The notes under the pieces were generated by a model, which was given only the letters and a program-made list of their open reading frames with translations, searched no databases and was not told where the DNA came from. Position numbers and translations under genes: made by a program. Below are positions 1 to 64,000 of a stretch of 64,000 nucleotides of DNA, piece after piece. Source of the stretch: a virus. The DNA is taken from IMG/VR virus record IMGVR_UViG_3300036770_006954, positions 107,630-171,629 of that record; one strand, 5' to 3'. Numbering within the stretch: position 1 is the first letter of the stretch; each line of letters begins with the position of its first letter.

Positions 1-1759
1 CATCAACTGTGATACGACCGTAGAAACGGTTGTTTACAACCTTCTTAGCGTATCTGGTCATGATACCCTTGATAGGTGTAAAGTTGAATGGGTTGTACAT
101 TGTTGGAGTGAGTTGTAAAGGTACATATGGAGCGTAGATGTAACCTGTGTCAAGTAACGATGTACCTTTGTGACCCAACAACACTTGGTTTGCTGGGAAG
201 TAAGGGTCACGGTAAACTTGATATCTACCTGCCAATGTTCCAACTCTCTCAATACCCATGTTGTATTGGTCTTGCTCAGGAGCTGCGTTTGATACGTGGA
301 AGTACTCCAAGTCATCAAAGATTGCAGAAACCTCAGAAGATACAACAATCCAGTTAGCACCACCTCTTAAGGTAGACTTGTGGATTTGTGCTGAAATTTG
401 GTTAATTGCAGTGATAAGAGTTTGGTTCCAGTCCTTCTGAGTGTAAGGAGTAGTACCTTGAGAGAATCTCTTCCATCCGTTGTAGTCCCAACGAAGGTTC
501 CAAGATGCTGCTTTTCTCAAATCTCTTAAGATTTCACGGTCGATTTCCGCAGCTACTTGTTCTGACAATAAAGCTGTCAATTCAGCTTCAGCGTCGATAT
601 TGTGGAACGCAGCTACGTCCTGAGCCATTTCAGGTGACCATTGAGCTCTAAGTTTTCTTTCAGTAACCGATACAGTCACAGACTGAAGGTCGAAAGAAAC
701 TTCACCAATTTTATCTTCGAATTCAAGATTCTTGTAGATTCTGTAAGTTGCTGTAAACGCAGAATCATTTGCAGTTGTTGAAGAGAATGTTGAACCAGTG
801 TATCCGTCAAGTGATGAATCACCACAAGAGATACAAACAGGAACTTGAAGGTCTACTTCGAGGTAAATTTTACCTTCAGCGTCACAAACATTGTAGTAAG
901 TACCACCATCAGTCAAACTGTTAGGGAATACCAATGAAGTGTCCTGACCGTATTCCACAATACCCTTACCGTATCTCTGAGTAACAACTCTAAATAGGTA
1001 ATTGTTATTTACATTCGCAGAAGTTGTTGGGTTACCAGCAACACCACGGATTTGTAGGTCAGTCAAGAATTCTTCAGTGTCCATAGGTTGACCGTTTGGT
1101 CCAATCAATTGACCAGCTCCAGCTGAAGCAAATCCAGACATCATGATGTAAACTTTTCTGTAATTATCAGTGTCATATCCTGTAACAATCAAAGAATCTC
1201 CTTGCCATGCTACTGTTCTTGTACCAGCTGTGATAGCCGAGAATGAACCTTTTGAGTAGTCGTAAAGTCCTGGTGGGTCCAAAGCAGGTTCGTTACCTTC
1301 GTAGAATCTATCGTAAAGGTCTTTAGTGTTGTTGTAGTCATAACCACTGTTTGGAGTCTGACCAGCAGCCGCGTTAGGTGCGCCGAAAGGTGCCCAGTGC
1401 TCGTTAGCGTTAGCTCCAGTGTAAGACTGAATGTTTGGTACGAAGTAGAACAACTTACCGATAGGAAGGTTCATCGCTTGTACCGAAACGATGTCGTTAG
1501 CCAAAAGTTTAGAGAATACTCTTCTTACGATTGGGAAAACAACAGTTTCAAATGAACCTGTATCTGCAGTTGATGATGCTTCGTTGATGAGATAAGACGC
1601 TTGGTTTTCATACAACTGAGCGATGTTCTCTTTAAGGTGTCCGTTAAGTCCATCGAGGAAACCTAACTTGTCCCATTTGTTGATTGTATCTTCTTTGATA
1701 ACCTTAAGGTGCTTAAGACCGATGTTACCAACAAGACCACTTTCTAATAATGCTCCCAT
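1..1759 (-). CDS. Major capsid protein (T4 gp23-like), 3' end runs off the window
   Basis: Not in ORF track. ATG at 1759 reads MGALLESGLVGNIGLKHLKVIKEDTINKWDKLGFL..., includes VSVQAMNLPIGKLFYF, and ends near TPTMYNPFNFTPIKGIMTRYAKKVVNNRFYGRI, typical gp23 motifs. Lies downstream of scaffold and protease. Confidence 0.95.
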   Translation of the reverse strand, partial: MGALLESGLVGNIGLKHLKVIKEDTINKWDKLGFLDGLNGHLKENIAQLYENQASYLINEASSTADTGSFETVVFPIVRRVFSKLLANDIVSVQAMNLPIGKLFYFVPNIQSYTGANANEHWAPFGAPNAAAGQTPNSGYDYNNTKDLYDRFYEGNEPALDPPGLYDYSKGSFSAITAGTRTVAWQGDSLIVTGYDTDNYRKVYIMMSGFASAGAGQLIGPNGQPMDTEEFLTDLQIRGVAGNPTTSANVNNNYLFRVVTQRYGKGIVEYGQDTSLVFPNSLTDGGTYYNVCDAEGKIYLEVDLQVPVCISCGDSSLDGYTGSTFSSTTANDSAFTATYRIYKNLEFEDKIGEVSFDLQSVTVSVTERKLRAQWSPEMAQDVAAFHNIDAEAELTALLSEQVAAEIDREILRDLRKAASWNLRWDYNGWKRFSQGTTPYTQKDWNQTLITAINQISAQIHKSTLRGGANWIVVSSEVSAIFDDLEYFHVSNAAPEQDQYNMGIERVGTLAGRYQVYRDPYFPANQVLLGHKGTSLLDTGYIYAPYVPLQLTPTMYNPFNFTPIKGIMTRYAKKVVNNRFYGRITVD

Positions 1760-1789
1760 TTTAAATTTTTGTTTTTAGGAATTTTTATT

Positions 1790-3391
1790 TTAGAGTTTAT
1801 TCATTAAATCCTTAATTCTTAAGTATTGAGGATTTTCATATGTTTTAGACTCAATCAAGGTTGCTGCTGAACCAGAAGTTTTTGTTGTGTTCAACTGTCT
1901 TTCAACACTTTCTGAAATATTTTTCATGTCTGTGTTTGAAAGTTCATCCTTGACAGTTTTATAGAGTTGCTTTGATTCTTTAAGAGATTCTACAGAATCA
2001 AATCTTCTCAAGATATTTATTTTTTCTTTTTTGGTAGTGGAATGTTCAGTAAATAATCTTGTTGCGTATGCCAAGTTTGAGTTAAAAACTGCAACTTCGT
2101 TGAGTTTCTCTCTAAAGACATTAAGAGCTTTTCTGTACTCTTCATTCTTCTCTCTTAACATGTTTAATTCCGCTTCAACAGCCTCTACTTTAACACCATT
2201 ATCACCATAAACATAATTTCTGTTGTTTGTGATACCTTTTCTTAACCCTCTACCTTCTTTTGACCCCATACCATAAGTTCTAGCAGCCTCTTTGGTTTCT
2301 TCCTTGGTTTCATAGTCTTTCTTGCCAGGATGTGTCTTAGATTTGTCACCTTTGTTACCACCGAATTTTCCTTCGTAGTCTTTGTAGTGACCATCTTTAC
2401 CTTCACCAGCTTTCTTCTCAACACCACCTACTTTCTTGCGTCTGTATTCGTGTTTGTCAGAACCCCAGTTCTTATCCTTACCTTCTTCCATTTCACCCTC
2501 TTTGAACTCAAATTTTGCTTTACCAGTACCCATAGCTTTAGGTCCAGCCTTTTTGTGGTCATCAAATCCTTTTTTAGGTAAAGTACTATCGTACTTAAAT
2601 TTAGGATGACCCATACCTACGCCTTTTGGTTTTACAGTCATTTTAGCTTCTGAAAGGTCATAATCTTCAGTATGAAGTTTATCGTCCTTCATATCCAATT
2701 CCAAATCACGAATATGTGCCGCGTCATCTTTTTCAGCTCCACGGTAATGGTCATATTCTTCATCGTCCTCTTCAGAAAGGTCCATCTCTTCCTCGTCCAT
2801 TTCTATCTCATACATGACTTCGTCTTCTTCTTCCATAGTTTCAGATGACGAATAAAGAGCATCTAAAACAGCGTCCAAGTCAGGGTCGTCTTCAACATCA
2901 AGTTCGTCGAATTCCATTTCTTGTTCGTCCATTTCCATTTCTTCCATCATTTCATCTTCCTCATCCATTTCAGATTCGTCGAGTTTTACAATGTATTCTA
3001 CATCTTCATTCTCGTCAGTGATGTGAACTTCATTTTCGTCTTTTACAACTACGATTCCATCTTCAGGTCCCATAGCCTTGAAAGCCTTAATAACTTCCTC
3101 ATCTGACATATCTGTCATATCGATAGTTTCTTCATCCGAATCAAAATCCATATCGAATTCATCTTCAGAATCTTCCATATTATCAACATCGCTATCCATG
3201 TCAAAATCCATGTCTAGCTCAGTATCAACTTCAACCTCATCTTCTTGTTCTGAGAGAGATTCCTTTACTAACTGACTGATTTCTTCCTTCATTGTAGAAG
3301 CAAGTATTCCTTTTGCGTTTTCGGCAATGACTTCTTCAACATTTTTCATTTGAATAAGTGCCTCTTCAACTAAATTTTTAGTTTCTTGCAT
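1790..3391 (-). CDS. Prohead core/scaffold protein
   Basis: Very acidic, coiled-coil-like C-terminus (LNEVAVFNSNLAYATRLF), located between protease and capsid genes. Confidence 0.75.
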   Translation of the reverse strand: MQETKNLVEEALIQMKNVEEVIAENAKGILASTMKEEISQLVKESLSEQEDEVEVDTELDMDFDMDSDVDNMEDSEDEFDMDFDSDEETIDMTDMSDEEVIKAFKAMGPEDGIVVVKDENEVHITDENEDVEYIVKLDESEMDEEDEMMEEMEMDEQEMEFDELDVEDDPDLDAVLDALYSSSETMEEEDEVMYEIEMDEEEMDLSEEDDEEYDHYRGAEKDDAAHIRDLELDMKDDKLHTEDYDLSEAKMTVKPKGVGMGHPKFKYDSTLPKKGFDDHKKAGPKAMGTGKAKFEFKEGEMEEGKDKNWGSDKHEYRRKKVGGVEKKAGEGKDGHYKDYEGKFGGNKGDKSKTHPGKKDYETKEETKEAARTYGMGSKEGRGLRKGITNNRNYVYGDNGVKVEAVEAELNMLREKNEEYRKALNVFREKLNEVAVFNSNLAYATRLFTEHSTTKKEKINILRRFDSVESLKESKQLYKTVKDELSNTDMKNISESVERQLNTTKTSGSAATLIESKTYENPQYLRIKDLMNKL

Positions 3392-3439
3392 AAAAATTGT
3401 TTTTAATTTACCTTATAAATAGTTCTCAAAACAAAAAAA

Positions 3440-3510
3440 TCCGTCTGAAACCCCCCTCTTTAAGAAAAAGGTTTTAGACGGACAAAAAAAAAGGTGGATA
3501 AACCACCTTT
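3440..3510 (-). terminator. Two tandem hairpins with U-tracts after the 3515 ORF
   Basis: AAAGGTGG-TTTAT-CCACCTTT(T)n, then TCCGTCTAAAACC...GGTTTCAGACGGA TTTTTTT on the minus strand. Confidence 0.6.
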
Positions 3511-3514
3511 CAAA

Positions 3515-3724
3515 TTATTCGATTACTTCGTCGATTTTACTTTCAACAACAGAAACGATACGCCATTCGTGTTGGAACCCCGTATATTTCTTTGTGACTT
3601 TAGCTTCGACATCAGTTACAGAAAAACCGTTTACAAGTTTCTCTTCTCGGATTTTTTTGATTCGACCTGAGTTTTCGTCGGGTAAATCATAAACCACTTT
3701 AGCAATGAAAAATTTCTCATCCAT
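3515..3724 (-). CDS. Small conserved protein, DUF4494-like
   Basis: 69 aa; FIAKVVYD...KKIREEKLVNGFSVTDVEAKV resembles Bacteroidota DUF4494 (from recall). Confidence 0.45.
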   Translation of the reverse strand: MDEKFFIAKVVYDLPDENSGRIKKIREEKLVNGFSVTDVEAKVTKKYTGFQHEWRIVSVVESKIDEVIE

Positions 3725-3743
3725 AATTATTAAATCATTTTAG

Positions 3744-4460
3744 TTAACGATTTAAATAATCGGTTAATTTTTTCATTAAATCAACTGACTTACCCATTCC
3801 AGAGTCAGAAATTTTCTGTTTTTTTTCTTCCTCGAGGTTTTCCTCGTACATTGACCTCTCTTCGGGGGAGTTAAATAGGTAAGCACCAGGAGTTGACGGT
3901 GAAGATACCAAGTCGAAACAGATAAGTTCAAAATCGTCCTGTACTTCATTTTGTTCTCCCTTTTTAGCCAAAGACCCAACACCACGCGATGAAACACCCA
4001 TTGTTACACCTTGTCTCATGAGGTTTGCTGCGATATCTCCCTTGGTTGATACAATACCACTCTCATGGAATCCTGGTGATGTAAGGAGTTTTAATTTACC
4101 CATAAGGATATGACCATCCCACCATATGTCTGTAATAAGGTGTGATACTCTATCCAAATCAATCAATGATGATTCAGGGTGATTTAACTCAGAGGTTGAT
4201 AAACCTTTTTTAATTGCGGTTTTATATCTGTCAGCCTCTCTTTTTAAAATTCTCTCAGGGTATACTCTTCCATTTCTATTTGGGACACCAAATTTTTGAA
4301 GAACAGCATAGAACTCAAATGGGTTACGATAATCCATTTGTTTTTGTTCTTTCAAAAATGACTCATTGAGTGGGTCAGAGGGTGAAATGTAACCAGCGTC
4401 CATTTCAATCAATATACCCTTACCCGTTTCTCTTGGCCCAAGAATGTGCAAATCTTTCAT
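3744..4460 (-). CDS. Prohead core protease (T4 gp21-like)
   Basis: NRNGRVYP, ELNHP, GVSSRGVGS and DLVSSPS motifs. Confidence 0.93.
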   Translation of the reverse strand: MKDLHILGPRETGKGILIEMDAGYISPSDPLNESFLKEQKQMDYRNPFEFYAVLQKFGVPNRNGRVYPERILKREADRYKTAIKKGLSTSELNHPESSLIDLDRVSHLITDIWWDGHILMGKLKLLTSPGFHESGIVSTKGDIAANLMRQGVTMGVSSRGVGSLAKKGEQNEVQDDFELICFDLVSSPSTPGAYLFNSPEERSMYEENLEEEKKQKISDSGMGKSVDLMKKLTDYLNR

Positions 4461-4486
4461 TATATTCTTTTAAAATAAATATAATG

Positions 4487-4939
4487 TTAGTTCATAGTTT
4501 TAATTTTTATCTTTTCTTTACTGGAAGTAAATGTGAAGTAATCATTTTTGATTACACAATCTTTGTAAATTTCTCTGATAATTTTTTTTATTGCGTCTTT
4601 CAGTACCGAACCTTTGAAATCTATTTCAGTTTTAGTGAATAGATTTATCTCAAGATTCATAAAAGACTTTTTACCTACTTGAATACCACTTGTTCTTAGG
4701 TCTAAGTCGACGATAAATTTTTCAGCGAAAAGTTCACGATTAATACTTTCATAAACACTGTGTTTTACATTTCTTGAAAGACCACCTACAACACGGTCCC
4801 AATTCTCCATTTCCTTTTTTGGAGTAACCCATGTTTGTATGTTTATGTAAAGTGATTTTAGTTGTTTTGAATCTACTGTTCCGTATTGAGTTTTAATTGA
4901 TTCATATTGGTTAATTTTAACCGTTTTTCCTTTTTTCAT
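4487..4939 (-). CDS. Hypothetical protein in head module
   Basis: 150-aa ORF in series with the head genes. Confidence 0.7.
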   Translation of the reverse strand: MKKGKTVKINQYESIKTQYGTVDSKQLKSLYINIQTWVTPKKEMENWDRVVGGLSRNVKHSVYESINRELFAEKFIVDLDLRTSGIQVGKKSFMNLEINLFTKTEIDFKGSVLKDAIKKIIREIYKDCVIKNDYFTFTSSKEKIKIKTMN

Positions 4940-5016
4940 TCATATTCAGATTGGAATCTGTTTATTTTTTAATAATCATAAGAAACTTTTACCCCAAATC
5001 CAAATATTTCTATTAT

Positions 5017-5202
5017 ATGTTAATAGTACAAGTAGACAAAAACATTGAGAAAGCACTCAAAATGCTTAAGTCTAAAGTTATTAAAACCAAACAGAGTCAA
5101 AAACTTAATTCCTTAAAAGAATACCAAAAAAAATCTGTTAAAAGAAGAACAGAAAAAACAAAAGCTTCTTATGTTCAAAAGTTTAAGAATCAAGAAGAAT
5201 AG
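5017..5202 (+). CDS. rpsU: Phage-encoded ribosomal protein bS21
   Basis: From ATG 5017: MLIVQVDKNIEKALKMLKSKVIKTKQSQKLNSLKEYQKKSVKRR; bS21 pattern (NIEKALKxxK...EYxKxSVKRR), 61 aa, basic. Confidence 0.85.
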   Translation: MLIVQVDKNIEKALKMLKSKVIKTKQSQKLNSLKEYQKKSVKRRTEKTKASYVQKFKNQEE

Positions 5203-5890
5203 ACTCTTCTAATTTCTTTAACTTTACATAATTAACTTGGTCGAATTTTTCAGTTTCAATCTTTTCAATGGTTTCATTAATTTTAGATTGAATATCTGAC
5301 TCTTCTTGTTTGGAGAGCAAAACCTTCAGTTTGTTAATTGTCGACTCCTTAAGAGTTGAGTACTCACTTTCCAAATCTTCATTCTTAGACGCTAAGATAT
5401 GAAATACCTCTTTCTTGGTCACCTCATCCAAACTCTCTATGTATTTTCCAATAGTTTGATTGGCAATCGTAACCATCGACTTCAAAGGAATTTTAGGGCT
5501 TTCATTTAAACCTTTTGCAGTAGACATAAGATTACTAATTAATCTTTTTTTTGACGACAACCTTTTGTGAATATTCACATTTTCAAAATACACCAAATTA
5601 TCAATATCTTGGTAAATATTTGAAGATTTTTCCCCATTTTTTGGTAATGAAGCATTCTCTAACAAATGTCTAATTACATTTACAGATTCTTCTAAAAATT
5701 CTTTGGCGTCGTTTTCAGATAATCCTTGTGGTGTATTAAGGTCATCATAAATGGAATAAACCTTTGAAAAAGATTTATTTTTCAAAACATTATGTTTGAA
5801 TTCTTTTAATGTTTGCTTGAAAGTAGAAGAGTCTTTGTAGGACTCTACCAAGTTTTTTTCGATAATCGATTTAATTTGTCCGAAGGTCAT
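5183..5890 (-). CDS. Hypothetical head-module protein
   Basis: 235 aa, TATTTAT motif upstream, located between portal and protease. Confidence 0.7.
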   Translation of the reverse strand: MTFGQIKSIIEKNLVESYKDSSTFKQTLKEFKHNVLKNKSFSKVYSIYDDLNTPQGLSENDAKEFLEESVNVIRHLLENASLPKNGEKSSNIYQDIDNLVYFENVNIHKRLSSKKRLISNLMSTAKGLNESPKIPLKSMVTIANQTIGKYIESLDEVTKKEVFHILASKNEDLESEYSTLKESTINKLKVLLSKQEESDIQSKINETIEKIETEKFDQVNYVKLKKLEESILLDS

Positions 5891-5917
5891 GAGGTTGTAT
5901 TTATTCTCTAATAAATA

Positions 5918-7795
5918 TTAGGAATTTAACAACTTATCTAACTCTTCTTCTATTTTACCTAAACTTTGTTGTGCAATACCCAAATTAAGAAACTGACTAC
6001 CATATAAATCGGTCTCAATTAAAAGATTCATGTCTTTATTTTGAGTAGATTCGGGAGTAATTTCCGCCTCTTCAGGTGCGGTTCCTTCTTCAGGGGTTTC
6101 ACCACCTAATTCAGCACCAAGGTCACCACCCAAGTCACCACCAATCTCAGGACCCGCATCAAAACTACCACCACCACCAAATGCTGCCGCCGCTGGTTCA
6201 GAAGTTTCTCCTGGAGGTGCTTGTGGAGCCCCTTCACCAGGTTTGTTTCCGTACAACTTATCAAGTTGGTCGAACAATCCTGTCTTAGAAATTACTGTTG
6301 GAGTATTCTTCAACTCCTCACCAATAGCTCTTTCCATTCTCTGTTGTAGAAGGTCAGTTCTGATTTCATCATCTGACCAATTAAAAATGTGTTTCTTGGC
6401 CCAAGTAGATGACGCTGGTTGAATACCATTACCTGGGTCTGAAACTAAATCACGATACAATAGAACTTTTTCTTTCCAAATATCAACCTTGAGTAGGTCG
6501 GCTTGCGTTGATGGGTTAGTAAGACCTAAGGTAAAATTAGAAATCTCCTCTTCAAACCCAAGTAGAAATAAGTGAATGATTGCAATCTTGTTAAGTTCTT
6601 GCAACATCGACTTTTGAATTCTATTAATGGTTCTTGCAAATCGGATATCCATCAGAGCCAAAGTTTTACCATCACCAACAACTTCCTCAAAACCTAAAAA
6701 CGCCTTAGGAATTCTAAGAGCAGTAACAAGTTTTTTCTGAATGTATTCGATGTCTGCAATTTCCGAAAGATTTTGAGCACCAGGTAAAGTTTCGATTGGC
6801 GATGGTTGTGCTGGGTCCCTTACAGGAATGAAGAAGTCTTGGTCTACAGCCATTTGGTTGAATCTCATGTCTACATTACCTGTCTTTGAATCTACAATTT
6901 GTTCTCTCTTGAACTTGTTGGCAACACGCTGTACATAAGCCTCAACATCATCATCGTTCATGTTTCCAACATAAACTTTAAAGATTCTTCTCTCAGGCGC
7001 TCGTGAAGTACGATAAATCAACATAGCATCTTCAGATAACAAAAGTTGTTTCCAAATACGACGAGACTTTTCTAACATAGAAGTACCGTAAGGTAGTTTT
7101 CTATCGTCACCTAATAATCTAAAGTGAGCAATTTCCCATGTTTGGAACTCCATATTTTGAGTTTTCCAAGTGAATCTTAATCCCTTGTCTTCAGTATTAT
7201 TTTGTGGAACACCAACCGAAGCATTTCTTGTAGAAAGACCTTGCTCAAATCGTTCAATTTCGATGTTCGGAAGTTGTTGACAACCAATAACCCCCTTTTC
7301 AGGGTCCAATCTCATATAAACGAAATTATCACCGTATTTACAAGTGTTTCTTGTCCACATCGGTAAATTGGTGTTAATATCCAAAGCATTGTTGAATAAA
7401 TCGGCTAATACTGATTTAATCCTTTTTGATTCAGAATAAATTTGAAGAATTTGACCGTCCTCGTTTGGTGTGGTGGATTCTTCGGCATAGATATCCAAAG
7501 CTGCTGAGATTTCTGGAGTATACTCCATAGATTCATAATCGTAATACGAAGCCAGTCTGTTTGGTTCGTAGTAGATTGCTTGGGTGTATAAATTGTTTTC
7601 AACTTTAGCAAACTGATTCGCTAAATAAAAAGATTGTTTGGCTTGGAGTTTCTCTCTTTCGTATTCTGTCTTGTCAGTTGTCCTGAGGAGTTCTCTTTTG
7701 TCTAACTTATAGACAGGAAAATCTTGGTTCATTAAGGCATCGGGCCCCAAAGCCCTTGTCAGTCTTTGCCAAACCGTTAGATTTCTATTTTCCAT
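5918..7795 (-). CDS. Portal protein (T4 gp20-like)
   Basis: EDAMLIYRTSRAPERRIFKVYVGNM, DFFIPVR, IETLPGAQNLSEIADIEY, ALRIPK. Confidence 0.95.
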   Translation of the reverse strand: MENRNLTVWQRLTRALGPDALMNQDFPVYKLDKRELLRTTDKTEYEREKLQAKQSFYLANQFAKVENNLYTQAIYYEPNRLASYYDYESMEYTPEISAALDIYAEESTTPNEDGQILQIYSESKRIKSVLADLFNNALDINTNLPMWTRNTCKYGDNFVYMRLDPEKGVIGCQQLPNIEIERFEQGLSTRNASVGVPQNNTEDKGLRFTWKTQNMEFQTWEIAHFRLLGDDRKLPYGTSMLEKSRRIWKQLLLSEDAMLIYRTSRAPERRIFKVYVGNMNDDDVEAYVQRVANKFKREQIVDSKTGNVDMRFNQMAVDQDFFIPVRDPAQPSPIETLPGAQNLSEIADIEYIQKKLVTALRIPKAFLGFEEVVGDGKTLALMDIRFARTINRIQKSMLQELNKIAIIHLFLLGFEEEISNFTLGLTNPSTQADLLKVDIWKEKVLLYRDLVSDPGNGIQPASSTWAKKHIFNWSDDEIRTDLLQQRMERAIGEELKNTPTVISKTGLFDQLDKLYGNKPGEGAPQAPPGETSEPAAAAFGGGGSFDAGPEIGGDLGGDLGAELGGETPEEGTAPEEAEITPESTQNKDMNLLIETDLYGSQFLNLGIAQQSLGKIEEELDKLLNS

Positions 7796-7837
7796 ACTTG
7801 TCTAAAGTTAATCTTTCTTAGATTATTATAAATACTT

Positions 7838-9598
7838 TTACCTCCCAAATAACCACCCATACTTTTGATAATCAGTTCTACTTGCAGTATAATCTTTGGA
7901 ATGAATCATACCGGGGTCTTTAAACTGAGGTAACGATGGATTAAAATATTCAGATTTTTCTTTGTTTTCAGTAACTATGGTTGACCAAGAATCTAACATT
8001 GCCTTAGTATGGTTTACAACTTTAACCAATGAAGGAAAGGCTGCCTCTGCAACATAAGTTGCCATTGCAATAGACATAATACAATCGTCATGATGGCCTT
8101 TTTGGTGGTCGGGTCTTCCATTGATGTAAACAAAAGTTCCCATTTCATTTACTAATCTACTCGAACGAATCTTAAATTCATGTCTAATTGATTCTTCAAA
8201 AGAAGCGATAATTTGAACTCTTTTGTTGTTAAAATTGATTCCTGGTATTTTTTCTTTAACCCTAGGGTCATATTTCCATTTATTTGCCATGTCGATTCCA
8301 TCATAGAAAAAATTTTCATATCCTATTTCTTGTAACTTTCGTGCAGTTGCAACACCCATTCCACCTGTCAAATCAATAACACAAAGGGCACTATACATAA
8401 TACCCCACTTATAAGCGATTTCGGCTAATGTATCGGGTGGTATTTTACCAACAAATTCTAATACCTGTTCTTTTTCATCAAAATCAATAATTTCAATACA
8501 AGAAAAATCCTCAGAATCCCCTCGAGAAACATCAATACCCATTACATATTTGTGACCATTTATAGGTTCTTTCCAAATCCATAATTGACCACCAACTAAT
8601 TTGGCACTCGGTTCTCTAACATCATTTTTTTGAATATCCTGTAAAAGTTGTGAATCGAATACATTATCACCCGAACCTAAGAAATTACACTCCAATTCTT
8701 GAGCAACCTTTCTCCTATCATATTTGAGTTTTTTAACCATACTCTCAAACCAAGAAGAACAAGGTTTGTAACCATCTTCAATATATTTGTGAAGAGTTTC
8801 CAAACTTCTTTCCCTTCTATTTTCTGCGGATAAATCAATGACAACATCAGAAGGATATTCATGTTTGTTAAGTAGGTAATGGACTAAATCGTTAGTCTTA
8901 ACCATATACAAATCTTTGGTGTATCGGGGGTCACGATACCAATACATTTCAGTGATTTTGAAATCATTCATACCACGAAGTGCTTGGTCATAGATTTCGT
9001 AGTAAATTGGGTCAAAACCGTTAGGTGTTGAAATCACTACGACTTTACCTCCGGTAGAAAGAGATGCCATACAAGCAGCCCAGAAATCACTGTCGGCTTC
9101 AATAAACGCCGCCTCATCAAAAATAAGTGTGGTGGGGGTGTATCCACGAAGTGCGTCTCGTGAAGTTGCAACCGCTTTTACCTCGCACCCATTTGTTAGT
9201 TTGAAGTGGCGTGCAGAATTTTTTTCAGGTGCAAACCCAATACCAACCCAACTTGGCCATTGTTCAGTAAACCCACGAATTTTATTTGCAAATTCTACTG
9301 ATGTATCTAACTTATTGGCAATGATTAGAATTTTTTCAGGTTTTTCTTTTCGAGCAAAGGCTAGTCTTTTACTAGCCCATGCTGCGGTTACTGTAGAGAC
9401 ACCCGCCTGACGATACTTTAATGCAATGTTTTCATTGTATTCCTCATAGTCCTCCACCAATTGAACTTGGTCTTGGAATAACTCTAAGGGTACATATCGG
9501 GATACTGTGTTATCGTAAGTCTGTAAATAAGTTTTTAGAGCGTAAGGAGTGCTCTTCATGCACTTCTTATACTCAATAATAACTTGTTCTTTTGTCAT
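7838..9598 (-). CDS. terL: Terminase large subunit
   Basis: KYRQAGVST (Walker A), LIFDEAAF (Walker B), ISTPNG, QELECNFLGS, GIDVSRG, HDDCIMS. Confidence 0.95.
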   Translation of the reverse strand: MTKEQVIIEYKKCMKSTPYALKTYLQTYDNTVSRYVPLELFQDQVQLVEDYEEYNENIALKYRQAGVSTVTAAWASKRLAFARKEKPEKILIIANKLDTSVEFANKIRGFTEQWPSWVGIGFAPEKNSARHFKLTNGCEVKAVATSRDALRGYTPTTLIFDEAAFIEADSDFWAACMASLSTGGKVVVISTPNGFDPIYYEIYDQALRGMNDFKITEMYWYRDPRYTKDLYMVKTNDLVHYLLNKHEYPSDVVIDLSAENRRERSLETLHKYIEDGYKPCSSWFESMVKKLKYDRRKVAQELECNFLGSGDNVFDSQLLQDIQKNDVREPSAKLVGGQLWIWKEPINGHKYVMGIDVSRGDSEDFSCIEIIDFDEKEQVLEFVGKIPPDTLAEIAYKWGIMYSALCVIDLTGGMGVATARKLQEIGYENFFYDGIDMANKWKYDPRVKEKIPGINFNNKRVQIIASFEESIRHEFKIRSSRLVNEMGTFVYINGRPDHQKGHHDDCIMSIAMATYVAEAAFPSLVKVVNHTKAMLDSWSTIVTENKEKSEYFNPSLPQFKDPGMIHSKDYTASRTDYQKYGWLFGR

Positions 9599-9604
9599 AA
9601 TTCC

Positions 9605-10894
9605 TTAGTCAGGACGGGAAATACCCAAACCTGCTAAGAAATCTAAACCATCATCCTCGGAATCTTCATCCGTGTCAAAACTTTCGTATTCCTCCTTGTT
9701 TTGTTTTGCAATTGTAATCAACTCACGAAAAGAGTCGGTAGCTTTTGCAATTCTTTTGGTATCTTCAGAAATGGCGTTTCCAACAATTTCCAAGAACTCC
9801 TCAGCAGGGAGTTTATAAAGTTCCATTTGGAACCAATTAATCAAACCTTTATTTTGTTCATCATATACCTCATCAGGTAATGCAAAACGAATTTTTTCCA
9901 CAATTTGTGGTCCAATTCTAAGAGACCATGCCTCCATAGGTAGGGTATCGGTTTGGCCCATAACTTTTTCACGGGTAGTGGGGTCTTCAGGTAAACCATA
10001 ACGACCTTTAGCTTCTTCCAATCCTTTGATTATTTCGTGACACACAATGGGAAATAACATCCCATAGGCTTTAATTACGGTGTCGGGAGAACTGTCACCA
10101 TCCTCATCTTCAAAACCATCATCACCAGCATCTTCAAGTTCGACTTTTCCGGCAACTCCTTGACCTGTAGCACTCATCATGTCAATCATTTGTTCCATGG
10201 TGAAGTACATGAAATCATTCAAAGACATAATTTCCAGATATGCAGGATAAAGTCTTGGGTCAATTTCATCAAGTTTTTCCCTAACCTCAGGTTTTTGGAA
10301 AAGATAGTGTCCCTTTTTCGCCGAACCTTGGATAATTGCGTTAATGATATTTCTTTTATGTTTTTCTAATTCTAAGACTTCTTCAGGAGTTACTTCATCA
10401 ATGTCAAAGCCTGAATCAATCATAATCTTTTGTGCATCCTCTTCGTTTTCTTCTTCTAACTCGTCGGCTTCATATCTGAAGTTACTGACATCGATTGGTT
10501 CACGATTTAAATTTGCCTCAACGATGAACCAATCTGAAGGTACTTGAGTATCCTCTAAACAAGCTTCGATTGCCAAGTTCTCTAAAGCATCTCTGTGTCT
10601 TGATTCAATTTGCATAATTTGAGGAACTTTCTGATACATTTCAGCAATCAACATTCTTCCTAACATTTGAGAACTAATTGATTCTCTGCCAGTAACTTCT
10701 CGAACTTTGTCTACAACTTGTTTGAATCGGTTAGTAACCAATCTTTGTACATCTTCAGGACCTTTACCCATTGCAGGGTTTTTTGCATAAGGACTTTCAG
10801 GGTCTCTTAATTTTCTTTCGAGACTTGGGTCCATACGTTCGGGGTAATCCCCGTAATCAATTTGTTCCTGAATTTTTCTATTTTTTGCCATCAC
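9605..10894 (-). CDS. Hypothetical virion/morphogenesis protein
   Basis: 429 aa acidic ORF in the structural operon; contains HEIIKG. Confidence 0.7.
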   Translation of the reverse strand: MMAKNRKIQEQIDYGDYPERMDPSLERKLRDPESPYAKNPAMGKGPEDVQRLVTNRFKQVVDKVREVTGRESISSQMLGRMLIAEMYQKVPQIMQIESRHRDALENLAIEACLEDTQVPSDWFIVEANLNREPIDVSNFRYEADELEEENEEDAQKIMIDSGFDIDEVTPEEVLELEKHKRNIINAIIQGSAKKGHYLFQKPEVREKLDEIDPRLYPAYLEIMSLNDFMYFTMEQMIDMMSATGQGVAGKVELEDAGDDGFEDEDGDSSPDTVIKAYGMLFPIVCHEIIKGLEEAKGRYGLPEDPTTREKVMGQTDTLPMEAWSLRIGPQIVEKIRFALPDEVYDEQNKGLINWFQMELYKLPAEEFLEIVGNAISEDTKRIAKATDSFRELITIAKQNKEEYESFDTDEDSEDDGLDFLAGLGISRPD

Positions 10895-11777
10895 GAAGAA
10901 TACTTTGGATTAGTTGTAATACATCTTTTTTAGCATCTTCCATTTCTTTTTTAGACGCCTTTGGTTTTGGATTCGGTCCTTCAAATGGTTTTTTTCCTGG
11001 GTGAGCAGGACGAATTGATGGACGAGTACCGGGTTTTGTAGTAGGTTTAACAGGTGCGGTCTCAGTTTCCGACTCACCCATTGATTGTAACATACCCAAA
11101 TCTCCAATAGGACGACTCATACGGATACTCTTACCCTTCTTTGATTTTGGTTTGTAAACCGAGCGACGAATGACACCTTGTTCGGCAATCATATCTAATA
11201 TTTCTGCTTTGGACATTTTTGGTTCTAAATAATTTTCAACCAAAGATACAATTTCTTCCTCAATAAAAAAATCCATCGGAGATTTTCCTTCCTTCAAACT
11301 TTTTTTGACTTGTCTAACACATCTTTCAAACTTGGCGTTTTTCTTAGGTCCTAACTGTGAGTGGCATATTGCCCAAGGATTGTTTTCATCTTTTTCTTCC
11401 TCTGACATATCCTCTTTTTTATCAATTTCAGTATCCCCTAAATCACTCATACCGTCAGGAGCTTGAACTTGGTGTGGAGCTTGAGTGGTTGCACCACCTT
11501 GAGCACTACCCATGTAGTCCATATCATCCTCAGTCATCTCAGTTTCAATACGAACATTTATACCTCTTGATGTCAAATCTTTGAGTTTTCCTGGGTCTTG
11601 AGTTGCCTTTTCTGCGGAAATCATAACTGCACCTTGTTCTAAAATAGTGAGTTTCTCGAGAAGTACATCCATTTGATTCTCGTTTAATTTAACAACGGTT
11701 GTTGGTGATAATCCCATTTCAACCAATTTTACAATTTTTTCCTTAGTTTTCATAAACAACTTCTTTTTCAAACTCAA
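10878..11777 (-). CDS. Hypothetical virion protein (start may be ~11753)
   Basis: ORF overlapping its neighbours in the structural operon. Confidence 0.65.
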   Translation of the reverse strand: MSLKKKLFMKTKEKIVKLVEMGLSPTTVVKLNENQMDVLLEKLTILEQGAVMISAEKATQDPGKLKDLTSRGINVRIETEMTEDDMDYMGSAQGGATTQAPHQVQAPDGMSDLGDTEIDKKEDMSEEEKDENNPWAICHSQLGPKKNAKFERCVRQVKKSLKEGKSPMDFFIEEEIVSLVENYLEPKMSKAEILDMIAEQGVIRRSVYKPKSKKGKSIRMSRPIGDLGMLQSMGESETETAPVKPTTKPGTRPSIRPAHPGKKPFEGPNPKPKASKKEMEDAKKDVLQLIQSILRDGKK

Positions 11778-12138
11778 GAATTAAGTCTTTTTCGTAAAGT
11801 TTATTTTTTACCGATTCTTCCTCTTCACCAAATTTAAATACCAATCGATTGTTTTCATCATACTCTTCAATTTCCCATCCTAAAGCAATAACACCGTCCA
11901 TGGCATCGGACATATTAAAATAATCTGAGTTTTGAATGAGTTCTAATTTAACATCTGAGTTTCTAAGAACTCCGACTTTGTCGATATGTTCTAAATTAGG
12001 TGGTGTGGGGTATCCACTTGAAGGAGATGCCTCCCATGAATCACCCCACACATCTAAATTTTCTGAAAATATAAATTCGTAGAGATTGTTTCCCTTATAA
12101 TCAGGACCAAGTCCATTGATATAAGTTAGATATCTCAT
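11743..12138 (-). CDS. Hypothetical protein
   Basis: 131 aa, coupled to the upstream gene. Confidence 0.7.
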   Translation of the reverse strand: MRYLTYINGLGPDYKGNNLYEFIFSENLDVWGDSWEASPSSGYPTPPNLEHIDKVGVLRNSDVKLELIQNSDYFNMSDAMDGVIALGWEIEEYDENNRLVFKFGEEEESVKNKLYEKDLILEFEKEVVYEN

Positions 12139-13301
12139 AAAACTATTCCTTCTACAGAAATTCTAATTTGTTTATTTTTATTTTCAAATACCAAATTTTT
12201 CTTGTTAGTTCTACCAACAAATTCAAAATCAGAATTTTCTTCTAAAAACTTTTTTCCCGCCAATTCCTGTTCAATGGTTTCAGATAGAGTTTCAATTTTT
12301 GAAATAAACGAATTAACTTTTTTCTTGTTTTCGATTTTTCTTTCTTCGAATAACTTTTTTGAAAGTTGTACCTCTGAGTCAGTAACCTCAAAATACTTAC
12401 TTAGGACTTTGTCGATTTTACTTTCTCTTACCGAGTTGAAGTCGTAATCTTCAGAACCCATACCTTCCATTGGTTCTTCCATAGAAACCTCATCTTCGAT
12501 ACCTAAATCCATTTCAGGTTCTCCACCCATATCAGAATCCATTTCAACATCTGACTCTACATCTTCAAACTTAGACATAATATCTTCCATATCTTCTGGT
12601 TCCAACTTAGTTAAATCGAGTGCGGAAAGAACCATGTTTATAACATATTTGATATCTTCAGAAGACATCCCTTCTTGGTCTTCAAGAGCTCTCATCTTTT
12701 GAGTTAACTTACCTGTAAGTTTTTGAATTACTTTGAAAGAAACTTTTTCTTCCATATCTTCACCACCTGTCATCGGTTCTTCAGCCGGAACATCTAAATC
12801 AAGTTCTGCGTCCACCCCTAAATCAAGCTCATCCTCACCACCCATACTATCCATAGGTAATTCGGGTGCTGGAAGTGCAGCTGGTTCTGCGGGAACTGCA
12901 GGTGCTACAGCCTCAGGTGCTGGTGGAGTTGGTGTTTTTAAAACAAATTTCTTTTGTTCACCAAATAATTTAACTTCTTCAGTTTCTCCGTTTAACTCGT
13001 TTGTTTCTTTCACAATTAAGTTTAACTTCTTTAGAGCTTGTGAATATGAAGAATAATATTTTCTATTTTTCATTGGCTCAATATAATCCAAGGTTGACTC
13101 ATTCAATCCTTTTTTGATAATATACCCTTGTTTTTCTTTGACAATGTGGTAGTTCATACCGTCAGCCAAATTAATTGAATAATCACTTGAACTTTCAGTA
13201 ATACCGTTTGAGGGCATTCTGTAAGTGGCGATTTCCATAATTCTTTTCAATTTTTCGGTACCTTCTAATTTTTCACTACCGATTGGTTTAAGTTTTGCCA
13301 T
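12135..13301 (-). CDS. Hypothetical acidic head-associated protein
   Basis: 388 aa with acidic/Pro-rich linkers and xxE motifs. Confidence 0.7.
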   Translation of the reverse strand: MAKLKPIGSEKLEGTEKLKRIMEIATYRMPSNGITESSSDYSINLADGMNYHIVKEKQGYIIKKGLNESTLDYIEPMKNRKYYSSYSQALKKLNLIVKETNELNGETEEVKLFGEQKKFVLKTPTPPAPEAVAPAVPAEPAALPAPELPMDSMGGEDELDLGVDAELDLDVPAEEPMTGGEDMEEKVSFKVIQKLTGKLTQKMRALEDQEGMSSEDIKYVINMVLSALDLTKLEPEDMEDIMSKFEDVESDVEMDSDMGGEPEMDLGIEDEVSMEEPMEGMGSEDYDFNSVRESKIDKVLSKYFEVTDSEVQLSKKLFEERKIENKKKVNSFISKIETLSETIEQELAGKKFLEENSDFEFVGRTNKKNLVFENKNKQIRISVEGIVL

Positions 13302-13322
13302 GGTTTTTCTTTATTTAATTTT

Positions 13323-14201
13323 TTAATTGTTAAGTCCGTGCATTCCACCCAACTGAACTGCACTCATATCGATAACAGTCCCTTGTCTTCCACCATCGGG
13401 ATTTTCAGGGACCCAATCCACTGGGTGAGGATAAGGTGGGGTTGTGATTACTCCATCACAGTCAACGCACGCATTGGCTTCGTATTGCTCATTTACTTCA
13501 AACACACCAAAAGGTGTTGGTGTTGGAGTTGGTGTTGCAGTGCCAGTCGCAGTTTGAGTCGGTGTTGCTGTATTTGACGCCGTAATACTTGGTGTGGGTG
13601 TATTAGTGTTGGTTGGTGTATTAGTTGGTGTATTTGATGGTGTTTGAGTAGGTGTATTAGTTGGAGTTTCCGTAGGTGTAACCGTTGCTGTTGCCGTAAT
13701 ACTCGGAGTAGGAGTATTTGATGCGGTTATACTTGGGGTAGGGGAATTGGTGGGTGTTTGAGTTTGTGTTTGAGTTGGGGTTACAGTGTTAGTTGGAGTT
13801 TGAGTTACTGTCGGTGTTGGTGTATTTGTTGACGTTTGTGTTTGAGTTGGCGTGTTACTTGGTGTTTGGGTTTGAGTTTGTGTTGGGGTAGGTGTATTTG
13901 TTGAAGTTTGGGTTTGTGTTGGAGTGTTACTTGGAGTATTTGTTGGTGTTGAGGTTGGAGACTCAGTTGGTGTTGGTGTTAAATCTCCCAAACATTCAAT
14001 ACAAGTTTCCCAAGGCCCGTTGAATACTGTGACTACTTGAGCTAAGGGAGTTTCATCAAAATTTACTAAGGTCCAACAACCAATGTTTGTTGACCCCGCT
14101 AATAATTCGTAAATTTTACCTGAAACTATTTTAGCTTCGGTGGCAAAAAATCTTGAAGGTTGACCCGTACAAGAAGTTCCAATAAAATAATTCAACGCCA
14201 T
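13323..14201 (-). CDS. Thr/Pro-repeat (mucin-like) putative virion surface protein
   Basis: ~155-aa TPTxTPT tract between Cys-containing ends; late-type motif upstream. Confidence 0.75.
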
Positions 14202-14267
14202 GGACTTTTTTTTCTATAAATATTGTCGGTTAATAATAACTTTAATAAATAAATATCTAAATTGGTA

Positions 14268-15020
14268 TTAATCTACCAATTTCACCTCAACTGATAATTC
14301 TTTGTCTGTTTGCCGACTGACAGTTGAATAAAGTTTTTCCAACAATCCCGACCTACGGAGGTATTTGAATACCAAGTTTTCATAAGAATATTCCCCCTCT
14401 TTTTCGAGTCCTGACTTACGATAATCTTTTAATTTCTTTTTTAGTTTTTCAACTTTTTCTTCGTTGGCTTTAAGTCCTTCTTTTTTGATATTGGTGATAA
14501 GGTTTTGGATTTTGTCCTTCCAACTGTCAATTTTGGTTGTTAGGACCCCTCTTTCTAGTTGTGGTTTTTCTTTTGATGGTTTAGAAATCCACTCATCATT
14601 CAGTACGGAATATACTCCTGATGCAAAGTGAATCTCTTCAGAATCTTGTGGGTATAGTTCCACTTCGTAACCGTATATTTTAATATCGTGTTTGTCATTA
14701 AAAATTTGTTTTTTAAGACCAAACAAATCTCTATAGAGTTGAGCTTGTTTTCCGAATTGATTGTAATCAATGATAAGGTGGAGGTCAAAGTCGGAATATT
14801 CTGACCAGTTATAGTTTGATAGACTACCTGTCAGTACCACATCTTCAACTTCTAAGTCATCCACTAATGTATCCCCGAAAGCTTCGGAGATTTTCATAAG
14901 TGCGTCTCTGACTTTTGGTTTCATCACCGCTTCAGATGCGTCGTCATAGTTTTCCCATACCTTTGGGTTAAGGGTGTCTCTAACTGCGAAACTCTGAAGT
15001 ATAGTTGATAGTTGTGCCAT
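14268..15020 (-). CDS. Pol beta-superfamily nucleotidyltransferase
   Basis: LTGSLSNYNWSEYSDFDLH (GS-x-DxD) plus VELY third carboxylate. Confidence 0.8.
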   Translation of the reverse strand: MAQLSTILQSFAVRDTLNPKVWENYDDASEAVMKPKVRDALMKISEAFGDTLVDDLEVEDVVLTGSLSNYNWSEYSDFDLHLIIDYNQFGKQAQLYRDLFGLKKQIFNDKHDIKIYGYEVELYPQDSEEIHFASGVYSVLNDEWISKPSKEKPQLERGVLTTKIDSWKDKIQNLITNIKKEGLKANEEKVEKLKKKLKDYRKSGLEKEGEYSYENLVFKYLRRSGLLEKLYSTVSRQTDKELSVEVKLVD

Positions 15021-15040
15021 CTGAGATAAATACCTCCTTA

Positions 15041-15283
15041 TTAGAGTTTGGTGTATTTGAATTTTTTGGCAATATCACTTGAGAAGTATTTTCCTTGAGA
15101 TTCTGCCATTCTGAATTTCGTGTAGGTTGCGTGTGGAACTTCTTCGTATTGGTATTTGGTTCCATTTTTAAATTCTACCACCATTTCTTTTGACTCGGTA
15201 TCATAGGTACTTTTGATGATTGTTGTTGAATCAATCTCATTGATGATTTTTGTTCCGTCTATAGTTTCTTTTTTTACTCCCAT
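15041..15283 (-). CDS. KTSC domain protein
   Basis: STTIIKSTYD..MVVEFKNGTKYQYEEVP...AESQGKYF. Confidence 0.85.
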   Translation of the reverse strand: MGVKKETIDGTKIINEIDSTTIIKSTYDTESKEMVVEFKNGTKYQYEEVPHATYTKFRMAESQGKYFSSDIAKKFKYTKL

Positions 15284-15385
15284 TGTAAAGATGTTTTATA
15301 GTTTAATTTATTAGTGTATTGTCAATTGATAAATACAAAAAAACCCCCAACTTACGCTGAGGGTGAAAAACAAGGTCATTAATTA

Positions 15386-15811
15386 TTAGGAAAGTTTCTT
15401 TATTTCATCTCTAAGTTCTATTGCTTTTTCAAAGTCTTGTTGGTCGACTGCTTTCATTAGTTGGAAGTTGAGGTCATCAATTTTGACTTTGTTGTCTTCC
15501 AAGTTTTTAATCTTGTCACGAAGTTCAACCGCTTTTTCAAACTCTTGGAGGTCCACCGCTTTTTTAAGTTCTTTTTTGAGACGCTCCAAGTTTGTAGATT
15601 CTTCGGTTTGTGGGGTACTACCTTGGGTTGACCTGAAGATTGTGGTGAATTGAATCATTCCATCTTCAGAGGTAAAGGTTTCTTTTGACCAATCCCCCAA
15701 TTCATCTTTACCGGTTTCTTTTTGGGTTTTACCTTTATAGACAAATGGGTCTTGGTTTAACAAGGAGTTAAAAAGGTTGTCAAATTCGTCAAGTAATCTT
15801 CTTCTAAACAT
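15386..15811 (-). CDS. Double UVR (UvrB/UvrC motif) protein, candidate ClpC adaptor
   Basis: Likely start MFRRRLLDEF at 15811; two motifs KAVDLQEFEKAVELRDKIK and KAVDQQDFEKAIELRDEIK. Confidence 0.8.
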   Translation of the reverse strand: MFRRRLLDEFDNLFNSLLNQDPFVYKGKTQKETGKDELGDWSKETFTSEDGMIQFTTIFRSTQGSTPQTEESTNLERLKKELKKAVDLQEFEKAVELRDKIKNLEDNKVKIDDLNFQLMKAVDQQDFEKAIELRDEIKKLS

Positions 15812-16008
15812 TTTTTTAATTTTTAATTTGTTTATTTGACCCTGATAAGACAAGTCCTGTACCAAATCAAAATAACTGACAAAATGTCCGAAATAGTTGT
15901 ATTTGTAAATAATTTCCTGACACGATGTCAAATATCAAGAAAATTCTGACAAGGGTTTGGAATTGTCCTTTTTTTGATTAACCTTTGTACAAATCAATTT
16001 TAATAATC

Positions 16009-18009
16009 ATGAACGACACATTAGGAGACGACGATAAGACACTTTCGAGAAAGAAACCTACCTCCGACTCGGGAACCCCCGTATTGGATAACTTCTCTCG
16101 GGACTTGAACAAATTGGCGGAACAAGGAAAACTCGACCCAGTAATTGGTCGTGAGAAAGAAATTGTTCGCATTGCTCAAATCTTGTCTCGTAGAAAGAAA
16201 AACAACCCTATTATCTTGGGGGAGCCAGGTTCTGGTAAAACCGCATTGGTTGAAGGATTGGCATCTCTGATTGTGAATGGGGAATGTCCTAAAAACCTTC
16301 TTGACAAGCGTATTGTCAATTTGGACCTTACCGCAGTGGTGGCAGGGACAAAATACCGTGGTCAGTTTGAGGAGCGTCTAAAGGTTATCCTTGAAGAACT
16401 CTCCAATAATCCCAACATTATTGTCTTCATTGATGAAATTCACACATTGATTGGTTCAGGTAACTCATCAGGTAGTTTGGATGGTTCAAACATCTTCAAA
16501 CCCGCACTTGCTCGTGGAGAAATCCAATGCATCGGTGCAACCACCTTGGACGAGTATCGTAAGTCATTTGAGAAGGATGGAGCTTTGGAGCGTCGATTCC
16601 AAAAGGTAATCGTGGACCCCTCAACGGTTCAAGAGACAATCCAAATCCTCACCAACATCAAAGACCGCTACGAGGCTTTCCACAAAGTGGCATACTCTCA
16701 AGAGATTATCGAACTCTGTGTACAACTCGCAGACCGATACATCACCGACCGTGAGTTCCCTGACAAAGCATTTGACATCTTGGATGAAGTTGGTGCCCGT
16801 AGTCAAACCGAGCAAAAGATTCCTGAAGTAATTGAGGACCTCAAGCAAAAGGCTGCGGAAATCAAACAACAAAAGATGGATGTTGTTAAGAAGCAGAACT
16901 ACGAAGAAGCTGCATCCCTTCGGGACAAGGAGCGTAAAATCCTTGCCAAACTTGAAGAGGAAAAGCGCAAATTCGCAGAAGAATCTGCAACTACCCGTAT
17001 CCCCATCTCCGTGGAGCAAGTCTACGATGTGGTTTCCAACATGACCAAAATCCCTGTGAGCAAAATGTCCATTGACGACACCAACTCACTTATCAATATG
17101 GACAAAGTCCTTATGGAGAAGGTAATTGGTCAAGACGAAGCCGTTTCCAAGATTGTTAAATCAATCCGTCGTAACCGAATCGGAATTAAAGACCCCAACC
17201 GTCCCATCGGTTCATTCATCTTCTTGGGTTCAACAGGTGTGGGTAAGACCCACTTGGCAAAACAGATTGCAAAGGAGATGTTCGGGTCAGAAGATGCGTT
17301 AATCCGCGTCGACATGAGCGAATATCAAGAGAAACATACTTTGTCTCGTTTGGTAGGAGCACCTCCGGGATATGTCGGTTACGAAGAAGGTGGACAACTC
17401 ACCGAACAGGTAAAAAACAAACCTTATTCTGTTATCCTGTTTGATGAAGTGGAGAAAGCCCACAAGGACATCTTCTCAATCCTCCTTCAGATTCTTGATG
17501 ATGGTCACGCAACCGATTCCCTCGGTCGAAAAATCAATTTCAAGAACACCCTTATCATCATGACCACCAACCTCGGAGTTAAGAAACTTCAAGACTTCGG
17601 AGCTGGAATCGGGTTCTCCTCAAACAAGTACTCAAACGAGGAAGCCAAGAAACAAATCTTGATGAAGGAAATGAAGAACTTTTTCTCTCCCGAATTCCTC
17701 AACCGTATCGATGACACCATCGTGTTCCAAACACTCACGAAGGACAACATCGAGAAGATTGTAGGATTGGAACTTCAGAAACTCTCGAAGCGACTCGGTG
17801 AGATGAAGTACAAAGTGGTGATGGACCCCACCGTTACAGAGTACATTGCAAAAGTCGGTTTTGATGATGTATACGGAGCTCGTCCTGTAAAACGAGCCAT
17901 CCAAGACAAAATCGAAGATTACCTCTCGGAGCTTATCCTAATAGGTAAACTTAAAGAAAACCGAAAATACACCTTAAAGGTAGTAAATGAAGAGGTGAAA
18001 ATCTCTTAA
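16009..18009 (+). CDS. clpC: ClpC-like AAA+ ATPase lacking the N-terminal Clp-repeat domain
   Basis: LDPVIGRE, GEPGSGKT, FIDEIH, UVR-type M-domain (QNYEEAASLRDKE), GSTGVGKT, LFDEVEKAH, GIGF ClpP-docking loop. Confidence 0.92.
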   Translation: MNDTLGDDDKTLSRKKPTSDSGTPVLDNFSRDLNKLAEQGKLDPVIGREKEIVRIAQILSRRKKNNPIILGEPGSGKTALVEGLASLIVNGECPKNLLDKRIVNLDLTAVVAGTKYRGQFEERLKVILEELSNNPNIIVFIDEIHTLIGSGNSSGSLDGSNIFKPALARGEIQCIGATTLDEYRKSFEKDGALERRFQKVIVDPSTVQETIQILTNIKDRYEAFHKVAYSQEIIELCVQLADRYITDREFPDKAFDILDEVGARSQTEQKIPEVIEDLKQKAAEIKQQKMDVVKKQNYEEAASLRDKERKILAKLEEEKRKFAEESATTRIPISVEQVYDVVSNMTKIPVSKMSIDDTNSLINMDKVLMEKVIGQDEAVSKIVKSIRRNRIGIKDPNRPIGSFIFLGSTGVGKTHLAKQIAKEMFGSEDALIRVDMSEYQEKHTLSRLVGAPPGYVGYEEGGQLTEQVKNKPYSVILFDEVEKAHKDIFSILLQILDDGHATDSLGRKINFKNTLIIMTTNLGVKKLQDFGAGIGFSSNKYSNEEAKKQILMKEMKNFFSPEFLNRIDDTIVFQTLTKDNIEKIVGLELQKLSKRLGEMKYKVVMDPTVTEYIAKVGFDDVYGARPVKRAIQDKIEDYLSELILIGKLKENRKYTLKVVNEEVKIS

Positions 18010-18014
18010 CATAG

Positions 18015-18046
18015 AAGGGGGGACGAAAGTTCCCCCTTTTTTATTT
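18015..18046 (+). terminator. Intrinsic terminator after clpC
   Basis: AAGGGGGGAC GAAA GTTCCCCTT TTTT. Confidence 0.8.
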
Positions 18047-18075
18047 TCAAAAGTATTTATTACAAAAATACTTTA

Positions 18076-18414
18076 ATGAAAAAAATCGTTAAATTAACTG
18101 AAAGTGACCTCACAAGAATCATCGAAAGAGTCATTTCAGAACAAGAAAAAATTGAACTACCTGCAAAGGAGTTAAAGTCGGTCATTGAACCTGCCAAAGT
18201 TGCTCAAATTAAATCTCAAGCAGATGTATTGGCTCAAGACACAGAGTTAATCAAAAATACATTGGATTTAATTAGAAGAATTGACCCTGAATCATATCAA
18301 ATGATTACCAAAGGACAAACCCCTAATAAAAGAACTGTATTGGGTGACGCAATTATCGGTGGAACTTTGTTGTCATTGATTTACACCGTAATGGCGGAAT
18401 TGAAAGGTCAATAA
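18076..18414 (+). CDS. Putative capsid-packaged protein (KLTESDL...SEQ N-terminus)
   Basis: MKKIVKLTESDLTRIIERVISEQ; hydrophobic C-terminal helix; TATTTAT upstream. Confidence 0.75.
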   Translation: MKKIVKLTESDLTRIIERVISEQEKIELPAKELKSVIEPAKVAQIKSQADVLAQDTELIKNTLDLIRRIDPESYQMITKGQTPNKRTVLGDAIIGGTLLSLIYTVMAELKGQ

Positions 18415-18415
18415 G

Positions 18416-18988
18416 ATGAAAATTTTAATCTCGGAATCACAATATAAAGTTCTTGTTGAACAAGAAAGCGAAGATGTGTGTGTACAAGACGAACTTGACA
18501 CACTAAACGATTTCTTGGGTGGAATTGTCACGGTTGAACCCGAAGACATCGGTGGAGAACTCAGTCACGAAGATTTGCTTTCCACAGTTACCGACCCCAA
18601 AGCAAAAAACATGTTGACCAAGGTTTTAAACAACCTTTCACAAATGAACATGGAACAACTCAGAGACCAACTCAAAAAAGTTATGTCCATGAAAAATCTC
18701 AAAGAACAAGAAACTCCTTATATGGATAGAACAACCGAAATTGGTGGAGTTCAAGTTCCAACAGCGGTAGTTCATGGGTCACTAGGTTTATTGGCAATTG
18801 CAATTCTTACCAAAATGATTAAAGGTCTCTCGGGTATGGGTACTGGTGGTAGAAGAGGTGGAAGACGAGGTCGTCTTGCATCAAGAGCTACAGGATGTCA
18901 AGGAGGAGCCGCAAGAGCAAAACTCGTCAGAATGAGAAGAAGAAGAGAAAACTGGAGAAGTTTCCTCAGAAAAATCGGATTAAGATAA
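18416..18988 (+). CDS. Putative capsid-packaged protein with hydrophobic helix and Arg/Gly-rich tail
   Basis: MKILISESQYKVLVEQ; GGRRGGRRGR. Confidence 0.75.
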   Translation: MKILISESQYKVLVEQESEDVCVQDELDTLNDFLGGIVTVEPEDIGGELSHEDLLSTVTDPKAKNMLTKVLNNLSQMNMEQLRDQLKKVMSMKNLKEQETPYMDRTTEIGGVQVPTAVVHGSLGLLAIAILTKMIKGLSGMGTGGRRGGRRGRLASRATGCQGGAARAKLVRMRRRRENWRSFLRKIGLR

Positions 18989-19008
18989 AAAAATAAAAAA
19001 AAACAAAA

Positions 19009-19503
19009 ATGAAAAAAGTTATTAGACTTACAGAATCAGATTTGACAAGAATTATTCAAAGAGTTATTGAAGAACAAGAAATGACTCAAGCAAATAAGAA
19101 ATCACCTCAACAATGTGAGATGATTAAAAAGAGAGCCCTCAGAAATAAAAACAGAGGTCAAAGATTAATCAAAATGTTCCCAAAACCATTACAAGGAATA
19201 ATGAGTAAATCTTTTGACTCTGGCATCAAAAATGGTGTTGAATCATTCTTTACATCAATCCCCACAGAAGTCAGAAGTGAGGTCAAACAAAAATTTAATA
19301 AATCAAAAAAACCGAAGACTGACGCTGAACTCGATGTTATAATTGCAAATGCAGAGTCAGGACAACAAGATATGCAAGAACAAACCGCAAGTTGGAAGGA
19401 CTGGGTTTGGCTTATGGTTCTTTTGGCAATCATTATTTTTCTAATTTGGAACGGCACCCGCAATTACGGTGAATACTGCGGTCAGTCAATTTGGTGGAAT
19501 TAA
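19009..19503 (+). CDS. Putative capsid-packaged protein with C-terminal TM helix
   Basis: MKKVIRLTESDLTRIIQRVIEEQ; WVWLMVLLAIIIFLIW. Confidence 0.75.
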   Translation: MKKVIRLTESDLTRIIQRVIEEQEMTQANKKSPQQCEMIKKRALRNKNRGQRLIKMFPKPLQGIMSKSFDSGIKNGVESFFTSIPTEVRSEVKQKFNKSKKPKTDAELDVIIANAESGQQDMQEQTASWKDWVWLMVLLAIIIFLIWNGTRNYGEYCGQSIWWN

Positions 19504-19582
19504 AAAATTTATCATCACACACTTAAACCCTCCCTCAAAAAAAGGGGGGGTTTTCTTTTGGGTGAAATGGTATTTATAACAT

Positions 19583-20272
19583 ATGAGGGACATTATACTC
19601 AAGGTATTAAAAGAAGAAGTTAGTAAAGGGAAAGTAACTTGCGACAACTGTGGATGGTCTTGGAAACTATCAGAGGGGGGTCATGACCCTTACATTTGTC
19701 ATCAGTGTAACCATAACAACGAACCCAAAAATTTAAAAGAATCTTACCGACACCCCAACCCGGAAAGTTTTAAAAAATACTTCAAATTGGTGAAAACATA
19801 TTGGGATAAAGTAGGTCTCACTAGAGATTCAGAGGAAAAGGCAAAAAAATACATTTTGGATTCTACACTATCATTCCCGTTTGTTTTGGCATATCTTGGT
19901 GGCCGTGAAAAATTTTTGGAAACAATTTCAGATAAAATTATAGGTAAAATTTTTGAGTGTGAGTATTGTATTGGATATAACTTCAAGTATTATGTCAATG
20001 AGATTTCATTGGACGAAAACATGCATTATAGGGAAATTAATGTGAATGCGGTTATTGACACGACTTCTTTATCAGGAAGGACTTATAGCTACGAAGATGG
20101 ATTTACAGATGTAGACTACAAAAAATTATCGGAATTGGAGGGCTCAGAATTTTATTCTGATGTACTTCAAGAAATTAAAGCGGAAATGAGTGATGATTTA
20201 GAAAAAAAGATTGACGCACCATTTGAACTTTACATTGAAGTTGAAACCTTAAAGTTCGAGACTTTCGATTAG
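19583..20272 (+). CDS. Hypothetical protein with N-terminal Zn-ribbon
   Basis: CDNC...CHQC; late motif upstream. Confidence 0.7.
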   Translation: MRDIILKVLKEEVSKGKVTCDNCGWSWKLSEGGHDPYICHQCNHNNEPKNLKESYRHPNPESFKKYFKLVKTYWDKVGLTRDSEEKAKKYILDSTLSFPFVLAYLGGREKFLETISDKIIGKIFECEYCIGYNFKYYVNEISLDENMHYREINVNAVIDTTSLSGRTYSYEDGFTDVDYKKLSELEGSEFYSDVLQEIKAEMSDDLEKKIDAPFELYIEVETLKFETFD

Positions 20273-21096
20273 AAAACCCACCGATTAGTTTGAGGTTTCA
20301 AATCTTTTTGATGTTTACGATAACCCAATTTTTCAATCATCTTCCTACCCATTTCAATACCATTGAAAACATCTTCTATTACAACATATTCGTTAGGTGA
20401 GTGGTAGTCGTAGTACCCGATAGAGAAATTAATACAGGAGATGTCAAATTTACCCCGTATAGCCCATACATCTGTGTAAGGGTGAACCATATATTCCAAG
20501 TCTTCACCAATACCCTCAGTTAATATGTTGTTACAAACATCAAAAAACTCAGACTCACGGTCAAACAATTGTTGACCCCAACAGTACTCAGTCACCATCC
20601 AATTTTCAGGGGCATCAAACTGAATACCATAACCAACATTTTCAAAAAACTCGGCACTCGCCTCTTTTGAGCCATGACAACCCGTTTCCTCGGAAACAAA
20701 AAACGCTGCCTTTAGATTGGGTAATTCCTCCAACAACTCCAAACAAGCAAAAACACCAGCTTTGTCATCACCACCAATTCCTGTGGGTTGTCCATGGTCG
20801 TTATATGCTTTGAGTGAAGGTCGTTGTTCTCCTTGAGCATTAACCAAAAATTCCTCACGAATATTAATTGGTCCCAATCCATGCACGGTGTCGGTATGGG
20901 AAATCACACAAGGGAAATATTCAATATTTTCATCGGTCTGTTTTGTCGCGTAAACATTGAGGTGTTCATCAACAAAATAAGGGATTTGTTTTTCTTTGAG
21001 CCACTCACAAATAAACTCGACCATCATACCCTCTCGGTATGTTGCGGTTGGAACGGATAAGACTTTCTTTAAGAATTCAATTTTACTGTGAGTCAT
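20269..21096 (-). CDS. M20/M28-family Zn-dependent peptidase
   Basis: SHTDTVH, GGDDKAG, EETG, YHS metal ligands. Confidence 0.85.
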   Translation of the reverse strand: MTHSKIEFLKKVLSVPTATYREGMMVEFICEWLKEKQIPYFVDEHLNVYATKQTDENIEYFPCVISHTDTVHGLGPINIREEFLVNAQGEQRPSLKAYNDHGQPTGIGGDDKAGVFACLELLEELPNLKAAFFVSEETGCHGSKEASAEFFENVGYGIQFDAPENWMVTEYCWGQQLFDRESEFFDVCNNILTEGIGEDLEYMVHPYTDVWAIRGKFDISCINFSIGYYDYHSPNEYVVIEDVFNGIEMGRKMIEKLGYRKHQKDLKPQTNRWVF

Positions 21097-22231
21097 GAGA
21101 TAATATTTTACGCAAAGATAGTAAAATATTCTTTGATTCCAAAGTCAGCTCATAATTGTGGTACCAGTTGTAAAAATTCTGAGGGGATATTTTTAGTTCA
21201 TCACTACCCCATCTACGAATCGGTAAATCAGAATATCTACCGTCTGTTACCTTATTAACAAAAAGAATGAGTTTATTAGAACCCGCGTCATAGTGACTTA
21301 TCGCGAATCTGATATTCTTCTGTGGCACATTGATGGGTTTACCCGTTCCGAATTGTTTTAATATTTTTGTTAAAATTTCTGTTCTCTCAGGTGAAACTTC
21401 CTCATTTACTTCCTCAAGCAAGTCCGTAATCATTTGGTTAGTTTCCGAAACATACCTCGGATTTTTCTTAAATTCATTAACATCAATGTTCCATCTTTCT
21501 TCTTCCCAACCCCCAATTTTTTTTCCTCGAGTCAATCCATTCATTGCTGAATAGATACTTACCGAATCTGATTGTCCTTCTTCTATATTGGGATAAATTT
21601 TCATCAAATAGTATAAATTTCCTGCAGGTATAGATACATTGAAATAATTACTATATTTCTCATCGGTTTCTATATTCACACCATAAGGTCCTAATACCTC
21701 ACTCAATTGATTTGATATCAGTTCCCCCATTTTTTCGGTGAACTCCTCATTTTGATATTCATAAATGACATCTAAAATTAGATTAATTTCTCTGGAATAC
21801 GATTTTAAGATTGTTTCGTTGATAGTCCGAGTATTACTGTTTGCTGTAAAATTTTCGTTGAACTTCCGATACAATTTCAAAATCATCTGATATTCCTCTC
21901 CGTTTCTATCGAAATAATCCCCAAGGAAAAAATCATTCTCCGCCATCCTATCATCGATGAAATCAGAACTTTCATACTCCATTGTACCCCCATCCAAAAA
22001 CCTAGATATCCACCAAGAATCATACTCCTCTAAATTAAAAAAATCGTCTAACTCATTACCATCCATTTTGAATATAAAAATAGATTTTACCCTATTGGAA
22101 TTTTCTATGATTTTATCTACCATGCTCTGTGAAACAACATCTTGCGCCGATACTCTACCCTTGATGTAGTCAAAAACTAACTCAGGGAAATCTTTTGTTT
22201 GTTCTAAAATTATTCTTCGGGACTTGTCCAT
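21083..22231 (-). CDS. Hypothetical late protein
   Basis: 382 aa, IILEQ N-terminus, TATTTATA upstream. Confidence 0.7.
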   Translation of the reverse strand: MDKSRRIILEQTKDFPELVFDYIKGRVSAQDVVSQSMVDKIIENSNRVKSIFIFKMDGNELDDFFNLEEYDSWWISRFLDGGTMEYESSDFIDDRMAENDFFLGDYFDRNGEEYQMILKLYRKFNENFTANSNTRTINETILKSYSREINLILDVIYEYQNEEFTEKMGELISNQLSEVLGPYGVNIETDEKYSNYFNVSIPAGNLYYLMKIYPNIEEGQSDSVSIYSAMNGLTRGKKIGGWEEERWNIDVNEFKKNPRYVSETNQMITDLLEEVNEEVSPERTEILTKILKQFGTGKPINVPQKNIRFAISHYDAGSNKLILFVNKVTDGRYSDLPIRRWGSDELKISPQNFYNWYHNYELTLESKNILLSLRKILSHDSQ

Positions 22232-22272
22232 ATCAATATAAATACTTATATTTGTAGTGTTCTTTGAAATAT

Positions 22273-22680
22273 GGGGGTGACCGGTATTGATTGGCAGAGT
22301 TAGTCATACGGGGCATGCGGTGAGATGTTTCCTATCACCTAAATCTATGGATGCAAAAATCAAACGGCGAAACTTTCGCAAAACTCGAGGCTGTGGGTCT
22401 TCTCGCAGCTGAGGAAGTTACTGTAGCCTAAGGCTATATTAACAATGGGTCGATGGACATATAACCTTGAAACAGAAGTCCCTACGGTGTGGTTTCTACC
22501 TTAAAAGGAATGGAGGTCATGTTTGGTGTTCTACCGATTTGAGTGAACACCCCACAGTTGTTGGTGACGATGGTAAAATAGAAACCAAATAGTTCGGAGG
22601 GTGTGAAAAACCCTGACCTAAGCATGTAGTCCTTTATGGGTAAACTGAGCAAGACGCGGGTTCGATTCCCGCCACCTCCA
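22273..22680 (+). ncRNA. ssrA: tmRNA
   Basis: 5' GGGGGTG pairs with 3' CACCTCC-A including G3:U70; T-arm GCGGG-TTCGATT-CCCGC; internal tag ORF 22366-22431 GETFAKLEAVGLLAAEEVTVA*. Confidence 0.93.
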
Positions 22681-22819
22681 CTAATTTTGTTGGTTCGAAA
22701 ACCCCCCACTGTCACTATAGGAAATGAAAGATACTCGTGGTCAGTGGGGGTTTTCTTTTTATCACTTGACGGATAATTATTATGGATTATAATTCACTAA
22801 TAAAATTATAAGATTCAAA

Positions 22820-23005
22820 ATGAAACACATCATCGCATCTGTTTTCGCTTTGGCTGTCTTGGCTTCTTGTGCTAACGAGACCGTTGAAACTACTGTTGAA
22901 GAAACTGTAGACACAACTGTTGTAGTAGAAGAGGAAGTTGTAACTGAAGAAGTTACAACTGAAGAAGTTGTAGAAGTAGAAGGAGAAGAAGCATCGGCAG
23001 AGTAA
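22820..23005 (+). CDS. Small acidic lipoprotein
   Basis: Signal peptide with lipobox LASC followed by an E/V/T-rich tail. Confidence 0.7.
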   Translation: MKHIIASVFALAVLASCANETVETTVEETVDTTVVVEEEVVTEEVTTEEVVEVEGEEASAE

Positions 23006-23078
23006 TTTATTTAATACTCCCGATTTAAAGGGTCCTTGGACCCTTTTTTTATTGAATAAAATTTCATATATTTGAACT

Positions 23079-23474
23079 ATGGGAACACATTGTGATATTT
23101 GCAGTTTTAAATGTTGGGGACAAGAAGGCTACGATGGTAGTTGTTGTCAAGTCGAAGACCGAGATTATATTATTGGTCCACACGATGATGTAGAACCCTT
23201 CTTGGAACGTTTGTCCGAAAGATTTGGTAGAAAGGTAGAGTTCAATGAAATATTTTACACTTATGAAGAAGGTTCTGTACTTTTTCCTGAAAAAAAAAGT
23301 TGGCAAAATCCCAATTCATATCCTGCTTTGAAAATTGATTTAGAAAAAAAACGTAAACCTTGCGTTTTTTACAACACAACGTTGAAGTCATGTTCTGTTT
23401 ATTCTATAAGACCAAACACTTGTAAAGATTACCATTGTGACCATCTTTATCGGGAGTTATTGATGAGGCAATGA
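23079..23474 (+). CDS. YkgJ/UPF0153-like Cys-cluster (Zn/Fe-chelating) protein
   Basis: CDIC..C..CC ... PCVFY...CSVYSIRPNTCKDY. Confidence 0.75.
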   Translation: MGTHCDICSFKCWGQEGYDGSCCQVEDRDYIIGPHDDVEPFLERLSERFGRKVEFNEIFYTYEEGSVLFPEKKSWQNPNSYPALKIDLEKKRKPCVFYNTTLKSCSVYSIRPNTCKDYHCDHLYRELLMRQ

Positions 23475-24031
23475 ATCATGAATTTAATTTTCTTACTGAT
23501 TATTGGGAAGGTACACTGCAATATGGTGAGTTTATCGGTCATAGTTGGCTCGCTATAGGAGGCCCCGAACATCCTGTGATAAAAAAAATAATAAGTGAAA
23601 TTAAACAAATACCAAATATTGACCATTTTGATGTTTATATTTTGGGTGGTATTTTAGAAGGTTGGATTACGTGGGACTTGGATGTAGTTGTTACGGGTGA
23701 ATTGAAACCCAACTATCTAAAGAGAATACTTAGGGATATTGCTGCAATAGGATTCGACAATAAATTTTATATTGATGCTGTATTCAAAGAAAAACTTTGG
23801 AGAATAGATTTAATGACACTAGAGAATCCAATGTATGATGAGGGTTGGGTTTGGGAATATTCAAATTTTATAAAAAAACAAGAAAAATTAATTCAAAAAT
23901 TTAAATATTATCCCCAAGACGGACTATTCAAAAGATATTACTACTTACCCTTTCCTAAACATTTTGAAAAGTTAAAACAAGGATATAGGTATAAAAAACC
24001 CGTTCAAATAGTTGTCAAAAAGGAATTATGA
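23471..24031 (+). CDS. Putative nucleotidyltransferase-fold protein
   Basis: YILGGILEGWITWDLDVVV (GG-x-DxD). Confidence 0.5.
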   Translation: MNHEFNFLTDYWEGTLQYGEFIGHSWLAIGGPEHPVIKKIISEIKQIPNIDHFDVYILGGILEGWITWDLDVVVTGELKPNYLKRILRDIAAIGFDNKFYIDAVFKEKLWRIDLMTLENPMYDEGWVWEYSNFIKKQEKLIQKFKYYPQDGLFKRYYYLPFPKHFEKLKQGYRYKKPVQIVVKKEL

Positions 24032-24051
24032 CTTATATTTATACCAACATT

Positions 24052-24138
24052 GGAGGTTTGGCAGAGCGGTCGAATGCACCTGACTTGAAATCAGACGTAC
24101 CTGTGAAGGTACCCGGGGTTCGAATCCCTGAGCCTCCG
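24052..24138 (+). tRNA. tRNA-Ser(UGA)
   Basis: Cloverleaf, loop CT-TGA-AA, long variable arm. Confidence 0.92.
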
Positions 24139-24150
24139 CTGAAAAAAATA

Positions 24151-24182
24151 TTTGAAACTATGAAAATTGTTTCTTATATTTG
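24151..24182 (+). promoter_or_regulatory. Bacteroidota sigma70-type promoter
   Basis: TTTG-N20-TATATTTG directly upstream of tRNA-Arg. Confidence 0.75.
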
Positions 24183-24194
24183 TATCAACAAAAT

Positions 24195-24267
24195 GCCTCC
24201 GTAGCATAATGGATAATGCATCGCACTTCTAATGCGACGACTACTGGTTCGAGTCCAGTCGGAGGTA
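24195..24267 (+). tRNA. tRNA-Arg(UCU)
   Basis: TCGCA CT-TCT-AA TGCGA. Confidence 0.93.
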
Positions 24268-24275
24268 CAAAATTT

Positions 24276-24452
24276 ATGAAACCAAGTCGAGAAGACATCA
24301 AAAGAAATCGATATAATGGTATAGCCCCTGAGGGGTATACCCTTGTACGAAACGAGGTTCTTGAAGAGTTAAAAAACTTCGATACTTGGAAGTCATGGAA
24401 AAATGAAGAAATTTCCCTCTACGACATAGATAAAAGGGATATTTCCGAGTAA
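24276..24452 (+). CDS. Small hypothetical protein
   Basis: MKPSREDIKRNRYNGIAPEGY... between tRNAs. Confidence 0.55.
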   Translation: MKPSREDIKRNRYNGIAPEGYTLVRNEVLEELKNFDTWKSWKNEEISLYDIDKRDISE

Positions 24453-24482
24453 AGTTCTTTGTCTTAACATATTTAAAATAAA

Positions 24483-24555
24483 GCCACAATAGCTCAGTTG
24501 GTAGAGCTGCTGATTTGTAATCAGCAGGTCGGGGGTTCGAGTCCCTCTTGTGGCT
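24483..24555 (+). tRNA. tRNA-Thr(UGU)
   Basis: GCTGA TT-TGT-AA TCAGC. Confidence 0.93.
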
Positions 24556-24707
24556 CAAATACCCCCTTTCTAATGAATACCGAAATTATTAATCCAACCG
24601 ATGTACTCTTCCAATCAGGTCAAGTAATTGACAAAGGTCTATGTGAAGTGTATAATTGTGAATGGGATAATATCCATGGTGATATTGTCTTGTTTGTGTA
24701 AACAAAA

Positions 24708-24780
24708 GCAGAAGTAGCTCAGTTGGTAGAGCTATAGCCTTCCAAGCTATAGGTCGCGAGTTCGAATCTCGTCTTCTGCT
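24708..24780 (+). tRNA. tRNA-Gly(UCC)
   Basis: ATAGC CT-TCC-AA GCTAT. Confidence 0.93.
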
Positions 24781-24990
24781 CAAGGTAGACCTTCAAAAGG
24801 GCCCTTCCGTATTTATACGGCTAGTTGGGCCCGGGTCTATTCTTAAATAACAGTACCTCGGAGGCTTCCCGTGAGAACAGCTCTCTTATCCTGAGGTCTT
24901 ATAGTGATACAAGTGAATAGCCTAAGGCATAAGCTATAATCACACCCCCATCCTCTCTTCGGAGGACGCTTCAAAGATGATGGGGTTTTA

Positions 24991-25066
24991 GTCGAAGTAG
25001 CTCAGTGGTAGAGCAGCTTTCTTAATTGAAGGTGTGACGCGATAGGTTCGATTCCTGCCTTCGGCT
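24991..25066 (+). ncRNA. tRNA-like RNA with undetermined anticodon
   Basis: Acceptor GTCGAAG/CTTCGGC, normal D-arm, TTCGATT loop; anticodon arm GCTTTC-TTAATT-GAAGGT is irregular. Confidence 0.7.
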
Positions 25067-25096
25067 CTTAATTACTCTAAAGACTATTTATAAGAC

Positions 25097-25735
25097 ATGG
25101 ATGGTCGTTTACTTAAAGAAATCACACAGATAAAGAAACAAATTTCTTTACTCGAGGATTATGTTCGTGTTGGAGAAACTAGTTTTTCTTTTATTACCAC
25201 AGACAATGATGACACCAAAACCGATAAGATTAATAGAGCTCTTTTGCAAGACATCAACACCGCAGCCAAAAATGCCGGTGTGAAAGCCGTAATTACAACA
25301 GCAGTATCGGGTCATTCAGACAAAACTATTTCAGGAAGAAGAAGTAGACACCCCGACAGTAATGCGGTTGATATTTCAATCATCAGTGGTGAAAAAGCTC
25401 AAGGGGCTAGTAGCAATAATTCTGGTAATCCAAAGTTTAAAGAACTCGGAGACAAATTGGTAGATGAACTGGTAAAGTTGGGATATGTGTGGAACCCAAA
25501 TGACGAAAGTGCAAATCAAAAAGCAATTTTTTGGCAAACAGATACAGGTGGCAACCATTATAATCATATTCATGTCTCTAATATTACCGATGCGGCAAGT
25601 GAGGAATCAGAAACTGACAGTACTGATTCTACAGATGCTGGTGTAAAAGATGGACAGTTTCAACAGGAAAAACCGTCTTTTGATATCTCACAAGCTTTGA
25701 AGTCTTTCGAGAAGTTTAAAGATATTTTTAAATAA
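25097..25735 (+). CDS. Peptidase M15-like (LAS) Zn peptidoglycan hydrolase, possibly virion-associated
   Basis: SRHPDSNAVDI ... NHYNHIHVS. Confidence 0.65.
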   Translation: MDGRLLKEITQIKKQISLLEDYVRVGETSFSFITTDNDDTKTDKINRALLQDINTAAKNAGVKAVITTAVSGHSDKTISGRRSRHPDSNAVDISIISGEKAQGASSNNSGNPKFKELGDKLVDELVKLGYVWNPNDESANQKAIFWQTDTGGNHYNHIHVSNITDAASEESETDSTDSTDAGVKDGQFQQEKPSFDISQALKSFEKFKDIFK

Positions 25736-25739
25736 TTTG

Positions 25740-25825
25740 TGGAAGGTGAGGGATTCGAACCCTCGCGGCTGTTACACCCTAACGGTTTAGCAAACCGTCC
25801 TCTTCGGCCACTTGAGTAACCTTCC
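25740..25825 (-). tRNA. tRNA-Ser(GCU)
   Basis: ACGGT TT-GCT-AA ACCGT, long variable arm. Confidence 0.92.
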
Positions 25826-25990
25826 TTACATTAAATCGGGATTGTCATCATCACCATCAGATAATGTATTTAAAATGCTTGGTAGAAATAATGCCATCAA
25901 TGACCACCAAGGATTACTGAAATGATAAATAATATATCCTATAAGGGCTATGTATGCAAGTCCTAAAATAAGAATGGCGAAGTGTTTCAT
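25826..25990 (-). CDS. Small membrane protein
   Basis: MKHFAILILGLAYIALIGYIIY...; ATG overlaps the upstream stop. Confidence 0.55.
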   Translation of the reverse strand: MKHFAILILGLAYIALIGYIIYHFSNPWWSLMALFLPSILNTLSDGDDDNPDLM

Positions 25991-26277
25991 TTTTCCCAAT
26001 TCGAAAATTTTAATCCCCACATAAGACAAATCATAGCCATTTCTTTTGCCGCCCAAGTTTTATTATATCGGAACCTTTTTTGGATTTCCTGAATTCCCCA
26101 GTTTTTCCACTCTTCATTTTGTTCGACAGTCATAGTCCATTGAGTGAACCAATCGTCTTTTCTATCTTTGATATCTTGGAAAGTGACCTTATGACCGGCA
26201 ATCTCAAACATTTTGTTGATTGAGTCTTCAATAAATAAGTCTTTTTTTTCCGACTTAGTTAATCTTTTATTTGTCAT
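25987..26277 (-). CDS. Hypothetical protein
   Basis: 96 aa, translationally coupled. Confidence 0.65.
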   Translation of the reverse strand: MTNKRLTKSEKKDLFIEDSINKMFEIAGHKVTFQDIKDRKDDWFTQWTMTVEQNEEWKNWGIQEIQKRFRYNKTWAAKEMAMICLMWGLKFSNWEK

Positions 26278-26864
26278 TGCAAAAATTTTACAATTTTATC
26301 TTTAATACCCGATTGTTTGATACCTTCCCAAGACTTTGGTGTTAAAACAAAGTTTGTAAGACCTGGTTTGGCATCTGAGCCATCACGAGCTGAAAACTGT
26401 GCAGATAAAAACTCAACGGACATATTCAAATCATCAACCGCAACCCAATGAGTTACCTCGGGATGAGATTCCAACCAGTGTTGAATTTCCATACTTCTCT
26501 CAAGCTCTAATTCCGCTCTGAACCGTAACTGTGACCACTCAGAAGGAAATAAATCTTTGAACATTCCTGTTGTATCAATTGGTCGTTTGATAACTCCTTG
26601 AGATAAGTAGTAATCACCCAACTCTTCAAGGGTTGCGTGGAACCTCCAATCTGAACTCACAACATATTCCGCGCCCGTTTGTTCAAGAATCTTATTGAAA
26701 ATTTTTATGGCTTTTCGGTCAAAGTTATCAAAACGAACATGAACGGGTAAGTCATTTGCGGATGTACCCATAATTCTTCCTTCTTTTATCTGTTTTTTTC
26801 TACGGGAACCCCAGTTCTCTGACAAGCAGATAACACCATCATTGTCTAAGAATATTACTTTCAT
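26274..26864 (-). CDS. HAD-family phosphatase (Swiss Army Knife RNA-repair-like HAD)
   Basis: VIFLDNDGVI, VVSSDWR, WVAVDD. Confidence 0.8.
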   Translation of the reverse strand: MKVIFLDNDGVICLSENWGSRRKKQIKEGRIMGTSANDLPVHVRFDNFDRKAIKIFNKILEQTGAEYVVSSDWRFHATLEELGDYYLSQGVIKRPIDTTGMFKDLFPSEWSQLRFRAELELERSMEIQHWLESHPEVTHWVAVDDLNMSVEFLSAQFSARDGSDAKPGLTNFVLTPKSWEGIKQSGIKDKIVKFLQ

Positions 26865-27025
26865 CGGTGTATTTCTTTATAATGATTTTCGTAGTAATTT
26901 AAAGTCATCAGATGTCCTGATTTGTCATAAACCGCCTCTTGAAAAGTTTCGTAATGGTTAACATGGACGTTTGATACAACAACCCAATGTAATTGGTCCG
27001 ACAGGTTTGGTTTTTTATTGTACAT
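26861..27025 (-). CDS. Small hypothetical protein
   Basis: MYNKKPNLSDQLHWVVV... Confidence 0.5.
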   Translation of the reverse strand: MYNKKPNLSDQLHWVVVSNVHVNHYETFQEAVYDKSGHLMTLNYYENHYKEIHR

Positions 27026-27167
27026 AGTACAACAAAGATACACAAAAAATTAGAACTAAACTAATAAAAGCAATTTTATATGCCCCTTGAATTTTGTGTT
27101 GTGACCTACCTTGCCAATCCTCTTCGTTCCAAGAGTCTTTCCAATTCCCACTATATTTGTTTGCCAT
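27015..27167 (-). CDS. Small membrane protein
   Basis: MANKYSGNWKDSWNEEDWQGRS...TM helix; the longer ORF call overlaps tRNA-Glu. Confidence 0.55.
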   Translation of the reverse strand: MANKYSGNWKDSWNEEDWQGRSQHKIQGAYKIAFISLVLIFCVSLLYYVQ

Positions 27168-27195
27168 ATTGGTATTTTTTACTTTGTTAAACTTG

Positions 27196-27267
27196 TAGCC
27201 CGACGGGGAATCGAACCCCGCTCTCATCCGTGAAAGGGATGTGTCCTGACCGATAGACGACCGGGCC
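27196..27267 (-). tRNA. tRNA-Glu(UUC)
   Basis: CATCC CT-TTC-AC GGATG. Confidence 0.93.
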
Positions 27268-27275
27268 AAATTGGG

Positions 27276-27349
27276 TGGACCATGAGGGATTTGAACCCCC
27301 GACCCCCTGCGTGCAAAGCAGGTGCTCTAGCCAGCTGAGCTAATAGCCC
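27276..27349 (-). tRNA. tRNA-Ala(UGC)
   Basis: CCTGC TT-TGC-AC GCAGG, G3:U70. Confidence 0.93.
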
Positions 27350-27392
27350 TATTTGTTATTACAAATATACAATAAAAAACTAAAAGACCAAA

Positions 27393-28175
27393 TTAGTTTT
27401 TGATTTTTTTATTGAATGTAAAAAGTGGATTTTCACAAAATCGCTGGTCTGTGACATATGCGTTTTCCAATCCCATCATCAAATGCACATCTTGGGGATA
27501 AGAAATGACAGGATATAATTCTCGTAACATCGCATGAAGAGATAAATGTTCTAACCAAAAATAATTTGTAAAAACTTTGATATATTTTTTTGGTACTACA
27601 TTCAATACGTTACCATTAACACGGTTGTAAGTGTTCCAAAACCAAAATTCACTTCCAAGAGATTCCATAAAAGAATCCCTTTCATCCGTGAAAAATCTAT
27701 AATCAGTTTCTGCCCAAAGATAATTCATTTTGTTTTCATCTATGTCTAAAGTAGCTAAGCTTTTTTTGAAATGAGCATCAGCCCTTACAAAAACATAAAT
27801 GTCATAGTCAGGTAATGGTTCTTTTAAATTCAGTAATCTTCCACCACTTCTGAAGTTTCCTGGTCCCCACTTCTCGGGAATTTTGTAATTAAAATATTTT
27901 GTAAGTGTTTTTAAATCTTGGGTTGAAATTTCAGAATATTCAATTGGAATTGATTTATAGTAATCTACAAACTCAGTATAATACTTGTGTTTATTTGTTA
28001 TTAAAACGGTATCTACTTTATATCCTAAAGTTTTCAAAGGTCTTACAATCATTTTTTCGTGATTGTCCTTATTATCTCTCATATCTACCGAATAAGTGTA
28101 GGCACCATCATAATTCAAGACATTTTCTGAATATCCATTTCCAATGTAGATTAATAAACAAGTTTTGTTGAACAT
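27393..28175 (-). CDS. Hypothetical protein, possible glycosyltransferase-like
   Basis: YDIYVFVRAD motif; weak. Confidence 0.45.
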   Translation of the reverse strand: MFNKTCLLIYIGNGYSENVLNYDGAYTYSVDMRDNKDNHEKMIVRPLKTLGYKVDTVLITNKHKYYTEFVDYYKSIPIEYSEISTQDLKTLTKYFNYKIPEKWGPGNFRSGGRLLNLKEPLPDYDIYVFVRADAHFKKSLATLDIDENKMNYLWAETDYRFFTDERDSFMESLGSEFWFWNTYNRVNGNVLNVVPKKYIKVFTNYFWLEHLSLHAMLRELYPVISYPQDVHLMMGLENAYVTDQRFCENPLFTFNKKIKN

Positions 28176-28211
28176 ACTTGCAGTAAAATAGGTATTTTTG
28201 CGGTAAAGTAA

Positions 28212-29177
28212 TTATAATTCCACATTATAAACCTGCACATTAGGACCCATATCCTCTTCGCCGATGGGAAACTCTACTTCTTCCTGAAATTCCTCCCTGT
28301 TAAGTCGAACTGCTCGTGCAATTGGAGGTTCTTCAAAAGATTGTAACTTTTCACGGTCTTTATAAAGGGAATGAGAAGTTAACCACGCATTTTCATTAAG
28401 TTGCCGGTTTGTGAAAGAATCTTTTTCAAACAAGATATTTCTAACTACATCCATAATTGAGTTAGGTAATTCAGACAACATGGAATCAACTCTGTCGTCA
28501 ACCATATTCCAAAAACTCAACTCAGTTTCTTTTTCTTGGTTGTTTCTATAATAAACCGCAACTTTTTTTCCACTAATCTTATTGATACAATATACAAGTT
28601 TTCCATCCTGTGTGTAATTGAAGAAATGACCATGGTAGGTTTCAGAGGCTGTACACCATTTGGTACCATATCCGTATTTTTGAGAAGCCTCGGCGGTGAA
28701 TGGTCGGATAATTAACCATTCATTATCCTCATAATCTTTTAAAACCTGTTTTTGTAGTTTTTTTGAAATGTTCTTGAGTTTAATTAAACTCATTAATGAG
28801 TGGATTTCCGAAATGTCCTTAATTTGTGTGACATCAACATTAGGTAATTGATTGTTTTCGGCGGCTTCCACGAAGTTTACCATTGACCTAACCAATTCAG
28901 AATCTAAAGAGCCTAAAAACTGATAAATTAAAGGGGTTTGCTCGTCTGAAATATTGTCCAAAACCACATGATAGAGTTCACGCAATTCGGTACGAATCTC
29001 ATATAGATGACCCTTTTTTACATTTCTTTGATTGTAATTTTGGGTAAAAAGTTTCACCATCATCGGTGTATACTTGTTGGTTTTACTTGGGTCAAGCATC
29101 ATAATAATATCCAACAAATTCATTTTCATGAAATCGGGAGCTTTTTCTACAATATCCTTTCGTTTTGCCATAATCAA
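28212..29177 (-). CDS. Conserved large-phage protein (YGYGTKWCTA motif)
   Basis: ASQKYGYGTKWCTAS ... FWNMVDDRV. Confidence 0.65.
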   Translation of the reverse strand: MIMAKRKDIVEKAPDFMKMNLLDIIMMLDPSKTNKYTPMMVKLFTQNYNQRNVKKGHLYEIRTELRELYHVVLDNISDEQTPLIYQFLGSLDSELVRSMVNFVEAAENNQLPNVDVTQIKDISEIHSLMSLIKLKNISKKLQKQVLKDYEDNEWLIIRPFTAEASQKYGYGTKWCTASETYHGHFFNYTQDGKLVYCINKISGKKVAVYYRNNQEKETELSFWNMVDDRVDSMLSELPNSIMDVVRNILFEKDSFTNRQLNENAWLTSHSLYKDREKLQSFEEPPIARAVRLNREEFQEEVEFPIGEEDMGPNVQVYNVEL

Positions 29178-29245
29178 TTAATTTATGTAAAGATAAGAAA
29201 GGAACAACTTACAATCAAAGAGTATTTATAATAAGTTATCAAAAA

Positions 29246-31237
29246 ATGCCCACAGCTCGTCCTTTCGCTTTAAACACTGGTAATACTATATCAGGCGCCG
29301 AACAGCTCGGTGATTTGGCTATTGGGTATGCTTCTTATGATTATACCACAAATCCTGGTGGTGTTAGATGGTGGGGTGGACCCGATGAAGACCCTGGGTA
29401 TATTATTTGTTATCCTGTTTATTCTCAAAACCGCCCATCACCCGATGGTCCAATAGGAAGTGTTGGATTCAAGAGGTCAAAACAAAAAACGGAAGAATCG
29501 TTCATCCAAATATCTGAGAATATGTCCAATTTTACCGAGACATTTACCTCAGGTGTTGAAGCCAAACAATGGTTGGTTGATAACGGATATTGGACATCTT
29601 ATATTGGTTCCTCGGCTTATACTCCTACGTGTTTTACAATAGATGGTGGTGTGGGTATTGGAGAAAATGCTTGGGATATAGAATACTCACCAACGTCACA
29701 AGAAATCTATCTGAACAATTTTTCCACTATTGGTGCATATGTCATCGATTCCAATACTTTACAATATAAAGGAACATTACCTGTGACGGGTACATCTGGA
29801 AACGGTCAGTTTGCTATCGACTTAAGTGATAACAAATTGTTTACTGGTCAAGTCAATGGGAATTACATTGTCAAATATGATTTGTCAGGATTACCCGTAA
29901 GTGGAAGAACAATAGATGCTGCAGCACAGCCTTATTCACCAACCAATAACTTTTTCCAAATTGCTTACAACCCTGTACATGATAAGTTATACGTGGCAAA
30001 TAATGATTCTAGAAAACTTTACATTCTCACGGGCTCTAACTTGTCAACTATTGCTGAGATTGACCCACCAACACCCCTTACGGGTGATGATGCCTTTAAT
30101 AATGTGGGTGTGAATACAAACAATGGTAATGTAATCACAACATTCGAGGGAGTTTTTATTGATGGTCAATTTTACAATTATTTTATTATAGACGGTGACA
30201 CAAATGAAATCACTTACACTGGATATACAGGTTCTGGTCTCCAATGGGATAATTTAACCAAGGTTATATTTTCACCTGTAAATAATAAGTTTTACCTCAT
30301 TCAATTTACGATAAGTGCCTTTACGGGTAAAGTTATACAAGTTATTGATGCCAATACTGGTGAATTTATTAAAACAATCAACCTATCTACCGCCAACTCA
30401 AACAATCAACAAACTGCAATCATTTACGATTCATTGAGAAATTACATATGGACACCTGACAGGCTTCTTAAACAGTGGGTTGTTATTGACTGTAACACTG
30501 ATGAAATTGTTCTTACATTCGAAGAAACTTTGGGTTGTGCTGGTTCATACTATGGTGGATTATTTGCAACTTACGATACTCTTAATGATAGAATGGTTGT
30601 TACTGCGGGAAGTTCATTTCAAAAAAAATATTTTGAGTTGTCCGAGATTATACCCTATCCTTATGTAACACCAACGCCAACACCTACTCAAGAATTAACT
30701 TCCACACCTACACCTACACCATCCCAAACGGTAACTCAAACTCCAACACCCACACTTTCAATAACACCAACAAACACACCCACACCGAGCACTAGTCCAG
30801 AACCTGTAACAGGATATTCCTTCAACTTAGTTGCCCTTCCATATAATTTTCCATCGTCAGAAAATTCAATTATGAATGGAGAGCCTAGCGCTACTGAAGG
30901 AAGCACCGAAATTAATGTTTTAGCAAGTGGAGGGAGAGGATTTTACTTCAACAGTATAGATTCGGGAAGTGTGGACAGAACAGATTATTATTCTGCATTT
31001 ACGGGTCAAAGTATAACAATAACATTTAACCAAGCAGGAAATGTTGCAATTTATTCGGGAGATACTAATTCATTCAAGTATTGGGAACAAGCACCGACTG
31101 GTAACGGATTTGTGTTTGGTGAGGGTATTGGAGTACCACCTTCAAACACTCCAAGTGGAACTGCGGTGCTAATACAATCGTCACCAACAAATTATACTAT
31201 TGGGTTACCAGTATTTGTGAGTTTGGTTATAAATTGA
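29246..31237 (+). CDS. Beta-propeller (YncE-like) protein with TP linker, putative virion/receptor-binding
   Basis: Repeats IAYNPVHDKLYVAN, VIDANTG, YDSLRNYIW; TPTPT linker; late motif upstream. Confidence 0.7.
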   Translation: MPTARPFALNTGNTISGAEQLGDLAIGYASYDYTTNPGGVRWWGGPDEDPGYIICYPVYSQNRPSPDGPIGSVGFKRSKQKTEESFIQISENMSNFTETFTSGVEAKQWLVDNGYWTSYIGSSAYTPTCFTIDGGVGIGENAWDIEYSPTSQEIYLNNFSTIGAYVIDSNTLQYKGTLPVTGTSGNGQFAIDLSDNKLFTGQVNGNYIVKYDLSGLPVSGRTIDAAAQPYSPTNNFFQIAYNPVHDKLYVANNDSRKLYILTGSNLSTIAEIDPPTPLTGDDAFNNVGVNTNNGNVITTFEGVFIDGQFYNYFIIDGDTNEITYTGYTGSGLQWDNLTKVIFSPVNNKFYLIQFTISAFTGKVIQVIDANTGEFIKTINLSTANSNNQQTAIIYDSLRNYIWTPDRLLKQWVVIDCNTDEIVLTFEETLGCAGSYYGGLFATYDTLNDRMVVTAGSSFQKKYFELSEIIPYPYVTPTPTPTQELTSTPTPTPSQTVTQTPTPTLSITPTNTPTPSTSPEPVTGYSFNLVALPYNFPSSENSIMNGEPSATEGSTEINVLASGGRGFYFNSIDSGSVDRTDYYSAFTGQSITITFNQAGNVAIYSGDTNSFKYWEQAPTGNGFVFGEGIGVPPSNTPSGTAVLIQSSPTNYTIGLPVFVSLVIN

Positions 31238-31310
31238 GGTCTTGGTCAGATTCGAACTGACGAATAACGCTTTTGCAGAGCGCCCCCTTGAGCCACTTGG
31301 GTACAAGACC
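31237..31310 (-). tRNA. tRNA-Cys(GCA)
   Basis: GCGCT CT-GCA-AA AGCGT, U73. Confidence 0.93.
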
Positions 31311-31313
31311 TTT

Positions 31314-31391
31314 TGGGGTGATTAATGGGTTTCGAACCCACGACCTTCTGAACCACAATCAGACACTCTAACCAACTGAGCTATAATCACC
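31314..31391 (-). tRNA. tRNA-His(GUG)
   Basis: TCTGA TT-GTG-GT TCAGA; G-1 and encoded CCA. Confidence 0.93.
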
Positions 31392-31407
31392 GTATATTTA
31401 CAAATAT

Positions 31408-31992
31408 ATGTATATTTCAGACAAATACCAAATCCAATGGTGGGTACCACCCAGAACTGCAAGTCGGATGACTAGAAAATTTTTAGAAAAATTAAACTTT
31501 AGAGGAGAATGGGGTCATCACACAGTTTATGGTGATTCAACATTCGATGTTTACCTTAACATAAGGAATCCCTACTCAATTGTTGTGTCACTATTTTTTT
31601 TGTCTCGTCAAGCTGAAGGATTAACATTCGAACAATTCGTCAAAAAGTCCAAAGCAGATTACTTGGGGTTCCATAACACTCACTTGTTAGATTATGTTCA
31701 AGCTTTGAAAGATAGAAAATTAAAATTAGTTAAATTAATAAGAGTAGAAAACCTTATCGATGATATGTTATCAATTGATTTCATTCAAAATAATCAAGAA
31801 TTATTGATGGATGAAATTGAAGAACTTAACAAAGGTGTTGGTCCTTGGAGAAGAGGGTATAATCCTGAAGTGTTAAAACCATACTCAGAGTTCTACACAC
31901 AAGAACTTGCGGATATTGTATATCAAAATAGAAAAAAGTATTTTGAGTTTGGTGGATACGACAGAGATTCTTGGAAAACTCTGATAAACTAA
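31408..31992 (+). CDS. Sulfotransferase-family protein
   Basis: PPRTASR (5'-PSB-like), IRNPYSIVVS (3'-PB-like), YSEFYTQELADIV. Confidence 0.65.
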   Translation: MYISDKYQIQWWVPPRTASRMTRKFLEKLNFRGEWGHHTVYGDSTFDVYLNIRNPYSIVVSLFFLSRQAEGLTFEQFVKKSKADYLGFHNTHLLDYVQALKDRKLKLVKLIRVENLIDDMLSIDFIQNNQELLMDEIEELNKGVGPWRRGYNPEVLKPYSEFYTQELADIVYQNRKKYFEFGGYDRDSWKTLIN

Positions 31993-31999
31993 AAAAAAG

Positions 32000-32103
32000 G
32001 TGTCGGGGTAGGAATCCCACCTACAAGCGAGAACAACCATAGAAGGTCTTAATGTTCTCCATCCAAAAAATGGATGTGCCTTTGTCAATTCAGCCACCCG
32101 ACA
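32000..32103 (-). ncRNA. tRNA-like RNA with U-rich anticodon loop and ~35-nt variable arm
   Basis: TGTCGGG/CCCGACA acceptor, CATCC-ATTTTTT-GGATG, GAGAAC..GTTCTC arm, T-arm GTAGG-TGGGATT-CCTAC. Confidence 0.75.
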
Positions 32104-32114
32104 TAATAAGTTTG

Positions 32115-32186
32115 CTCCTCGGGGGAATTACGATATCCCGACCTAACGATTAACAGTCGTTCGCTCTACCTCTGAGCTACCGAGGA
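32115..32186 (-). tRNA. tRNA-Asn(GUU), atypical T-loop
   Basis: AACGA CT-GTT-AA TCGTT; T-loop ATCGTAA. Confidence 0.88.
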
Positions 32187-32211
32187 ATGCTTGGCATGCA
32201 AGATTAAAATG

Positions 32212-32294
32212 TTGGAAGGGACGGATTCGAACCGCCGTACCCGTACAGGAGCAGTTTTACAGACTGCCGGTTTTAACCACTCACCCACCTTCCA
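32212..32294 (-). tRNA. tRNA-Tyr(GUA)
   Basis: GCAGT CT-GTA-AA ACTGC. Confidence 0.93.
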
Positions 32295-32304
32295 TTGTCA
32301 TCTG

Positions 32305-32376
32305 CGGTCTATCACGGATTCGAACCGAGGCTACCTCATAGACAGTGAGGCGTGTTTACCACTACACTAATAGACC
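32305..32376 (-). tRNA. tRNA-Asp(GUC)
   Basis: CCTCA CT-GTC-TA TGAGG (U37). Confidence 0.9.
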
Positions 32377-32466
32377 AAAATAATTAATGATGAGAAATAG
32401 TTTCAAAGAAAGCTATTACCATCTTTTTCAAAAACAACTTAATTTTTTTCATACCAATAAGTATTG

Positions 32467-32572
32467 AAGTCAAGACAGGAATCGAACCTATTTTACCGCG
32501 TACATAGCCTAACACTAAAAGTTCGTTTGACTACCTCTTTAACCTACGATTACGAGCCACTCGCTCTTGACT
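32467..32572 (-). ncRNA. AGUCA-family tRNA-like RNA (106 nt)
   Basis: AGTCAAG/CTTGACT-T acceptor, ATAGG-TTCGATT-CCTGT T-arm, non-tRNA interior. Confidence 0.75.
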
Positions 32573-32577
32573 AAATT

Positions 32578-32645
32578 ACCCGTCTTTCCAGGCTGTCAAC
32601 AACTTATGTGTTAGCCTCACACATCAATCACTAGGTTGTCAGCTT
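32578..32645 (-). ncRNA. Small structured RNA, UGACAGC/GAAAGA motif copy A
   Basis: GACAAC..GTTGTT stem then TGACAG CCTG-GAAAGA-CGGG. Confidence 0.55.
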
Positions 32646-32647
32646 TG

Positions 32648-32732
32648 TAGTCAGGACAGGATTCGAACCTGTAACTTTCGTAGATACCTTTCTGGCTCTC
32701 CCTACTGCGTATTCCTTTTTCGCCACCTGACT
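32648..32732 (-). ncRNA. AGUCA-family tRNA-like RNA (85 nt)
   Basis: AGTCAGG/CCTGACT-A, GCG/CGC D-stem, 16-nt anticodon loop, ACAGG-TTCGAAT-CCTGT. Confidence 0.8.
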
Positions 32733-32778
32733 AAAGTTAGTTTTCGGGACATTGGACAAAACTAACAAACCCTAAAAG

Positions 32779-32918
32779 TAATCGGGGTGGGAATTGAACC
32801 CACTCTAAAGGACGGTCCCTTTCTCAGTCACACAAGGTAATTACTCCTTGCTACACCTACCGTGTAATGCTTTGTGGCCACTCCACATTACCAAATGTCA
32901 ACCATAGACATCCCGATT
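32779..32918 (-). ncRNA. 140-nt RNA with tRNA acceptor stem and T-arm
   Basis: AATCGGG/CCCGATT-A, GTGGG-TTCAATT-CCCAC, multi-hairpin interior. Confidence 0.75.
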
Positions 32919-32923
32919 ATGTT

Positions 32924-33010
32924 GCCTGTCTCTCCAAGCTGTCATACCTCCCTTGTATTCTGTTCTGGCATATAGCCGTTCCTAACGGTAAAGCGGTATC
33001 AAAAACCAGT
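32924..33010 (-). ncRNA. Small structured RNA, UGACAGC/GAGAGA motif copy B
   Basis: ATACC..GGTAT stem then GACAG CTTG-GAGAGA-CAGG. Confidence 0.55.
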
Positions 33011-33013
33011 ATG

Positions 33014-33103
33014 TAGTCAGGACAGGACTCGAACCTGTACGAATGTTCCTTTCCCCGCAGACATAAAGTACAACGGTGCGCCTACCAATTACGCCACCTG
33101 ACT
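33014..33103 (-). ncRNA. AGUCA-family tRNA-like RNA (90 nt)
   Basis: AGTCAGG/CCTGACT-A, GCG/CGC D-stem, enlarged anticodon loop, ACAGG-TTCGAGT-CCTGT. Confidence 0.8.
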
Positions 33104-33111
33104 ATAATAAA

Positions 33112-33313
33112 ATGGAAACCCCCCCTCTACGCTCACCGTAGTTGTGAATTTTACTGGACATAGTTTACTGTCCACCTGTTGCGAGTCGACTGCAGAGCAG
33201 GGTCCATCACAGAGTACCTTGGGGCATGTACAACTTCTTTATGGTTGCGACCCATTTGAAGCCAAGGTTCCTTTCAACGGTGCTAATCCGTCTTCTGTAA
33301 GGAGTTTTTCCAT
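33112..33313 (-). ncRNA. ~200-nt structured RNA of unknown family
   Basis: Closing helix ATGGAAA../..TTTCCAT; internal ACCTTGG/CCAAGGT, ACAGA/TCTGT, TGGACA/TGTCCA. Confidence 0.55.
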
Positions 33314-33317
33314 TTTG

Positions 33318-33415
33318 TGGTGTGAGCGGGATTCGAACCACGCGGCACAGTCTTTTTCACGGACTTGCTCTACCATGGGAGTATCATATGAGTACTCCAC
33401 CTGAGCTATCACACC
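33318..33415 (-). tRNA. tRNA-Phe(GAA) with hairpin inserted in the D-loop
   Basis: GGTGTGA/TCACACC; loop GT-GAA-AA; D-loop contains GGAGTA-CTCATATGA-TACTCC. Confidence 0.75.
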
Positions 33416-33421
33416 TTATTG

Positions 33422-33502
33422 TACAGAGGGTGGGACTCGAACCCACACATCTTACGATACCGGTTCCTAAGACCGGCGCGGCTACCGTTACGCCACCTCT
33501 GC
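33422..33502 (-). tRNA. tRNA-Leu(UAG)
   Basis: CCGGT CT-TAG-GA ACCGG. Confidence 0.93.
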
Positions 33503-33507
33503 ATTGA

Positions 33508-33655
33508 GTTAGTAGTAGTTGACTTTATCAGGAATCCCGCCTAACCCCATTTAAGAAGTCCAGCTTCACACACCATTAGAGAGAGGGTTAATTCTTAGTG
33601 TGTACCCTTGCGATATGCTCTCCCATACCGTCAACCCACGCATTGTACTACCAAC
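33508..33655 (-). ncRNA. ~150-nt structured RNA of unknown family
   Basis: GTTGGTAGTA/TACTACTAAC and GTTGAC/GTCAAC closing helices; first element after promoter 33704-33711. Confidence 0.55.
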
Positions 33656-33673
33656 CGTTTGTTTTTTCCACCA

Positions 33674-33711
33674 TTTCAAAGACCTTTTGTCTTAACAACA
33701 CCACAAATATA
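33674..33711 (-). promoter_or_regulatory. TATATTTG promoter followed by boxA-like GGTCTTTGAAA
   Basis: Motifs read on the minus strand upstream of the ncRNA array. Confidence 0.6.
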
Positions 33712-33725
33712 TGGTAATATTTTTA

Positions 33726-34229
33726 TCAAACCAAATCTTTATGAAAAACTTTTTCTGAATTTTGTTCTACCCAAGACAAACTAATAGAAACATGTTTGGA
33801 AGATTCTTTCTTCGATGATTCAATTTTGGTTTTCACTATTTCCAAAACCTTATCAGTTGTACATTTCCAAATACCATTACAACTAAGTCCATCGTCTTTA
33901 TCAAACAAGGCAAAAAAGAATGCATCGTTTCTTTTAACCCTGTGAAGATTATCTTCATGGATTCTATCAAGTTGAAAACTACCACCTTCTTTACAAGAAA
34001 GGTACTCGTATTTTTCTTTCCCATCTTTAGAATATGCGTCAGCACCATGTTTTGTTTTATGACATTCATGACCAAGAATTTCGGAAACCATCCATTCTTT
34101 AATGAATCCTGGTGTTAACAGGTCTTGTTCAAACCCATTTTCCTTTTTGTATAGGTTTAGAGTCCCTACCAATAGAAGGAGGGGATTTTCTTGTTGTGTT
34201 ACCAAGTCGAGCAATTCATTTTGCGTCAT
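33726..34229 (-). CDS. PD-(D/E)xK restriction-endonuclease-like protein
   Basis: HGADAYSKDGKEKYEYLSCK resembles a PvuII-type active-site segment. Confidence 0.55.
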   Translation of the reverse strand: MTQNELLDLVTQQENPLLLLVGTLNLYKKENGFEQDLLTPGFIKEWMVSEILGHECHKTKHGADAYSKDGKEKYEYLSCKEGGSFQLDRIHEDNLHRVKRNDAFFFALFDKDDGLSCNGIWKCTTDKVLEIVKTKIESSKKESSKHVSISLSWVEQNSEKVFHKDLV

Positions 34230-34244
34230 AGGGTTGTATGTTAG

Positions 34245-34317
<73 letters not shown>

Positions 34318-34363
34318 GTTATGTTGGTAAATTATAGAAAACCGAATCTATAATGTCAAATTG

Positions 34364-34436
34364 TACACCCTGAAGGACTCGAACCTCCGACATCTTGCAT
34401 GTAAGGCAAGCGCTCTACCATCTGAGCTAAGAGTGT
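34364..34436 (-). tRNA. tRNA-Val(UAC)
   Basis: CTTGC CT-TAC-AT GCAAG. Confidence 0.93.
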
Positions 34437-34510
34437 ATTTGCAGGATATCGCTTAACCTGCGGTGAGTGTACCTTTCACCTTGTTCCCTTGCGGTACTAC
34501 GATTTTTTTG

Positions 34511-34616
34511 AAGTCAGTACAGGTACTGCCCCTGTTGCTTGGTCTTTTGCTTAACAGAGTATTATCAATGACACTCTGTGAACCTCACCCACGAGTTACT
34601 TTTACTCTAACTGACT
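34511..34616 (-). ncRNA. AGUCA-family tRNA-like RNA (106 nt)
   Basis: AGTCAGT/ACTGACT-T, GAGT/ACTC D-like stem, ACAGG-GGCAGTA-CCTGT T-arm. Confidence 0.7.
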
Positions 34617-34619
34617 TTG

Positions 34620-34692
34620 TGACCCCACCGAGATTTGAACTCGGAACTCCCATGTTAAAAGCATGGTACTCTAGCCGTTGAGTTATGAGGTC
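34620..34692 (-). tRNA. tRNA-Lys(UUU)
   Basis: CCATG CT-TTT-AA CATGG. Confidence 0.93.
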
Positions 34693-34698
34693 TTTTTA

Positions 34699-34976
34699 TT
34701 AACAAAGAATAACCAGGATTCTGTTTTTAATCTGTCATTAGTCTATTGGCCCCACCTTACCCGACCAGCTCACCGTCATGGGTTGTTTTGGGTTGAATCC
34801 TCGGTGGTTCAACCGATATAAGGTTGTGGACTTATAACTGACCATTATAAGTTTGTTACCTTATATCTCCCACCTTAAGCTGCGATTTCCTGAGTTTCCT
34901 CTATGTTCAACATTTCACACTGTTCAGTGACAATGAACACCTGATTTTATTGAACAAAGCGACAGAACTTTGTTAA
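34699..34976 (-). ncRNA. rnpB: RNase P RNA (compact, phage-encoded)
   Basis: P1 TTAACAAAG/CTTTGTTAA; P2 CTGTCG/TGACAG; P3 TGTTCAA/TTGAACA; CR-I GAGGAAACTCAGGA; CR-IV AGACTAAT; CR-V ACAGAATCCTGGTTA; P4 AAC(U)CAGGA/UCCUGGUU with bulged U. Confidence 0.85.
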
Positions 34977-35387
34977 CTATTCCAAATCCAACATCTGGCG
35001 ATGCGTGATGTTTTTATTAACCTTGATTTCCTTTTTTCGATTCATCAGTTTTCTAACGGTCCACCAATCTTTCGATAGAAAAACCACATAACCTACAAGT
35101 TTTCCCGAGGCATATGGCATTCGATACTCATCCAGGACAGTAATTTGATAAGGAAAAAGATAACCCGATATTTTTTCTTCAATCATGATTTTATAGAAAA
35201 CTACTTTATCGGGACCCATCCGTTTGAAATAAACATCAGGTTTTTCGTGTTTATTGAAATATTCAGTGATAAGACCGTCTTTGATTATCAACTTGGAATC
35301 CCCATCTAAAAAAGAGTAGAATTCAGCAAATCCATGTACAGTAAGAACGATAATAACAAATAAAAGAGTAATAAGAATTATTGTCAT
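34977..35387 (-). CDS. Hypothetical protein with N-terminal TM helix
   Basis: 136 aa ORF. Confidence 0.65.
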   Translation of the reverse strand: MTIILITLLFVIIVLTVHGFAEFYSFLDGDSKLIIKDGLITEYFNKHEKPDVYFKRMGPDKVVFYKIMIEEKISGYLFPYQITVLDEYRMPYASGKLVGYVVFLSKDWWTVRKLMNRKKEIKVNKNITHRQMLDLE

Positions 35388-35486
35388 AGTTGAAAAATTT
35401 AAGAGTTGTTTTCGTTGTTTTCAGGTTTAGGGTTTGGTTCGTCGGATTTAGGTGGAACATTCCACATCTCATCCCAAAAGGTGTAT

Positions 35487-36077
35487 TCACTCATTGTTGT
35501 CAGGTTTAGAAAATGTTTCTTCGGCTTTACCACCAAATTTACTGTTATTATACAAATCATCAAAATCTTTGAATCCCTTTGAACGGGCATAATCGTCGTT
35601 TTTCTTCATTTGAAATGCTCTGATAGTTTCAGGGTCTCTCATCTGGTCGGGTGTTTCAAACCCAAGGGATTTGGTACACTCTTTTTCACACCATTCATGC
35701 GAACCGATTTGAATATGGATTGGTAAATCGGTCTCGAGTGAGTCCATGAAGTCCTCGAACTGATTTGCAGCAATAAACGGCATCGTGTAAATACCCTCAT
35801 CAACAGCATATCCCGATTCATCTTGACTGTCAAAGATTTCAACTCTCCCCATTCGGTATCTTTCACCCATCAAAGAGAATACTCCGTAACCAACAGTTGA
35901 ATAATGAAACCTACCAGGTTCACTGACTCCGTGAAGGTCAATACAACTAGGATTTCGTTCAATCCAAGTTGCGAGATGGTTGGCAATATCTGTATCGTTT
36001 AGTTCAATATTATCCTTTTCAGCATTGTGACGGATGTTAGTTAAAAACCAAGCCAATTTTTTTCTATCTACTTTCAT
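35487..36077 (-). CDS. Hypothetical protein
   Basis: 196 aa ORF. Confidence 0.7.
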   Translation of the reverse strand: MKVDRKKLAWFLTNIRHNAEKDNIELNDTDIANHLATWIERNPSCIDLHGVSEPGRFHYSTVGYGVFSLMGERYRMGRVEIFDSQDESGYAVDEGIYTMPFIAANQFEDFMDSLETDLPIHIQIGSHEWCEKECTKSLGFETPDQMRDPETIRAFQMKKNDDYARSKGFKDFDDLYNNSKFGGKAEETFSKPDNNE

Positions 36078-36155
36078 TTCAAGTCAATATTTCGTTATTT
36101 GAAGCTCAAATGTAATCATTTGTGAGCCGTATCGTTTATGTAAATGAGCCAATTG

Positions 36156-36227
36156 TAGCGTCGGGTGGATTTGAACCACCGACCGTCTCCGTATGAAAGA
36201 GAAGCTCTACCCCTGAGCTACGACGCC
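36156..36227 (-). tRNA. tRNA-Met(CAU), elongator type
   Basis: TCTCT TT-CAT-AC GGAGA; G1:U72 pair, no 3 GC pairs in the anticodon stem. Confidence 0.85.
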
Positions 36228-36230
36228 AAC

Positions 36231-36719
36231 TTAACTAAACTCTGTGGAAGTAGAAACCCGAAGTCCATTAATGTACCCCTCGTGTTTTCGATTCGAAATA
36301 AAAGGATTACGGTCAGGATATTCTTTAAAGTAAGTCTCAATATCCCATCCATCCTCTTGACCCCATTCAAGAGACATTTGGATAAATTCATCAACATTCA
36401 TTTCTCTTCCGTACTCGTCAACGACTCGACCACTTCGGATAAACTCAAAAAGTTCCTCCTTGGTTTTATAGTATTTCGAATCATTCCAGTTCCAAAGGAA
36501 TTTCCATCCACTACTTCGTTTACCTAAGTGAACCTTGGTACCATCCAAGAATTCCTCCCAAGGTGAAACGGAATCCCACTCACCAACTGAGATAGAACGG
36601 AACCCTCGTTCAATTTGAGACGGATTGATTGAATCCATTTCATCAATTCTCATACGGAGCTTTTGCTCTCGTTTAATCATTTCATGTCCTTTCGGAACTC
36701 GATAAAAATTGGTTCCCAT
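36231..36719 (-). CDS. Conserved phage hypothetical protein
   Basis: MGTNFY...HLGKRSSGWKFLW...VDEYG. Confidence 0.7.
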   Translation of the reverse strand: MGTNFYRVPKGHEMIKREQKLRMRIDEMDSINPSQIERGFRSISVGEWDSVSPWEEFLDGTKVHLGKRSSGWKFLWNWNDSKYYKTKEELFEFIRSGRVVDEYGREMNVDEFIQMSLEWGQEDGWDIETYFKEYPDRNPFISNRKHEGYINGLRVSTSTEFS

Positions 36720-36730
36720 AATTGAATAAA

Positions 36731-37357
36731 TTAAGATACAGACGAACCATCCTTACGATAGATTTCCATCGTTGATGATTTACCTCGGTTATCTAAATGT
36801 TCAGAAACTTCAAGAAGTTGGTCTTTGAAGAAAATTCTTGCAATGTAATCCCAATCACCATCAGGAGTATCTACAGAACCACTTTGGTATGAAAAATCTT
36901 TTGAGGTTGGTGTTTCATCACTCTCGAATTCCATTTCATAGATACCACCTTTGTTTTCATCGAAACTAATAAGAATGTTATCAACACCATCCATATCTTC
37001 AGGAATTGCCAAGTAGGATTGATAAGGGTACTTCTCGTCAATTACAGTATCATCACCAACATTCTCATAAATGTCACCCACTTCTTTATCGGTAAATGAC
37101 AGAACTACATTACCTGACTCATCTTCAACCTCAAAAGTAGTTGAACCATTATCCATTGGAGCTGACATGTGAAATAAATCGGGATTGTAAAAGTCTTCCA
37201 AGATTCCTTCATCTTCCAATTCCCAACGAGTTTCAGACAAGTCTTCATATTCATTTTCGTACATGAGTTCTTGAATTCGCTCGACTTGTTCGTCCGAGAT
37301 TGAATGGGCAACGGCTTCCATTTCCCAACCGTACACTTTTAATTTGTATTTTGCCAT
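36731..37357 (-). CDS. Acidic hypothetical protein
   Basis: 208 aa ORF. Confidence 0.7.
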   Translation of the reverse strand: MAKYKLKVYGWEMEAVAHSISDEQVERIQELMYENEYEDLSETRWELEDEGILEDFYNPDLFHMSAPMDNGSTTFEVEDESGNVVLSFTDKEVGDIYENVGDDTVIDEKYPYQSYLAIPEDMDGVDNILISFDENKGGIYEMEFESDETPTSKDFSYQSGSVDTPDGDWDYIARIFFKDQLLEVSEHLDNRGKSSTMEIYRKDGSSVS

Positions 37358-37360
37358 TTT

Positions 37361-37552
37361 TTAGAGAATTTGAGGGTTGTTATTTTGATTAGTTGCGTTG
37401 TGAACAAAATAAGCGGTGAAAAAAATGTTGATACATAAAGATACCCAATCGTAGGTGGAAAGGGTTTCCATATTCGATAAAATCACCATCTTAGCCCCGA
37501 GCCAAAAGGTAAAAAGGTACGCCAATACCTGATAAATCATTTTTTGTGTCAT
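37361..37552 (-). CDS. Small two-TM membrane protein
   Basis: 63 aa hydrophobic; TATCTTTG promoter upstream (37576-37583). Confidence 0.6.
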   Translation of the reverse strand: MTQKMIYQVLAYLFTFWLGAKMVILSNMETLSTYDWVSLCINIFFTAYFVHNATNQNNNPQIL

Positions 37553-37613
37553 AGTTCAAACTTTTAAGTTTATCACAAAGATACAACAAAAAATTTAAAC
37601 CACCAAATGTTAG

Positions 37614-37684
37614 CACGCCCACTAGGACTCGAACCTAGAACAACGGTTTTGGAGACCGTCATGTTACCATTACACTATGGACGC
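37614..37684 (-). tRNA. tRNA-Trp(CCA)
   Basis: ACGGT CT-CCA-AA ACCGT. Confidence 0.93.
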
Positions 37685-37690
37685 ATTTTG

Positions 37691-37762
37691 TAGTTCCTGA
37701 AGGATTTGAACCCTCACCATTTCATCCGTAGTGAAAGATGCTATCCATTACACCAAAGAACC
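37691..37762 (-). tRNA. tRNA-Arg(ACG)
   Basis: TTTCA CT-ACG-GA TGAAA. Confidence 0.93.
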
Positions 37763-37766
37763 ATTG

Positions 37767-37837
37767 TTACCCCGGATAGATTCGAACTACCATTAAATGA
37801 GTCAAAGTCATTTGTCCTGCCCTTAGACGACGGGGTA
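37767..37837 (-). tRNA. tRNA-Gln(UUG)
   Basis: AATGA CT-TTG-AC TCATT. Confidence 0.93.
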
Positions 37838-37842
37838 ATAAG

Positions 37843-37917
37843 TTGGAAAGATAGGACTCGAACCTATGACCTTCTCGGTATCAGCGAGACGCTCTAAACC
37901 AACTGAGCTACATTCCA
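37843..37917 (-). tRNA. tRNA-Ile(GAU)
   Basis: TCTCG CT-GAT-AC CGAGA. Confidence 0.93.
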
Positions 37918-37924
37918 ATTAAAG

Positions 37925-37999
37925 TGGAGAGGATGGGAATCGAACCCATATCTCTGAATTTTCAGTCCAGTGCGTACTGACCAACTGCGCTACCTCTCC
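37925..37999 (-). tRNA. tRNA-Phe(GAA)
   Basis: CTGGA CT-GAA-AA TTCAG. Confidence 0.92.
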
Positions 38000-38006
38000 A
38001 TGGCTA

Positions 38007-38023
38007 CCAATATGTCAAAGAAC
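38007..38023 (-). promoter_or_regulatory. boxA-like antitermination site
   Basis: GTTCTTTGACATATTGG between terminator and first tRNA. Confidence 0.6.
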
Positions 38024-38030
38024 TTAGTAA

Positions 38031-38067
38031 GAAAACAAAAGACCCGAACCTTTTTGGGGTTCGGGCC
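38031..38067 (-). terminator. Intrinsic (attenuator) terminator upstream of tRNA cluster
   Basis: GGCCCGAACC-CCAAAAA-GGTTCGGGTC-TTTTGTTTT. Confidence 0.8.
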
Positions 38068-38095
38068 TCTGTATAGTTTCTTACAAGTACTACAT

Positions 38096-38188
38096 TCAAA
38101 CTCCCAAACCCGCACAACTACGCTGGTACCATTTTACACAAATGATATCAAACATATTGTTAACGAGATTATGAAATAGAGTTTTCAT
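38096..38188 (-). CDS. Putative leader peptide (30 aa)
   Basis: MKTLFHNLVNNMFDIICVKWYQRSCAGLGV*; A-rich start, ~18 nt downstream of promoter; not in ORF track. Confidence 0.65.
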   Translation of the reverse strand: MKTLFHNLVNNMFDIICVKWYQRSCAGLGV

Positions 38189-38206
38189 GTTTTTATAATT
38201 ATACCA

Positions 38207-38237
38207 CAAAGATACAAAAGATTTTTAATCTATCAAA
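38207..38237 (-). promoter_or_regulatory. Bacteroidota sigma70-type promoter of the leader/tRNA unit
   Basis: TTTG-N19-TATCTTTG. Confidence 0.75.
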
Positions 38238-38947
38238 TTCTTTTTATAAATAACCGATAAATATTCACCAAATGGTGGTTCTAATTCTATAGTTGGTTCA
38301 GTATCAAACAATTCGATAATAACTTTTTGCACCTCATCAGTGTAAATATGATTATAATAATCGTGTAAAACAATTACACATTCTTTTTCCATAAATGGTC
38401 TTATTGCATATAAGTCTTGTATAATTTGTTCGGGTGTGTGTCCACCATCTAAAAATAAAAAATCGAAGCTATTGTTAGAATGGTTATGAACAACCTCCAT
38501 AACATCATCAGGACTCCAACCTATTTGTGGATTGACAACATCTTTCAAACGAAAATATTCTATAAGATAATTTACGGATTTGAAACCATCTGATTGATAG
38601 TTAGTTGATTTGTCTTCATAATCTTGGGTATAAACATCTTGTCTCTCCTCAACATAGGCATCCATCGTAACTAATTTTCCACCAGTTTGTTTGAAACCAA
38701 TACCGAGTGCCACAGTACTTACACCAAAAGCGGTCGCTAATTCAAAACCACTCTTCAGATTATATTTAATTATTAAATTTTTTAAAAACTCGAACTCGTC
38801 ATATCGAATTGACAATGGGAAATTATGATTTCCCATTCTGATACAATAATTTTCAATAATATTTTCTTGAAAAGGTTTTCTATATCCATTTATTTTATAT
38901 TCAACAGGTCCCCATTTCAATTTAGGGATTTCAAAAAATTCACTCAT
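38225..38947 (-). CDS. Class I SAM-dependent methyltransferase (Methyltransf_24-like)
   Basis: FELATAFGVST, LVTMDAY, FDFLFLDGGH, IVLHDY. Confidence 0.8.
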   Translation of the reverse strand: MSEFFEIPKLKWGPVEYKINGYRKPFQENIIENYCIRMGNHNFPLSIRYDEFEFLKNLIIKYNLKSGFELATAFGVSTVALGIGFKQTGGKLVTMDAYVEERQDVYTQDYEDKSTNYQSDGFKSVNYLIEYFRLKDVVNPQIGWSPDDVMEVVHNHSNNSFDFLFLDGGHTPEQIIQDLYAIRPFMEKECVIVLHDYYNHIYTDEVQKVIIELFDTEPTIELEPPFGEYLSVIYKKNLID

Positions 38948-38950
38948 AAA

Positions 38951-39220
38951 TTAAAATATAGATGCGGCATCGTCAGATTCAAGTAAAACTTTGATTCCCA
39001 AATATTTTTCACAAACCTCATAAAAGTCTTCAACTTTTGTTTTTGTCAAATCTTGAGGATTTTCGATTGTTAGGTAAAAACCTGATTTAGTTTCAAAAAT
39101 AGAATTTTTTTCGTTGTATTCAAAATAAGCCATTCTTCTGTAACCACGATATTTGGCTTCAGGTAGAAACTTATCAACCATTGTTTGAAATGGTGGATTT
39201 AGAAATGAACCCCTTGTCAT
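38951..39220 (-). CDS. Hypothetical protein
   Basis: Likely start MTRGSFLNPP at 39220, just downstream of tRNA-Ile(UAU). Confidence 0.6.
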   Translation of the reverse strand: MTRGSFLNPPFQTMVDKFLPEAKYRGYRRMAYFEYNEKNSIFETKSGFYLTIENPQDLTKTKVEDFYEVCEKYLGIKVLLESDDAASIF

Positions 39221-39222
39221 AG

Positions 39223-39295
39223 TTGTGTGAATGGGATTCGAACCCATGACCTGAATGGTATAAGCATTCTGCTCTCACCACTGAGCTACCACACA
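39223..39295 (-). tRNA. tRNA-Ile(UAU)
   Basis: GAATG CT-TAT-AC CATTC. Confidence 0.88.
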
Positions 39296-39301
39296 AATTT
39301 G

Positions 39302-39386
39302 TACCGATGGCCGGACTCGAACCGGCACGGACCCTTCGGTCCAAGGGATTTTAAGTCCCTCGTGGCTACCTTTACACCACATCGGC
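39302..39386 (-). tRNA. tRNA-Leu(UAA)
   Basis: AGGGA CT-TAA-AA TCCCT, long variable arm. Confidence 0.93.
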
Positions 39387-39416
39387 AAATAACACTACAA
39401 ATATAAGAATAAATTT

Positions 39417-40121
39417 TTAGAATTCCAACTCCAAAATGGTATCAGATGCCCAACCATCAATATTTTCAATGTAAAAGATGTTTACCGACTTTTCTTCCAA
39501 ATCAAATTCAACACTTCCTTGAGAGCCCTCATTGATTTCCCATCCTCCAGGTAAATTCCTGTCAATAAATGTTTCAACTATCTGAGGCATATCGAATGTT
39601 TCACTAAGTCCAATTAAAGTGTCTGTAACATACCCAGAGTCACCACTACCTTCGAATGCAGTTTTAAGAAATCTAACCTCACTCTCACCTACGACCCGAA
39701 CTAAAGATTCATAAATTTCATCAGGCATTTCTAAGATAAAGACTTGTTCTTCACTCTCAGTCCAATAGTTTAATTCCGCAATTGCGGAAATTTTTCGCTC
39801 TTTTAAGTTCATTATGATAGACAACTGATAATTTGATGCTTCATTTAAACCAACTGTGTCTAATATTTTGTTAAAACTTAGTTCAACCTCAGGTTCAATT
39901 TTTTCTTCATAAAACTTGAAAAGAAAGTCCCTAATTTTTGTTGGTATGTTCAAATCAACACTACCATAATTCATATCAACACCGAAATCATCTTCAGAAA
40001 CATTCAAACCATCCCAAGGATTGTCATCAAAGTTAAATTCCCATCTCAGGTACTTTCTTCCCGTAGATTTTGCATACTTCCACAGAAAATCTAACATCCT
40101 TTGTTCTTCAGGTGTCCACAT
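39417..40121 (-). CDS. Hypothetical protein, C-terminal DUF6878-like
   Basis: FEGSGDSG ... GGWEINEGSQG (from recall). Confidence 0.5.
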   Translation of the reverse strand: MWTPEEQRMLDFLWKYAKSTGRKYLRWEFNFDDNPWDGLNVSEDDFGVDMNYGSVDLNIPTKIRDFLFKFYEEKIEPEVELSFNKILDTVGLNEASNYQLSIIMNLKERKISAIAELNYWTESEEQVFILEMPDEIYESLVRVVGESEVRFLKTAFEGSGDSGYVTDTLIGLSETFDMPQIVETFIDRNLPGGWEINEGSQGSVEFDLEEKSVNIFYIENIDGWASDTILELEF

Positions 40122-40133
40122 AAATTATAAATA

Positions 40134-40487
40134 TCAGTCTGCTGACTCAATTTTTAATGTCCGAGTCATCCAAACTGGTTTTGGATTCTTTTGTAATCCA
40201 ATAATCCATTCTTTTGCTGTTGGGATATAGTTGTTACAATCTTCTTTTACATGTTGTTCCCCAACATAACGAGTGTAAACTGTACGCCCATCTGAGTTTA
40301 CAAAAGAAACTCCAAATACTTTTTCCATTTCAAAAATACCTTCACTATGATGACGGAATATTCTGTGTAAAGAATCTCCGAACCAACTTTTGGTTTCATC
40401 CATCCACTGATGTAGATGATGATAATCCTCAGGTTTCCCCCCAAATTTCCTTGCGGAGGATTTTGAATGTTCGAATGGGTGAGCCAT
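40134..40487 (-). CDS. DUF6915-like protein
   Basis: MAHPFEHSKSSARKFGGKPEDY..HQWMDETK..HRIFRHHSEGIF..GEQHVKED. Confidence 0.6.
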   Translation of the reverse strand: MAHPFEHSKSSARKFGGKPEDYHHLHQWMDETKSWFGDSLHRIFRHHSEGIFEMEKVFGVSFVNSDGRTVYTRYVGEQHVKEDCNNYIPTAKEWIIGLQKNPKPVWMTRTLKIESAD

Positions 40488-40666
40488 TAAGATAGTTGTT
40501 TCACAGTGTATTTGTTTCCACTTAAAGAATTGGATTCAAACAATTTAGCAATTTTATTCGCTTGTTCGAATGTTTCAAATTCCATTGGGATACCCTCACT
40601 ATCATTTACCAAAATTGTCATTTTTTGGTTCAGAAACAAAGTTTCTTTTAAAATAATATAAGACAT
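40487..40666 (-). CDS. Small hypothetical protein (59 aa, below ORF-track cutoff)
   Basis: MSYIILKETLFLNQKMTILVNDSEGIPMEFETFEQANKIAKLFESNS...; stop overlaps the next ATG. Confidence 0.6.
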   Translation of the reverse strand: MSYIILKETLFLNQKMTILVNDSEGIPMEFETFEQANKIAKLFESNSLSGNKYTVKQLS

Positions 40667-40779
40667 AAGTTTAAATACTTGTTACGGTATTACAATAAAT
40701 CATAATCTCAACTTTCAAATCTTGACTGAAAGCAAAAAATAATTCGTTTAAAAATTTTTTCATAGTTTCAAAAATTTTG

Positions 40780-40852
40780 TAGGGATGACAGGGCTCGAAC
40801 CTGCGACCCCCTGGTCCCAAACCAGGTACGCTACCATCTGCGCCACATCCCT
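40780..40852 (-). tRNA. tRNA-Pro(UGG)
   Basis: CCTGG TT-TGG-GA CCAGG; A1-U72. Confidence 0.9.
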
Positions 40853-40879
40853 AATTAACCAATAAGATAAGAAGAAAAA

Positions 40880-41080
40880 CTAAAGAGACAACTTTTTCTG
40901 TGCCTTTCTTTCGGCAACTTTCTGTTTGTGAAGGCGCTCATACGCTTTGAAAGCTGCGTCGGCACGATTCATTTTCGGGTCTTTCATTATCATTGAAGAA
41001 GTCTCCATTCTCCATTCTTCAAAAAACCCTTTTCGGTGAGCATCAAAACCATAAGATTCGTATATGTCTTCTGTTGTCAT
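40880..41080 (-). CDS. Small hypothetical protein
   Basis: 66 aa ORF. Confidence 0.6.
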   Translation of the reverse strand: MTTEDIYESYGFDAHRKGFFEEWRMETSSMIMKDPKMNRADAAFKAYERLHKQKVAERKAQKKLSL

Positions 41081-41156
41081 TTCAATTGCCCTGTGTATAT
41101 TAAATATAACAAAAATGTAAAAATTTATACATCAAATTACGGATATTTATAGTGAT

Positions 41157-41261
41157 ATGTACAGTTTTTGGGGCACATACTCAAGTCAACTATTTAATGA
41201 ACTCGTTCGTTTTCAGAACATGTTCAAACGATGTGTGCTTCGGGACCTGAAACAAAATTAA
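41157..41261 (+). CDS. Small 34-aa ORF between late motif and terminator
   Basis: MYSFWGTYSSQLFNELVRFQNMFKRCVLRDLKQN*. Confidence 0.45.
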   Translation: MYSFWGTYSSQLFNELVRFQNMFKRCVLRDLKQN

Positions 41262-41321
41262 TTTACAAAAGGGGTCTATGAGCCCCTTTTTTATTGTGTT
41301 GATGTTTAATATATTTGTCAC

Positions 41322-41810
41322 ATGCAAAAAGTACTTGTTTTGAACTTTGACTATTCACCTTTGAATATTACTTCACTTCAGAGGGGATTTACTTTGGTTG
41401 TGAATGGAAAGGCTGAAATCATTAAATCGGCAGAAAACCCTATAACCACTTTTACACAAACCTATGTACGCCCTTTAATTATCCGCCTTCTAAAATACAT
41501 CAACCACCGAAGTTCAGGAATCAGAGTTAATCGTCATAGAATTTTCAAAAGGGATGGAAACGAGTGCGTTTATTGTTTTTCAAAAAAAGATTTAACAATC
41601 GACCATGTCGTCCCTCGTTCAAGAGGTGGAAAAAACACTTGGAACAATTTAGTTACCTGTTGTTCGAAGTGTAACTTGAAAAAAGGGAATCGTACACCTG
41701 AGGAAGCTCGCATGCCGCTTAAGAAAAAACCTTATGAACCAAATTTTGTTGATGAGGTTACAACACTCAATGATGCTTGGGATAGTTTCAAACAAAGCTT
41801 TTTTTCTTAA
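41322..41810 (+). CDS. HNH endonuclease
   Basis: RDGNECVYC..LTIDHVVPRSRGGKNTWNNLVTCCSKCNLKK. Confidence 0.92.
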   Translation: MQKVLVLNFDYSPLNITSLQRGFTLVVNGKAEIIKSAENPITTFTQTYVRPLIIRLLKYINHRSSGIRVNRHRIFKRDGNECVYCFSKKDLTIDHVVPRSRGGKNTWNNLVTCCSKCNLKKGNRTPEEARMPLKKKPYEPNFVDEVTTLNDAWDSFKQSFFS

Positions 41811-41842
41811 TCTTTTTTAATACTTTTTTAAAAAAACTTATA

Positions 41843-42100
41843 ATGGAAAATCAAAATACATTAAGTGAACAAGATTATATCAACGCTTCATTACTTTTTT
41901 CAAAAGCGTTGTCCCTAATTTTCGAAGATTACCAAGGAATTGTTGTTGACGTAAAAACCACCGATATTAAATTACCCAATAGTCCTGGAAAAGTAGTTAT
42001 CTATAAATTAGAAGAAAAAATTCACATTCAACACATCGAAGAAAATATCGAGGAAGGTACAATTGTAAATCTTTCTCATAAAGAAGAAAATCAACAATAA
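41843..42100 (+). CDS. Hypothetical protein
   Basis: 85 aa ORF. Confidence 0.65.
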   Translation: MENQNTLSEQDYINASLLFSKALSLIFEDYQGIVVDVKTTDIKLPNSPGKVVIYKLEEKIHIQHIEENIEEGTIVNLSHKEENQQ

Positions 42101-42102
42101 AA

Positions 42103-43776
42103 ATGACAGTTTTAGGATTTTCAGTCGGACACGATAAGGGTGCAGTAATAGTTCAAGACAATAGAGTTGCTATTGGAATTTCACAAGAAAGACTTAGTAG
42201 ATTAAAACATGATGGTGCTTTCACTGAGGGTGCAATTCCTGTTGAATCTATTATGTATTGTTTGACAGAGTTGGACATTACAATCGATGAAATAGATTTA
42301 ATAGTTTACAGTACAACTGAATTGTTGGATAACACATATGAACAATTTAATAAAATTTTCAAAATACCTAAAAACAAACTAAAGTTTATCCCACACCATT
42401 TAGCACATGCTTATTCGAGTTTTTTCACCTCAGGATTTGATGAAGCTGCCGTGATTGTTGCAGATGCTTCAGGTAGCATTGCAAATGACAGAACAAAGTT
42501 GAAAGAATGGTATCCTGAATTGACAACAGAAGGATTAGAAGACGGTGAAGATTGGACTGAAGGAATTTCTATTTATCATTTAAATCGTAAAGACTATAAA
42601 GAAGTATACAAAAAATGGATTAAGTATCCCGTCCCTTTAGGAACTGGTGAGGATGTTTCTGTCGGCACTATGTATTCTGAGGGTTGTCACCGATTAATTT
42701 ATTCTCCTGATACTAACTCTTGGCCGGCAGGAAAATTGATGGGATTGGCTTCTTATGCAGACCCTGAGATTGTTGAAAAAGCTGGAAAATTTATTCAATA
42801 TGAGAACAATGAATTGTATATTCCAAACAACCCTATTTATCCTCGCGTAACTTGGAAATCTGACTTTTTCTCTAAAGCTTGTGTTGCGGGTATCTACCAA
42901 AGAGAACAAGAACGAGTTTCTCTTTATTTGGCAGACATGGCCAAAAATCTAACAAATTCCAAAAATGTATGCACCGCTGGTGGGTCTTTCTTGAATTGCA
43001 ATTCTAACGAATTGATACTTAAGTCAGATTTATTCGAAAATTGTTATTTTGTTCCACCAGCTGATGATAGTGGAATACCATTAGGATGTGCTTGGTGGGG
43101 TTTCCAACAAGTTACCGAAATCACTTATACACCCACAATGTGGCCATATTTTGGTAAAACTTATTCTGATGTAGAAATTTTAGATGCAACTTCAAGGTTT
43201 GATAATATTGATGTCCAATATTACAATAATTTCGATGAAATTTTAGAAATAATAGGTGAGTGGCTCACTCAAAATAGAGTTGTTGGTTGGTTTCAGAACG
43301 GTTCTGAAATAGGTCCAAGAGCTCTTGGAAACCGTTCAATTTTAGCGTCACCAATAAATCGATGGATGAAGGACCATATTAATCACGATATTAAAAAGAG
43401 AGAGTGGTACCGTCCCTTTGCACCTGCAGTTATCTTTGACAAACAAAAGGAAATTTTCGACACAGATTATTTTTCACCATTTATGTTAGTTACTGCAATC
43501 GTTAATGAAAATTGGAGAGAAAAAATTCCCGCTGTAGTTCATGTTGATAATTCTGCTCGTTACCAATCGGTTACACCTGTGAGCAATCCGAGGTTTTTTG
43601 GATTAATCAACAAATTTTATGAAAAAACAGGAGTTCCTGTGTTATTAAACACAAGTTTCAATGGTCCTCACGAACCGATTGTTGAAACACCATACGATGC
43701 AATTAAAACATTTCTCTCTCAACATTTAGATTTCTTAGTTGTTGGGAATTATATCATTACAAATCAAAACAGATAG
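42103..43776 (+). CDS. Carbamoyltransferase (NodU/CmcH family) 1
   Basis: ERLSRLKH, HHLAHA, GKLMGLA, EIGPRALGNRSILA, RPFAP, VLLNTSFN. Confidence 0.93.
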   Translation: MTVLGFSVGHDKGAVIVQDNRVAIGISQERLSRLKHDGAFTEGAIPVESIMYCLTELDITIDEIDLIVYSTTELLDNTYEQFNKIFKIPKNKLKFIPHHLAHAYSSFFTSGFDEAAVIVADASGSIANDRTKLKEWYPELTTEGLEDGEDWTEGISIYHLNRKDYKEVYKKWIKYPVPLGTGEDVSVGTMYSEGCHRLIYSPDTNSWPAGKLMGLASYADPEIVEKAGKFIQYENNELYIPNNPIYPRVTWKSDFFSKACVAGIYQREQERVSLYLADMAKNLTNSKNVCTAGGSFLNCNSNELILKSDLFENCYFVPPADDSGIPLGCAWWGFQQVTEITYTPTMWPYFGKTYSDVEILDATSRFDNIDVQYYNNFDEILEIIGEWLTQNRVVGWFQNGSEIGPRALGNRSILASPINRWMKDHINHDIKKREWYRPFAPAVIFDKQKEIFDTDYFSPFMLVTAIVNENWREKIPAVVHVDNSARYQSVTPVSNPRFFGLINKFYEKTGVPVLLNTSFNGPHEPIVETPYDAIKTFLSQHLDFLVVGNYIITNQNR

Positions 43777-43778
43777 TA

Positions 43779-45383
43779 ATGTCATCCATCTTTGGTTTTT
43801 ATGCTGGTTCACACAGTGCATCTTCCGTATTAATTGATGATGGTGAAATAAAATTTGCAATTGAAGAAGAAAGAGTCACAAGAGTAAAATCGGGTTTAAA
43901 ATACGAAACGTATCCCGTTTTATCTCACTCTCTAATTCAAAGTAAAAGTGGTATTAATGCTAACAACGCTGATTTTGTCGTTGTTGCAGACCCTTACCAT
44001 CAAGATTTTATGAACAAACTGAATGGGGGTAGATTCGAGTCAATATCTCATCATTTGGCACATAACTGCTCAGCCTATTTTTTAAGTGGGATGGAGGGAA
44101 AAGTTCTTTCCATTTCCTTAGATGGCGGTGGAGATACTTGCTATGGTAAAGTATACTTGTGTGAAGACGGAGAAATGAGTTTGGTAAAAAAAATTCCAAT
44201 ATCAACACAAGGTTCTATCGCATCAGTTTGGGCGTTTACAACTAATGCAATACGTGGTTATGATTATAATGGTGATTCAATATGGAAAATGTTGAAGGAT
44301 GAGGGAAAATTAATGGGAATGGCACCTGACGGTAAATTTCGCCAAAGTTATTATAACATTCTTAAATCAATTATTAATTACGATAATGAAAATTTTTATC
44401 CAGTAAATTCAGGTGGTAGAACACGTTTTGTAATTGACTTGATTAGACCATCCAGTGAATTCGAAATCGAAGAAAATTTATTGGATTTTGCATATTGTCT
44501 TCAATTGGTTACAGAAGAAGTAGTTTTGAAATTTATTGAGGAACTCCACCAAAATTTTCCAACAGTCAACAAATTGTGCTTTTCGGGAGGCTTGTTTGCT
44601 AACGTTAAGTTGAATCAAAAAATAAATGAATTACCATGGGTCGAAGAAATTTTCATCTCACCAGCAATGGGTGATGAAGGTTTAGCTATGGGTTGTGCAT
44701 TACACAAAGCAAATCAACTCGGTGAAGTAAAAAAACCATTAAAAATTAACAATGTAAGATTTGGTGTTACCTATTCAGATGAGGAAGTTTTGGAAATTTC
44801 TCACCACTATAAAGTTTTTCGCTATAAGTATGATGAATCAAAAATAGCTGACGATTTGAACAATGGAAAAATAATTGGTTGGTTTCAAGATGGAATGGAA
44901 TTTGGTCCAAGGGCACTTGGTTCAAGAAGTATTTTAGTACGTCCAACTGATTATTCAACCCATTCTGAGTTGAATAAAAGACTTGGTCGATATGATACTA
45001 TGCCATTTGCGCCAATGGTTTTAGAGGAAGAATTTGAAGAGGTATTTACCTGTTCTAAATCAAAATATGCAGCACAATTTATGACTATTTGTTACTCAAC
45101 CAAACCTGAATGGATTGATAAGATTCCTGCGGTAATTCAAAAGTCAGATAAAACAGCACGTCCACAAGTCATCAATCAAGAAAATAATCCGATGGTTTGG
45201 TCCTTGATGAAAAACTATCAAAAATTATCGGGAATACCAGTGTTATTGAATACCTCGTTTAATATTCACAATGAACCCATTATCGAAAAGCCATCTCATG
45301 CATTTCAACATCTTGTAGATAATGTTGTAGATAAATTAGTAATTGGAAATTATGTTTACGAAAATAGGAGACGTAAAAATTGA
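43779..45383 (+). CDS. Carbamoyltransferase (NodU/CmcH family) 2
   Basis: EEERVTRVK, HHLAH, EGKLMGMA, EFGPRALGSRSIL, MPFAP, VLLNTSFN. Confidence 0.93.
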   Translation: MSSIFGFYAGSHSASSVLIDDGEIKFAIEEERVTRVKSGLKYETYPVLSHSLIQSKSGINANNADFVVVADPYHQDFMNKLNGGRFESISHHLAHNCSAYFLSGMEGKVLSISLDGGGDTCYGKVYLCEDGEMSLVKKIPISTQGSIASVWAFTTNAIRGYDYNGDSIWKMLKDEGKLMGMAPDGKFRQSYYNILKSIINYDNENFYPVNSGGRTRFVIDLIRPSSEFEIEENLLDFAYCLQLVTEEVVLKFIEELHQNFPTVNKLCFSGGLFANVKLNQKINELPWVEEIFISPAMGDEGLAMGCALHKANQLGEVKKPLKINNVRFGVTYSDEEVLEISHHYKVFRYKYDESKIADDLNNGKIIGWFQDGMEFGPRALGSRSILVRPTDYSTHSELNKRLGRYDTMPFAPMVLEEEFEEVFTCSKSKYAAQFMTICYSTKPEWIDKIPAVIQKSDKTARPQVINQENNPMVWSLMKNYQKLSGIPVLLNTSFNIHNEPIIEKPSHAFQHLVDNVVDKLVIGNYVYENRRRKN

Positions 45384-46002
45384 GTTGGATTTCAATAAAG
45401 GAGTTTTTATGTCGGTCAAAGGACCGCAACTTCTTTACTATTGTGTAATACAAGAATATACAAAAAACAATGACCGGCCGAAACTGATTGAGGGACATCA
45501 GTTAAATACTATACCAGTTCCTGGACAAGAAGGGTTTAATAGATTGAAAATTGATATAGAATTCTACATGGATTTTGAAATCATATTATATTCTTTTGAC
45601 TATGATAATGGAATTATACCGATTTATAGTCACCGTTACAATGACAGAGATAGATATGTTCAGTTCAATTTAGTAACCGAAAATTTCGAAGAAGCGGAAA
45701 TGTGGGAAAAAAGTGTTTTAAAATATTCCGACTTACATGGATGTCAACCAATTATTGTGTCTCAATTTGATGAAATCAATCATAGGCACAAAAATTATTT
45801 TTTAACCCACCATCCACAAACATACAAAACATATAACATTGGGAGATTTCCCAAACAAAGCCGAGATTTTAAAACTTATGACTTTAGGGGTCATGGAAAT
45901 CTTTATTTTGGTAATTGGAAAAAATTTTGGTCTTACCAACACCCAAGAAGTTGGTCAAATTTAAACTCTCAAGAGATAGTTGATGATATCCTTGGACTTT
46001 AA
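45352..46002 (+). CDS. Hypothetical protein
   Basis: ORF overlapping the end of the second carbamoyltransferase. Confidence 0.65.
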   Translation: MFTKIGDVKIELDFNKGVFMSVKGPQLLYYCVIQEYTKNNDRPKLIEGHQLNTIPVPGQEGFNRLKIDIEFYMDFEIILYSFDYDNGIIPIYSHRYNDRDRYVQFNLVTENFEEAEMWEKSVLKYSDLHGCQPIIVSQFDEINHRHKNYFLTHHPQTYKTYNIGRFPKQSRDFKTYDFRGHGNLYFGNWKKFWSYQHPRSWSNLNSQEIVDDILGL

Positions 46003-46028
46003 TATATTTGATAAAACAATTATCAAAT

Positions 46029-46415
46029 ATGAATTTTAAAAAATACTTTCAATTTTCGGAAACCATTAATGGAACCAATTACTTTTTACGACAACTTTTA
46101 AGCTCTGTCGTTGCTTTTCTTGGAGGTTTTCTCATAGGTTTCGGATTAATCAACGAACAAATAGGATTGTTTTCATTAGGTTTACCATTAATTACTGCAG
46201 CTATTTGGTTTTCTTTAGCGACGATGTATAAACGGATTTTGTCTTTTGAGCCCGAAAATGCTGGTATACTTACAAGTGTATTTTTTTCACTTCAGATTCT
46301 GAACACATTTTTTCCTGATGGAAATCCTGTTGGAATAATTTTAACCCTTGGTTTGGCCATTGTAGGTTTATACCTTATCTTTGCTAACTCAAATACTTTA
46401 AATCACAACGGATGA
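46029..46415 (+). CDS. Multi-pass membrane protein (DUF805-like)
   Basis: KYFQFSETING..YF..., four hydrophobic segments, SLATMYKR. Confidence 0.6.
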   Translation: MNFKKYFQFSETINGTNYFLRQLLSSVVAFLGGFLIGFGLINEQIGLFSLGLPLITAAIWFSLATMYKRILSFEPENAGILTSVFFSLQILNTFFPDGNPVGIILTLGLAIVGLYLIFANSNTLNHNG

Positions 46416-47089
46416 ACATTTCACAAGAATTCAAAAAGTATGCAATGAGTGATTACAATGTGTCTTCACTCACCATGTATAACTTCGAGAAACAAATTGA
46501 AAACTCACTAACTCCATATATTTTAGAGGAGCGTGAACTTCGAGCAACTCAAATAGACATTTTCTCTCGATTGATGAGAGACCGACTTCTTTGGGTTGCA
46601 GGACCTGTCAATGACCATATGTCAACAATTGTTCAAGCACAACTAATGTTCTTGGATTCTGCCGATAAAACCGACATTACCATGCATATCGATTCTCCAG
46701 GTGGTAGTGTAAAGTCAGGTCTTTCAATTGTCGATGTGATGGATTACATCTCGTGTGATATTCGTACTGTTAACACAGGTTTAGCAGCTTCAATGGGTTC
46801 TGTATTATTAGGTGCAGGTACAAAGGGTAAACGTAGCTCACTTCGATTCTCACGCACTATGTTGCACCAATCTTCGGGAGGTGCTGGCGGTAATATCCAA
46901 GATGCGGAAATTACATTCAAAGAATGGAAGAAAATCAACGATACTTTGTTTATCCTATTGGGGGATTACTGTGGAAAAGACCCTGAACAGGTCAAACAAG
47001 ACGCACAACGCGATTTGTGGCTCGATTCACAGGAAGCCTTAGAATATGGTATTATCGACGAAATCGTAACAAAAAAAGGGGGTCAATGA
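46412..47089 (+). CDS. clpP: ATP-dependent Clp protease proteolytic subunit
   Basis: DIFSRLMRDR, IDSPGGSV, GLAASMGS, MLHQ, RDLWL, EALEYGIIDEI. Confidence 0.95.
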   Translation: MNISQEFKKYAMSDYNVSSLTMYNFEKQIENSLTPYILEERELRATQIDIFSRLMRDRLLWVAGPVNDHMSTIVQAQLMFLDSADKTDITMHIDSPGGSVKSGLSIVDVMDYISCDIRTVNTGLAASMGSVLLGAGTKGKRSSLRFSRTMLHQSSGGAGGNIQDAEITFKEWKKINDTLFILLGDYCGKDPEQVKQDAQRDLWLDSQEALEYGIIDEIVTKKGGQ

Positions 47090-47165
47090 CCCCCTTTCTT
47101 AGATAATAAACACACCCCTTTCTTTTAACGTGTTTATATCAACACGAGTTTCCTCGGAAGATGCT

Positions 47166-48341
47166 TTAACGATTTAATCTGAAATCGAATTGATATTCAA
47201 CTTCACCTGTTGGTGTCGTTTTTTGTATTACAACAGGTCGGTTTACATCACGACCTGATTTTGGTAAAGTTGGGAATTTAGGGTCTCCTGTGAATTTTTC
47301 ACGAAGAGCTAGAATAGCTTTTTCAACATTCTTACCTCCAATACCCATTGTACCAAATTTGTGGTCTTGTCTTAGACAAGCATTAACTTCTTTTTTCATA
47401 CCCTCTAAAGTACCGAAGTCATATTCAACACCTTTTCTCCAAGCGTCGTAGTATGCCATAATAATTTTTCCACAATATTTTTCGTTATATCTTTGTTGAA
47501 CCCCTTTTTGTTGCGCTTTAACTATTTTAAGGAGTTGTCTTCTATCAACTCTACTTGGGTCAAGATATATTACAATATTTTTGGAAAGACCCGCACTTTT
47601 TGGAATCATAATTCTTCCACTCCACCAAGTTTGTCTTTCTTGCTCGGTCATTTCATTTTCATACTTCCAAGGACCTCTTCCTTCTTCAGATTTTTCAATT
47701 CCGAATGAATTTAAATAAGAATCAATGATTTCAGTTTCTTTCGAAGTAGTTGCACCTGGTTGCATTGTTGCTGCTTTGGGTCTATAAAGTTTGGTTGTCC
47801 CTACTTGAATGATATCAAGAACTGTTTGGTCTCCTTGATTTGCGGGTACTTCATATCCAGCAGGTAGATTGTCATAAGTAAAATATCCATAACCACCTTG
47901 CTTAATATCTTTTGTAAGGGTTGCAATTAGATTATTTAATCTATCTTCTTTAACATTCAATCCTTTACACGACCATTTGTCAGCACTTCTTACACCTGTT
48001 TTTCCTCCTTGAGTAACTGTTACTAAGAAAGTTCCATCTCCAAAGAAATATACCTCATCACCCCTATCCCAAATGATTCTATCACCTGACATTTTTTGTT
48101 CTGTTGGACGGTATAACAATGCGTTTTTACCATCTTTGGTTGCTGGTTTGGCTTGTCTGATTGCTTCATTGGTACATTTTTGTTGTGCCAATGCTAAAAA
48201 CTGTTTTGGGTCGGTAATATCTTCAATTTGTTCCGAGACTAATGATTTGTCAAAAAGATGACCCATTAGAACATCTCTATACTTGTTATGATTTTCAAGT
48301 ATTGAGGTTCTTTCTTCTGTAGTAATTTTAATTGGTTTCAT
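47166..48341 (-). CDS. Putative capsid-packaged/late protein
   Basis: KITTEERTSILENH...LVSEQ N-terminus; TATTTATC upstream. Confidence 0.7.
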   Translation of the reverse strand: MKPIKITTEERTSILENHNKYRDVLMGHLFDKSLVSEQIEDITDPKQFLALAQQKCTNEAIRQAKPATKDGKNALLYRPTEQKMSGDRIIWDRGDEVYFFGDGTFLVTVTQGGKTGVRSADKWSCKGLNVKEDRLNNLIATLTKDIKQGGYGYFTYDNLPAGYEVPANQGDQTVLDIIQVGTTKLYRPKAATMQPGATTSKETEIIDSYLNSFGIEKSEEGRGPWKYENEMTEQERQTWWSGRIMIPKSAGLSKNIVIYLDPSRVDRRQLLKIVKAQQKGVQQRYNEKYCGKIIMAYYDAWRKGVEYDFGTLEGMKKEVNACLRQDHKFGTMGIGGKNVEKAILALREKFTGDPKFPTLPKSGRDVNRPVVIQKTTPTGEVEYQFDFRLNR

Positions 48342-48361
48342 ATCTTATATGATAAATACAC

Positions 48362-50857
48362 TTATGATAGGTCTAAAATCTCAGAACCCCTTGATGTTTT
48401 AGGAAATTTACGATAGAAATCTTCAGCTTCCTTTTTTTGTTTCTGAATTTGGATATTTGTCTCTAAAGTTCTTTTTATTAAATCACAAATTCTATTAACA
48501 TCTGAGTCGTTAAACCCATTCTGCCATCCATAACTACCCAATTCGTTGTAAAGTTGTCTGTCAAAGTTTCCTGTATTGGGTAAATTTAAACATTGTTGAA
48601 TTTGTTTGATAGACTCTGAGTTACAACCTAATTGATTGAAACCTGTGCATGGGGTAAATTGATTTGTAAGATTATCCCGAACTTTTTGAGGGTCACTTGT
48701 GGGTTTTTTTTCTTCTAATTTTTTTCTAAGTAACCATAATTCATATTGAACTTTCGCCTTTTCAGCTAAATCTACAGAGGTGTTTTTAACATTTTCTGCA
48801 AATTTATTAAGTTCTTCTAATGCCTTTCTGAAAGTTTCGCTGTCTTTTACACTTTGAACTTCTTTTTTAAGTTCTTCAACTTTTTTGTCTAATTCCTCTC
48901 CAGCAGAATTTTCTTCTTTTTGTTTAGGTGGGATGATAAGCTGTTCTATTATTTTATTTTTTCTAATAGACTCTGTAACAGGAGGTGTGAAATAATTTTT
49001 GAGATATTCACGAACTCTTGGGTCAGCTATTGGACTTGATGTTGTATTTGTCATACTTGAGTCTGTGAAATGTACAGCTTCCCAAACCCCTTTTGGATTA
49101 ACTAATTGTACATCTTTATTAGACTCTCTTCCCTTTTCAAATGCTATTGCAAGTGTGTCATTGTCCTGCATATAAACACGGTCTTGTAAAAACTGTAAAT
49201 CACCTGATAGGGATAATTTTAAATCTTCAGGTATAACAAATTCGTCTTTTTCAATTTTTTTAACATCTTTTTCAATTTTTTCAATATCCTCTTCAGGTAT
49301 ATTAGCACTTTTGGCCGCGCTTTTCCATAACCATTCAGCCCAAACGTCGGGGCCACCCCATAGAGATGGGCTTTGAGTAAATAAAACACCTAACATCACA
49401 TTCAAGGGGGCTCTGGCCATGCTATTCCAATAAGGAACTGCAAATGATACTCCTTGAGTATTACCTAAAAAGTCGACCAAAAATGCATCTAATGCCTTAA
49501 GAATACCAAAAGGGTCTCTTTGACGTGTTTCATTATATTTTTGCGTATCAAATGGGGTGGAAAATCCAAATTTTTCTGAATATTTGTTGACAAGGTCTTT
49601 AAATCCAGTCGTATACGCAACAGCTGAGGCTGCCGATAATATAGCATTAGCTATTATGGCCCCCATACCCGATTTCAGAAGTAAAACAAAAAGATACTGT
49701 GCAGCTCTTTTTGGGTCTTTAATACCTTGCATTTGGATAGCTTTCCTATAAATTTCCGATTTCGTAGCCCACTGACCTGTAACCAAAAAAGCCTTCAAAT
49801 TGTCACCTAATCTTATTTTTGCTAAATTAGATATTTTGTTCGGTAATATTTTATTTAACCATTCACTACCTTCGCCAGAAAAATCTATAAATTTAAAATC
49901 CTCGGGTATACTTTCAAAAGCAGCTTTAAAACCTGGGTCGCTATCCCTTAATTGTCTAAAAATTTTAAAAATATCTTGGTCACCAGATTTAATCAAATTG
50001 TTTAACTCGTCAGGCAAACTTAATTTTCTAAATTCAGCTTTACCAATCTCATCACCTTTCATATAAATTTGATTCAACTTACGAGATATTGCTAAGGCAT
50101 AGGCTTCTTGAAGTTGTTGTCTTTGTTCATTTCCCTCAGATAAAATCAATTTTTCAACAAATTCCTCAGACAAATCCTCAATGTCTTTTATAAGACTTTT
50201 TGTTTCAGTGTACATCGCCCCAAAAACATCTCTCACAAAACTTTTACCACCTTTTGAATTTACTGCATTAGCTAAAGATTTAATTTGTGATTTACTCAAT
50301 ATTTCTTTACGTGAAGGTCGATATTCTCTTGTTAAATAATTTCTTACAGCGTCTTGAAATTCTATGTCTAATTTATCAATTTCGCTAATTTCCAAAAATT
50401 CGTCAATATTTTCTTGTAACTTTCTGTCAGGGTTATTATTCAAAATATATTCGAAAATATTCCTAAAATCCTGTAAGTTTGATAATCCGAGTTTTCTACT
50501 TATAACATCTGTTACAAAATTGTTTACGTCAGGAATGTTTTGACTTATCAATGATTTTACAGCGGCGGTTAATTGAGCATCATTTAATGAACTAAAAGTT
50601 CGTCTTAAAGAACTTACATTATCTGGTCTATTTTGAAACTGTTTCAAATCATCCAAAACTTTTTCTAAATTTGCCGTAGGCAAATCTCTAACAACATTTC
50701 TAAGTTTTTTTCCAATGTCATCAATCCAGCTTATTGGAATTCCAGAAGCTTCACTTAATAAAAATTTTTTGACAGACGAACGATTACCAAACCATTCATT
50801 ATAAATTTTTATTTTGGCAATTTCTTTGATTAAATTTTTATTTTCTTGGCTTTTCAT
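48362..50857 (-). CDS. Large late protein with hydrophobic helices, possible C-terminal peptidoglycan-binding-like domain
   Basis: LIKEI..LLSEA N-terminus; GCNSESIKQIQQCLNLPNTGNFD. Confidence 0.65.
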   Translation of the reverse strand: MKSQENKNLIKEIAKIKIYNEWFGNRSSVKKFLLSEASGIPISWIDDIGKKLRNVVRDLPTANLEKVLDDLKQFQNRPDNVSSLRRTFSSLNDAQLTAAVKSLISQNIPDVNNFVTDVISRKLGLSNLQDFRNIFEYILNNNPDRKLQENIDEFLEISEIDKLDIEFQDAVRNYLTREYRPSRKEILSKSQIKSLANAVNSKGGKSFVRDVFGAMYTETKSLIKDIEDLSEEFVEKLILSEGNEQRQQLQEAYALAISRKLNQIYMKGDEIGKAEFRKLSLPDELNNLIKSGDQDIFKIFRQLRDSDPGFKAAFESIPEDFKFIDFSGEGSEWLNKILPNKISNLAKIRLGDNLKAFLVTGQWATKSEIYRKAIQMQGIKDPKRAAQYLFVLLLKSGMGAIIANAILSAASAVAYTTGFKDLVNKYSEKFGFSTPFDTQKYNETRQRDPFGILKALDAFLVDFLGNTQGVSFAVPYWNSMARAPLNVMLGVLFTQSPSLWGGPDVWAEWLWKSAAKSANIPEEDIEKIEKDVKKIEKDEFVIPEDLKLSLSGDLQFLQDRVYMQDNDTLAIAFEKGRESNKDVQLVNPKGVWEAVHFTDSSMTNTTSSPIADPRVREYLKNYFTPPVTESIRKNKIIEQLIIPPKQKEENSAGEELDKKVEELKKEVQSVKDSETFRKALEELNKFAENVKNTSVDLAEKAKVQYELWLLRKKLEEKKPTSDPQKVRDNLTNQFTPCTGFNQLGCNSESIKQIQQCLNLPNTGNFDRQLYNELGSYGWQNGFNDSDVNRICDLIKRTLETNIQIQKQKKEAEDFYRKFPKTSRGSEILDLS

Positions 50858-50897
50858 GATGCTTGAATATTTTATAAATACCTTTTTTTTTCAATTG

Positions 50898-52295
50898 TTA
50901 TTGTTTTTTTCCTCTAAGTGCTTTAGCTTTTTTTTGCATTGTAGCCTGAATCTCAGGTCTGAAAGATATTCGACTTTCAATATTTTCCTTAAAACGTTTG
51001 GATTCGACATCAAATTCTTCAAAACTATCGGTCTTACCCATGTTAATCAAGGATTTTGCATATGCTTCATTATCAATTAACTCCAAGTTATGTTGTTTGA
51101 TTTCATCATCAGTCATTTGACTTTCAATATCCTTCATAAAAGACATCATTCTTTGTTTTTCTTGTTCACTAAATGAATCTGGACCAAAAAATGATACACC
51201 TAAAACTAATAATATTGCAGAACTTAGTTGAACTCCCGCACCTTTCCACCATTTTTGGTCTATAAGTGCAATTTTCTTCAAAATTGATTTATCTGTAAGT
51301 CCTTGAGTTAATAATTTATTCAAACCTTCTTCCATGATTTTTTTAAACTCGGTAGGGTCAGTTTTCATAACTTGTGAAAAAAGATACTTTTCATTTTCAT
51401 TTAAAACATCCTTATAGAATTTAGTAACATCATCGGCATTTTTTAATTCAGCTTTTGAAGCTTTTTCGGCGATAGATTCTGCAACTTCTTTATTAGTTCC
51501 TTTAATAACTCTCATAAATGGGAAAAAGTCCGTTAGGGGTAAAAGTGAGAATACAATTGCCAATCCCATAGAAGTTGTTATATCCTCTCCTTGTTGAATT
51601 TCATAGACTGAAAAAGGAATATTAACGGCTAATTCACCCAATACTTGAGCTAATATCCTCATAGCTAATGGTGCACCCAATCCCAAAGTAAATTTTTCAA
51701 TTATGATAGAAATTGCTATCGAACCTACAATTTGAAATACCACACCCCATTTATCCATAAATTTTTCTCCCCAAGATTTAAAATCTTCGGGATTGGGTGT
51801 TTTGTAAAATTCTCCATTAGCATTGACGTACCCTTTAAAGTATAAACCTTTCGAATCATCGTAAGTCAATATTCCACCGAAGGTATCACCATCTATTTTA
51901 AACTTTCTAACAGTTCCTGGTACAAGAATTTTTTTCAAATCTTCTTCAGTCAGGTTGTATTTTTTGGAAATCTCAGAACCATTTTTAAACCACATCCAAG
52001 AAACAAAAGGTGTGTATTTTACAATTGAACTTTCGCTTTCTAGAGGAATGTATATGTAATCAACTCCACCCTGAGGGTCACCAAATGCTGGTGTTAGAAA
52101 TGCTTTGTACCCTTCAATTGGGTAAACCTTGAATTGTTCAAAGTCTTGAGCTCCTTTAGATATTGGAGTTTTTTCAGTTGATTTTAAATCAAGCGCACCA
52201 GTAAGAGGTACTGTCTGTTCAGACAAAGTTTTTTTCGGGTCATAAAACATCTTGACCCTTATTTCATTTAATATGTCCAATTGAACTTGATTCAC
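50898..52295 (-). CDS. Late protein with membrane-type helices (candidate ejected protein)
   Basis: ILNEIRVKMFYDPKKTLSEQ; several hydrophobic segments. Confidence 0.65.
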   Translation of the reverse strand: MNQVQLDILNEIRVKMFYDPKKTLSEQTVPLTGALDLKSTEKTPISKGAQDFEQFKVYPIEGYKAFLTPAFGDPQGGVDYIYIPLESESSIVKYTPFVSWMWFKNGSEISKKYNLTEEDLKKILVPGTVRKFKIDGDTFGGILTYDDSKGLYFKGYVNANGEFYKTPNPEDFKSWGEKFMDKWGVVFQIVGSIAISIIIEKFTLGLGAPLAMRILAQVLGELAVNIPFSVYEIQQGEDITTSMGLAIVFSLLPLTDFFPFMRVIKGTNKEVAESIAEKASKAELKNADDVTKFYKDVLNENEKYLFSQVMKTDPTEFKKIMEEGLNKLLTQGLTDKSILKKIALIDQKWWKGAGVQLSSAILLVLGVSFFGPDSFSEQEKQRMMSFMKDIESQMTDDEIKQHNLELIDNEAYAKSLINMGKTDSFEEFDVESKRFKENIESRISFRPEIQATMQKKAKALRGKKQ

Positions 52296-52585
52296 GTTAG
52301 TGGATTTGCTTTACCTCTTGAAGCGCCTGACTCCCATTTATATTTTGGGTCACCCATGTAAGTTTTACCCATAGACCTATCACTCTTCCAAACATAACCA
52401 TGTCCACCGTAAGTTTTACCCATTGTTCTTCCTGATTCCCAAGATTTAGCACTCGATGTTGACCCTGCAGAACTTCCTGTAGAAGCACCCGTATCAGTCG
52501 AACCATCCTCTTGTTCTATCATCTCATTTTTGGACAATAAAACTTTAGAAATGGTCTTTATGATATTATCAACATTTAAATCCAT
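52292..52585 (-). CDS. Small late protein with W(E/K)S(G/D)xxxGK repeats
   Basis: Three repeats after an NEMIEQ leader. Confidence 0.65.
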   Translation of the reverse strand: MDLNVDNIIKTISKVLLSKNEMIEQEDGSTDTGASTGSSAGSTSSAKSWESGRTMGKTYGGHGYVWKSDRSMGKTYMGDPKYKWESGASRGKANPLT

Positions 52586-52606
52586 AAAGATAAATATTTG
52601 ACAACT

Positions 52607-52921
52607 TCAATAAATGGTTGCTTTTGGTAAACTCGAGGGATTAACCATATAATACTCATTCAAAAAGGATATAAGTTCCTCTTCGTCAACTGTAATGTCT
52701 TCTTCAAAATCATAATCATTTTCGTCTTCATAATCGTCATCAATATCATCGAAGAGGTCAAAATCTTCGGTAGTGATGTCATAACCATATTCTTCAACTA
52801 AAGAATAATCTATTCTGTCTGTCCTTTGTTCGTCTTCCGCATCTTCAATTGTACGGAATGAAACATCGAGAATATTAGATTTTAAGTCGATATTGTAATT
52901 TAGTATCTCTAAAATTTCCAT
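52607..52921 (-). CDS. Acidic hypothetical protein
   Basis: 104 aa ORF. Confidence 0.7.
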   Translation of the reverse strand: MEILEILNYNIDLKSNILDVSFRTIEDAEDEQRTDRIDYSLVEEYGYDITTEDFDLFDDIDDDYEDENDYDFEEDITVDEEELISFLNEYYMVNPSSLPKATIY

Positions 52922-53011
52922 GTTAAAACTTTATTAAAGAAATATGTTAAATCCATAGAAAGTACTTTTCTTATCAATATAAAATGATTATTTTTTAGAA
53001 AAATACAATTT

Positions 53012-53590
53012 ATGAGAGTAAATGCATTGGTAATCGATGATTTTTATGCTGACCCTGTAAAGGTCAGAGAATTCGCGTTGAAACAAGAATTTAAAGTACG
53101 AGGAAATTACCCTGGACAACGAACAGAATCTTTTTTGAATGATGCAATCAAACAAAGATTACAAGATATTCTTTATCCCTACGCAGGTAATGTGACACAT
53201 TGGGGAGGAGAATACACAGGTTCTTTTCAATATACTGTTGCATCGGACCGTTCTTGGATACATTCAGATTCAACTACTGATTGGGCGGCACTTTGTTACC
53301 TTACTCCTGATGCTCCTTTAACAGCAGGAACTGGAATTTTTAAACACAAAGCCACAGGAATGATGACTTGGGACTATAAAAACCAAGACCCTGAATATAA
53401 AAAAAGTGGTCCTCCAGGGGTTGATTTTCAGGATATGACTAAATGGGATATGGTTGACCGTTTCGGTAATATTTTCAATCGTTTAGTTATGTACCGAGCA
53501 GATAATTACCACATGTCCTTGGACTACTTTGGCGATACCAAGGAAAATGGAAGACTATTTCAAGTCTTCTTTTTCAACACCGAGAAGTGA
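53012..53590 (+). CDS. 2OG-Fe(II) oxygenase-like (DUF6445-like)
   Basis: VIDDFYADP, WIHSD, FNRLVMY, YH, RLFQVFF. Confidence 0.75.
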   Translation: MRVNALVIDDFYADPVKVREFALKQEFKVRGNYPGQRTESFLNDAIKQRLQDILYPYAGNVTHWGGEYTGSFQYTVASDRSWIHSDSTTDWAALCYLTPDAPLTAGTGIFKHKATGMMTWDYKNQDPEYKKSGPPGVDFQDMTKWDMVDRFGNIFNRLVMYRADNYHMSLDYFGDTKENGRLFQVFFFNTEK

Positions 53591-54007
53591 GTTCTCAAAT
53601 AGAGAGGGATTGGTGAGGTAAATGACTTCAACAATCCCCTCTGTGCAATAACAAATTTTAGGATAAGCAGTTCCTGCCATTATTTTTCCCTTACGGAATC
53701 CAACAAATTTTGGTCCGTGACATTTACATGTGGGATTATAAAGTGTTGAGGTGTGATATCCCAAATCCACCAAAAAGTCAATTGCATCCTCAACAAAGGA
53801 TTCATAAATAGTCAATCCAAATTCATTAGCAATTTCATCTAAAGGACTATAACACTTTTGACCTCCCAAATCTGACAAGGGTTTAATGTTTACATGGGAT
53901 TCACATTGTCCTTTTTGTATAAAATGCCAGAAGAAAGTTGCCTCTCTTCTGGCAATGTTCCAAAACTCAGATATTGTTGTTATTTGTACTGTGGACCCGC
54001 TAACCAT
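53555..54007 (-). CDS. Hypothetical Cys-containing protein
   Basis: 150 aa ORF overlapping the upstream oxygenase. Confidence 0.55.
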   Translation of the reverse strand: MVSGSTVQITTISEFWNIARREATFFWHFIQKGQCESHVNIKPLSDLGGQKCYSPLDEIANEFGLTIYESFVEDAIDFLVDLGYHTSTLYNPTCKCHGPKFVGFRKGKIMAGTAYPKICYCTEGIVEVIYLTNPSLFENSLLGVEKEDLK

Positions 54008-54579
54008 GTAACCAAAGATTTTCGTGTACCTGAGAGCACAGGGGTAACTCGATGAAGAACAAAAGATGAAAAGAAAACTACCAATCCTTTTTCTTTTTGA
54101 ATAGTCGGTGTTCCTGACCCATTGTTAAATTGCAAATCGCCACCCTCATAATCCGCTGGGTCCGATAGTTGTACTACACAAGAAAGTTTACGGTTAGACA
54201 TATTTGGGCCAACGTCTGCATGCCAATCATAGTGGCCACCTCTATCATAATAAGTGGTATATTGCAATTGGTCGTGATATCCCCAAATGTCATAATTCCA
54301 CATTTCAGAATTAGCAACCATCGCTAGTTGAGTTATTCTATCGTAAATCCATTGAGTTTCTTTATTTTCGTGCATCCAAGCAATTTCGCTGATACGATAC
54401 TCGGAATTGCGCCCATCATCACCACCACCCGTTTGAGCGGCCTGTTTGGGATAAGTGTCACCAAGTTCAATTATTTTATCAACTTCAGCATCACTAAAGC
54501 CTTTAGTAAAATAATAGAAATTTAAATGGTCCAAAGTTGTTCTGTGTTGGGCCAAAAAAGGTAAAGAAGCGTTTGACAT
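53980..54579 (-). CDS. 2OG-Fe(II) oxygenase (PKHD/prolyl-hydroxylase-like)
   Basis: HYDWHAD, RKLSCVVQLS, YEGGDL, HRVTPV, RKSLVTW. Confidence 0.9.
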   Translation of the reverse strand: MSNASLPFLAQHRTTLDHLNFYYFTKGFSDAEVDKIIELGDTYPKQAAQTGGGDDGRNSEYRISEIAWMHENKETQWIYDRITQLAMVANSEMWNYDIWGYHDQLQYTTYYDRGGHYDWHADVGPNMSNRKLSCVVQLSDPADYEGGDLQFNNGSGTPTIQKEKGLVVFFSSFVLHRVTPVLSGTRKSLVTWLAGPQYK

Positions 54580-54628
54580 AAACTTTTTTATTTAATAATA
54601 ATACACCAAAACCTATATTTCAACTAAT

Positions 54629-55678
54629 ATGAAAGAAATACCCAAAATTTACGACATCATTTTTTTCTACAACGAACACAATCTGTTAAAAAAACGGATT
54701 GAATATCTTTCGGATGCTGTCGAAGGTTTTTTTATTTTGAATTTTGGACCCATTGTACCTCAATTATCCAATCCGAAAATTAAGGTAATACAAGTTCAAG
54801 AAAATTTCTTTAATTTTTTTACATACGACAATGTTGATTTGTTAAAAAAAGAATTATTGACATACGGCGTAAAATTTACTGATATTGTTTTGTTCTCAAA
54901 GGTTAATGAAATACCCAATAGAGAAGATTTGTGCACTTTTAGTACACATTTAAAATCGGGTCCAATCATATTGAAACAAAAAAATTATTTTTGGAATCAA
55001 AATTATAAATCAGTAACCATTCATATGGGTTCTTGTGTGATGTTGTTGACGCACTTAGCTCAGGATTATAAAATATTACATAAACTTTGGGAAATTGAGT
55101 TTCCTTATTTTATTGGGAACACAACATTATACTCAGGTTGGAATCTAAATGGTTTTTTCAAGGATAAAGACACCTTCACTGAATCTTTCACATACTGGAA
55201 TCAGTTGAAAACCTCTTTTTCTCATATAAAATATAAACTTTCACAATCGAAAAGGATGCTCAAAGAATTTTGGATTAAAAAAAATCCAAAAAATGTTTTT
55301 TTTGTTGAGGAAACCGAACTCCCAAAAATATTTCATTCAAAAACTAAAATCGAAATGAATAATCACAAAAAAATTTTGATTAAATTAGAAAATACTATCA
55401 CCTCATATTCTCAATATGATGAAATATTCGAAATTGCTCTTGGAGTAATTAATCATGTCAATAATAAAACATACAAAGTTATTATTCCTAAAAATCCTTG
55501 GTATCAACAGGATTTAGATTTTCAAATTGACTACACAAAAAATGAAATTTTAAAAGTCTTTAATGAATTGCATTATAATGATTTTGATGAAATTTATATC
55601 ATAAAAAAAACCGATGAGAAACCATCGGTTTACAATTTAAAAGAATTCAAAAAATTAATACCTTCTGAATGTTTTTAG
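54629..55678 (+). CDS. Glycosyltransferase family 17-like protein (possibly degenerate)
   Basis: IYDIIFFYNEHNLLKKRIEYL; FSKVNEIP in place of SDxDEIP; SGWNL. Confidence 0.55.
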   Translation: MKEIPKIYDIIFFYNEHNLLKKRIEYLSDAVEGFFILNFGPIVPQLSNPKIKVIQVQENFFNFFTYDNVDLLKKELLTYGVKFTDIVLFSKVNEIPNREDLCTFSTHLKSGPIILKQKNYFWNQNYKSVTIHMGSCVMLLTHLAQDYKILHKLWEIEFPYFIGNTTLYSGWNLNGFFKDKDTFTESFTYWNQLKTSFSHIKYKLSQSKRMLKEFWIKKNPKNVFFVEETELPKIFHSKTKIEMNNHKKILIKLENTITSYSQYDEIFEIALGVINHVNNKTYKVIIPKNPWYQQDLDFQIDYTKNEILKVFNELHYNDFDEIYIIKKTDEKPSVYNLKEFKKLIPSECF

Positions 55679-56415
55679 AATTTCGACATTCTTTGAAACA
55701 TTTCTAATATAATTTTTTTATTATCTACAGCACTTTCATCTAATATTTCATCCTCTTCATAGATGTCCCCATCGGCGGTGTCACCATATGAATCACCAGC
55801 TTCAGGACCGTCAGAAACAAAGTTGTAAGCCTTATCCTCACCACCCATCATTTCTTGTCCATCATACTCTTTATTCATCATCTTATTCATTCTTGCAACC
55901 ATTTCACGAGCTTCAGAATCGGTATCGTGTTGTGATTCATAATCCAGAACATTTTGCTGGTCTTCATATTCTTGATTTATAGTATTAAAATCAGTTTTTT
56001 TATTAAACTCCTCAGGACCATCTGTATCGAAGTTGTAAGCAGATTCCATTTCATCATACTGTTCTTCCATTTCGTCTTCTTTGTAGAGTTTTTTGTGCAT
56101 ACCCTCAAAAGTATCGACATCGTTAGATGAACCCTGTACATAATCAAATCCTGCTTTTGGGTCTAAATCTTGTGATACATCAAGTTTTTGACCGTACATT
56201 TGTTCGTTGATACCAACATTAGAAAACCCTTGTACTTTACCGTTATTACCAACCGTCATACCAACTTTATCCTTAGCAAAGTCTTGCACAGTCAATGGTG
56301 ATAGGTTACTGTTTGTTTTATTTAAAGTGGCATATCCATCATATGGTGTTTGATGTTGTTTTAAAATATTTTCTTTTTCGGAATCACTTGGATTCCATAT
56401 AGACATGTATGACAT
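55675..56415 (-). CDS. Acidic late protein with AYNFxxDGPE repeats
   Basis: Start MSYMSIW after TATTTATA; EKENILKQH..GINEQ. Confidence 0.65.
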   Translation of the reverse strand: MSYMSIWNPSDSEKENILKQHQTPYDGYATLNKTNSNLSPLTVQDFAKDKVGMTVGNNGKVQGFSNVGINEQMYGQKLDVSQDLDPKAGFDYVQGSSNDVDTFEGMHKKLYKEDEMEEQYDEMESAYNFDTDGPEEFNKKTDFNTINQEYEDQQNVLDYESQHDTDSEAREMVARMNKMMNKEYDGQEMMGGEDKAYNFVSDGPEAGDSYGDTADGDIYEEDEILDESAVDNKKIILEMFQRMSKF

Positions 56416-56487
56416 AATCAGATGTTTTGTTATAAATAGTTCTTCGGACCCCTTTTTTTTATTTTTTACTTTTACTATAATTGACAT

Positions 56488-56748
56488 ATGGATTTAGATG
56501 AACTTTTTGAAACCGCTGAAGGTGCCGTTGTCCTTACCGGATTCGACGATGCCATAATTGGACTGGCAGAAGAATTTGGTAACGGACCTCGAATACTTTA
56601 TTCAAGAGAAAAAATATTACAAATTCTTCAAGAAAGAGATGAAATGAGTTTTAACGATGCCTTAGATTTCTATGATTTTAACATTCTTGGAATGTATGTC
56701 GGAGAACAAAATCCAATAATCCTTTATGAAACTTTAAACAAAGAATAA
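56488..56748 (+). CDS. Conserved phage hypothetical protein
   Basis: GFDDAIIG...YS..KI...FNILGMYVGEQNP. Confidence 0.7.
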   Translation: MDLDELFETAEGAVVLTGFDDAIIGLAEEFGNGPRILYSREKILQILQERDEMSFNDALDFYDFNILGMYVGEQNPIILYETLNKE

Positions 56749-56750
56749 AA

Positions 56751-56963
56751 ATGGTAACACTTACTTTTAATACCACCACCAAAACTGTGAAAATCTCAAA
56801 CACAGCAGATAAAAACATATACGAATACTCAAATATCCCAACTGTCAAAGTTCGGGATGGATTCTACGAGGTAATGCAAAAAGAAGCTTCTCTTACAGAG
56901 GAAATTCAAATCCCCATTTGTCGTCTACCAATTGCTCAAACAATAATGTTCATTAACAAATAA
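56751..56963 (+). CDS. Small hypothetical protein
   Basis: 70 aa ORF in operon. Confidence 0.65.
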   Translation: MVTLTFNTTTKTVKISNTADKNIYEYSNIPTVKVRDGFYEVMQKEASLTEEIQIPICRLPIAQTIMFINK

Positions 56964-56967
56964 AAAA

Positions 56968-57729
56968 ATGATTCATTATAAACTAGCGGAACAATTGCAT
57001 TTTAATTATGTGAATACATACCCATTTCCTCATATTGTAATTGACAACTTTTTGGACAAGGGTATTGCAACTAAAGCATCAAATGATTTAAAAAATTATG
57101 AGAAATGGGATTATGACCCAACCTCATATTCTTCGGATGCCCAAATTAACAAGTTTTTTTGTCCAGGTGTCGATACCGATTTGGAACATATGGAGAATAA
57201 CACAAGAACCGCATGGCAGGTACTACAGTTTTTGAATTCACCAATCGCTATTTCATATTTAGAAACCCTGACGGGTATTCAAGGTCTTATACCCGACCCA
57301 AAATTTATTGGTGGTGGTTATCATAAGATTAAAAGAGGTGGTAAATTATCAATTCACGCAGATTATAATACTCACCCTGAAACTAAACTTCATCGTAGAC
57401 TTAACCTATTGATTTATTTGAATCAGAATTGGCAAGAAGAATGGGGCGGTCATTTAGAATTATGGAACAAAGAATTGACAAAGTGCACACACAAAATTCT
57501 ACCAATCTTTAACCGTGCGGTCATCTTTAACATTACAGACGATGCTTATCACGGTCATCCTGAACCTCTTAATTGTCCCGAGGATGAGGCTCGTCACTCT
57601 TTGGCACTATATTATTTCACTGAAGACAGACCATACTCCGAAAAGAGTGATGAACATGCGGCTGTTTGGTATTTTCCTGAAGAAAAATCACAATCGGAAA
57701 ATTTAGATGAACTTTTTTCTATTTCATAA
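56968..57729 (+). CDS. 2OG-Fe(II) oxygenase
   Basis: PFPHIVIDNFL, IHADYN, RRLNLLIYLN, WGGHLELW, HGHP, RHSLALYY. Confidence 0.9.
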   Translation: MIHYKLAEQLHFNYVNTYPFPHIVIDNFLDKGIATKASNDLKNYEKWDYDPTSYSSDAQINKFFCPGVDTDLEHMENNTRTAWQVLQFLNSPIAISYLETLTGIQGLIPDPKFIGGGYHKIKRGGKLSIHADYNTHPETKLHRRLNLLIYLNQNWQEEWGGHLELWNKELTKCTHKILPIFNRAVIFNITDDAYHGHPEPLNCPEDEARHSLALYYFTEDRPYSEKSDEHAAVWYFPEEKSQSENLDELFSIS

Positions 57730-58784
57730 TGAATAACTTAGATAAAAACTACCAAGCACTATTACAAGATATTCTTGATAATGGTGTTATTAAAGAAGAC
57801 CGTACAGGTACTGGAACATTATCGGTGTTTGGTCGTCAAATTAGACATAAAATGTCTGAAGGTTATCCTCTACTCACAACCAAAAAAATGGCGGTGAAAG
57901 CAATGATTACGGAACTCAAGTGGTTTTTGAAAGGAGATACCAATATTAAGTATTTGGTTGATAATGGTTGCCGTATTTGGGATGGTGATGCTTATAAGCG
58001 ATATAAAAGTACAAATCCTGATTATCTGGCAAATGATGAAATGTTTAAAACAGAAAGAGGAACATATAAATTTTTTACCCAAGAAGAATTCATCAACAAA
58101 ATCAAAACAGACGATGAGTTTGCTAAGAAGTGGGGTGAATTAGGTCCAATCTACGGTAAGCAATGGAGAAGTTGGAATAAATATAGAGTTGAACCTGGTT
58201 TAGTAAGTAGCCAACCAATAGACCAAATTCAAAACCTAATCAATGACCTTAAAACAAATCCGGATTCACGAAGGTTGATGGTATCTGCTTGGAATGTAGG
58301 GGAATTAAATCAAATGGTACTCCCCCCCTGTCACTATGGCTTCCAAGTTTATACAAAAGAAATGACTTTGGAAGAAAGACTTGAATGGAACTATGAGAAT
58401 ACTGACCCTTTGTTAAGAAGTATGGATTATTTCCCTGAGCACCTTGATTCAATGGGAGTTCCAAAAAGAAAAATTTCTTTGATGTGGAATCAAAGAAGTG
58501 TGGATACTTTACTGGGTCTGCCGTTCAATGTTGCGTCATATGGTCTGTTGTTATTGATTCTCGCTAAAGAGGTTAACATGGTTCCTGATGAATTAATTGG
58601 TAATTTGGGTGATACTCATTTGTATTTAAATCACCTTACCCAAGCTAAGGAACAAATCAAAAGAGAACCATTTTCACTCCCCGAAATGGAAATTAAAAAT
58701 TGTGATATTCAAAATGGAGAGTTTGAATATGAACTTTTGAATTATACTTCACACCCTAAAATTGAAGCACCGTTAAGTAATTAA
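57729..58784 (+). CDS. thyA: Thymidylate synthase
   Basis: DRTGTGT, DSRR, LPPCH, NQRSVD, GLPFN (Asn = dUMP-specific), GDTHLY. Confidence 0.95.
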   Translation: MNNLDKNYQALLQDILDNGVIKEDRTGTGTLSVFGRQIRHKMSEGYPLLTTKKMAVKAMITELKWFLKGDTNIKYLVDNGCRIWDGDAYKRYKSTNPDYLANDEMFKTERGTYKFFTQEEFINKIKTDDEFAKKWGELGPIYGKQWRSWNKYRVEPGLVSSQPIDQIQNLINDLKTNPDSRRLMVSAWNVGELNQMVLPPCHYGFQVYTKEMTLEERLEWNYENTDPLLRSMDYFPEHLDSMGVPKRKISLMWNQRSVDTLLGLPFNVASYGLLLLILAKEVNMVPDELIGNLGDTHLYLNHLTQAKEQIKREPFSLPEMEIKNCDIQNGEFEYELLNYTSHPKIEAPLSN

Positions 58785-58786
58785 GT

Positions 58787-59326
58787 ATGGATTTTCCAAT
58801 ATTAGTAGAACACCCCACTTTTGGGGACCATCGTGGTAATTTTTGTGCATCACCTATTTCTATGATGAGTGACAAACGACTTGATAAAAATTGGGTACAG
58901 GTAAACACAAGTATAAGTGTCGACCCCTTAACACTCAGGGGTCTTCACTTTCAAAATCACCCATTTCAGCAAACCAAATATATGAAACCTATATGGGGTT
59001 CAATTTTGAATTTTGTTGTCTGTGTGGACAAAAAAAGACCTGATTTCGGTGAGGTTTACTCATTTCATATTGATGTAAATCACGCAGTTTTAATTCCAAG
59101 GGGATTTGCTAATGGAGTTTTGACCTTGGAACCGAACACAATCATTCAATATTTCGTAGATAATTCGTTCTCGAAGGAACACGACCAATCCCTGAAGTGG
59201 GATAGTCACCCTAGAATAAAGGACATAGTTAATCAATTTACGGATTCTCCTATTATTTCAGAAAAAGATGAAAATGGTTTTTTGTGGGATGATTTGGTAT
59301 CAGAAAAATACCATATACATTGCTAA
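58787..59326 (+). CDS. rfbC: dTDP-4-dehydrorhamnose 3,5-epimerase family
   Basis: FGDHRGNF, LRGLHFQ, IPRGFANG, ISEKD. Confidence 0.85.
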   Translation: MDFPILVEHPTFGDHRGNFCASPISMMSDKRLDKNWVQVNTSISVDPLTLRGLHFQNHPFQQTKYMKPIWGSILNFVVCVDKKRPDFGEVYSFHIDVNHAVLIPRGFANGVLTLEPNTIIQYFVDNSFSKEHDQSLKWDSHPRIKDIVNQFTDSPIISEKDENGFLWDDLVSEKYHIHC

Positions 59327-59908
59327 GAGTTTTCGCGAAGCATTTTGGACTTCTCTTTTGACTTTATCAAAATCAAAGTCTTCACCCCTTTTTTCCATTA
59401 CTTTCATAACTCCACTGATGATTTTCCGTTTCACTTCATCAGCATTTTCAACAACTCTCTCATATGCCTCGAGTTGTTCATTTGAAGTAAATTCAATATC
59501 ATATGGAGAACCAAACTTTGTGGTGATGTAATCTGAACCTGAATATAAAAGTGGTGAGCTTCCGTACATATTGGTAATACCACTATCTTTTAAATCCAAA
59601 AGGAATTGACGAATAAATCCAATGTCAAAATTCCTTAAAATATATTCATTATCTTGAATATAGGCAAACTGGGGATTTTTGCTTTTCTCTTCATTCAAAG
59701 ATGGTGATTCCAACTTTTTCCACACATCCACATTTGATAAAAGAGATAAACGACTTCCATTTTCCCAAACAACTTCAATAATTAACCCATCATCTTCAAA
59801 TGGGTCTCTTGTTATACTCTGAACGATACCCTTAGTACCAGGAGATAAAAACTCATTCTCCATATGATAGAGCATAATTTTATCGCCAGGGTTTAGTTTT
59901 TCTTTCAT
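59300..59908 (-). CDS. Hypothetical late protein
   Basis: 202 aa, TATTTATA upstream. Confidence 0.65.
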   Translation of the reverse strand: MKEKLNPGDKIMLYHMENEFLSPGTKGIVQSITRDPFEDDGLIIEVVWENGSRLSLLSNVDVWKKLESPSLNEEKSKNPQFAYIQDNEYILRNFDIGFIRQFLLDLKDSGITNMYGSSPLLYSGSDYITTKFGSPYDIEFTSNEQLEAYERVVENADEVKRKIISGVMKVMEKRGEDFDFDKVKREVQNASRKLLAMYMVFF

Positions 59909-59944
59909 ATGATTATAAATACTTTGGAATGTATTTATGGAAAT

Positions 59945-60574
59945 ATGAGGTATAAACGCACCAAGATAAATGAAAGTGTATTACTTTTGGAGTCACAAAC
60001 CACAAGTTTGGGAAAAGACTTAATTGAAATGCACGACCAAATGGTTAAGATTTTAGAAGATTGTCACCAAGTTTGGAAACTCAATGCGAAGTTTCTTGTA
60101 ACTTGGGGTGCGTCGTTGGGTGGACTTATACTACCTCTTAAAAATTGGATAGAAACAAATCATCCCGAACTTACCTATGAACAAGTTATACTTTTGTTAT
60201 TGGGGGTTGCATCCAACTTTTTTTACGATAACGAAGTATTCATCAAAAAAGTTTTGAAAAAAATTCACCAAGAAGGATTAGTTGATGTTTTCAAAAAAGT
60301 ATTCAAAAAAACCAAAGAACTAAAAAAATCATTGGAGGAACTCTTGATGGGACTTAAAAATTTTACAATTAATATGTCTTCGATTGTGAGTTACGCGTTT
60401 ATCCTTCCAATCCTTTCTGATTTGATTAACATGGTTGGTGAAGGTGATTTTGAAGAAAATGTAAAACTAATCACCACCCGTATCTTAGCGTCAGGAGTAG
60501 TTCTGATTAGTGGGGTATCATTAGCCAATCTTTTGACCGAAGTCTTCAAGAGTTTCCAAAAGACGAGTCTTTAA
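59945..60574 (+). CDS. Membrane-associated hypothetical late protein
   Basis: Start MRYKRTKINES after GTATTTATG; hydrophobic segments. Confidence 0.6.
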   Translation: MRYKRTKINESVLLLESQTTSLGKDLIEMHDQMVKILEDCHQVWKLNAKFLVTWGASLGGLILPLKNWIETNHPELTYEQVILLLLGVASNFFYDNEVFIKKVLKKIHQEGLVDVFKKVFKKTKELKKSLEELLMGLKNFTINMSSIVSYAFILPILSDLINMVGEGDFEENVKLITTRILASGVVLISGVSLANLLTEVFKSFQKTSL

Positions 60575-61093
60575 CTCATTTTCGTTATTGAATTCGTGGA
60601 ACTTACCATACTTGGTAAACCAACGCTCAACTATCTCAACTAACTCAGACCCACAATATTCGGATTCGAACATGAAACCATAATACTGAGCTTCAATTTC
60701 GTGAGGTTGGAAATAATAGTCTTCAGTATCCACATTTTCAGTGTCCCCAAATTCGATACCCCCCATTTCTTGAATCCAATGTGTTAGTTCATGTGTAAGG
60801 ACTTCACCTATGTTAGAAATGGTATGAAAATCCACAGGTTTTGAACTCAAAAGTTGAATCTTAATGGTATTCTCATCATTGTAGTAATCCCCTAAGACAA
60901 TATTATCCTCAAGGGTTACCGTTTCTTCCCATTCAAACTCCACGATAAGGTCTTGACCCAAAAACCTATAAGTCATATCTCCACCCGAATCCTCGGGGAG
61001 GAAAAATGAACCTGAAGAATTGAAATGGATGACAAGTTCAATGTCTTCTAAAATTTGTTTAGTAATGTCAAAAAGTTGTTGTTTGTTTACCAT
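60521..61093 (-). CDS. Zincin-like metallopeptidase-motif protein
   Basis: HELTHWIQ ... YYFQPHEIEAQ. Confidence 0.6.
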   Translation of the reverse strand: MVNKQQLFDITKQILEDIELVIHFNSSGSFFLPEDSGGDMTYRFLGQDLIVEFEWEETVTLEDNIVLGDYYNDENTIKIQLLSSKPVDFHTISNIGEVLTHELTHWIQEMGGIEFGDTENVDTEDYYFQPHEIEAQYYGFMFESEYCGSELVEIVERWFTKYGKFHEFNNENELKTRLLETLEDFGQKIG

Positions 61094-61515
61094 TTTACAT
61101 AAATTCCTATTCCATAATAAAACTCCTCTGAAACTCTAACGATAGTTGTTAAATCTAAATCGTTTGTTCTGTCAGTTATGGTATTCACCACACGAGCTTT
61201 AATCCACAGTTCGGGACTTATTTGATTGGGGGGATAACTAAACCCCATATTTTTTTGATAACCTCCTACCATCAAACTTATATCATCAAAAAGTTTGACT
61301 TCGCCACCGAAACGATTAAGGAAGGAGTAAGGTTGATTGTAACTATAAGGGAATGGGTATGAGGTAAAATATTGACCACCCACATAAAAACCCACTCTAT
61401 CTACGGTTTGACTAACAATAATTGAATTATCATTAACCACATAAATGATGTCGTTACCCCTCTGTGCTAAAAGGGGGGTTGATAGAATAAAAAAAAGAAT
61501 TAGTAGTCGTTTCAT
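61087..61515 (-). CDS. Signal-peptide protein, small outer-membrane beta-barrel-like
   Basis: MKRLLILFFILSTPLLA-Q; C-terminal YGIGIYVKW. Confidence 0.55.
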   Translation of the reverse strand: MKRLLILFFILSTPLLAQRGNDIIYVVNDNSIIVSQTVDRVGFYVGGQYFTSYPFPYSYNQPYSFLNRFGGEVKLFDDISLMVGGYQKNMGFSYPPNQISPELWIKARVVNTITDRTNDLDLTTIVRVSEEFYYGIGIYVKW

Positions 61516-61544
61516 CGAGAGAAATGATAAAACAAAAAACGGGA

Positions 61545-61850
61545 TTAATCAAATTCGAGAATGGAAATTTTTAAATTTCCTTCCCCTTTAATTACTCTGT
61601 GCCAAACAAATTTGGGGATAAAGATTTCCTGTCCGTTTTGCATTTTGATTGGCAACGAATCATCCATTTGAAATCCCCACCCGTCACTTTCGAGAATTGT
61701 TACCAATCTATCTTTTTCATCGGTATGCCACTTGAGTTCTTCCTCATCCACATCGAATGAGAAGACCCTTTCTAATTTTCCTTCTTTTTCTTTTTGAGAG
61801 AAAGGAAAATTACCAAGAGTTTGATGAAGATAGTCCGAGTTGTTTTGCAT
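61545..61850 (-). CDS. Cupin-like small protein (start uncertain)
   Basis: LKWHTDEKDR..GWGFQMDD..FIPKFVWHRVIKG. Confidence 0.6.
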   Translation of the reverse strand: MQNNSDYLHQTLGNFPFSQKEKEGKLERVFSFDVDEEELKWHTDEKDRLVTILESDGWGFQMDDSLPIKMQNGQEIFIPKFVWHRVIKGEGNLKISILEFD

Positions 61851-62418
61851 ATCGTCCGACGTTGCAACTCCAATAACCTGCTGTGGTTCTGTCTTTCTTT
61901 TGGTCACACTTGTGACGAGCTCTGAAAGACTTGGCGGCTTTTTTGTTTTTATTTCTTACTCTGAGTCCTGGGTCACCAAAGGTTACTTTTTTTACATTAC
62001 CCTTATCTGATTTCACATACACGGCGAATTTCTTTGGACCACCTGGCGTTCTGAATGGTTTGTTAAGGTCGACATTCTTTCCACGGTATTCCGCTTCGTT
62101 AATACCCACCTCAACATAAACAGGTGCGTCGAGATAAACATATTCACCCTCAAACTCGGCAGTTTTACCGAGGTCTGATTCCACCATTAGGGTATCCTCT
62201 TCATTAAGAGAGATAAGACCCTCTTCCCAAAGACCACGGACTTCATTTACAAGGTTAAAATATCCTTCAGAATAAACTCTGAAGACATTGTCGGTTAAAG
62301 ACAACTTGTTGTCAATATGATATTGTAAATGGTCGGAAACTTCAACATCTTCTTTTAAAACCAAAGTTGGGTTCTCCAAGTTTTCAACATATTCCAAAAG
62401 TATATCCTTGATGTTCAT
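61810..62418 (-). CDS. Conserved large-phage late protein
   Basis: INEAEYRGKNVDLNKPFRTPGGPKKFAVYVK..KVTFGDP..SFRARHKC..YWSC. Confidence 0.7.
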   Translation of the reverse strand: MNIKDILLEYVENLENPTLVLKEDVEVSDHLQYHIDNKLSLTDNVFRVYSEGYFNLVNEVRGLWEEGLISLNEEDTLMVESDLGKTAEFEGEYVYLDAPVYVEVGINEAEYRGKNVDLNKPFRTPGGPKKFAVYVKSDKGNVKKVTFGDPGLRVRNKNKKAAKSFRARHKCDQKKDRTTAGYWSCNVGRYAKQLGLSSSNSW

Positions 62419-62488
62419 AGTAATATTTTAATGATAAATACTTTCATATTTATTTGTAGGGTAGATATTCATTTACTACTTTTGATTT

Positions 62489-62695
62489 ATGGAAAATAAT
62501 TTTGAAAAAGAATATCAGTGGGTAGAAAAAATTGTTACTTCCTCACAAAATCACCAACAGTTGGATTGTTCAAGAAACTGTTTTACTAACTTTTTAAACA
62601 AACACAAACCCAAACTTGATAAAAATCCCAAATTGTACCTGAGTATTTCAGAAGAATTTAACGAACTTTATTATCAGAAGTTTTTGAGTTTATAA
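62489..62695 (+). CDS. Small hypothetical protein
   Basis: 68 aa ORF. Confidence 0.6.
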   Translation: MENNFEKEYQWVEKIVTSSQNHQQLDCSRNCFTNFLNKHKPKLDKNPKLYLSISEEFNELYYQKFLSL

Positions 62696-62717
62696 ATAAA
62701 TTTCTTATTTTTGTTTT

Positions 62718-63290
62718 ATGGAACACAAAAGACTTAATCCATTGGAGAGGTTTCTTCTTTTCTGGAGATTTGAATATCGTCATTACCCACGAAACTTCGT
62801 TCGAGGTATAAAAAACCTTATCAAATGGGGACCAATAATTTGGAAAGACCGAGATTGGGATGATAGTTTCTTTTTCGAGATTTTGAAATTTAAAATATCC
62901 AAAATGGCAGAATCCCACGGTAAAATCATGCCCTATGTGGGTTCCGAGCGTAATGTGGAAATTATGAACACAATTATTCGATTAATCGACAAGTTTCAAA
63001 CTGAACATTACTTACACGAATACTTCAACTATATTGATGAAGAACATTCATTTGTTAAAATCGAAGGAACAGAATTTTTTCAGGTAAAAACAAAAAATCT
63101 CCGTGATGATTTGGATGAATATTTTGATAAGTACCCATTGTTGAAAAAACGGGCGGTCAATCACAAGTATTACAAAGAAGAACCCAGTTATAAAAATTTG
63201 GCAATTTCAATGGGAGTTGTTCAACACGAAAAGGCAAAACGCCTTATCTTTGAACTACTGAATCGTAATGTAGAAAAATGGTGGGAATAA
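62718..63290 (+). CDS. Conserved phage hypothetical protein
   Basis: IWKDRDWDDSFFFEILKFKI ... WWE. Confidence 0.7.
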   Translation: MEHKRLNPLERFLLFWRFEYRHYPRNFVRGIKNLIKWGPIIWKDRDWDDSFFFEILKFKISKMAESHGKIMPYVGSERNVEIMNTIIRLIDKFQTEHYLHEYFNYIDEEHSFVKIEGTEFFQVKTKNLRDDLDEYFDKYPLLKKRAVNHKYYKEEPSYKNLAISMGVVQHEKAKRLIFELLNRNVEKWWE

Positions 63291-63991
63291 TAAAAATCAC
63301 TTTTATATCTGATACACATTCAAAACACAATCAGGTAACTTCGAGTCTACCTGGTGGTGATGTGCTCATCCATGCTGGCGATATAAGTAATCGAGGTCGT
63401 CGAACTGAGATTCAAGATTTCATCAAATGGTTTTCAGGGATTGACAACTACACCCACAAGATTTTTATTGCGGGAAATCACGACTTTGGTTGTCAAGATG
63501 AATCGGCTGCGGTTACAGAACTTCTTAGACTCAATCCTGGTTGTGAGTATCTTTACGATGACTTGTTTTTAATCGGAAAAGATGCCGATGACTATGATAA
63601 GATGATTAAAGTTTGGGGTAGCCCATGGCAACCTGAATTTCACAATTGGGCTTTTAATCTACCTCGTCAAGGTCAAAAACTAAAGTCGGTTTGGGATATG
63701 ATTACTCCTGATGTAGACATTTTGATTACCCATGGACCACCATTTGGACACTTGGATTATGTTGCCTATTCTAAACAAAATGTAGGTTGTGAATTACTGC
63801 GAGACAGAATTGACCTTATCAAACCAAAAATTCATGTCTTTGGGCACATTCACTCAGGTTATGGATATAAATTCGACGGAACAACTCATTTTTTTAACGC
63901 TGCGGTTTTAGATGAAAGGTATGATTTTACCCAAAAACCACTGAGTGTGGAATGGGACCCAAAAACAAATGAACTAAATTTTGTGGAATAA
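63278..63991 (+). CDS. Calcineurin-like metallophosphoesterase
   Basis: ISDTH, IHAGD, AGNHD, ITHGPP, FGHIH. Confidence 0.92.
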   Translation: MVGIIKITFISDTHSKHNQVTSSLPGGDVLIHAGDISNRGRRTEIQDFIKWFSGIDNYTHKIFIAGNHDFGCQDESAAVTELLRLNPGCEYLYDDLFLIGKDADDYDKMIKVWGSPWQPEFHNWAFNLPRQGQKLKSVWDMITPDVDILITHGPPFGHLDYVAYSKQNVGCELLRDRIDLIKPKIHVFGHIHSGYGYKFDGTTHFFNAAVLDERYDFTQKPLSVEWDPKTNELNFVE

Positions 63992-64000
63992 AAAAAGGGG

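What the first reader, a model, noticed from the sequence alone, without database searches (positions are those of the whole stretch)
31237..38237. Integrated model: a self-processing, translation-sensing stable-RNA island
Seen: within 7 kb on one strand there are 16 tRNAs, an RNase P RNA, six tRNA-like RNAs, at least five other structured RNAs, two boxA-like sites and a leader-peptide attenuator. Several RNAs have non-canonical elbows (T-loops AUCGUAA, UGGGAUU, GGCAGUA; a D-loop hairpin insert). Inference: the phage senses translation collapse, antiterminates, and matures its own RNA set with an RNase P that does not need a canonical elbow. Together with tmRNA, bS21 and ClpCP elsewhere in the window, this would be a translation-rescue or counter-defence system.
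Basis: inference. Interest (0 to 1): 0.85.

Follow-up and report, generated by a model that had tools for sequence, protein, structure and literature searches.

The report
Phage tRNA island with mini RNase P
This stretch of a large aquatic phage is a real cluster of tRNA genes, tRNA-shaped RNAs and a stripped-down RNase P ribozyme gene, but these parts occur separately in other phages, so they look like neighbours rather than one integrated machine.

Summary
The minus strand of 31.2-38.2 kb holds 15 ordinary tRNA genes, plus one tRNA-shaped RNA that ARAGORN calls a tRNA. It also holds a 278-nt RNase P RNA (34699-34976), at least eight tRNA-shaped non-decoding RNAs, a near-threshold freshwater-1 RNA, and a small ORF with antiterminator and terminator in front of tRNA-Phe.

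The RNase P RNA belongs to a phage family of at least 50 members with a full catalytic domain and no specificity domain. Covariation is strong, including the P4 and P6 pseudoknots. This scan found the family, and the AGUCAGG tRNA-chassis family, before on other DNA. I found no paper describing either.

The integration is not supported:
- Chassis RNAs occur in 7 of 50 RNase P-positive records.
- RNase P RNA occurs in 0-1 of 50 chassis-positive records.
- Odd T-loops are no commoner in RNase P-positive loci (4.7% against 6.2%).
- boxA-like sites are at chance level.
- The island has several promoter-like sites (consensus matches only) and seven protein genes.

What does travel with the RNase P RNA is a large tRNA set: 23-57 tRNAs against 0-6 in complete genomes. 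tmRNA tends to come along too. No phage carries RnpA. The leader attenuator is plausible, but seen only in close relatives and untested.

The parts
34699..34976 (-). Compact RNase P RNA, 278 nt. P1 34968-34976/34699-34707. P2 34960-34966/34731-34737. Long P3 34902-34959. CR-I and P4 5' strand 34888-34896, with bulged U at 34893. P4 3' strand 34711-34718. P5 34884-34887/34796-34799. P6 pseudoknot 34876-34882/34766-34772. P7 34870-34874/34803-34807. Variable 62-nt hairpin in place of the S-domain 34808-34869. P15-P17 34750-34795, with the L15 GGU at 34754-34756.
   Evidence: helix coordinates read from the sequence and the family alignment
31236..31390 (-). tRNA-Cys(GCA) and tRNA-His(GUG)
32114..32376 (-). 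tRNA-Asn(GUU) with T-loop AUCGUAA, tRNA-Tyr(GUA) and tRNA-Asp(GUC)
33421..33502 (-). tRNA-Leu(UAG)
34244..34692 (-). tRNA-Lys(UUU), tRNA-Val(UAC) and tRNA-Met(CAU). A perfect sigma-70-type promoter match (TTGACA-17-TATAAT) lies at 34331-34359, between Val and Met.
36155..36227 (-). tRNA-Met(CAU), second copy
37613..37999 (-). tRNA cluster Phe-Ile-Gln-Arg-Trp
33015..33103 (-). AGUCAGG chassis RNA (a). It has an acceptor stem, a Leu/Tyr-type D-arm and a T-arm but no anticodon arm. ARAGORN miscalls it tRNA-Tyr.
32649..32732 (-). AGUCAGG chassis RNA (b). It is 92% identical to a copy in L088/L259.
32468..32572 (-). AGUCAAG chassis RNA (c), 105 nt
34512..34616 (-). AGUCAGU chassis RNA (d), with T-loop GGCAGUA; folding z-score -2.8
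32001..32103 (-). tRNA-like RNA (e) with T-loop UGGGAUU and a long extra arm. A run of eight U follows at 31991-31998. Conserved at 85-89% in L279, L266 and L253.
32779..32919 (-). Long tRNA-like RNA (f): an 8-bp closing stem, several internal hairpins and a canonical T-arm; folding z-score -2.4
33318..33415 (-). tRNA-like RNA (g) with a hairpin inserted in the D-loop; Rfam tRNA model 41 bits
33517..33636 (-). tRNA-like or structured RNA (h) with a closing stem and a CGGGAUU loop. Parts are conserved in L003, L052, L001, L196 and L253.
33149..33211 (-). freshwater-1-like RNA (RF02979): 66 bits, family threshold 72, E 1e-13
32573..32647 (-). Repeat copy A. It shares a conserved block of about 25 nt at its 3' end with copy B at 32920-33012. 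Each copy sits between a chassis RNA and a longer tRNA-like RNA.
38096..38188 (-). 30-codon leader ORF. The peptide is conserved in L196 and in L434/L435. Its last codons (about 38102-38110) can pair with the 5' arm of the terminator.
38031..38070 (-). Intrinsic terminator: 13-bp stem plus a U-tract
38002..38022 (-). 21-nt block immediately 5' of tRNA-Phe. Its 18-nt core is invariant in four relatives and the block is unique in the window. Its role is unknown.
38202..38216 (-). Promoter-like motif that runs into an extended -10 element. An exact second copy lies at 37571-37585, and near copies lie at 27028-27042 and 27357-27371.
33726..34229 (-). 167-aa ORF with no family match; about 91% identical homologues in L266, L279 and L271
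34977..37552 (-). Five ORFs of 136, 196, 162, 208 and 63 aa, interrupted by tRNA-Met. The 196-, 162- and 208-aa ORFs have homologues in close relatives. None has a Pfam match.
31408..31992 (+). 194-aa ORF on the opposite strand, with homologues at 40-42% identity in L196 and L003

Best explanation
The stretch is a mosaic tRNA and stable-RNA island of an uncultured aquatic jumbo phage.

What is there (shown):
- 15 ordinary tRNA genes.
- A compact bacterial type-A RNase P RNA that keeps the whole catalytic domain (P1-P7 and P15-P17, including the P4 and P6 pseudoknots and the L15 GGU). A variable hairpin stands in place of the specificity domain.
- About eight tRNA-shaped non-decoding RNAs. Four belong to the widespread AGUCAGG tRNA-chassis family.
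- Seven small protein genes.
- Several promoter-like sites on the minus strand.

Most likely mechanism (inferred):
- The phage ribozyme joins the host RnpA protein, since no phage copy of that protein exists. It adds 5'-processing capacity for the phage's own large load of tRNA precursors.
- Without an S-domain it should recognise mainly the acceptor stem, 5' leader and 3' end, as isolated catalytic domains and archaeal type-T RNAs do.
- The tRNA-shaped RNAs sit here because they use the same tRNA-processing route. They are independent cargo that host RNase P can evidently handle in phages lacking the ribozyme.
- The small ORF, antiterminator and terminator in front of tRNA-Phe probably couple read-through into that tRNA cluster to ribosome occupancy of the leader. 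This device belongs to the clade, not to the RNase P family.
For: RNase P RNA:
- Global Rfam match to RF00373.
- Relatives hit RF00010 end to end at 57-61 bits.
- 50 full-length family members were found with my model.
- 96% of cells are paired, against 70% in shuffles and 32-45% when partners are slid.
- P4 and P6 covary although they were not part of the model.

Link to tRNA load:
- 23-57 tRNAs in 8 complete RNase P-positive genomes against 0-6 in 8 complete genomes without it (p 0.0009).
- 537 tRNAs lie in 556 kb of RNase P-positive loci.
- RnpA is absent from all 11 RNase P-positive records searched (8 of them complete) and from this phage's own incomplete record.

Independence of the other modules.

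Several promoter-like sites.

Leader: ORF and alternative pairing kept in L196 and L434/L435, and pairing kept in L433.
Against: - There is no expression, end-mapping or activity data.
- The comparison sets were picked by sequence patterns, not at random, and are not corrected for phylogeny. RNase P-positive genomes are also larger on average.
- In two published huge phages the RNA lies away from any tRNA gene.
- L433 keeps the antiterminator and terminator without an ORF. That fits a ribosome-sensing model poorly.
- The invariant block just upstream of tRNA-Phe could be a separate promoter, which would make attenuation unnecessary.
- Whether host RnpA binds this RNA is untested.
Confidence: 0.6

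Rival explanations
1. The RNase P RNA lost its S-domain so that it could mature this phage's own elbow-aberrant RNAs. The island is one antiterminated operon switched on by translation collapse. Together with tmRNA, bS21 and ClpCP it forms a translation-rescue or counter-defence system.
For: - All the parts are present in one window.
- Some substrates do have odd T-loops.
- The leader has an antiterminator inside the end of its ORF.
- tmRNA tends to accompany the RNase P RNA.
Against: - The parts are distributed almost independently.
- Non-canonical T-loops are not enriched in RNase P-positive loci, and the same odd loops occur in loci without it.
- Most chassis RNAs keep canonical D- and T-loops.
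- boxA-like sites are at chance level.
- There are internal promoter-like sites.
- bS21, the Clp ATPase and ClpP lie 9 to 26 kb away from the island and apart from each other.
Confidence: 0.08
2. The compact RNase P RNA acts on the host's own machinery rather than as extra capacity. It might capture host RnpA to divert processing toward phage RNAs, or replace the host ribozyme after the phage or a defence system destroys it.
For: - No phage RnpA was found, so host protein would be needed.
- The catalytic domain holds the known RnpA-binding region (established knowledge of type-A RNase P).
- In two huge phages the gene lies far from any tRNA gene.
Against: - The active-site elements (P4 with its bulged U, CR-I, CR-IV, CR-V, L15 GGU) are conserved and covary. 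A pure decoy would not need them.
- There is a strong link with large tRNA sets.
Confidence: 0.12
3. The 'leader attenuator' is simply a small conserved protein gene with its own terminator. The tRNA-Phe cluster is transcribed from a separate promoter in the invariant block downstream, with no sensing of translation.
For: - The peptide is conserved at the amino-acid level in three lineages.
- It has no run of regulatory codons.
- An invariant block containing TTGACA lies between the terminator and the tRNA.
- L433 has the same RNA elements without the ORF.
Against: - The antiterminator strand is kept in all four versions.
- It is predicted to pair with the 5' arm of the terminator in nascent transcripts.
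- Its position 6-13 nt before the stop codon is what a ribosome-occlusion switch needs.
- No -10 element lies at a fixed distance from the TTGACA.
Confidence: 0.3

Closest known systems
Bacterial type-A RNase P RNA (E. coli M1 RNA, rnpB; Rfam RF00010)
   Same: It has P1-P7 and P15-P17, the P4 helix with a bulged U, CR-I, CR-IV and CR-V, the P6 pseudoknot and the L15 GGU. GC-richer family members align end to end with RF00010.
   Different: It is 182-307 nt long instead of about 370. P8-P14 with CR-II and CR-III are replaced by one variable hairpin. It scores below the Rfam threshold. It is encoded by phages, and no RnpA gene accompanies it.
Archaeal type-T RNase P RNA of Pyrobaculum (about 200 nt, S-domain nearly absent; from my knowledge of Lai et al. 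2010)
   Same: It is a natural RNase P RNA reduced to the catalytic domain.
   Different: Type T is archaeal and works with archaeal proteins. The phage RNA has bacterial type-A architecture with P6 and P15-P17, and Rfam's type-T model did not match it.
Phage T4 tRNA gene cluster with stable RNAs C and D (species 1 and 2; from my knowledge)
   Same: It is a phage tRNA cluster that also encodes small stable non-tRNA RNAs with tRNA-like ends, processed by the tRNA machinery.
   Different: T4 relies wholly on host RNase P. This island has its own ribozyme gene, many more tRNAs, and chassis RNAs from a family with hundreds of different cores.
Leader-peptide transcription attenuators (trp, his, pheST type)
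   Same: A short ORF, then a terminator, with an alternative pairing whose 5' strand a translating ribosome would cover.
   Different: There is no run of cognate codons and no pause hairpin. The peptide sequence itself is conserved. It would control tRNA genes rather than a biosynthetic operon. It is untested.
Huge-phage translation gene sets (Al-Shayeb et al. 2020, PMC7162821)
   Same: Large phages carry tRNAs, tmRNA, ribosomal proteins and similar genes. The 642-kb and 735-kb records whose lengths match the genomes reported in that paper carry this RNA.
   Different: That paper does not mention RNase P (0 occurrences), and the GenBank records are unannotated.

Membership tests
Bacterial type-A RNase P RNA (RF00010) | P4 helix with a bulged U, flanked by CR-I (GAGGAA) and CR-V (ACAGAA...UA) | tested here: met
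   Across 43 distinct sequences, 98.8% of P4 cells are paired and 7 of 8 pairs show compensatory change. P4 was not part of the model used for alignment.
Bacterial type-A RNase P RNA (RF00010) | P1, P2, P3, P5, P7 and P15-P17 helices in type-A order | tested here: met
   89-100% of cells are paired per helix, all with compensatory changes. The alignment was fitted to these helices, so the counts lean toward them. The free-energy fold of the window copy gives P1, P2 and P3 independently.
Bacterial type-A RNase P RNA (RF00010) | P6 pseudoknot between J5/7 and the P17 loop | tested here: met
   97.2% of cells are paired and 2 pairs show double changes. L076 has a wholly different but complementary pair of strands.
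Bacterial type-A RNase P RNA (RF00010) | Specificity domain (P8-P14 with CR-II and CR-III) that reads the tRNA elbow | tested here: not met
   Only about 10-62 variable nucleotides lie inside P7 in the copies read by eye, and there is no conserved block there.
Bacterial type-A RNase P RNA (RF00010) | Score at or above Rfam's curated threshold (100 bits) | tested here: not met
   The window copy gives no RF00010 hit and RF00373 at 23 bits. Relatives score 57-61 bits.
Bacterial type-A RNase P RNA (RF00010) | Endonucleolytic cleavage of pre-tRNA 5' leaders | not testable with these tools
   Needs an in vitro assay or complementation of an rnpB depletion strain.
Bacterial RNase P holoenzyme | RnpA (C5) protein partner encoded alongside | tested here: not met
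   PF00825 is absent from this record and from 11 RNase P-positive records, 8 of them complete.
tRNA (RF00005), for the AGUCA RNAs | Acceptor stem, D-arm and T-arm | tested here: met
   7-bp acceptor stem, 5-bp T-stem with a 7-nt loop, and a Leu/Tyr-type D-arm in most copies. Rfam tRNA model scores 38-40 bits.
tRNA (RF00005), for the AGUCA RNAs | Anticodon stem-loop with a consistent anticodon | tested here: not met
   ARAGORN rejects 104 of 143 unique members. The rest get scattered, inconsistent anticodons. Lengths run from 68 to 159 nt.
Leader-peptide transcription attenuator | Short ORF, then an intrinsic terminator, plus a mutually exclusive antiterminator overlapped by the ORF | tested here: met
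   Folds of partial transcripts pair the end of the ORF with the 5' arm of the terminator in the window, L196 and L433. In L434 this pairing is already the free-energy minimum.
Leader-peptide transcription attenuator | Run of regulatory codons for the sensed amino acid | tested here: not met
   No tandem codons are present, and the peptides differ outside a conserved central motif.
Leader-peptide transcription attenuator | Read-through that responds to translation | not testable with these tools
   Needs reporter assays or Term-seq.
boxA / Nus-dependent antitermination | boxA consensus at a promoter-proximal site, more often than chance | tested here: not met
   9 matches at up to 2 mismatches in the window against 8.9 expected. 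49 of 100 shuffles do as well.
freshwater-1 RNA (RF02979) | Score at or above the family threshold (72 bits) | tested here: inconclusive
   66 bits, E 1e-13, full-length match. The relative in L196's record scores 69 bits.
tmRNA (RF00023) | Score at or above the family threshold (47 bits) | tested here: met
   84.6 bits at 22273-22683(+).

The most novel reading that the evidence does not exclude
Phages with very large tRNA sets build a hybrid RNase P: their own S-domain-less ribozyme plus the host's RnpA protein. This enzyme has relaxed, elbow-independent substrate recognition. It keeps phage tRNA and tRNA-scaffold RNA maturation going when host RNase P is limiting or shut off. In this clade, a leader that reads ribosome occupancy additionally gates tRNA output.
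Probability: 0.2. Interest if true: 0.85.

Novelty: new variant of a known kind. Interest (0 to 1): 0.6.

Why it matters
- RNase P RNA is a universal cellular ribozyme. A virus-borne, naturally minimised version (down to 182-185 nt in relatives) would be a new model for how little RNA suffices for tRNA processing. It would also be a new item in the list of translation functions that large phages carry.
- The tight link with 23-57 phage tRNAs gives a concrete, testable reason for its existence.
- The negative result matters too. The attractive 'integrated system' story should not be carried forward. The RNase P RNA, the tRNA-chassis RNAs, the freshwater-1 motif and the leader are separate modules, each needing its own explanation.
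- The leader candidate would be a rare case of attenuation that controls tRNA genes.

Tried and rejected
- Rfam at curated thresholds and at E up to 10 over 11 kb gave no RNase P hit. RF00010 on the whole 171-kb record also gave none. Only a 351-nt scan revealed the match.
- megablast of the island against GenBank phages: no match. blastn with the window RNA and with L239's copy: no match.
- The search for related loci with the 136-aa ORF: nothing.
- Two 14-15-nt pattern scans of IMG/VR returned mostly chance matches. I reused those loci as controls.
- Pfam and PHROGs on the island's ORFs: no useful hits.
- The 196-aa ORF next to the RNA as a possible protein partner: it is syntenic only in the close clade, and it also occurs in L433 and L434 without the RNA nearby. 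Dropped.
- Scan of bacterial and archaeal genomes: true hits only on small MAG contigs, none on an isolate chromosome.
- Expression: no RNA holder is listed among the sequencing runs. Two runs labelled RNA-Seq hold small shares as contigs and are probably DNA. Laying them showed nothing about transcripts or ends.
- Whole records of the leader-bearing loci L433-L435 are 3-21% complete, so co-occurrence of leader and RNase P RNA could not be judged.
I redid it with coordinates.
- MAFFT misaligned the 5' end of the window RNA because of its long P3. The covariance model likewise aligned only 34701-34924. The true P1 and P2 5' strands were placed by eye and from the free-energy fold.
- Literature: four searches for a phage-encoded RNase P RNA and one for the tRNA-chassis RNAs found no description of either.

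Full report
WHERE THE WINDOW COMES FROM
The window is the last 64 kb of a 171.6-kb IMG/VR virus record that CheckV rates 57% complete, so it is a jumbo-size phage. Near-identical DNA is held by subsurface metagenome runs, and partial matches by several aquatic runs.

THE OBSERVATION
- ARAGORN finds 27 tRNA genes in the window. Sixteen lie on the minus strand between 31236 and 37999, and Rfam agrees.
- One of the sixteen (33013-33103, called 'Tyr') has no anticodon arm and belongs to the AGUCAGG family described below. A proper tRNA-Tyr lies at 32211-32294. So there are 15 ordinary tRNAs.
- The stretch is not pure RNA. Six minus-strand ORFs and one plus-strand ORF occupy about 3 kb. At least five of the seven have protein-level homologues in related phages.
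- tmRNA, bS21, ClpP and a Clp-type AAA_2 ATPase are present elsewhere in the window. They lie 9 to 26 kb from the island and apart from each other.

THE RNASE P RNA
- Detection. Rfam reports nothing at 64 kb or 11 kb. A 351-nt scan then gave a global match to archaeal RNase P (RF00373, model positions 1-288, 23 bits, E 6e-5). It aligned CR-I, CR-IV and CR-V.
- Folding. The free-energy fold independently gives P1, P2 and P3, with z = -4.3.
- Relatives. Pattern scans of IMG/VR followed by nhmmer produced relatives. I built a covariance model from six of them, using nested helices only. A degenerate core pattern found 52 IMG/VR loci. Searching 51 loci (43 of them new) gave 50 full-length matches at 38-244 bits. 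Lengths were 182-307 nt, GC 0.33-0.60, on contigs up to 527 kb.
- Covariation (43 distinct sequences):
  - 96.0% of cells form standard pairs, against 69.9% after shuffling and 32-45% when partners are slid.
  - 42 of 55 pairs show compensatory changes.
  - P4 is 98.8% paired, 7 of its 8 pairs covary, and the bulged U is kept. P6 is 97.2% paired. Neither pseudoknot was in the model, so these counts are not an alignment artefact.
- Independent Rfam support. GC-richer members hit bacterial class A (RF00010) end to end at 57-61 bits, below the threshold of 100.
- The missing domain. Inside P7 there is only a variable hairpin, about 10-62 nt in the copies I read. The specificity domain is absent.
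- Where else it occurs.
  - In bacterial and archaeal genome collections, true hits lie only on small MAG contigs.
  - Two GenBank huge-phage records, LR756502.1 (642 kb) and LR756501.1 (735 kb), carry it unannotated.
  - Their lengths match two genomes reported in the huge-phage paper, which never mentions RNase P.
  - Four literature searches found no description of such a gene in a phage.
- Prior finds by this scan. The scan has found this family several times before on other DNA (e1-5642842, e1-5618013, e1-5355957, e1-5402863, e1-5632770).

THE tRNA-SHAPED RNAS
- Four elements share an AGUCA(G/A) acceptor stem and an ACAGG/CCUGU T-stem.
That gave 143 unique elements of 68-159 nt. Most have a Leu/Tyr-type D-arm and a normal UUCGAAU T-loop, but unrelated cores. 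ARAGORN rejects 104 of them.
- So this is a large tRNA-chassis family with mostly canonical elbows. The scan has also seen it before on other DNA (e1-5410580, e1-5678874 and others).
- Four further tRNA-like elements are present in the sequence: the UGGGAUU loop, the D-loop hairpin insert, a 141-nt multi-hairpin form and a 120-nt form. They are partly conserved in close relatives. Their folding z-scores are modest, from about -1.3 to -2.4 where computed.

TESTING THE INTEGRATION

| Feature | RNase P-positive set | AGUCA-positive set | Calls |
|---|---|---|---|
| AGUCA module | 7 of 50 records; 1 of 8 complete | by selection | 68 |
| RNase P model hit | by selection | 1 weak 66-nt hit in 50 records; 0 of 8 complete | 67 |
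| freshwater-1-like motif | 1 of 50 records | 1 of 50 records | 87, 88 |
| Non-canonical T-loops (in fetched loci) | 22 of 468 tRNAs (4.7%) | 16 of 258 tRNAs (6.2%) | 69, 101 (p 0.39) |
| tRNA genes, complete genomes | 23-57 (genomes of 96-527 kb) | 0-6 (genomes of 30-271 kb) | 90, 101 (p 0.0009) |
| tmRNA above threshold, complete genomes | 6 of 8 | 1 of 8 | 82, 83, 101 (p 0.04) |

- AUCGUAA-type loops swap positions 54 and 58. They occur in tRNAs of many specificities in both sets.
- No RnpA gene is present in this record or in 11 RNase P-positive records.
- These sets were chosen by sequence pattern and are not corrected for phylogeny or fully for genome size. The numbers are indicative only.

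REGULATION
- boxA-like sites are at chance level.
- A 15-nt promoter-like motif that runs into an extended -10 element occurs exactly twice in the island, with near copies upstream of another tRNA pair. A perfect sigma-70-type promoter match lies between tRNA-Val and tRNA-Met. These are consensus matches, not mapped starts. Still, nothing suggests one long operon that needs antitermination.
- The leader is more interesting.
  - The 30-codon ORF, the terminator and a block just before tRNA-Phe recur in L196 and in L434/L435, and the peptide is conserved. L433 keeps the RNA elements without the ORF.
  - In transcripts folded up to the terminator loop, the last codons of the ORF pair with the 5' arm of the terminator.
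- A ribosome at the stop codon would block that pairing and favour termination. Slow or absent translation would favour read-through.
  - It rests on three or four close relatives, has no compensatory changes, and has a plain rival: a small gene with its own terminator followed by a separate promoter.

CONCLUSION
The island is real and rich in RNA genes. Its ribozyme is a genuine, undescribed kind of RNase P RNA. The components are separate modules that share a neighbourhood and a processing route, not a co-inherited system.

The best-supported function for the ribozyme is extra 5'-processing capacity for a very large phage tRNA set, probably together with host RnpA. Its lack of an S-domain implies recognition that does not depend on the tRNA elbow, but nothing here shows that this is its purpose.

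No RNA-level evidence could be obtained.

Noticed in passing
L001:10970-11810 (minus strand): In this relative the RNase P RNA gene is split by an insertion of about 620 nt in the P3 loop that carries an HNH-endonuclease-like ORF. P1, P2 and the 5' half of P3 lie about 640 nt upstream of the rest.
   Followed up: partly
L245:5828-5917: A phage contig with the compact RNase P RNA (6377-6574) also carries a bacterial small SRP (4.5S) RNA match above the Rfam threshold (49.9 bits, threshold 40).
   Followed up: no
L052:9496-9680; L242:2316-2497: Family members of only 182-185 nt, where the S-domain is reduced to a hairpin loop of about 16 nt. By my recollection these are shorter than any RNase P RNA described so far.
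   Followed up: partly
L436:2970-3196 and L437:2963-3165 (LR756501.1, LR756502.1): The 735-kb and 642-kb published huge-phage genomes carry the compact RNase P RNA, unannotated. Unlike here, no tRNA gene lies within 3 kb.
   Followed up: partly
window 32114-32186 and tRNAs in L001, L406, L423, L343 and others: A recurrent phage T-loop variant, A(U/G)CG(U/A)NA, swaps positions 54 and 58 (A54...U58 instead of U54...A58). It is seen in tRNAs of many specificities and may preserve the reverse-Hoogsteen pair.
   Followed up: partly
window 24991-25067 (+): ARAGORN reports a tRNA with a four-base anticodon (UAAU) in an enlarged loop. Rfam's tRNA model gives 35 bits. It could be a frameshift-suppressor-like tRNA or a degenerate one.
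   Followed up: no
window 38002-38022 (-): A 21-nt block directly 5' of tRNA-Phe has an 18-nt core that is invariant in four related phages, and the block is unique in the window. It could be a promoter, a processing signal or an endonuclease site.
   Followed up: partly
window 32468-33103 (-): The unit [AGUCA chassis RNA][short RNA ending in a shared block of about 25 nt][longer tRNA-like RNA] occurs twice in tandem.
   Followed up: partly
L243:8313-8407: A phage contig with the RNase P RNA has a match to the selenocysteine tRNA model above threshold (64 bits, threshold 47). It may simply be a long-arm tRNA.
   Followed up: no
window 32001-32103 and 31991-31998 (-): A tRNA-like element is followed directly by eight U at the end of the minus-strand block, facing a convergent ORF. 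The acceptor/T-arm helix may double as a terminator.
   Followed up: no

Follow-up and report, generated by a model that had tools for sequence, protein, structure and literature searches.

The window analyzed here, a 64-kb stretch of DNA, is the final part of a 171.6-kb IMG/VR virus record with a completeness of ~57%. Genes for a portal protein, a T4-like large terminase, and a Lon-like protease lie on this contig as well, and the portal protein and the terminase identify it as that of a phage. The closest terminase matches are 27 to 29% identical and come from an uncultured phage of 484 kb that has been published and from Flavobacterium phages (27% for the latter). Promoters of the Bacteroidota type (TTTG-N17-21-TAnnTTTG) occur 12 times, compared with an expectation of 3.9, and none of 100 shuffles reached 12. 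This enrichment, together with the 27% terminase identity to the Flavobacterium phages, hints at a host among the Bacteroidota.

The minus strand of the window carries, at positions 34698 to 34977, a 280-nt element (counted from the first to the last base of P1) that is homologous to RNase P RNA, the ribozyme regarded as universal in cells, where it trims new tRNAs. The element and its immediate downstream neighbor consist of the following parts.

34698..34977, minus strand: whole RNase P RNA gene (RF00010 end-to-end alignment; 99.6 bits with the covariance model R1, described below)
34977-34968 with 34707-34698, minus strand: P1, GUUAACAAAG/CUUUGUUAAU, 10 bp
34966-34960 with 34737-34731, minus strand: P2, UCUGUCG/UGACAGA, 7 bp
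34902..34959, minus strand: P3, an expanded irregular hairpin of 58 nt (folds alone at -16.1 kcal/mol)
34887..34901, minus strand: CR-I, GAGGAAACUCAGGAA, with the 5' strand of P4 and its bulged U (RF00010 alignment; P4 98% paired in 21 relatives)
34884..34887, minus strand: 5' strand of P5, AAUC, pairing with GAUU at 34796-34799 (100% paired; 4/4 pairs covary)
34876..34882, minus strand: 5' strand of P6, CAGCUUA, forming a pseudoknot with UGAGCUG at 34766-34772 in L17 (92% paired)
34803..34874, minus strand: S-domain remnant, composed of P7, GA, a hairpin, and a linker (P7 89.5% paired in relatives)
34870-34874 with 34803-34807, minus strand: P7, GGUGG/CCACC (4/5 pairs covary; Infernal aligns GGUG/CACC to P7)
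34815-34867, minus strand: stump hairpin inside P7, 53 nt
34808-34814, minus strand: linker GGUUGAA inside P7
34751..34795, minus strand: J5/15 CAA, then P15-P16-P17 with the L15 internal loop (P15, P16, and P17 88-98% paired; every pair covaries)
34754-34756, minus strand: L15 GGU
34737..34744, minus strand: CR-IV, AGACUAAU (J18/2)
34710..34724, minus strand: CR-V, ACAGAAUCCUGGUUA (J2/4 and the 3' strand of P4)
34693..34697, minus strand: spacer AAAAA, 5 nt, from P1 to tRNA-Lys, which is also the 5' leader of tRNA-Lys
34620..34692, minus strand: tRNA-Lys(UUU) with canonical T- and D-loops (RF00005, 63 bits; ARAGORN)

A preliminary description of this locus had proposed a phage homologue of RNase P RNA with a complete C-domain but without CR-II and CR-III, and had suggested a search with Infernal and Rfam models. 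In a search restricted to 901 nt, RF00010 (RNaseP_bact_a) was aligned end to end, with model positions 1 to 367 matching window positions 34694 to 34977 (34.5 bits, E 5e-9), which bears out this proposal. A cmscan of the same 901 nt with 4227 Rfam families returned a single ribozyme match, RF00010 being the clan member returned. The alignment places P1-P5, P7, P15, CR-I, CR-IV, and CR-V, with CR-II, CR-III, and P18 deleted, and all the motifs named in the preliminary description were found on the minus strand at the positions it gave. The score of 34.5 bits lies far under the Rfam gathering score for RF00010 (100 bits). The element was not reported by Rfam at the gathering threshold in the whole 64-kb window, by RF00010 on the whole 171.6-kb record, or by an E-value search over 20 kb, and the short-range search alone detected it. 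The minimum free energy of the element corresponds to a z-score of -4.1, with none of 200 shuffles equaling its folding, and the CR-I 14-mer occurs once in the window (0 expected). A blastn search of the element against 50,697 phage records gave no match. We conclude, with a probability of about 0.7, that the element encodes a viral RNase P RNA that descends from bacterial type A, is truncated in its S-domain, and most likely is active with host RnpA.

The catalytic core comprises P1-P4, CR-I, CR-IV, CR-V, and the bulged U of P4, whose alignment column shows no variation among the 21 relatives. P4 reads AAC-U-CAGGA/UCCUGGUU; its eight pairs and the bulged U are intact. Compared with the usual AAG-U-CCGGG/CCCGGCUU, three pairs have changed in both strands. 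These changes had been described as compensatory, and their recurrence across a covarying viral family (see below) supports that description. In the P5 region, UCAA replaces the usual GCAA and is offset by an A in place of a C. P3, which the Rfam alignment treats as an insertion, is 58 nt long here versus ~10 to 27 nt in relatives with a reliably placed P2. The type A periphery is represented by P5, the P6 pseudoknot, P15-P16-P17, and L15 GGU, which in type A enzymes is the binding site of the tRNA 3' end. According to its placement in alignment A2, GGU stands at L15 in 14 of 16 sequences, the other two having GUA or GUC. P18 is absent between P15 and CR-IV, where there are nine nucleotides (GCCAAU and the first three bases of CR-IV); three relatives (L009, L011, and L017) carry one or two hairpins at the P18 site.

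P8-P14, CR-II, and CR-III are missing, and P7 and one variable hairpin are what is left of the P7-P14 domain. A separate, trans-encoded S-domain piece was not found in the 20-kb RNA island. Besides the stump hairpin, P7 carries a linker of 6-7 nt. The stump hairpin corresponds to the first hairpin of the preliminary description, which was placed correctly; among relatives it varies in sequence and in length (~10-60 nt), and a GAAA loop is frequent in the short members. The preliminary description had taken AGCUUA/UGAGCU as a domain boundary enclosing two plain hairpins in place of the S-domain. We rejected AGCUUA/UGAGCU as a boundary; it is the P6 pseudoknot between J5/7 and L17, which is 92% paired in relatives. 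We also rejected the second hairpin, GGUUGAA/UUCAACC. This complementarity is present in the sequence but clashes with the covarying P5 and P7, and it is 61% paired in relatives versus 60% in shuffles, 188 of 500 shuffles reaching 61%; its bases are assigned instead to the linker, P7, and P5. Because the supposed boundary helix is P6, P7 is kept, and the second hairpin is unsupported, the comparative evidence indicates that the S-domain is truncated to P7 and one variable hairpin rather than replaced. The absence of CR-II and CR-III, seen in the Rfam alignment, stands; the replacement by two plain hairpins does not.

IMG/VR was scanned with a pattern consisting of GAGGAAANTCNGG, a gap, and ACAGAANCCNGNTT, in which the P4 pairing positions were left free. 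The matches were distributed by gap length as follows.

gap 85-114 nt: 7 viral contigs
gap 115-144 nt: 21 viral contigs
gap 145-175 nt: 23 viral contigs
gap 176-206 nt: 15 viral contigs

By this strict pattern scan, the CR-I/CR-V pair at reduced spacing is present in at least 66 IMG/VR viral contigs, a count that includes one probable chance match (L012, in the 145-175 set). The free P4 positions in the matches pair with each other, as G-C, C-G, and U-A or as C-G, A-U, and G-C. We then aligned 21 members of the window's subtype with MAFFT (alignment A1). In A1, 83.5% of the cells are paired, compared with 68.0% in shuffles (0 of 500 reaching the observed value) and 33 to 44% with slid partners, and both sides have changed in 46 of 67 pairs. 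The individual helices in A1 gave the following values.

P4: 98% of cells paired, 3/8 pairs altered on both sides
P5: 100% of cells paired, 4/4 pairs altered on both sides
P6 pseudoknot: 92% of cells paired, 5/7 pairs altered on both sides
P7: 89.5% of cells paired, 4/5 pairs altered on both sides
P15, P16, P17: 88-98% of cells paired, all pairs altered on both sides

Among relatives, the P6 swaps include GCU/AGC, GUU/AAC, GGAAC/GUUCC, and AGAGU/ACUCU. MAFFT misplaces P1 and P2 in about half of the rows (54% and 76% paired), and these two helices were therefore assessed by anchored searches instead. Of the 42 distinct loci listed, which include the window, 29 have a P1-like helix of 8 to 21 bp at 2 to 3 nt past CR-V; the P1 sequences are unrelated between the 29 loci, and in the remaining 13 the best helix is short or elsewhere. 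For P2, the best helices that the anchored search gave in 40 loci comprise 38 distinct sequences; roughly two dozen are at the expected site, and the others, including the window's own, are chance helices. The covariation expected for P1-P4 in homologs was found for P4, together with P5, P6, P7, and P15-P17; the sequences of P1 and P2 are different in nearly all loci that allow their placement.

A covariance model from phage homologs, which had also been suggested, was built for the 3' half of the family (R1). It gave 99.6 bits on the window, the sole copy in the 171.6-kb record, and it matched the published huge-phage genomes LR756511.1 (81.8 bits) and LR756508.1 (44.4 bits); the LR756511.1 copy has a differently re-coded P4 with the bulged U kept. 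At E <= 0.01, R1 had no match in Flavobacterium phage immuto, Microcystis phage Mel-JY01, or phage C48C1, which are among the nearest terminase matches, and none of these matches yielded a cultured relative with the RNA. The RF00010 scores of the relatives range from 46 to 107 bits, with L041 (191 nt, 106.8 bits) and L010 (105.5 bits) above the Rfam cut-off. The window shares with the family a CR-I to CR-V distance of 85 to 206 nt, a P6 of the GCUUAAGG/GGUGAGC type, a hairpin preceded by a purine dinucleotide after P7, and a same-strand phage tRNA array. These comparisons indicate that the RNA belongs to a family that is spread through large phages and whose helices covary.

The gene is oriented as the phage tRNA genes are and lies 5 nt upstream of tRNA-Lys, which agrees with its earlier placement inside the phage's own tRNA array. 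Its start coincides with the stop codon of a 136-aa ORF that has a hydrophobic N-terminus and no family match. No sigma-70-like promoter was found directly upstream of the gene, and the nearest same-strand Bacteroidota-type promoter is at 35564-35534. Among the 41 distinct family loci, 32 have a tRNA within 2.5 kb, and the tRNAs near the RNA are on the same strand in 462 cases and on the opposite strand in 5. In 18 of these loci the start of a tRNA is at most 30 nt from CR-V, or 2 to 9 nt past P1, and in 13 a tRNA has its end no more than 60 nt upstream of CR-I. When the ORFs within 3 kb of the RNA were clustered, no protein family was common to more than 5 of the 41 loci; apart from clade-level synteny, no candidate for a partner protein emerged. 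From the tRNA context of the family loci, the ribozyme is therefore judged to be a unit of the tRNA operon. Since the gene lies only 5 nt upstream of tRNA-Lys, RNase P cleavage of the tRNA-Lys leader would create the 3' end of the ribozyme.

Metatranscriptome contigs from three studies hold the element or close relatives. One RNA-library contig of 257 nt corresponds to 34869-35124 and runs from the end of the upstream ORF into the 5' part of the ribozyme, and two others represent relatives with a short P3. A further contig, of 567 nt, includes portions of a ribozyme resembling L013; at its loose end it matches the tRNA-Arg flank of L013 and L022. These contigs leave parts of a 1.2-kb stretch uncovered and give no ends, strand, or level. 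They hint at expression, but DNA carry-over could also yield them.

The preliminary description had suggested that the RNA might process elbow-deviant substrates. Contrary to this suggestion, 26 of the 27 tRNAs in the window, including the fused tRNA-Lys, have a canonical T-loop of the GTTCRANTC type and the GG of the D-loop, and the element does not seem to be tailored to elbow-deviant tRNAs. CCA follows 1 of the 22 same-strand tRNA genes in the window and N73-CAA follows 12 of them; because the window's tRNA genes lack an encoded CCA, L15 GGU would pair fully only after CCA addition. Other phages of the family encode CCA in all their tRNA genes, and L15 GGU is conserved whether or not a phage encodes CCA. 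No CCA-adding enzyme (PF01743) was found in the 171.6-kb record.

The earlier observation that the window has no rnpA also holds for the whole 171.6-kb record (PF00825; ~57% complete) and is matched by five other large RNA-carrying records, two of them at least 90% complete, in which rnpA was not found either. Because the window's record is ~57% complete, a phage rnpA or another cofactor could sit in the missing part. In bacterial holoenzymes, RnpA contacts the RNA at P2/P3, CR-IV, and CR-V. These elements are intact in the phage RNA, and since no rnpA was found, the use of host RnpA would be the most economical explanation and is plausible.

From these features, the following mechanism can be proposed. 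The ribozyme would be co-transcribed with the small ORF before it and the tRNAs after it, and its 3' end would be made by the RNase P cut at the tRNA-Lys leader. The RNA would fold as a C-domain ribozyme, bind host RnpA, and trim the 5' leaders of the phage's 27 pre-tRNAs and of tmRNA. Without an elbow reader, substrates would be recognized through the acceptor stem, a contact between leader and protein, and the 3' end. The outcome would be an extra RNase P capacity that tracks the expression of the tRNA operon and is independent of continued transcription of host rnpB. In its fullest form, this proposal describes an elbow-blind phage RNase P that is self-released from the tRNA operon and makes tRNA maturation autonomous, either protein-free or with host RnpA; it would follow a substrate rule of its own (acceptor stem, A-rich leader, C74 trailer) that favors phage precursors over those of the host during infection. 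We put this fullest form forward tentatively, as a possibility that is on the unlikely side.

Another explanation is that the ribozyme has been re-targeted and mainly cuts noncanonical substrates, such as the tRNA-like RNAs of the island, tmRNA, or host and phage mRNAs, a reading not far from that of the preliminary description. Loss of the S-domain loosens substrate requirements toward simple hairpin models, which would suit such a role, and the island contains, in addition to tmRNA, weak or long tRNA-like matches at 33318-33415, 33014-33103, and 32648-32732. We nevertheless consider re-targeting unlikely, because nearly all the window's tRNAs are canonical (26 of 27), the fused neighbor is a normal tRNA-Lys, and ordinary tRNAs surround the RNA in 32 of the 41 loci, with many arrays lacking unusual RNAs. 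It is also unlikely that the RNA acts as a sponge, with a C-domain that soaks up host RnpA and thereby stops or redirects host tRNA maturation while being no efficient enzyme itself. The retention of every RnpA-contact element alongside the loss of the substrate-reading S-domain, the failure to find a phage rnpA, and the position of the gene in an operon of a highly expressed type would all be consistent with a sponge, but the positions needed for chemistry are conserved throughout the family (the bulged U of P4, the purines of J3/4 and J2/4, the adenosines of J5/15, L15 GGU, and P6), and a phage with 27 tRNA genes calls for more RNase P activity. Finally, the view that the element is a degenerating remnant of an rnpB captured from a host, or a cellular gene on a wrongly binned contig, is hardly tenable: a low Rfam score (34.5 bits), the size of the deletion, and the occurrence of reduced RNase P RNAs in MAG bins would fit, but the portal and terminase genes are on the same contig, the reduced cellular forms retain a CR-II-like GGGAAAGUGGCACAGAAAC that is absent from the phage type, the phage type accounts for just 2 of 47 MAG hits, divergent helices exclude that the relatives are assembly copies of one sequence, and intact covarying helices in dozens of viral contigs contradict the relic reading.

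In the literature searched, to which subscription journals did not belong, we found no account of an RNase P RNA encoded by a phage or virus. A natural bacterial-type RNA without the elbow reader, conserved in many phages, would test what portion of the enzyme is required in vivo. It would widen the known repertoire of phage translation genes (tRNAs, tmRNA, and aminoacyl-tRNA synthetases) to RNA processing, and it would provide compact ribozymes of 150 to 280 nt for structural and engineering work. Most such genes are missed by Rfam-based pipelines, and the window's copy is invisible at genome scale.

Among known RNase P RNAs, the element most resembles bacterial type A (E. coli M1 RNA, rnpB; RF00010), with which it has in common P1-P6, P15-P17 with L15 GGU, CR-I, CR-IV, CR-V, the bulged U of P4, and the P6 pseudoknot, a hallmark of type A; the presumed partner, RnpA, is also the same. 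It differs from type A in lacking P8-P14, P18, and CR-II/CR-III, whose interleaved T-loops make the contact with the tRNA elbow, and in having a 58-nt P3, three compensated P4 pairs, and a viral gene placed in a tRNA operon.

The type T RNase P RNA of archaea also lacks most of the S-domain and is reported to be catalytically active; it has an archaeal C-domain, a 3-bp P2, and a shortened P15 (PMC3579882). Both RNAs are natural and combine a near-complete C-domain with a specificity domain that is mostly lost. By contrast, the phage RNA has a P2 of 7 bp and a bacterial C-domain with P6 and P15-17, and RF00010 is the clan member reported for it; it arose by an independent reduction. Type T works with Pop5/Rpp30/Rpp29 and is the only RNase P of its cell, whereas the phage RNA is an accessory viral gene.

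Engineered type A ribozymes consisting of the C-domain only (Eco CP RPR) share with the phage RNA a type A C-domain without the S-domain, and they are reported to cleave substrates markedly less efficiently than the full RNA (PMC5839562). Unlike these constructs, the phage RNA is natural, keeps P7 with a stump hairpin, and is under selection in many phages.

The closest published account deals with CPR bacteria and their diverged RNase P RNAs (PMC8172020). The reduced RNAs of CPR/Patescibacteria and Elusimicrobia (PMC8172020; L045-L091 in our set) resemble the phage RNA in being short, in missing peripheral helices, and in often falling below standard thresholds. The cellular reduced forms of Elusimicrobia and Patescibacteria, however, keep the CR-II-like GGGAAAGUGGCACAGAAAC, reach high scores (140.7 bits for L046, 249 nt), and represent the genome's own essential copy, unlike the phage RNA. 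The two phage-type RNAs among the 47 MAG hits of the same pattern are L058 and L072.

The published 595-kb phage LR756511.1 (locus L097), whose record is without annotation, carries a mini RNase P RNA in which P4 is re-coded throughout (AG-U-UCGACG/CGUCGGCU). This RNA was missed by the CR-I/CR-V pattern scan and also by the Rfam bacterial type A model, RF00010, at E <= 0.001.

L097 1515-1715 (-), mini RNase P RNA

Among the 22 same-strand tRNA genes of the window (24052-40852), nearly all encode C74, only one is directly followed by CCA, and in 12 the discriminator is followed by CAA. The CAA trailer also predominates in the related phages L002, L007, L013, L020, L022, and L029. A perfect consensus promoter lies inside the array. 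The window also contains more copies of the Bacteroidota-type promoter motif TTTG-N17-21-TAnnTTTG than expected, 12 sites against 3.9 (0 of 100 shuffles reached 12); four of these sites are listed as examples. This enriched motif often stands immediately 5' of tRNA blocks, a hint that the phage host belongs to the Bacteroidota.

34359-34331 (-), TTGACA-17-TATAAT promoter between tRNA-Val and tRNA-Met
38237-38207 (-), Bacteroidota-type promoter motif
31432-31401 (-), Bacteroidota-type promoter motif
27392-27362 (-), Bacteroidota-type promoter motif
35564-35534 (-), Bacteroidota-type promoter motif

One tRNA of the window was assigned a four-base anticodon by ARAGORN and scored only 35.3 bits with the tRNA model RF00005; it may resemble a frameshift suppressor or be unusual in some other way. 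Two other phages with a mini RNase P RNA, L032 and L035, each carry a CUA-anticodon tRNA, labelled Pyl by ARAGORN; these tRNAs may act as amber suppressors in recoded phages. The window also encodes a phage tmRNA (84.6 bits), which was not called by ARAGORN. Three long, low-scoring tRNA-like RNAs (38-41 bits), flanked by canonical tRNAs, overlap separately noted tRNA-like RNAs whose acceptor stem carries AGUCA. The tRNA island further encloses a match to the freshwater-1 RNA motif (RF02979; 66 bits, under the gathering score of 72; E 1.7e-13), a motif without known function.

24991-25067 (+), tRNA with four-base anticodon (UAAU)
L032 2041-2114, CUA-anticodon tRNA
L035 3246-3318, CUA-anticodon tRNA
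22273-22683 (+), tmRNA
32648-32732 (-), long tRNA-like RNA
33014-33103 (-), long tRNA-like RNA
33318-33415 (-), long tRNA-like RNA
33149-33211 (-), freshwater-1 motif match

CR-I/CR-V pairs 260-290 nt apart, the spacing of full-length type A RNAs, were present in 52 IMG/VR viral contigs (L123-L174), several of which measure 370-497 kb. The pairs may mark full-size RNase P RNAs encoded by some phages, or they may lie in host flanks of proviruses. Nine Elusimicrobia MAG contigs (L045, L046, L060, L065, L066, L068, L070, L075, and L083) carry short RNase P RNAs in which CR-II, an S-domain element, is retained; that of L046, for instance, is 249 nt long and scores 140.7 bits. These are probably the cells' own genes.

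Follow-up and report, generated by a model that had tools for sequence, protein, structure and literature searches.

The window, which is the whole stretch of 64,000 nucleotides that was analysed, corresponds to the final 64 kb of the 171,629-bp record (G+C 36%) of a lake phage of Bacteroidota, and holds all of the 27 tRNA genes present in the genome. On its minus strand, five of these genes are preceded by a region containing a promoter, a short open reading frame (ORF), a terminator and a boxA-like site. An earlier note on this DNA had interpreted the region as a ribosome-stalling attenuator. The host-type promoter, the 30-codon ORF lacking Glu and Pro but using the other 18 amino acids, the terminator with its U-tract, the boxA-like site and the five tRNA genes that it had described were all recovered at the positions that it gave. 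The elements of the unit are listed below, where A2 designates an alignment of 26 distinct leader sequences obtained from relatives of the phage.

38237-38207, minus: promoter of Bacteroidota type, with TTTG at -33, an N19 spacer and TATCTTTG at -7; both elements are conserved in A2
38188-38096, minus: leader ORF of 30 codons plus stop (ATG at 38188, stop at 38098-38096), with an invariant core at about codons 13-23 (F..IC.KWYQR)
38156-38119, minus: P1 hairpin within the ORF (codons 12-23, 14 pairs), predicted by RNAalifold, with all cells paired in 26 sequences
38111-38103, minus: 5' strand of the antiterminator (segment 2), GGGUUUGGG, within codons 26-29 and ending 4 nt ahead of the stop codon
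38100-38097 with 38071-38068, and 38094-38089 with 38077-38072, minus: nested inner helices that extend the antiterminator and include the stop codon; three pairs change on both sides
38070-38031, minus: intrinsic terminator (G+C-rich stem, 7-nt loop, U-tract), from hairpin prediction and conserved pairing
38065-38057, minus: shared strand CCCGAACCC, which is both the 3' strand of the antiterminator and the 5' arm of the terminator, in mutually exclusive use according to pairing and covariation
38023-38007, minus: 17-nt rrn-type boxA-like element between the terminator and tRNA-Phe, invariant in A2 except for one position
37999-37613, minus: the putatively regulated genes, tRNA-Phe(GAA), Ile(GAU), Gln(UUG), Arg(ACG) and Trp(CCA), from tRNA calls
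37607-37576, minus: next promoter, identified by its motif, which marks the 3' boundary of the cassette and drives a 63-codon gene at 37552

The window contains 12 copies of the pattern followed by the first promoter (TTTG, 17-21 nt, TAnnTTTG), where 3.9 would be expected, and 12 was reached in none of 100 shuffles. Transcription is predicted to start about 12 nt ahead of the leader ATG, which leaves an untranslated leader of only ~12 nt, and no Shine-Dalgarno sequence is present at the ORF. Within the window, a leader of this kind (208 nt, with a terminator inside) is found only at the Phe cluster; at the other tRNA clusters (Ala-Glu, His-Cys and the plus-strand Arg) the promoter ends 10-12 nt before the first tRNA. 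No strong terminator was detected ahead of any other tRNA cluster in the window and no paralogous leader in the genome. The ~30 nt from the U-tract to tRNA-Phe contain no full promoter, and the TTTG within the boxA element, just before tRNA-Phe, may serve as part of a weak one. The earlier note had cautioned that an internal promoter at ~37580 would limit the tRNAs under control of the leader, and this promoter is indeed found at 37607-37576. It is kept in L004, a relative devoid of the leader and the five tRNAs.

Some further observations concern the surroundings of the unit. The leader and the five tRNAs form a cassette flanked by similar promoters (38237-38207 and 37607-37576, minus), and the cassette-less relatives L004 and L005 carry a single promoter that resembles a hybrid of the two (L004 3700-3780), suggesting from these sequences that the cassette was gained or lost by recombination between the promoter copies. 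Separate notes on the window place a candidate phage RNase P RNA and candidate tRNA-like RNAs in this strand block (34699-34976 and 32467-34616, minus). On the plus strand, a tRNA predicted by ARAGORN at the end of a Ser-Arg-Thr-Gly cluster (24991-25067) has an anticodon of four bases (taat), and could be either a frameshift-suppressor-like tRNA or a mis-call.

Conservation of the leader among relatives

Searches of phage databases at the DNA and protein levels, with the region, the neighbouring methyltransferase and a 208-residue neighbour, returned tRNA-level matches or none and no close relative, and scans of IMG/VR with the methyltransferase and three leader patterns yielded nothing or chance matches. 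Relatives were obtained instead from the contigs of metagenomic homologues of the methyltransferase and, for 15 further loci, by a pattern scan of metagenome contigs. Together these sources, freshwater and other metagenomes, provided the 26 distinct leader sequences of A2. The scan pattern fixes two conserved blocks, and the clade found solely by this means (L027-L029, L031, L032 and L036) is therefore biased towards keeping them. Remote homologues of the methyltransferase (44-48% identity) were also considered as a source of leaders and discarded; they sit in sugar-modification islands without tRNAs and thus contribute no further leader variants.

Gene order is kept among the contigs of the methyltransferase homologues, and wherever the Phe-Ile-Gln-Arg-Trp cluster is present in a relative, the leader lies immediately 5' of it. 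The gene upstream of the leader varies, and may be the methyltransferase, a 54- or 67-codon gene, a gene for a beta-helix protein or a second methyltransferase. In L002-L005 the five tRNAs are absent and both the leader and the terminator are absent too, which indicates that the hairpin is not the terminator of the upstream gene and that the unit moves with the tRNA cassette. Identity of the leader is 87-98% among relatives in which the methyltransferase protein is 71-83% identical. Some contigs (L001 3949-4008, L010-L015 3452-3534, L023 3089-4240) show a fusion or degradation of tRNA-Phe and tRNA-Ile, or the insertion of an HNH endonuclease gene in the cluster; the leader nevertheless retains its Phe and Ile codons in these contigs.

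All 26 distinct relatives keep the leader frame open, over a length of 29-32 codons, with 1-6 stops in the other two frames, and the 3-nt deletion observed in L023 is in frame. Positions 13, 16, 17 and 19-23 are invariant (F, I, C, K, W, Y, Q and R), with synonymous variation at the Cys, Lys and Tyr codons, and codons 3-11 and 24-30 vary freely. The three clades differ in how the frame ends, with the stop codon still placed 4-10 nt past the antiterminator strand in all of them. Among the last codons non-synonymous changes occur (Gly-Leu-Gly to Ser-Ser-Gly) while the RNA pairing is preserved, which locates selection there on the RNA. On these comparative grounds, the short leader ORF is maintained by selection; its translation is predicted. 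The peptide matches no family in Pfam or PHROGs and contains no membrane-like segment, and the exact peptide is not recorded as a called gene. Contigs from RNA libraries, some of them probably DNA, cover the leader and the tRNAs piecemeal and show neither transcript ends nor levels.

Alternative pairings in the leader RNA

The terminator at 38070-38031 is the sole strong terminator-like site of the minus strand within 30-42 kb. It is conserved across the 26 sequences, with about 99.7-99.8% of its cells paired in A2 and two pairs that change on both sides. The complementarity between the end of the ORF and the 5' arm of this terminator (9 bp, one of them G.U), which the earlier note had proposed to form a mutually exclusive antiterminator, is likewise present, conserved and covarying. 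In A2, 97% of the antiterminator cells are paired (97.7% is the value given for the antiterminator plus the inner helix), together with 91.5% of the cells of the adjoining inner helix, and in a control in which the partners were slid by 1-3 columns only 31-51% of cells were paired. In the strand shared by both structures, column 225 (mostly C, U in seven sequences) has its antiterminator partner at column 170 and its terminator partner at column 233, and both partners covary with it; pair 170:225 switches from GC to AU in 7 sequences, a covariation that comes from few independent lineages and mainly from one deep split between clades. Such dual covariation in the alignment is what would be expected for mutually exclusive helices.

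The 201-nt leader folds more stably than its shuffles (z = -5.2), and in the full-length fold the terminator is extended to a hairpin of ~30 bp by pairing of the U-tract with an upstream A-rich strand. In naked RNA the antiterminator strand pairs with the 5' part of the frame, which favours the terminator state by 4-10 kcal/mol. This 1:2 pairing (the anti-antiterminator of classical attenuators) appears in the minimum-energy folds; its duplex energy is no better than that of shuffled sequences (p 0.1-0.67), and it is accordingly not counted as a selected feature. When only the RNA 3' of a stalled ribosome was folded, before the 3' arm of the terminator exists, the antiterminator with its nested inner helices was the minimum-energy fold in 14 of 14 distinct sequences. 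It lies within ~4 kcal/mol of the terminator state, which it surpasses in stability in 8 of these 14 sequences, and in five representatives it is 3.2-4.5 standard deviations more stable than dinucleotide shuffles.

The position of the ribosome was modelled with a footprint of 27 nt. The footprint covers the antiterminator strand once the A site has reached codon 23 (codon 24 in the L029-type leader), and at earlier codons it leaves the strand free. A previous version of the footprint model, in which pairing around the stalled ribosome was allowed, had given mixed free-energy differences, and was superseded by the folding of RNA 3' of the ribosome. As foreseen in the earlier note, a modelled ribosome that has advanced to codon 23 or beyond blocks the antiterminator, and one stalled upstream frees it to adopt the best fold as long as the 3' arm of the terminator is missing. 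In the model, masking by the terminating ribosome and release by the upstream-stalled one reproduce the classical geometry of an attenuator. ORF conservation, covariation, geometry and energetics lend strong comparative support to a ribosome-dependent switch between terminator and antiterminator ahead of the tRNAs, and the conserved leader is, on the evidence of the alignment, a genuine cis-regulatory unit. No Rfam family other than tRNA, and no T-box, was matched on the minus strand at 38000-38240 with E values up to 1.

The most conserved stretch of the leader is the P1 hairpin, which lies inside the ORF. Six of its pairs change one-sidedly, always staying paired, and several of these changes are non-synonymous. 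Base pairing in P1 joins the Met and Phe codons to those for Arg and Gln, and the Ile codons to those for Lys, Trp and Tyr; the hairpin also includes an 8-nt palindrome (a KpnI site plus flanks). From its predicted fold and location, P1 might possibly act as an RNA polymerase pause or synchronising hairpin. Its extreme conservation exceeds what the attenuator model alone explains, and P1 may have a role of its own, be it polymerase pausing, factor binding or peptide-mediated arrest.

The boxA element and the codons of the leader

The exact 17-mer found between the terminator and tRNA-Phe is present in more than 120 bacterial genome contigs, overwhelmingly of Bacteroidota (Pedobacter, Mucilaginibacter, Chitinophaga, Niabella, Flavihumibacter). 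In 7 of 7 Bacteroidota loci checked it is located in the 16S-23S spacer, past the spacer tRNAs and 80-200 nt before the 23S rRNA, and an identical 17-mer between spacer tRNAs and 23S was observed in Pedobacter, Flavihumibacter, Niabella and Mucilaginibacter. The boxA-like site noticed at this place is, accordingly, identical to a 17-nt element of the rRNA-operon spacer of Bacteroidota. This location is that of the spacer boxA in rRNA operons, by comparison with E. coli, and the first 11 nt of the element resemble the general bacterial boxA. By analogy with E. coli, the element would bind NusB/S10 and confer resistance to termination. Literature searches combining boxA with the 17-nt motif found nothing relevant. 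For about half of the rows of A2, those from the pattern scan, 13 of the 17 bases of the element were fixed by the search pattern, a fact to be kept in mind when its near invariance in the alignment is considered.

The 17-mer is also present in more than 116 viral contigs, and in 35 of the 116 that were fetched it is followed, at a distance of 24-31 nt, by the start of a tRNA gene, whose identity varies. In others (L048, L055, L061, L063, L064, L075, L078, L089, L111, L118, L122, L134, L152 and L163) it has a second, near-identical context that lacks a tRNA call downstream, and there it may precede another stable RNA. The 17-mer may in general be a marker of stable-RNA transcription units and, for uncultured phages, of the host phylum.

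As regards the signal that is sensed, the earlier note had envisaged a pan-codon sensor, in which stalling at almost any codon of a peptide of diverse composition would allow read-through. This part of the proposal is not supported. Codons 3-11 and 24-30 drift, and the invariant core contains one codon for each downstream tRNA, the Phe, Ile, Trp, Gln and Arg codons being at invariant positions 13, 16, 20, 22 and 23, respectively. The probability that five amino acids taken at random all fall among the ten invariant residue types is 252/15504 = 0.016, according to post hoc arithmetic. Cognate codons make up 7 of 29 in the leader of the window, against a background of 17% (p 0.21), and up to 11 of 31 in L029. 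Three of the codons concerned are rare in the phage, TGG, CAG and CGT accounting for 1.2%, 0.7% and 0.6% of its codons.

A second line of evidence came from a screen of the viral contigs carrying the 17-mer, in which an ATG frame no shorter than 15 codons had to be followed by a T-tract, the 17-nt element and a tRNA cluster, in that order. It identified ORF-terminator-boxA-tRNA units with unrelated leader peptides in other phage contigs, namely L049, L052/L124, L083, L088, L123, L143, L148 and L160, where frames of 23-37 codons are found ~300 nt before the element; L083 was added by eye after the automatic screen, a possible source of bias. In seven non-redundant units, including the family of the window, each leader contains every amino acid of its own tRNA cluster, one of these clusters comprising seven tRNA types with Cys and Trp among them. 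Only 8 of 5040 re-pairings of leaders with clusters are as good as the real one (p about 0.002), and none of 1854 derangements is. Besides, the 3' end of the ORF complements the 5' arm of the terminator at p<0.05 in 6 of 8 other units. That independent units match their own tRNA sets speaks against the pan-codon sensor and against a peptide-specific one, and supports cognate-codon sensing. The comparison thus points to multivalent sensing of cognate codons rather than of any codon.

Probable leader-peptide attenuation of the tRNA genes

The reading that we favour is that the leader constitutes a cognate-codon, ribosome-mediated transcription attenuator of the leader-peptide type that gates the phage tRNA cluster, to which we assign on the comparative evidence a probability of roughly 0.7. 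Transcription would start at the host-type promoter and the 30-codon frame would be translated from nearly the 5' end of the RNA. A ribosome running smoothly to the stop codon would cover the G-rich antiterminator strand, allowing the terminator to form and ending transcription ~150 nt in. A ribosome held up at about codon 22 or earlier, most likely at the invariant Phe, Ile, Trp, Gln or Arg codons that the five downstream tRNAs read, would leave this strand free to pair with the 5' arm of the terminator before its 3' arm is synthesised, and the polymerase would read through. It would then transcribe the host rrn-type boxA, probably loading a Nus-factor antitermination complex suited to an untranslated tRNA cluster. 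The net effect would be a feedback loop in which slow decoding of the matching codons leads to more phage tRNA.

A different possibility is that the switch is real and its signal is not tRNA supply. The sensor would be the P1 hairpin, bound by a phage or host protein or by a small RNA, or the nascent peptide core IC.KWYQR, causing a ligand-dependent arrest as in TnaC and the Erm leaders. Such a sensor would account for P1 being the most conserved part of the leader, with every change pair-preserving, and for an invariant core that also includes Cys, Lys and Tyr, for which the cluster has no tRNA; the window leader, moreover, shows no overall enrichment in cognate codons. The invariant cognate codons themselves form both arms of P1, and RNA structure alone could account for their conservation. 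On the contrary, units of the same design in other phages, with unrelated peptides that each match their own tRNA set, would not be expected from a peptide or hairpin sensor, and the peptide matches no known family. We therefore regard a signal other than tRNA supply as rather unlikely.

Two explanations dispense with the switch. The ORF might be an ordinary small gene with its own terminator, whose peptide is functional, the tRNAs being transcribed by leaky read-through or from a weak promoter and the complementarity having no role. Conservation of the ORF and of parts of the peptide would agree with it, as would the TTTG inside the element right before tRNA-Phe. However, the unit is never seen without the tRNA cluster, as L002-L005 illustrate, no full promoter fits between terminator and tRNA-Phe, and the peptide has neither a family nor a membrane-like segment; the antiterminator, for its part, is far more stable than chance and its pairing is kept by compensatory change while the C-terminal residues change, all of which makes an ordinary gene highly improbable. 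Alternatively, the region might produce a non-coding RNA or a processing element, either a small RNA released at the terminator or an RNase III-type hairpin trimming the 5' end of the tRNA precursor, with an incidental frame. The ~30-bp hairpin of the full-length fold and a nucleotide conservation of the leader above that of the flanking protein gene would fit this scenario. Nevertheless, a frame that is open in all 26 sequences over three clades, with an in-frame indel and the other frames closed, a stop codon fixed in position relative to the antiterminator strand and the lack of an Rfam match leave it extremely unlikely.

A cognate-codon attenuator would find its closest parallels in the enterobacterial leader attenuators (trpL, hisL, pheL, thrL and the multivalent ilvGMEDA), which share with the phage unit a short translated leader frame, a terminator and an exclusive antiterminator. 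Also shared are the masking of the antiterminator by a ribosome at the stop codon and the placement of the regulatory codons 10-20 nt upstream of that strand, and the ilv and thr leaders sense several amino acids, as the phage leader would. The differences are nonetheless considerable: the phage unit would regulate tRNAs and not biosynthetic enzymes, its cognate codons occur once or twice each and not in runs, it has no evident selected 1:2 anti-antiterminator, a boxA follows its terminator, and it belongs to a phage of Bacteroidota, without a Shine-Dalgarno sequence and with an untranslated leader of ~12 nt. The E. coli pheST attenuator, with its pheM leader, makes the expression of a translation-apparatus gene depend on how fast the codons cognate to it are read. 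It concerns a single amino acid and a synthetase, whereas the phage unit would concern five tRNA genes. T-box riboswitches also exert terminator/antiterminator control in response to tRNA status; they bind uncharged tRNA directly and without a translated frame, whereas the phage unit has a frame and no T-box match. The rrn boxA, the NusB-S10 signal, is represented in the phage by an identical copy of the Bacteroidota rRNA-operon element (38023-38007), which sits here after an attenuator and before tRNA genes. In searches of full-text literature, no account was retrieved of tRNA genes, phage-borne or other, being controlled by leader-peptide attenuation, which fits the statement of the earlier note that no control of this kind had been described on phage tRNA clusters.

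It has long been asked why phages have tRNA genes and at what point they make use of them; the explanations include codon-usage matching, the replacement of degraded host tRNAs and the escape from anticodon nucleases. In a broader formulation, to which we would give even odds, phages of Bacteroidota run a homeostatic 'tRNA-on-demand' circuit, in which the block is transcribed only when its own codons are read slowly, the borrowed host rrn boxA then makes the polymerase resistant to termination, and the decoding capacity missing because of tRNA cleavage, degradation or starvation is topped up codon by codon. If true, a cis-acting sensor of decoding speed would turn these phage tRNAs into an inducible repair kit instead of a constitutive supplement, and the leader would report the codons that the phage "expects" to become limiting. 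This would extend leader-peptide attenuation from amino-acid supply to tRNA supply, and would link attenuation with rrn-type antitermination on a phage.
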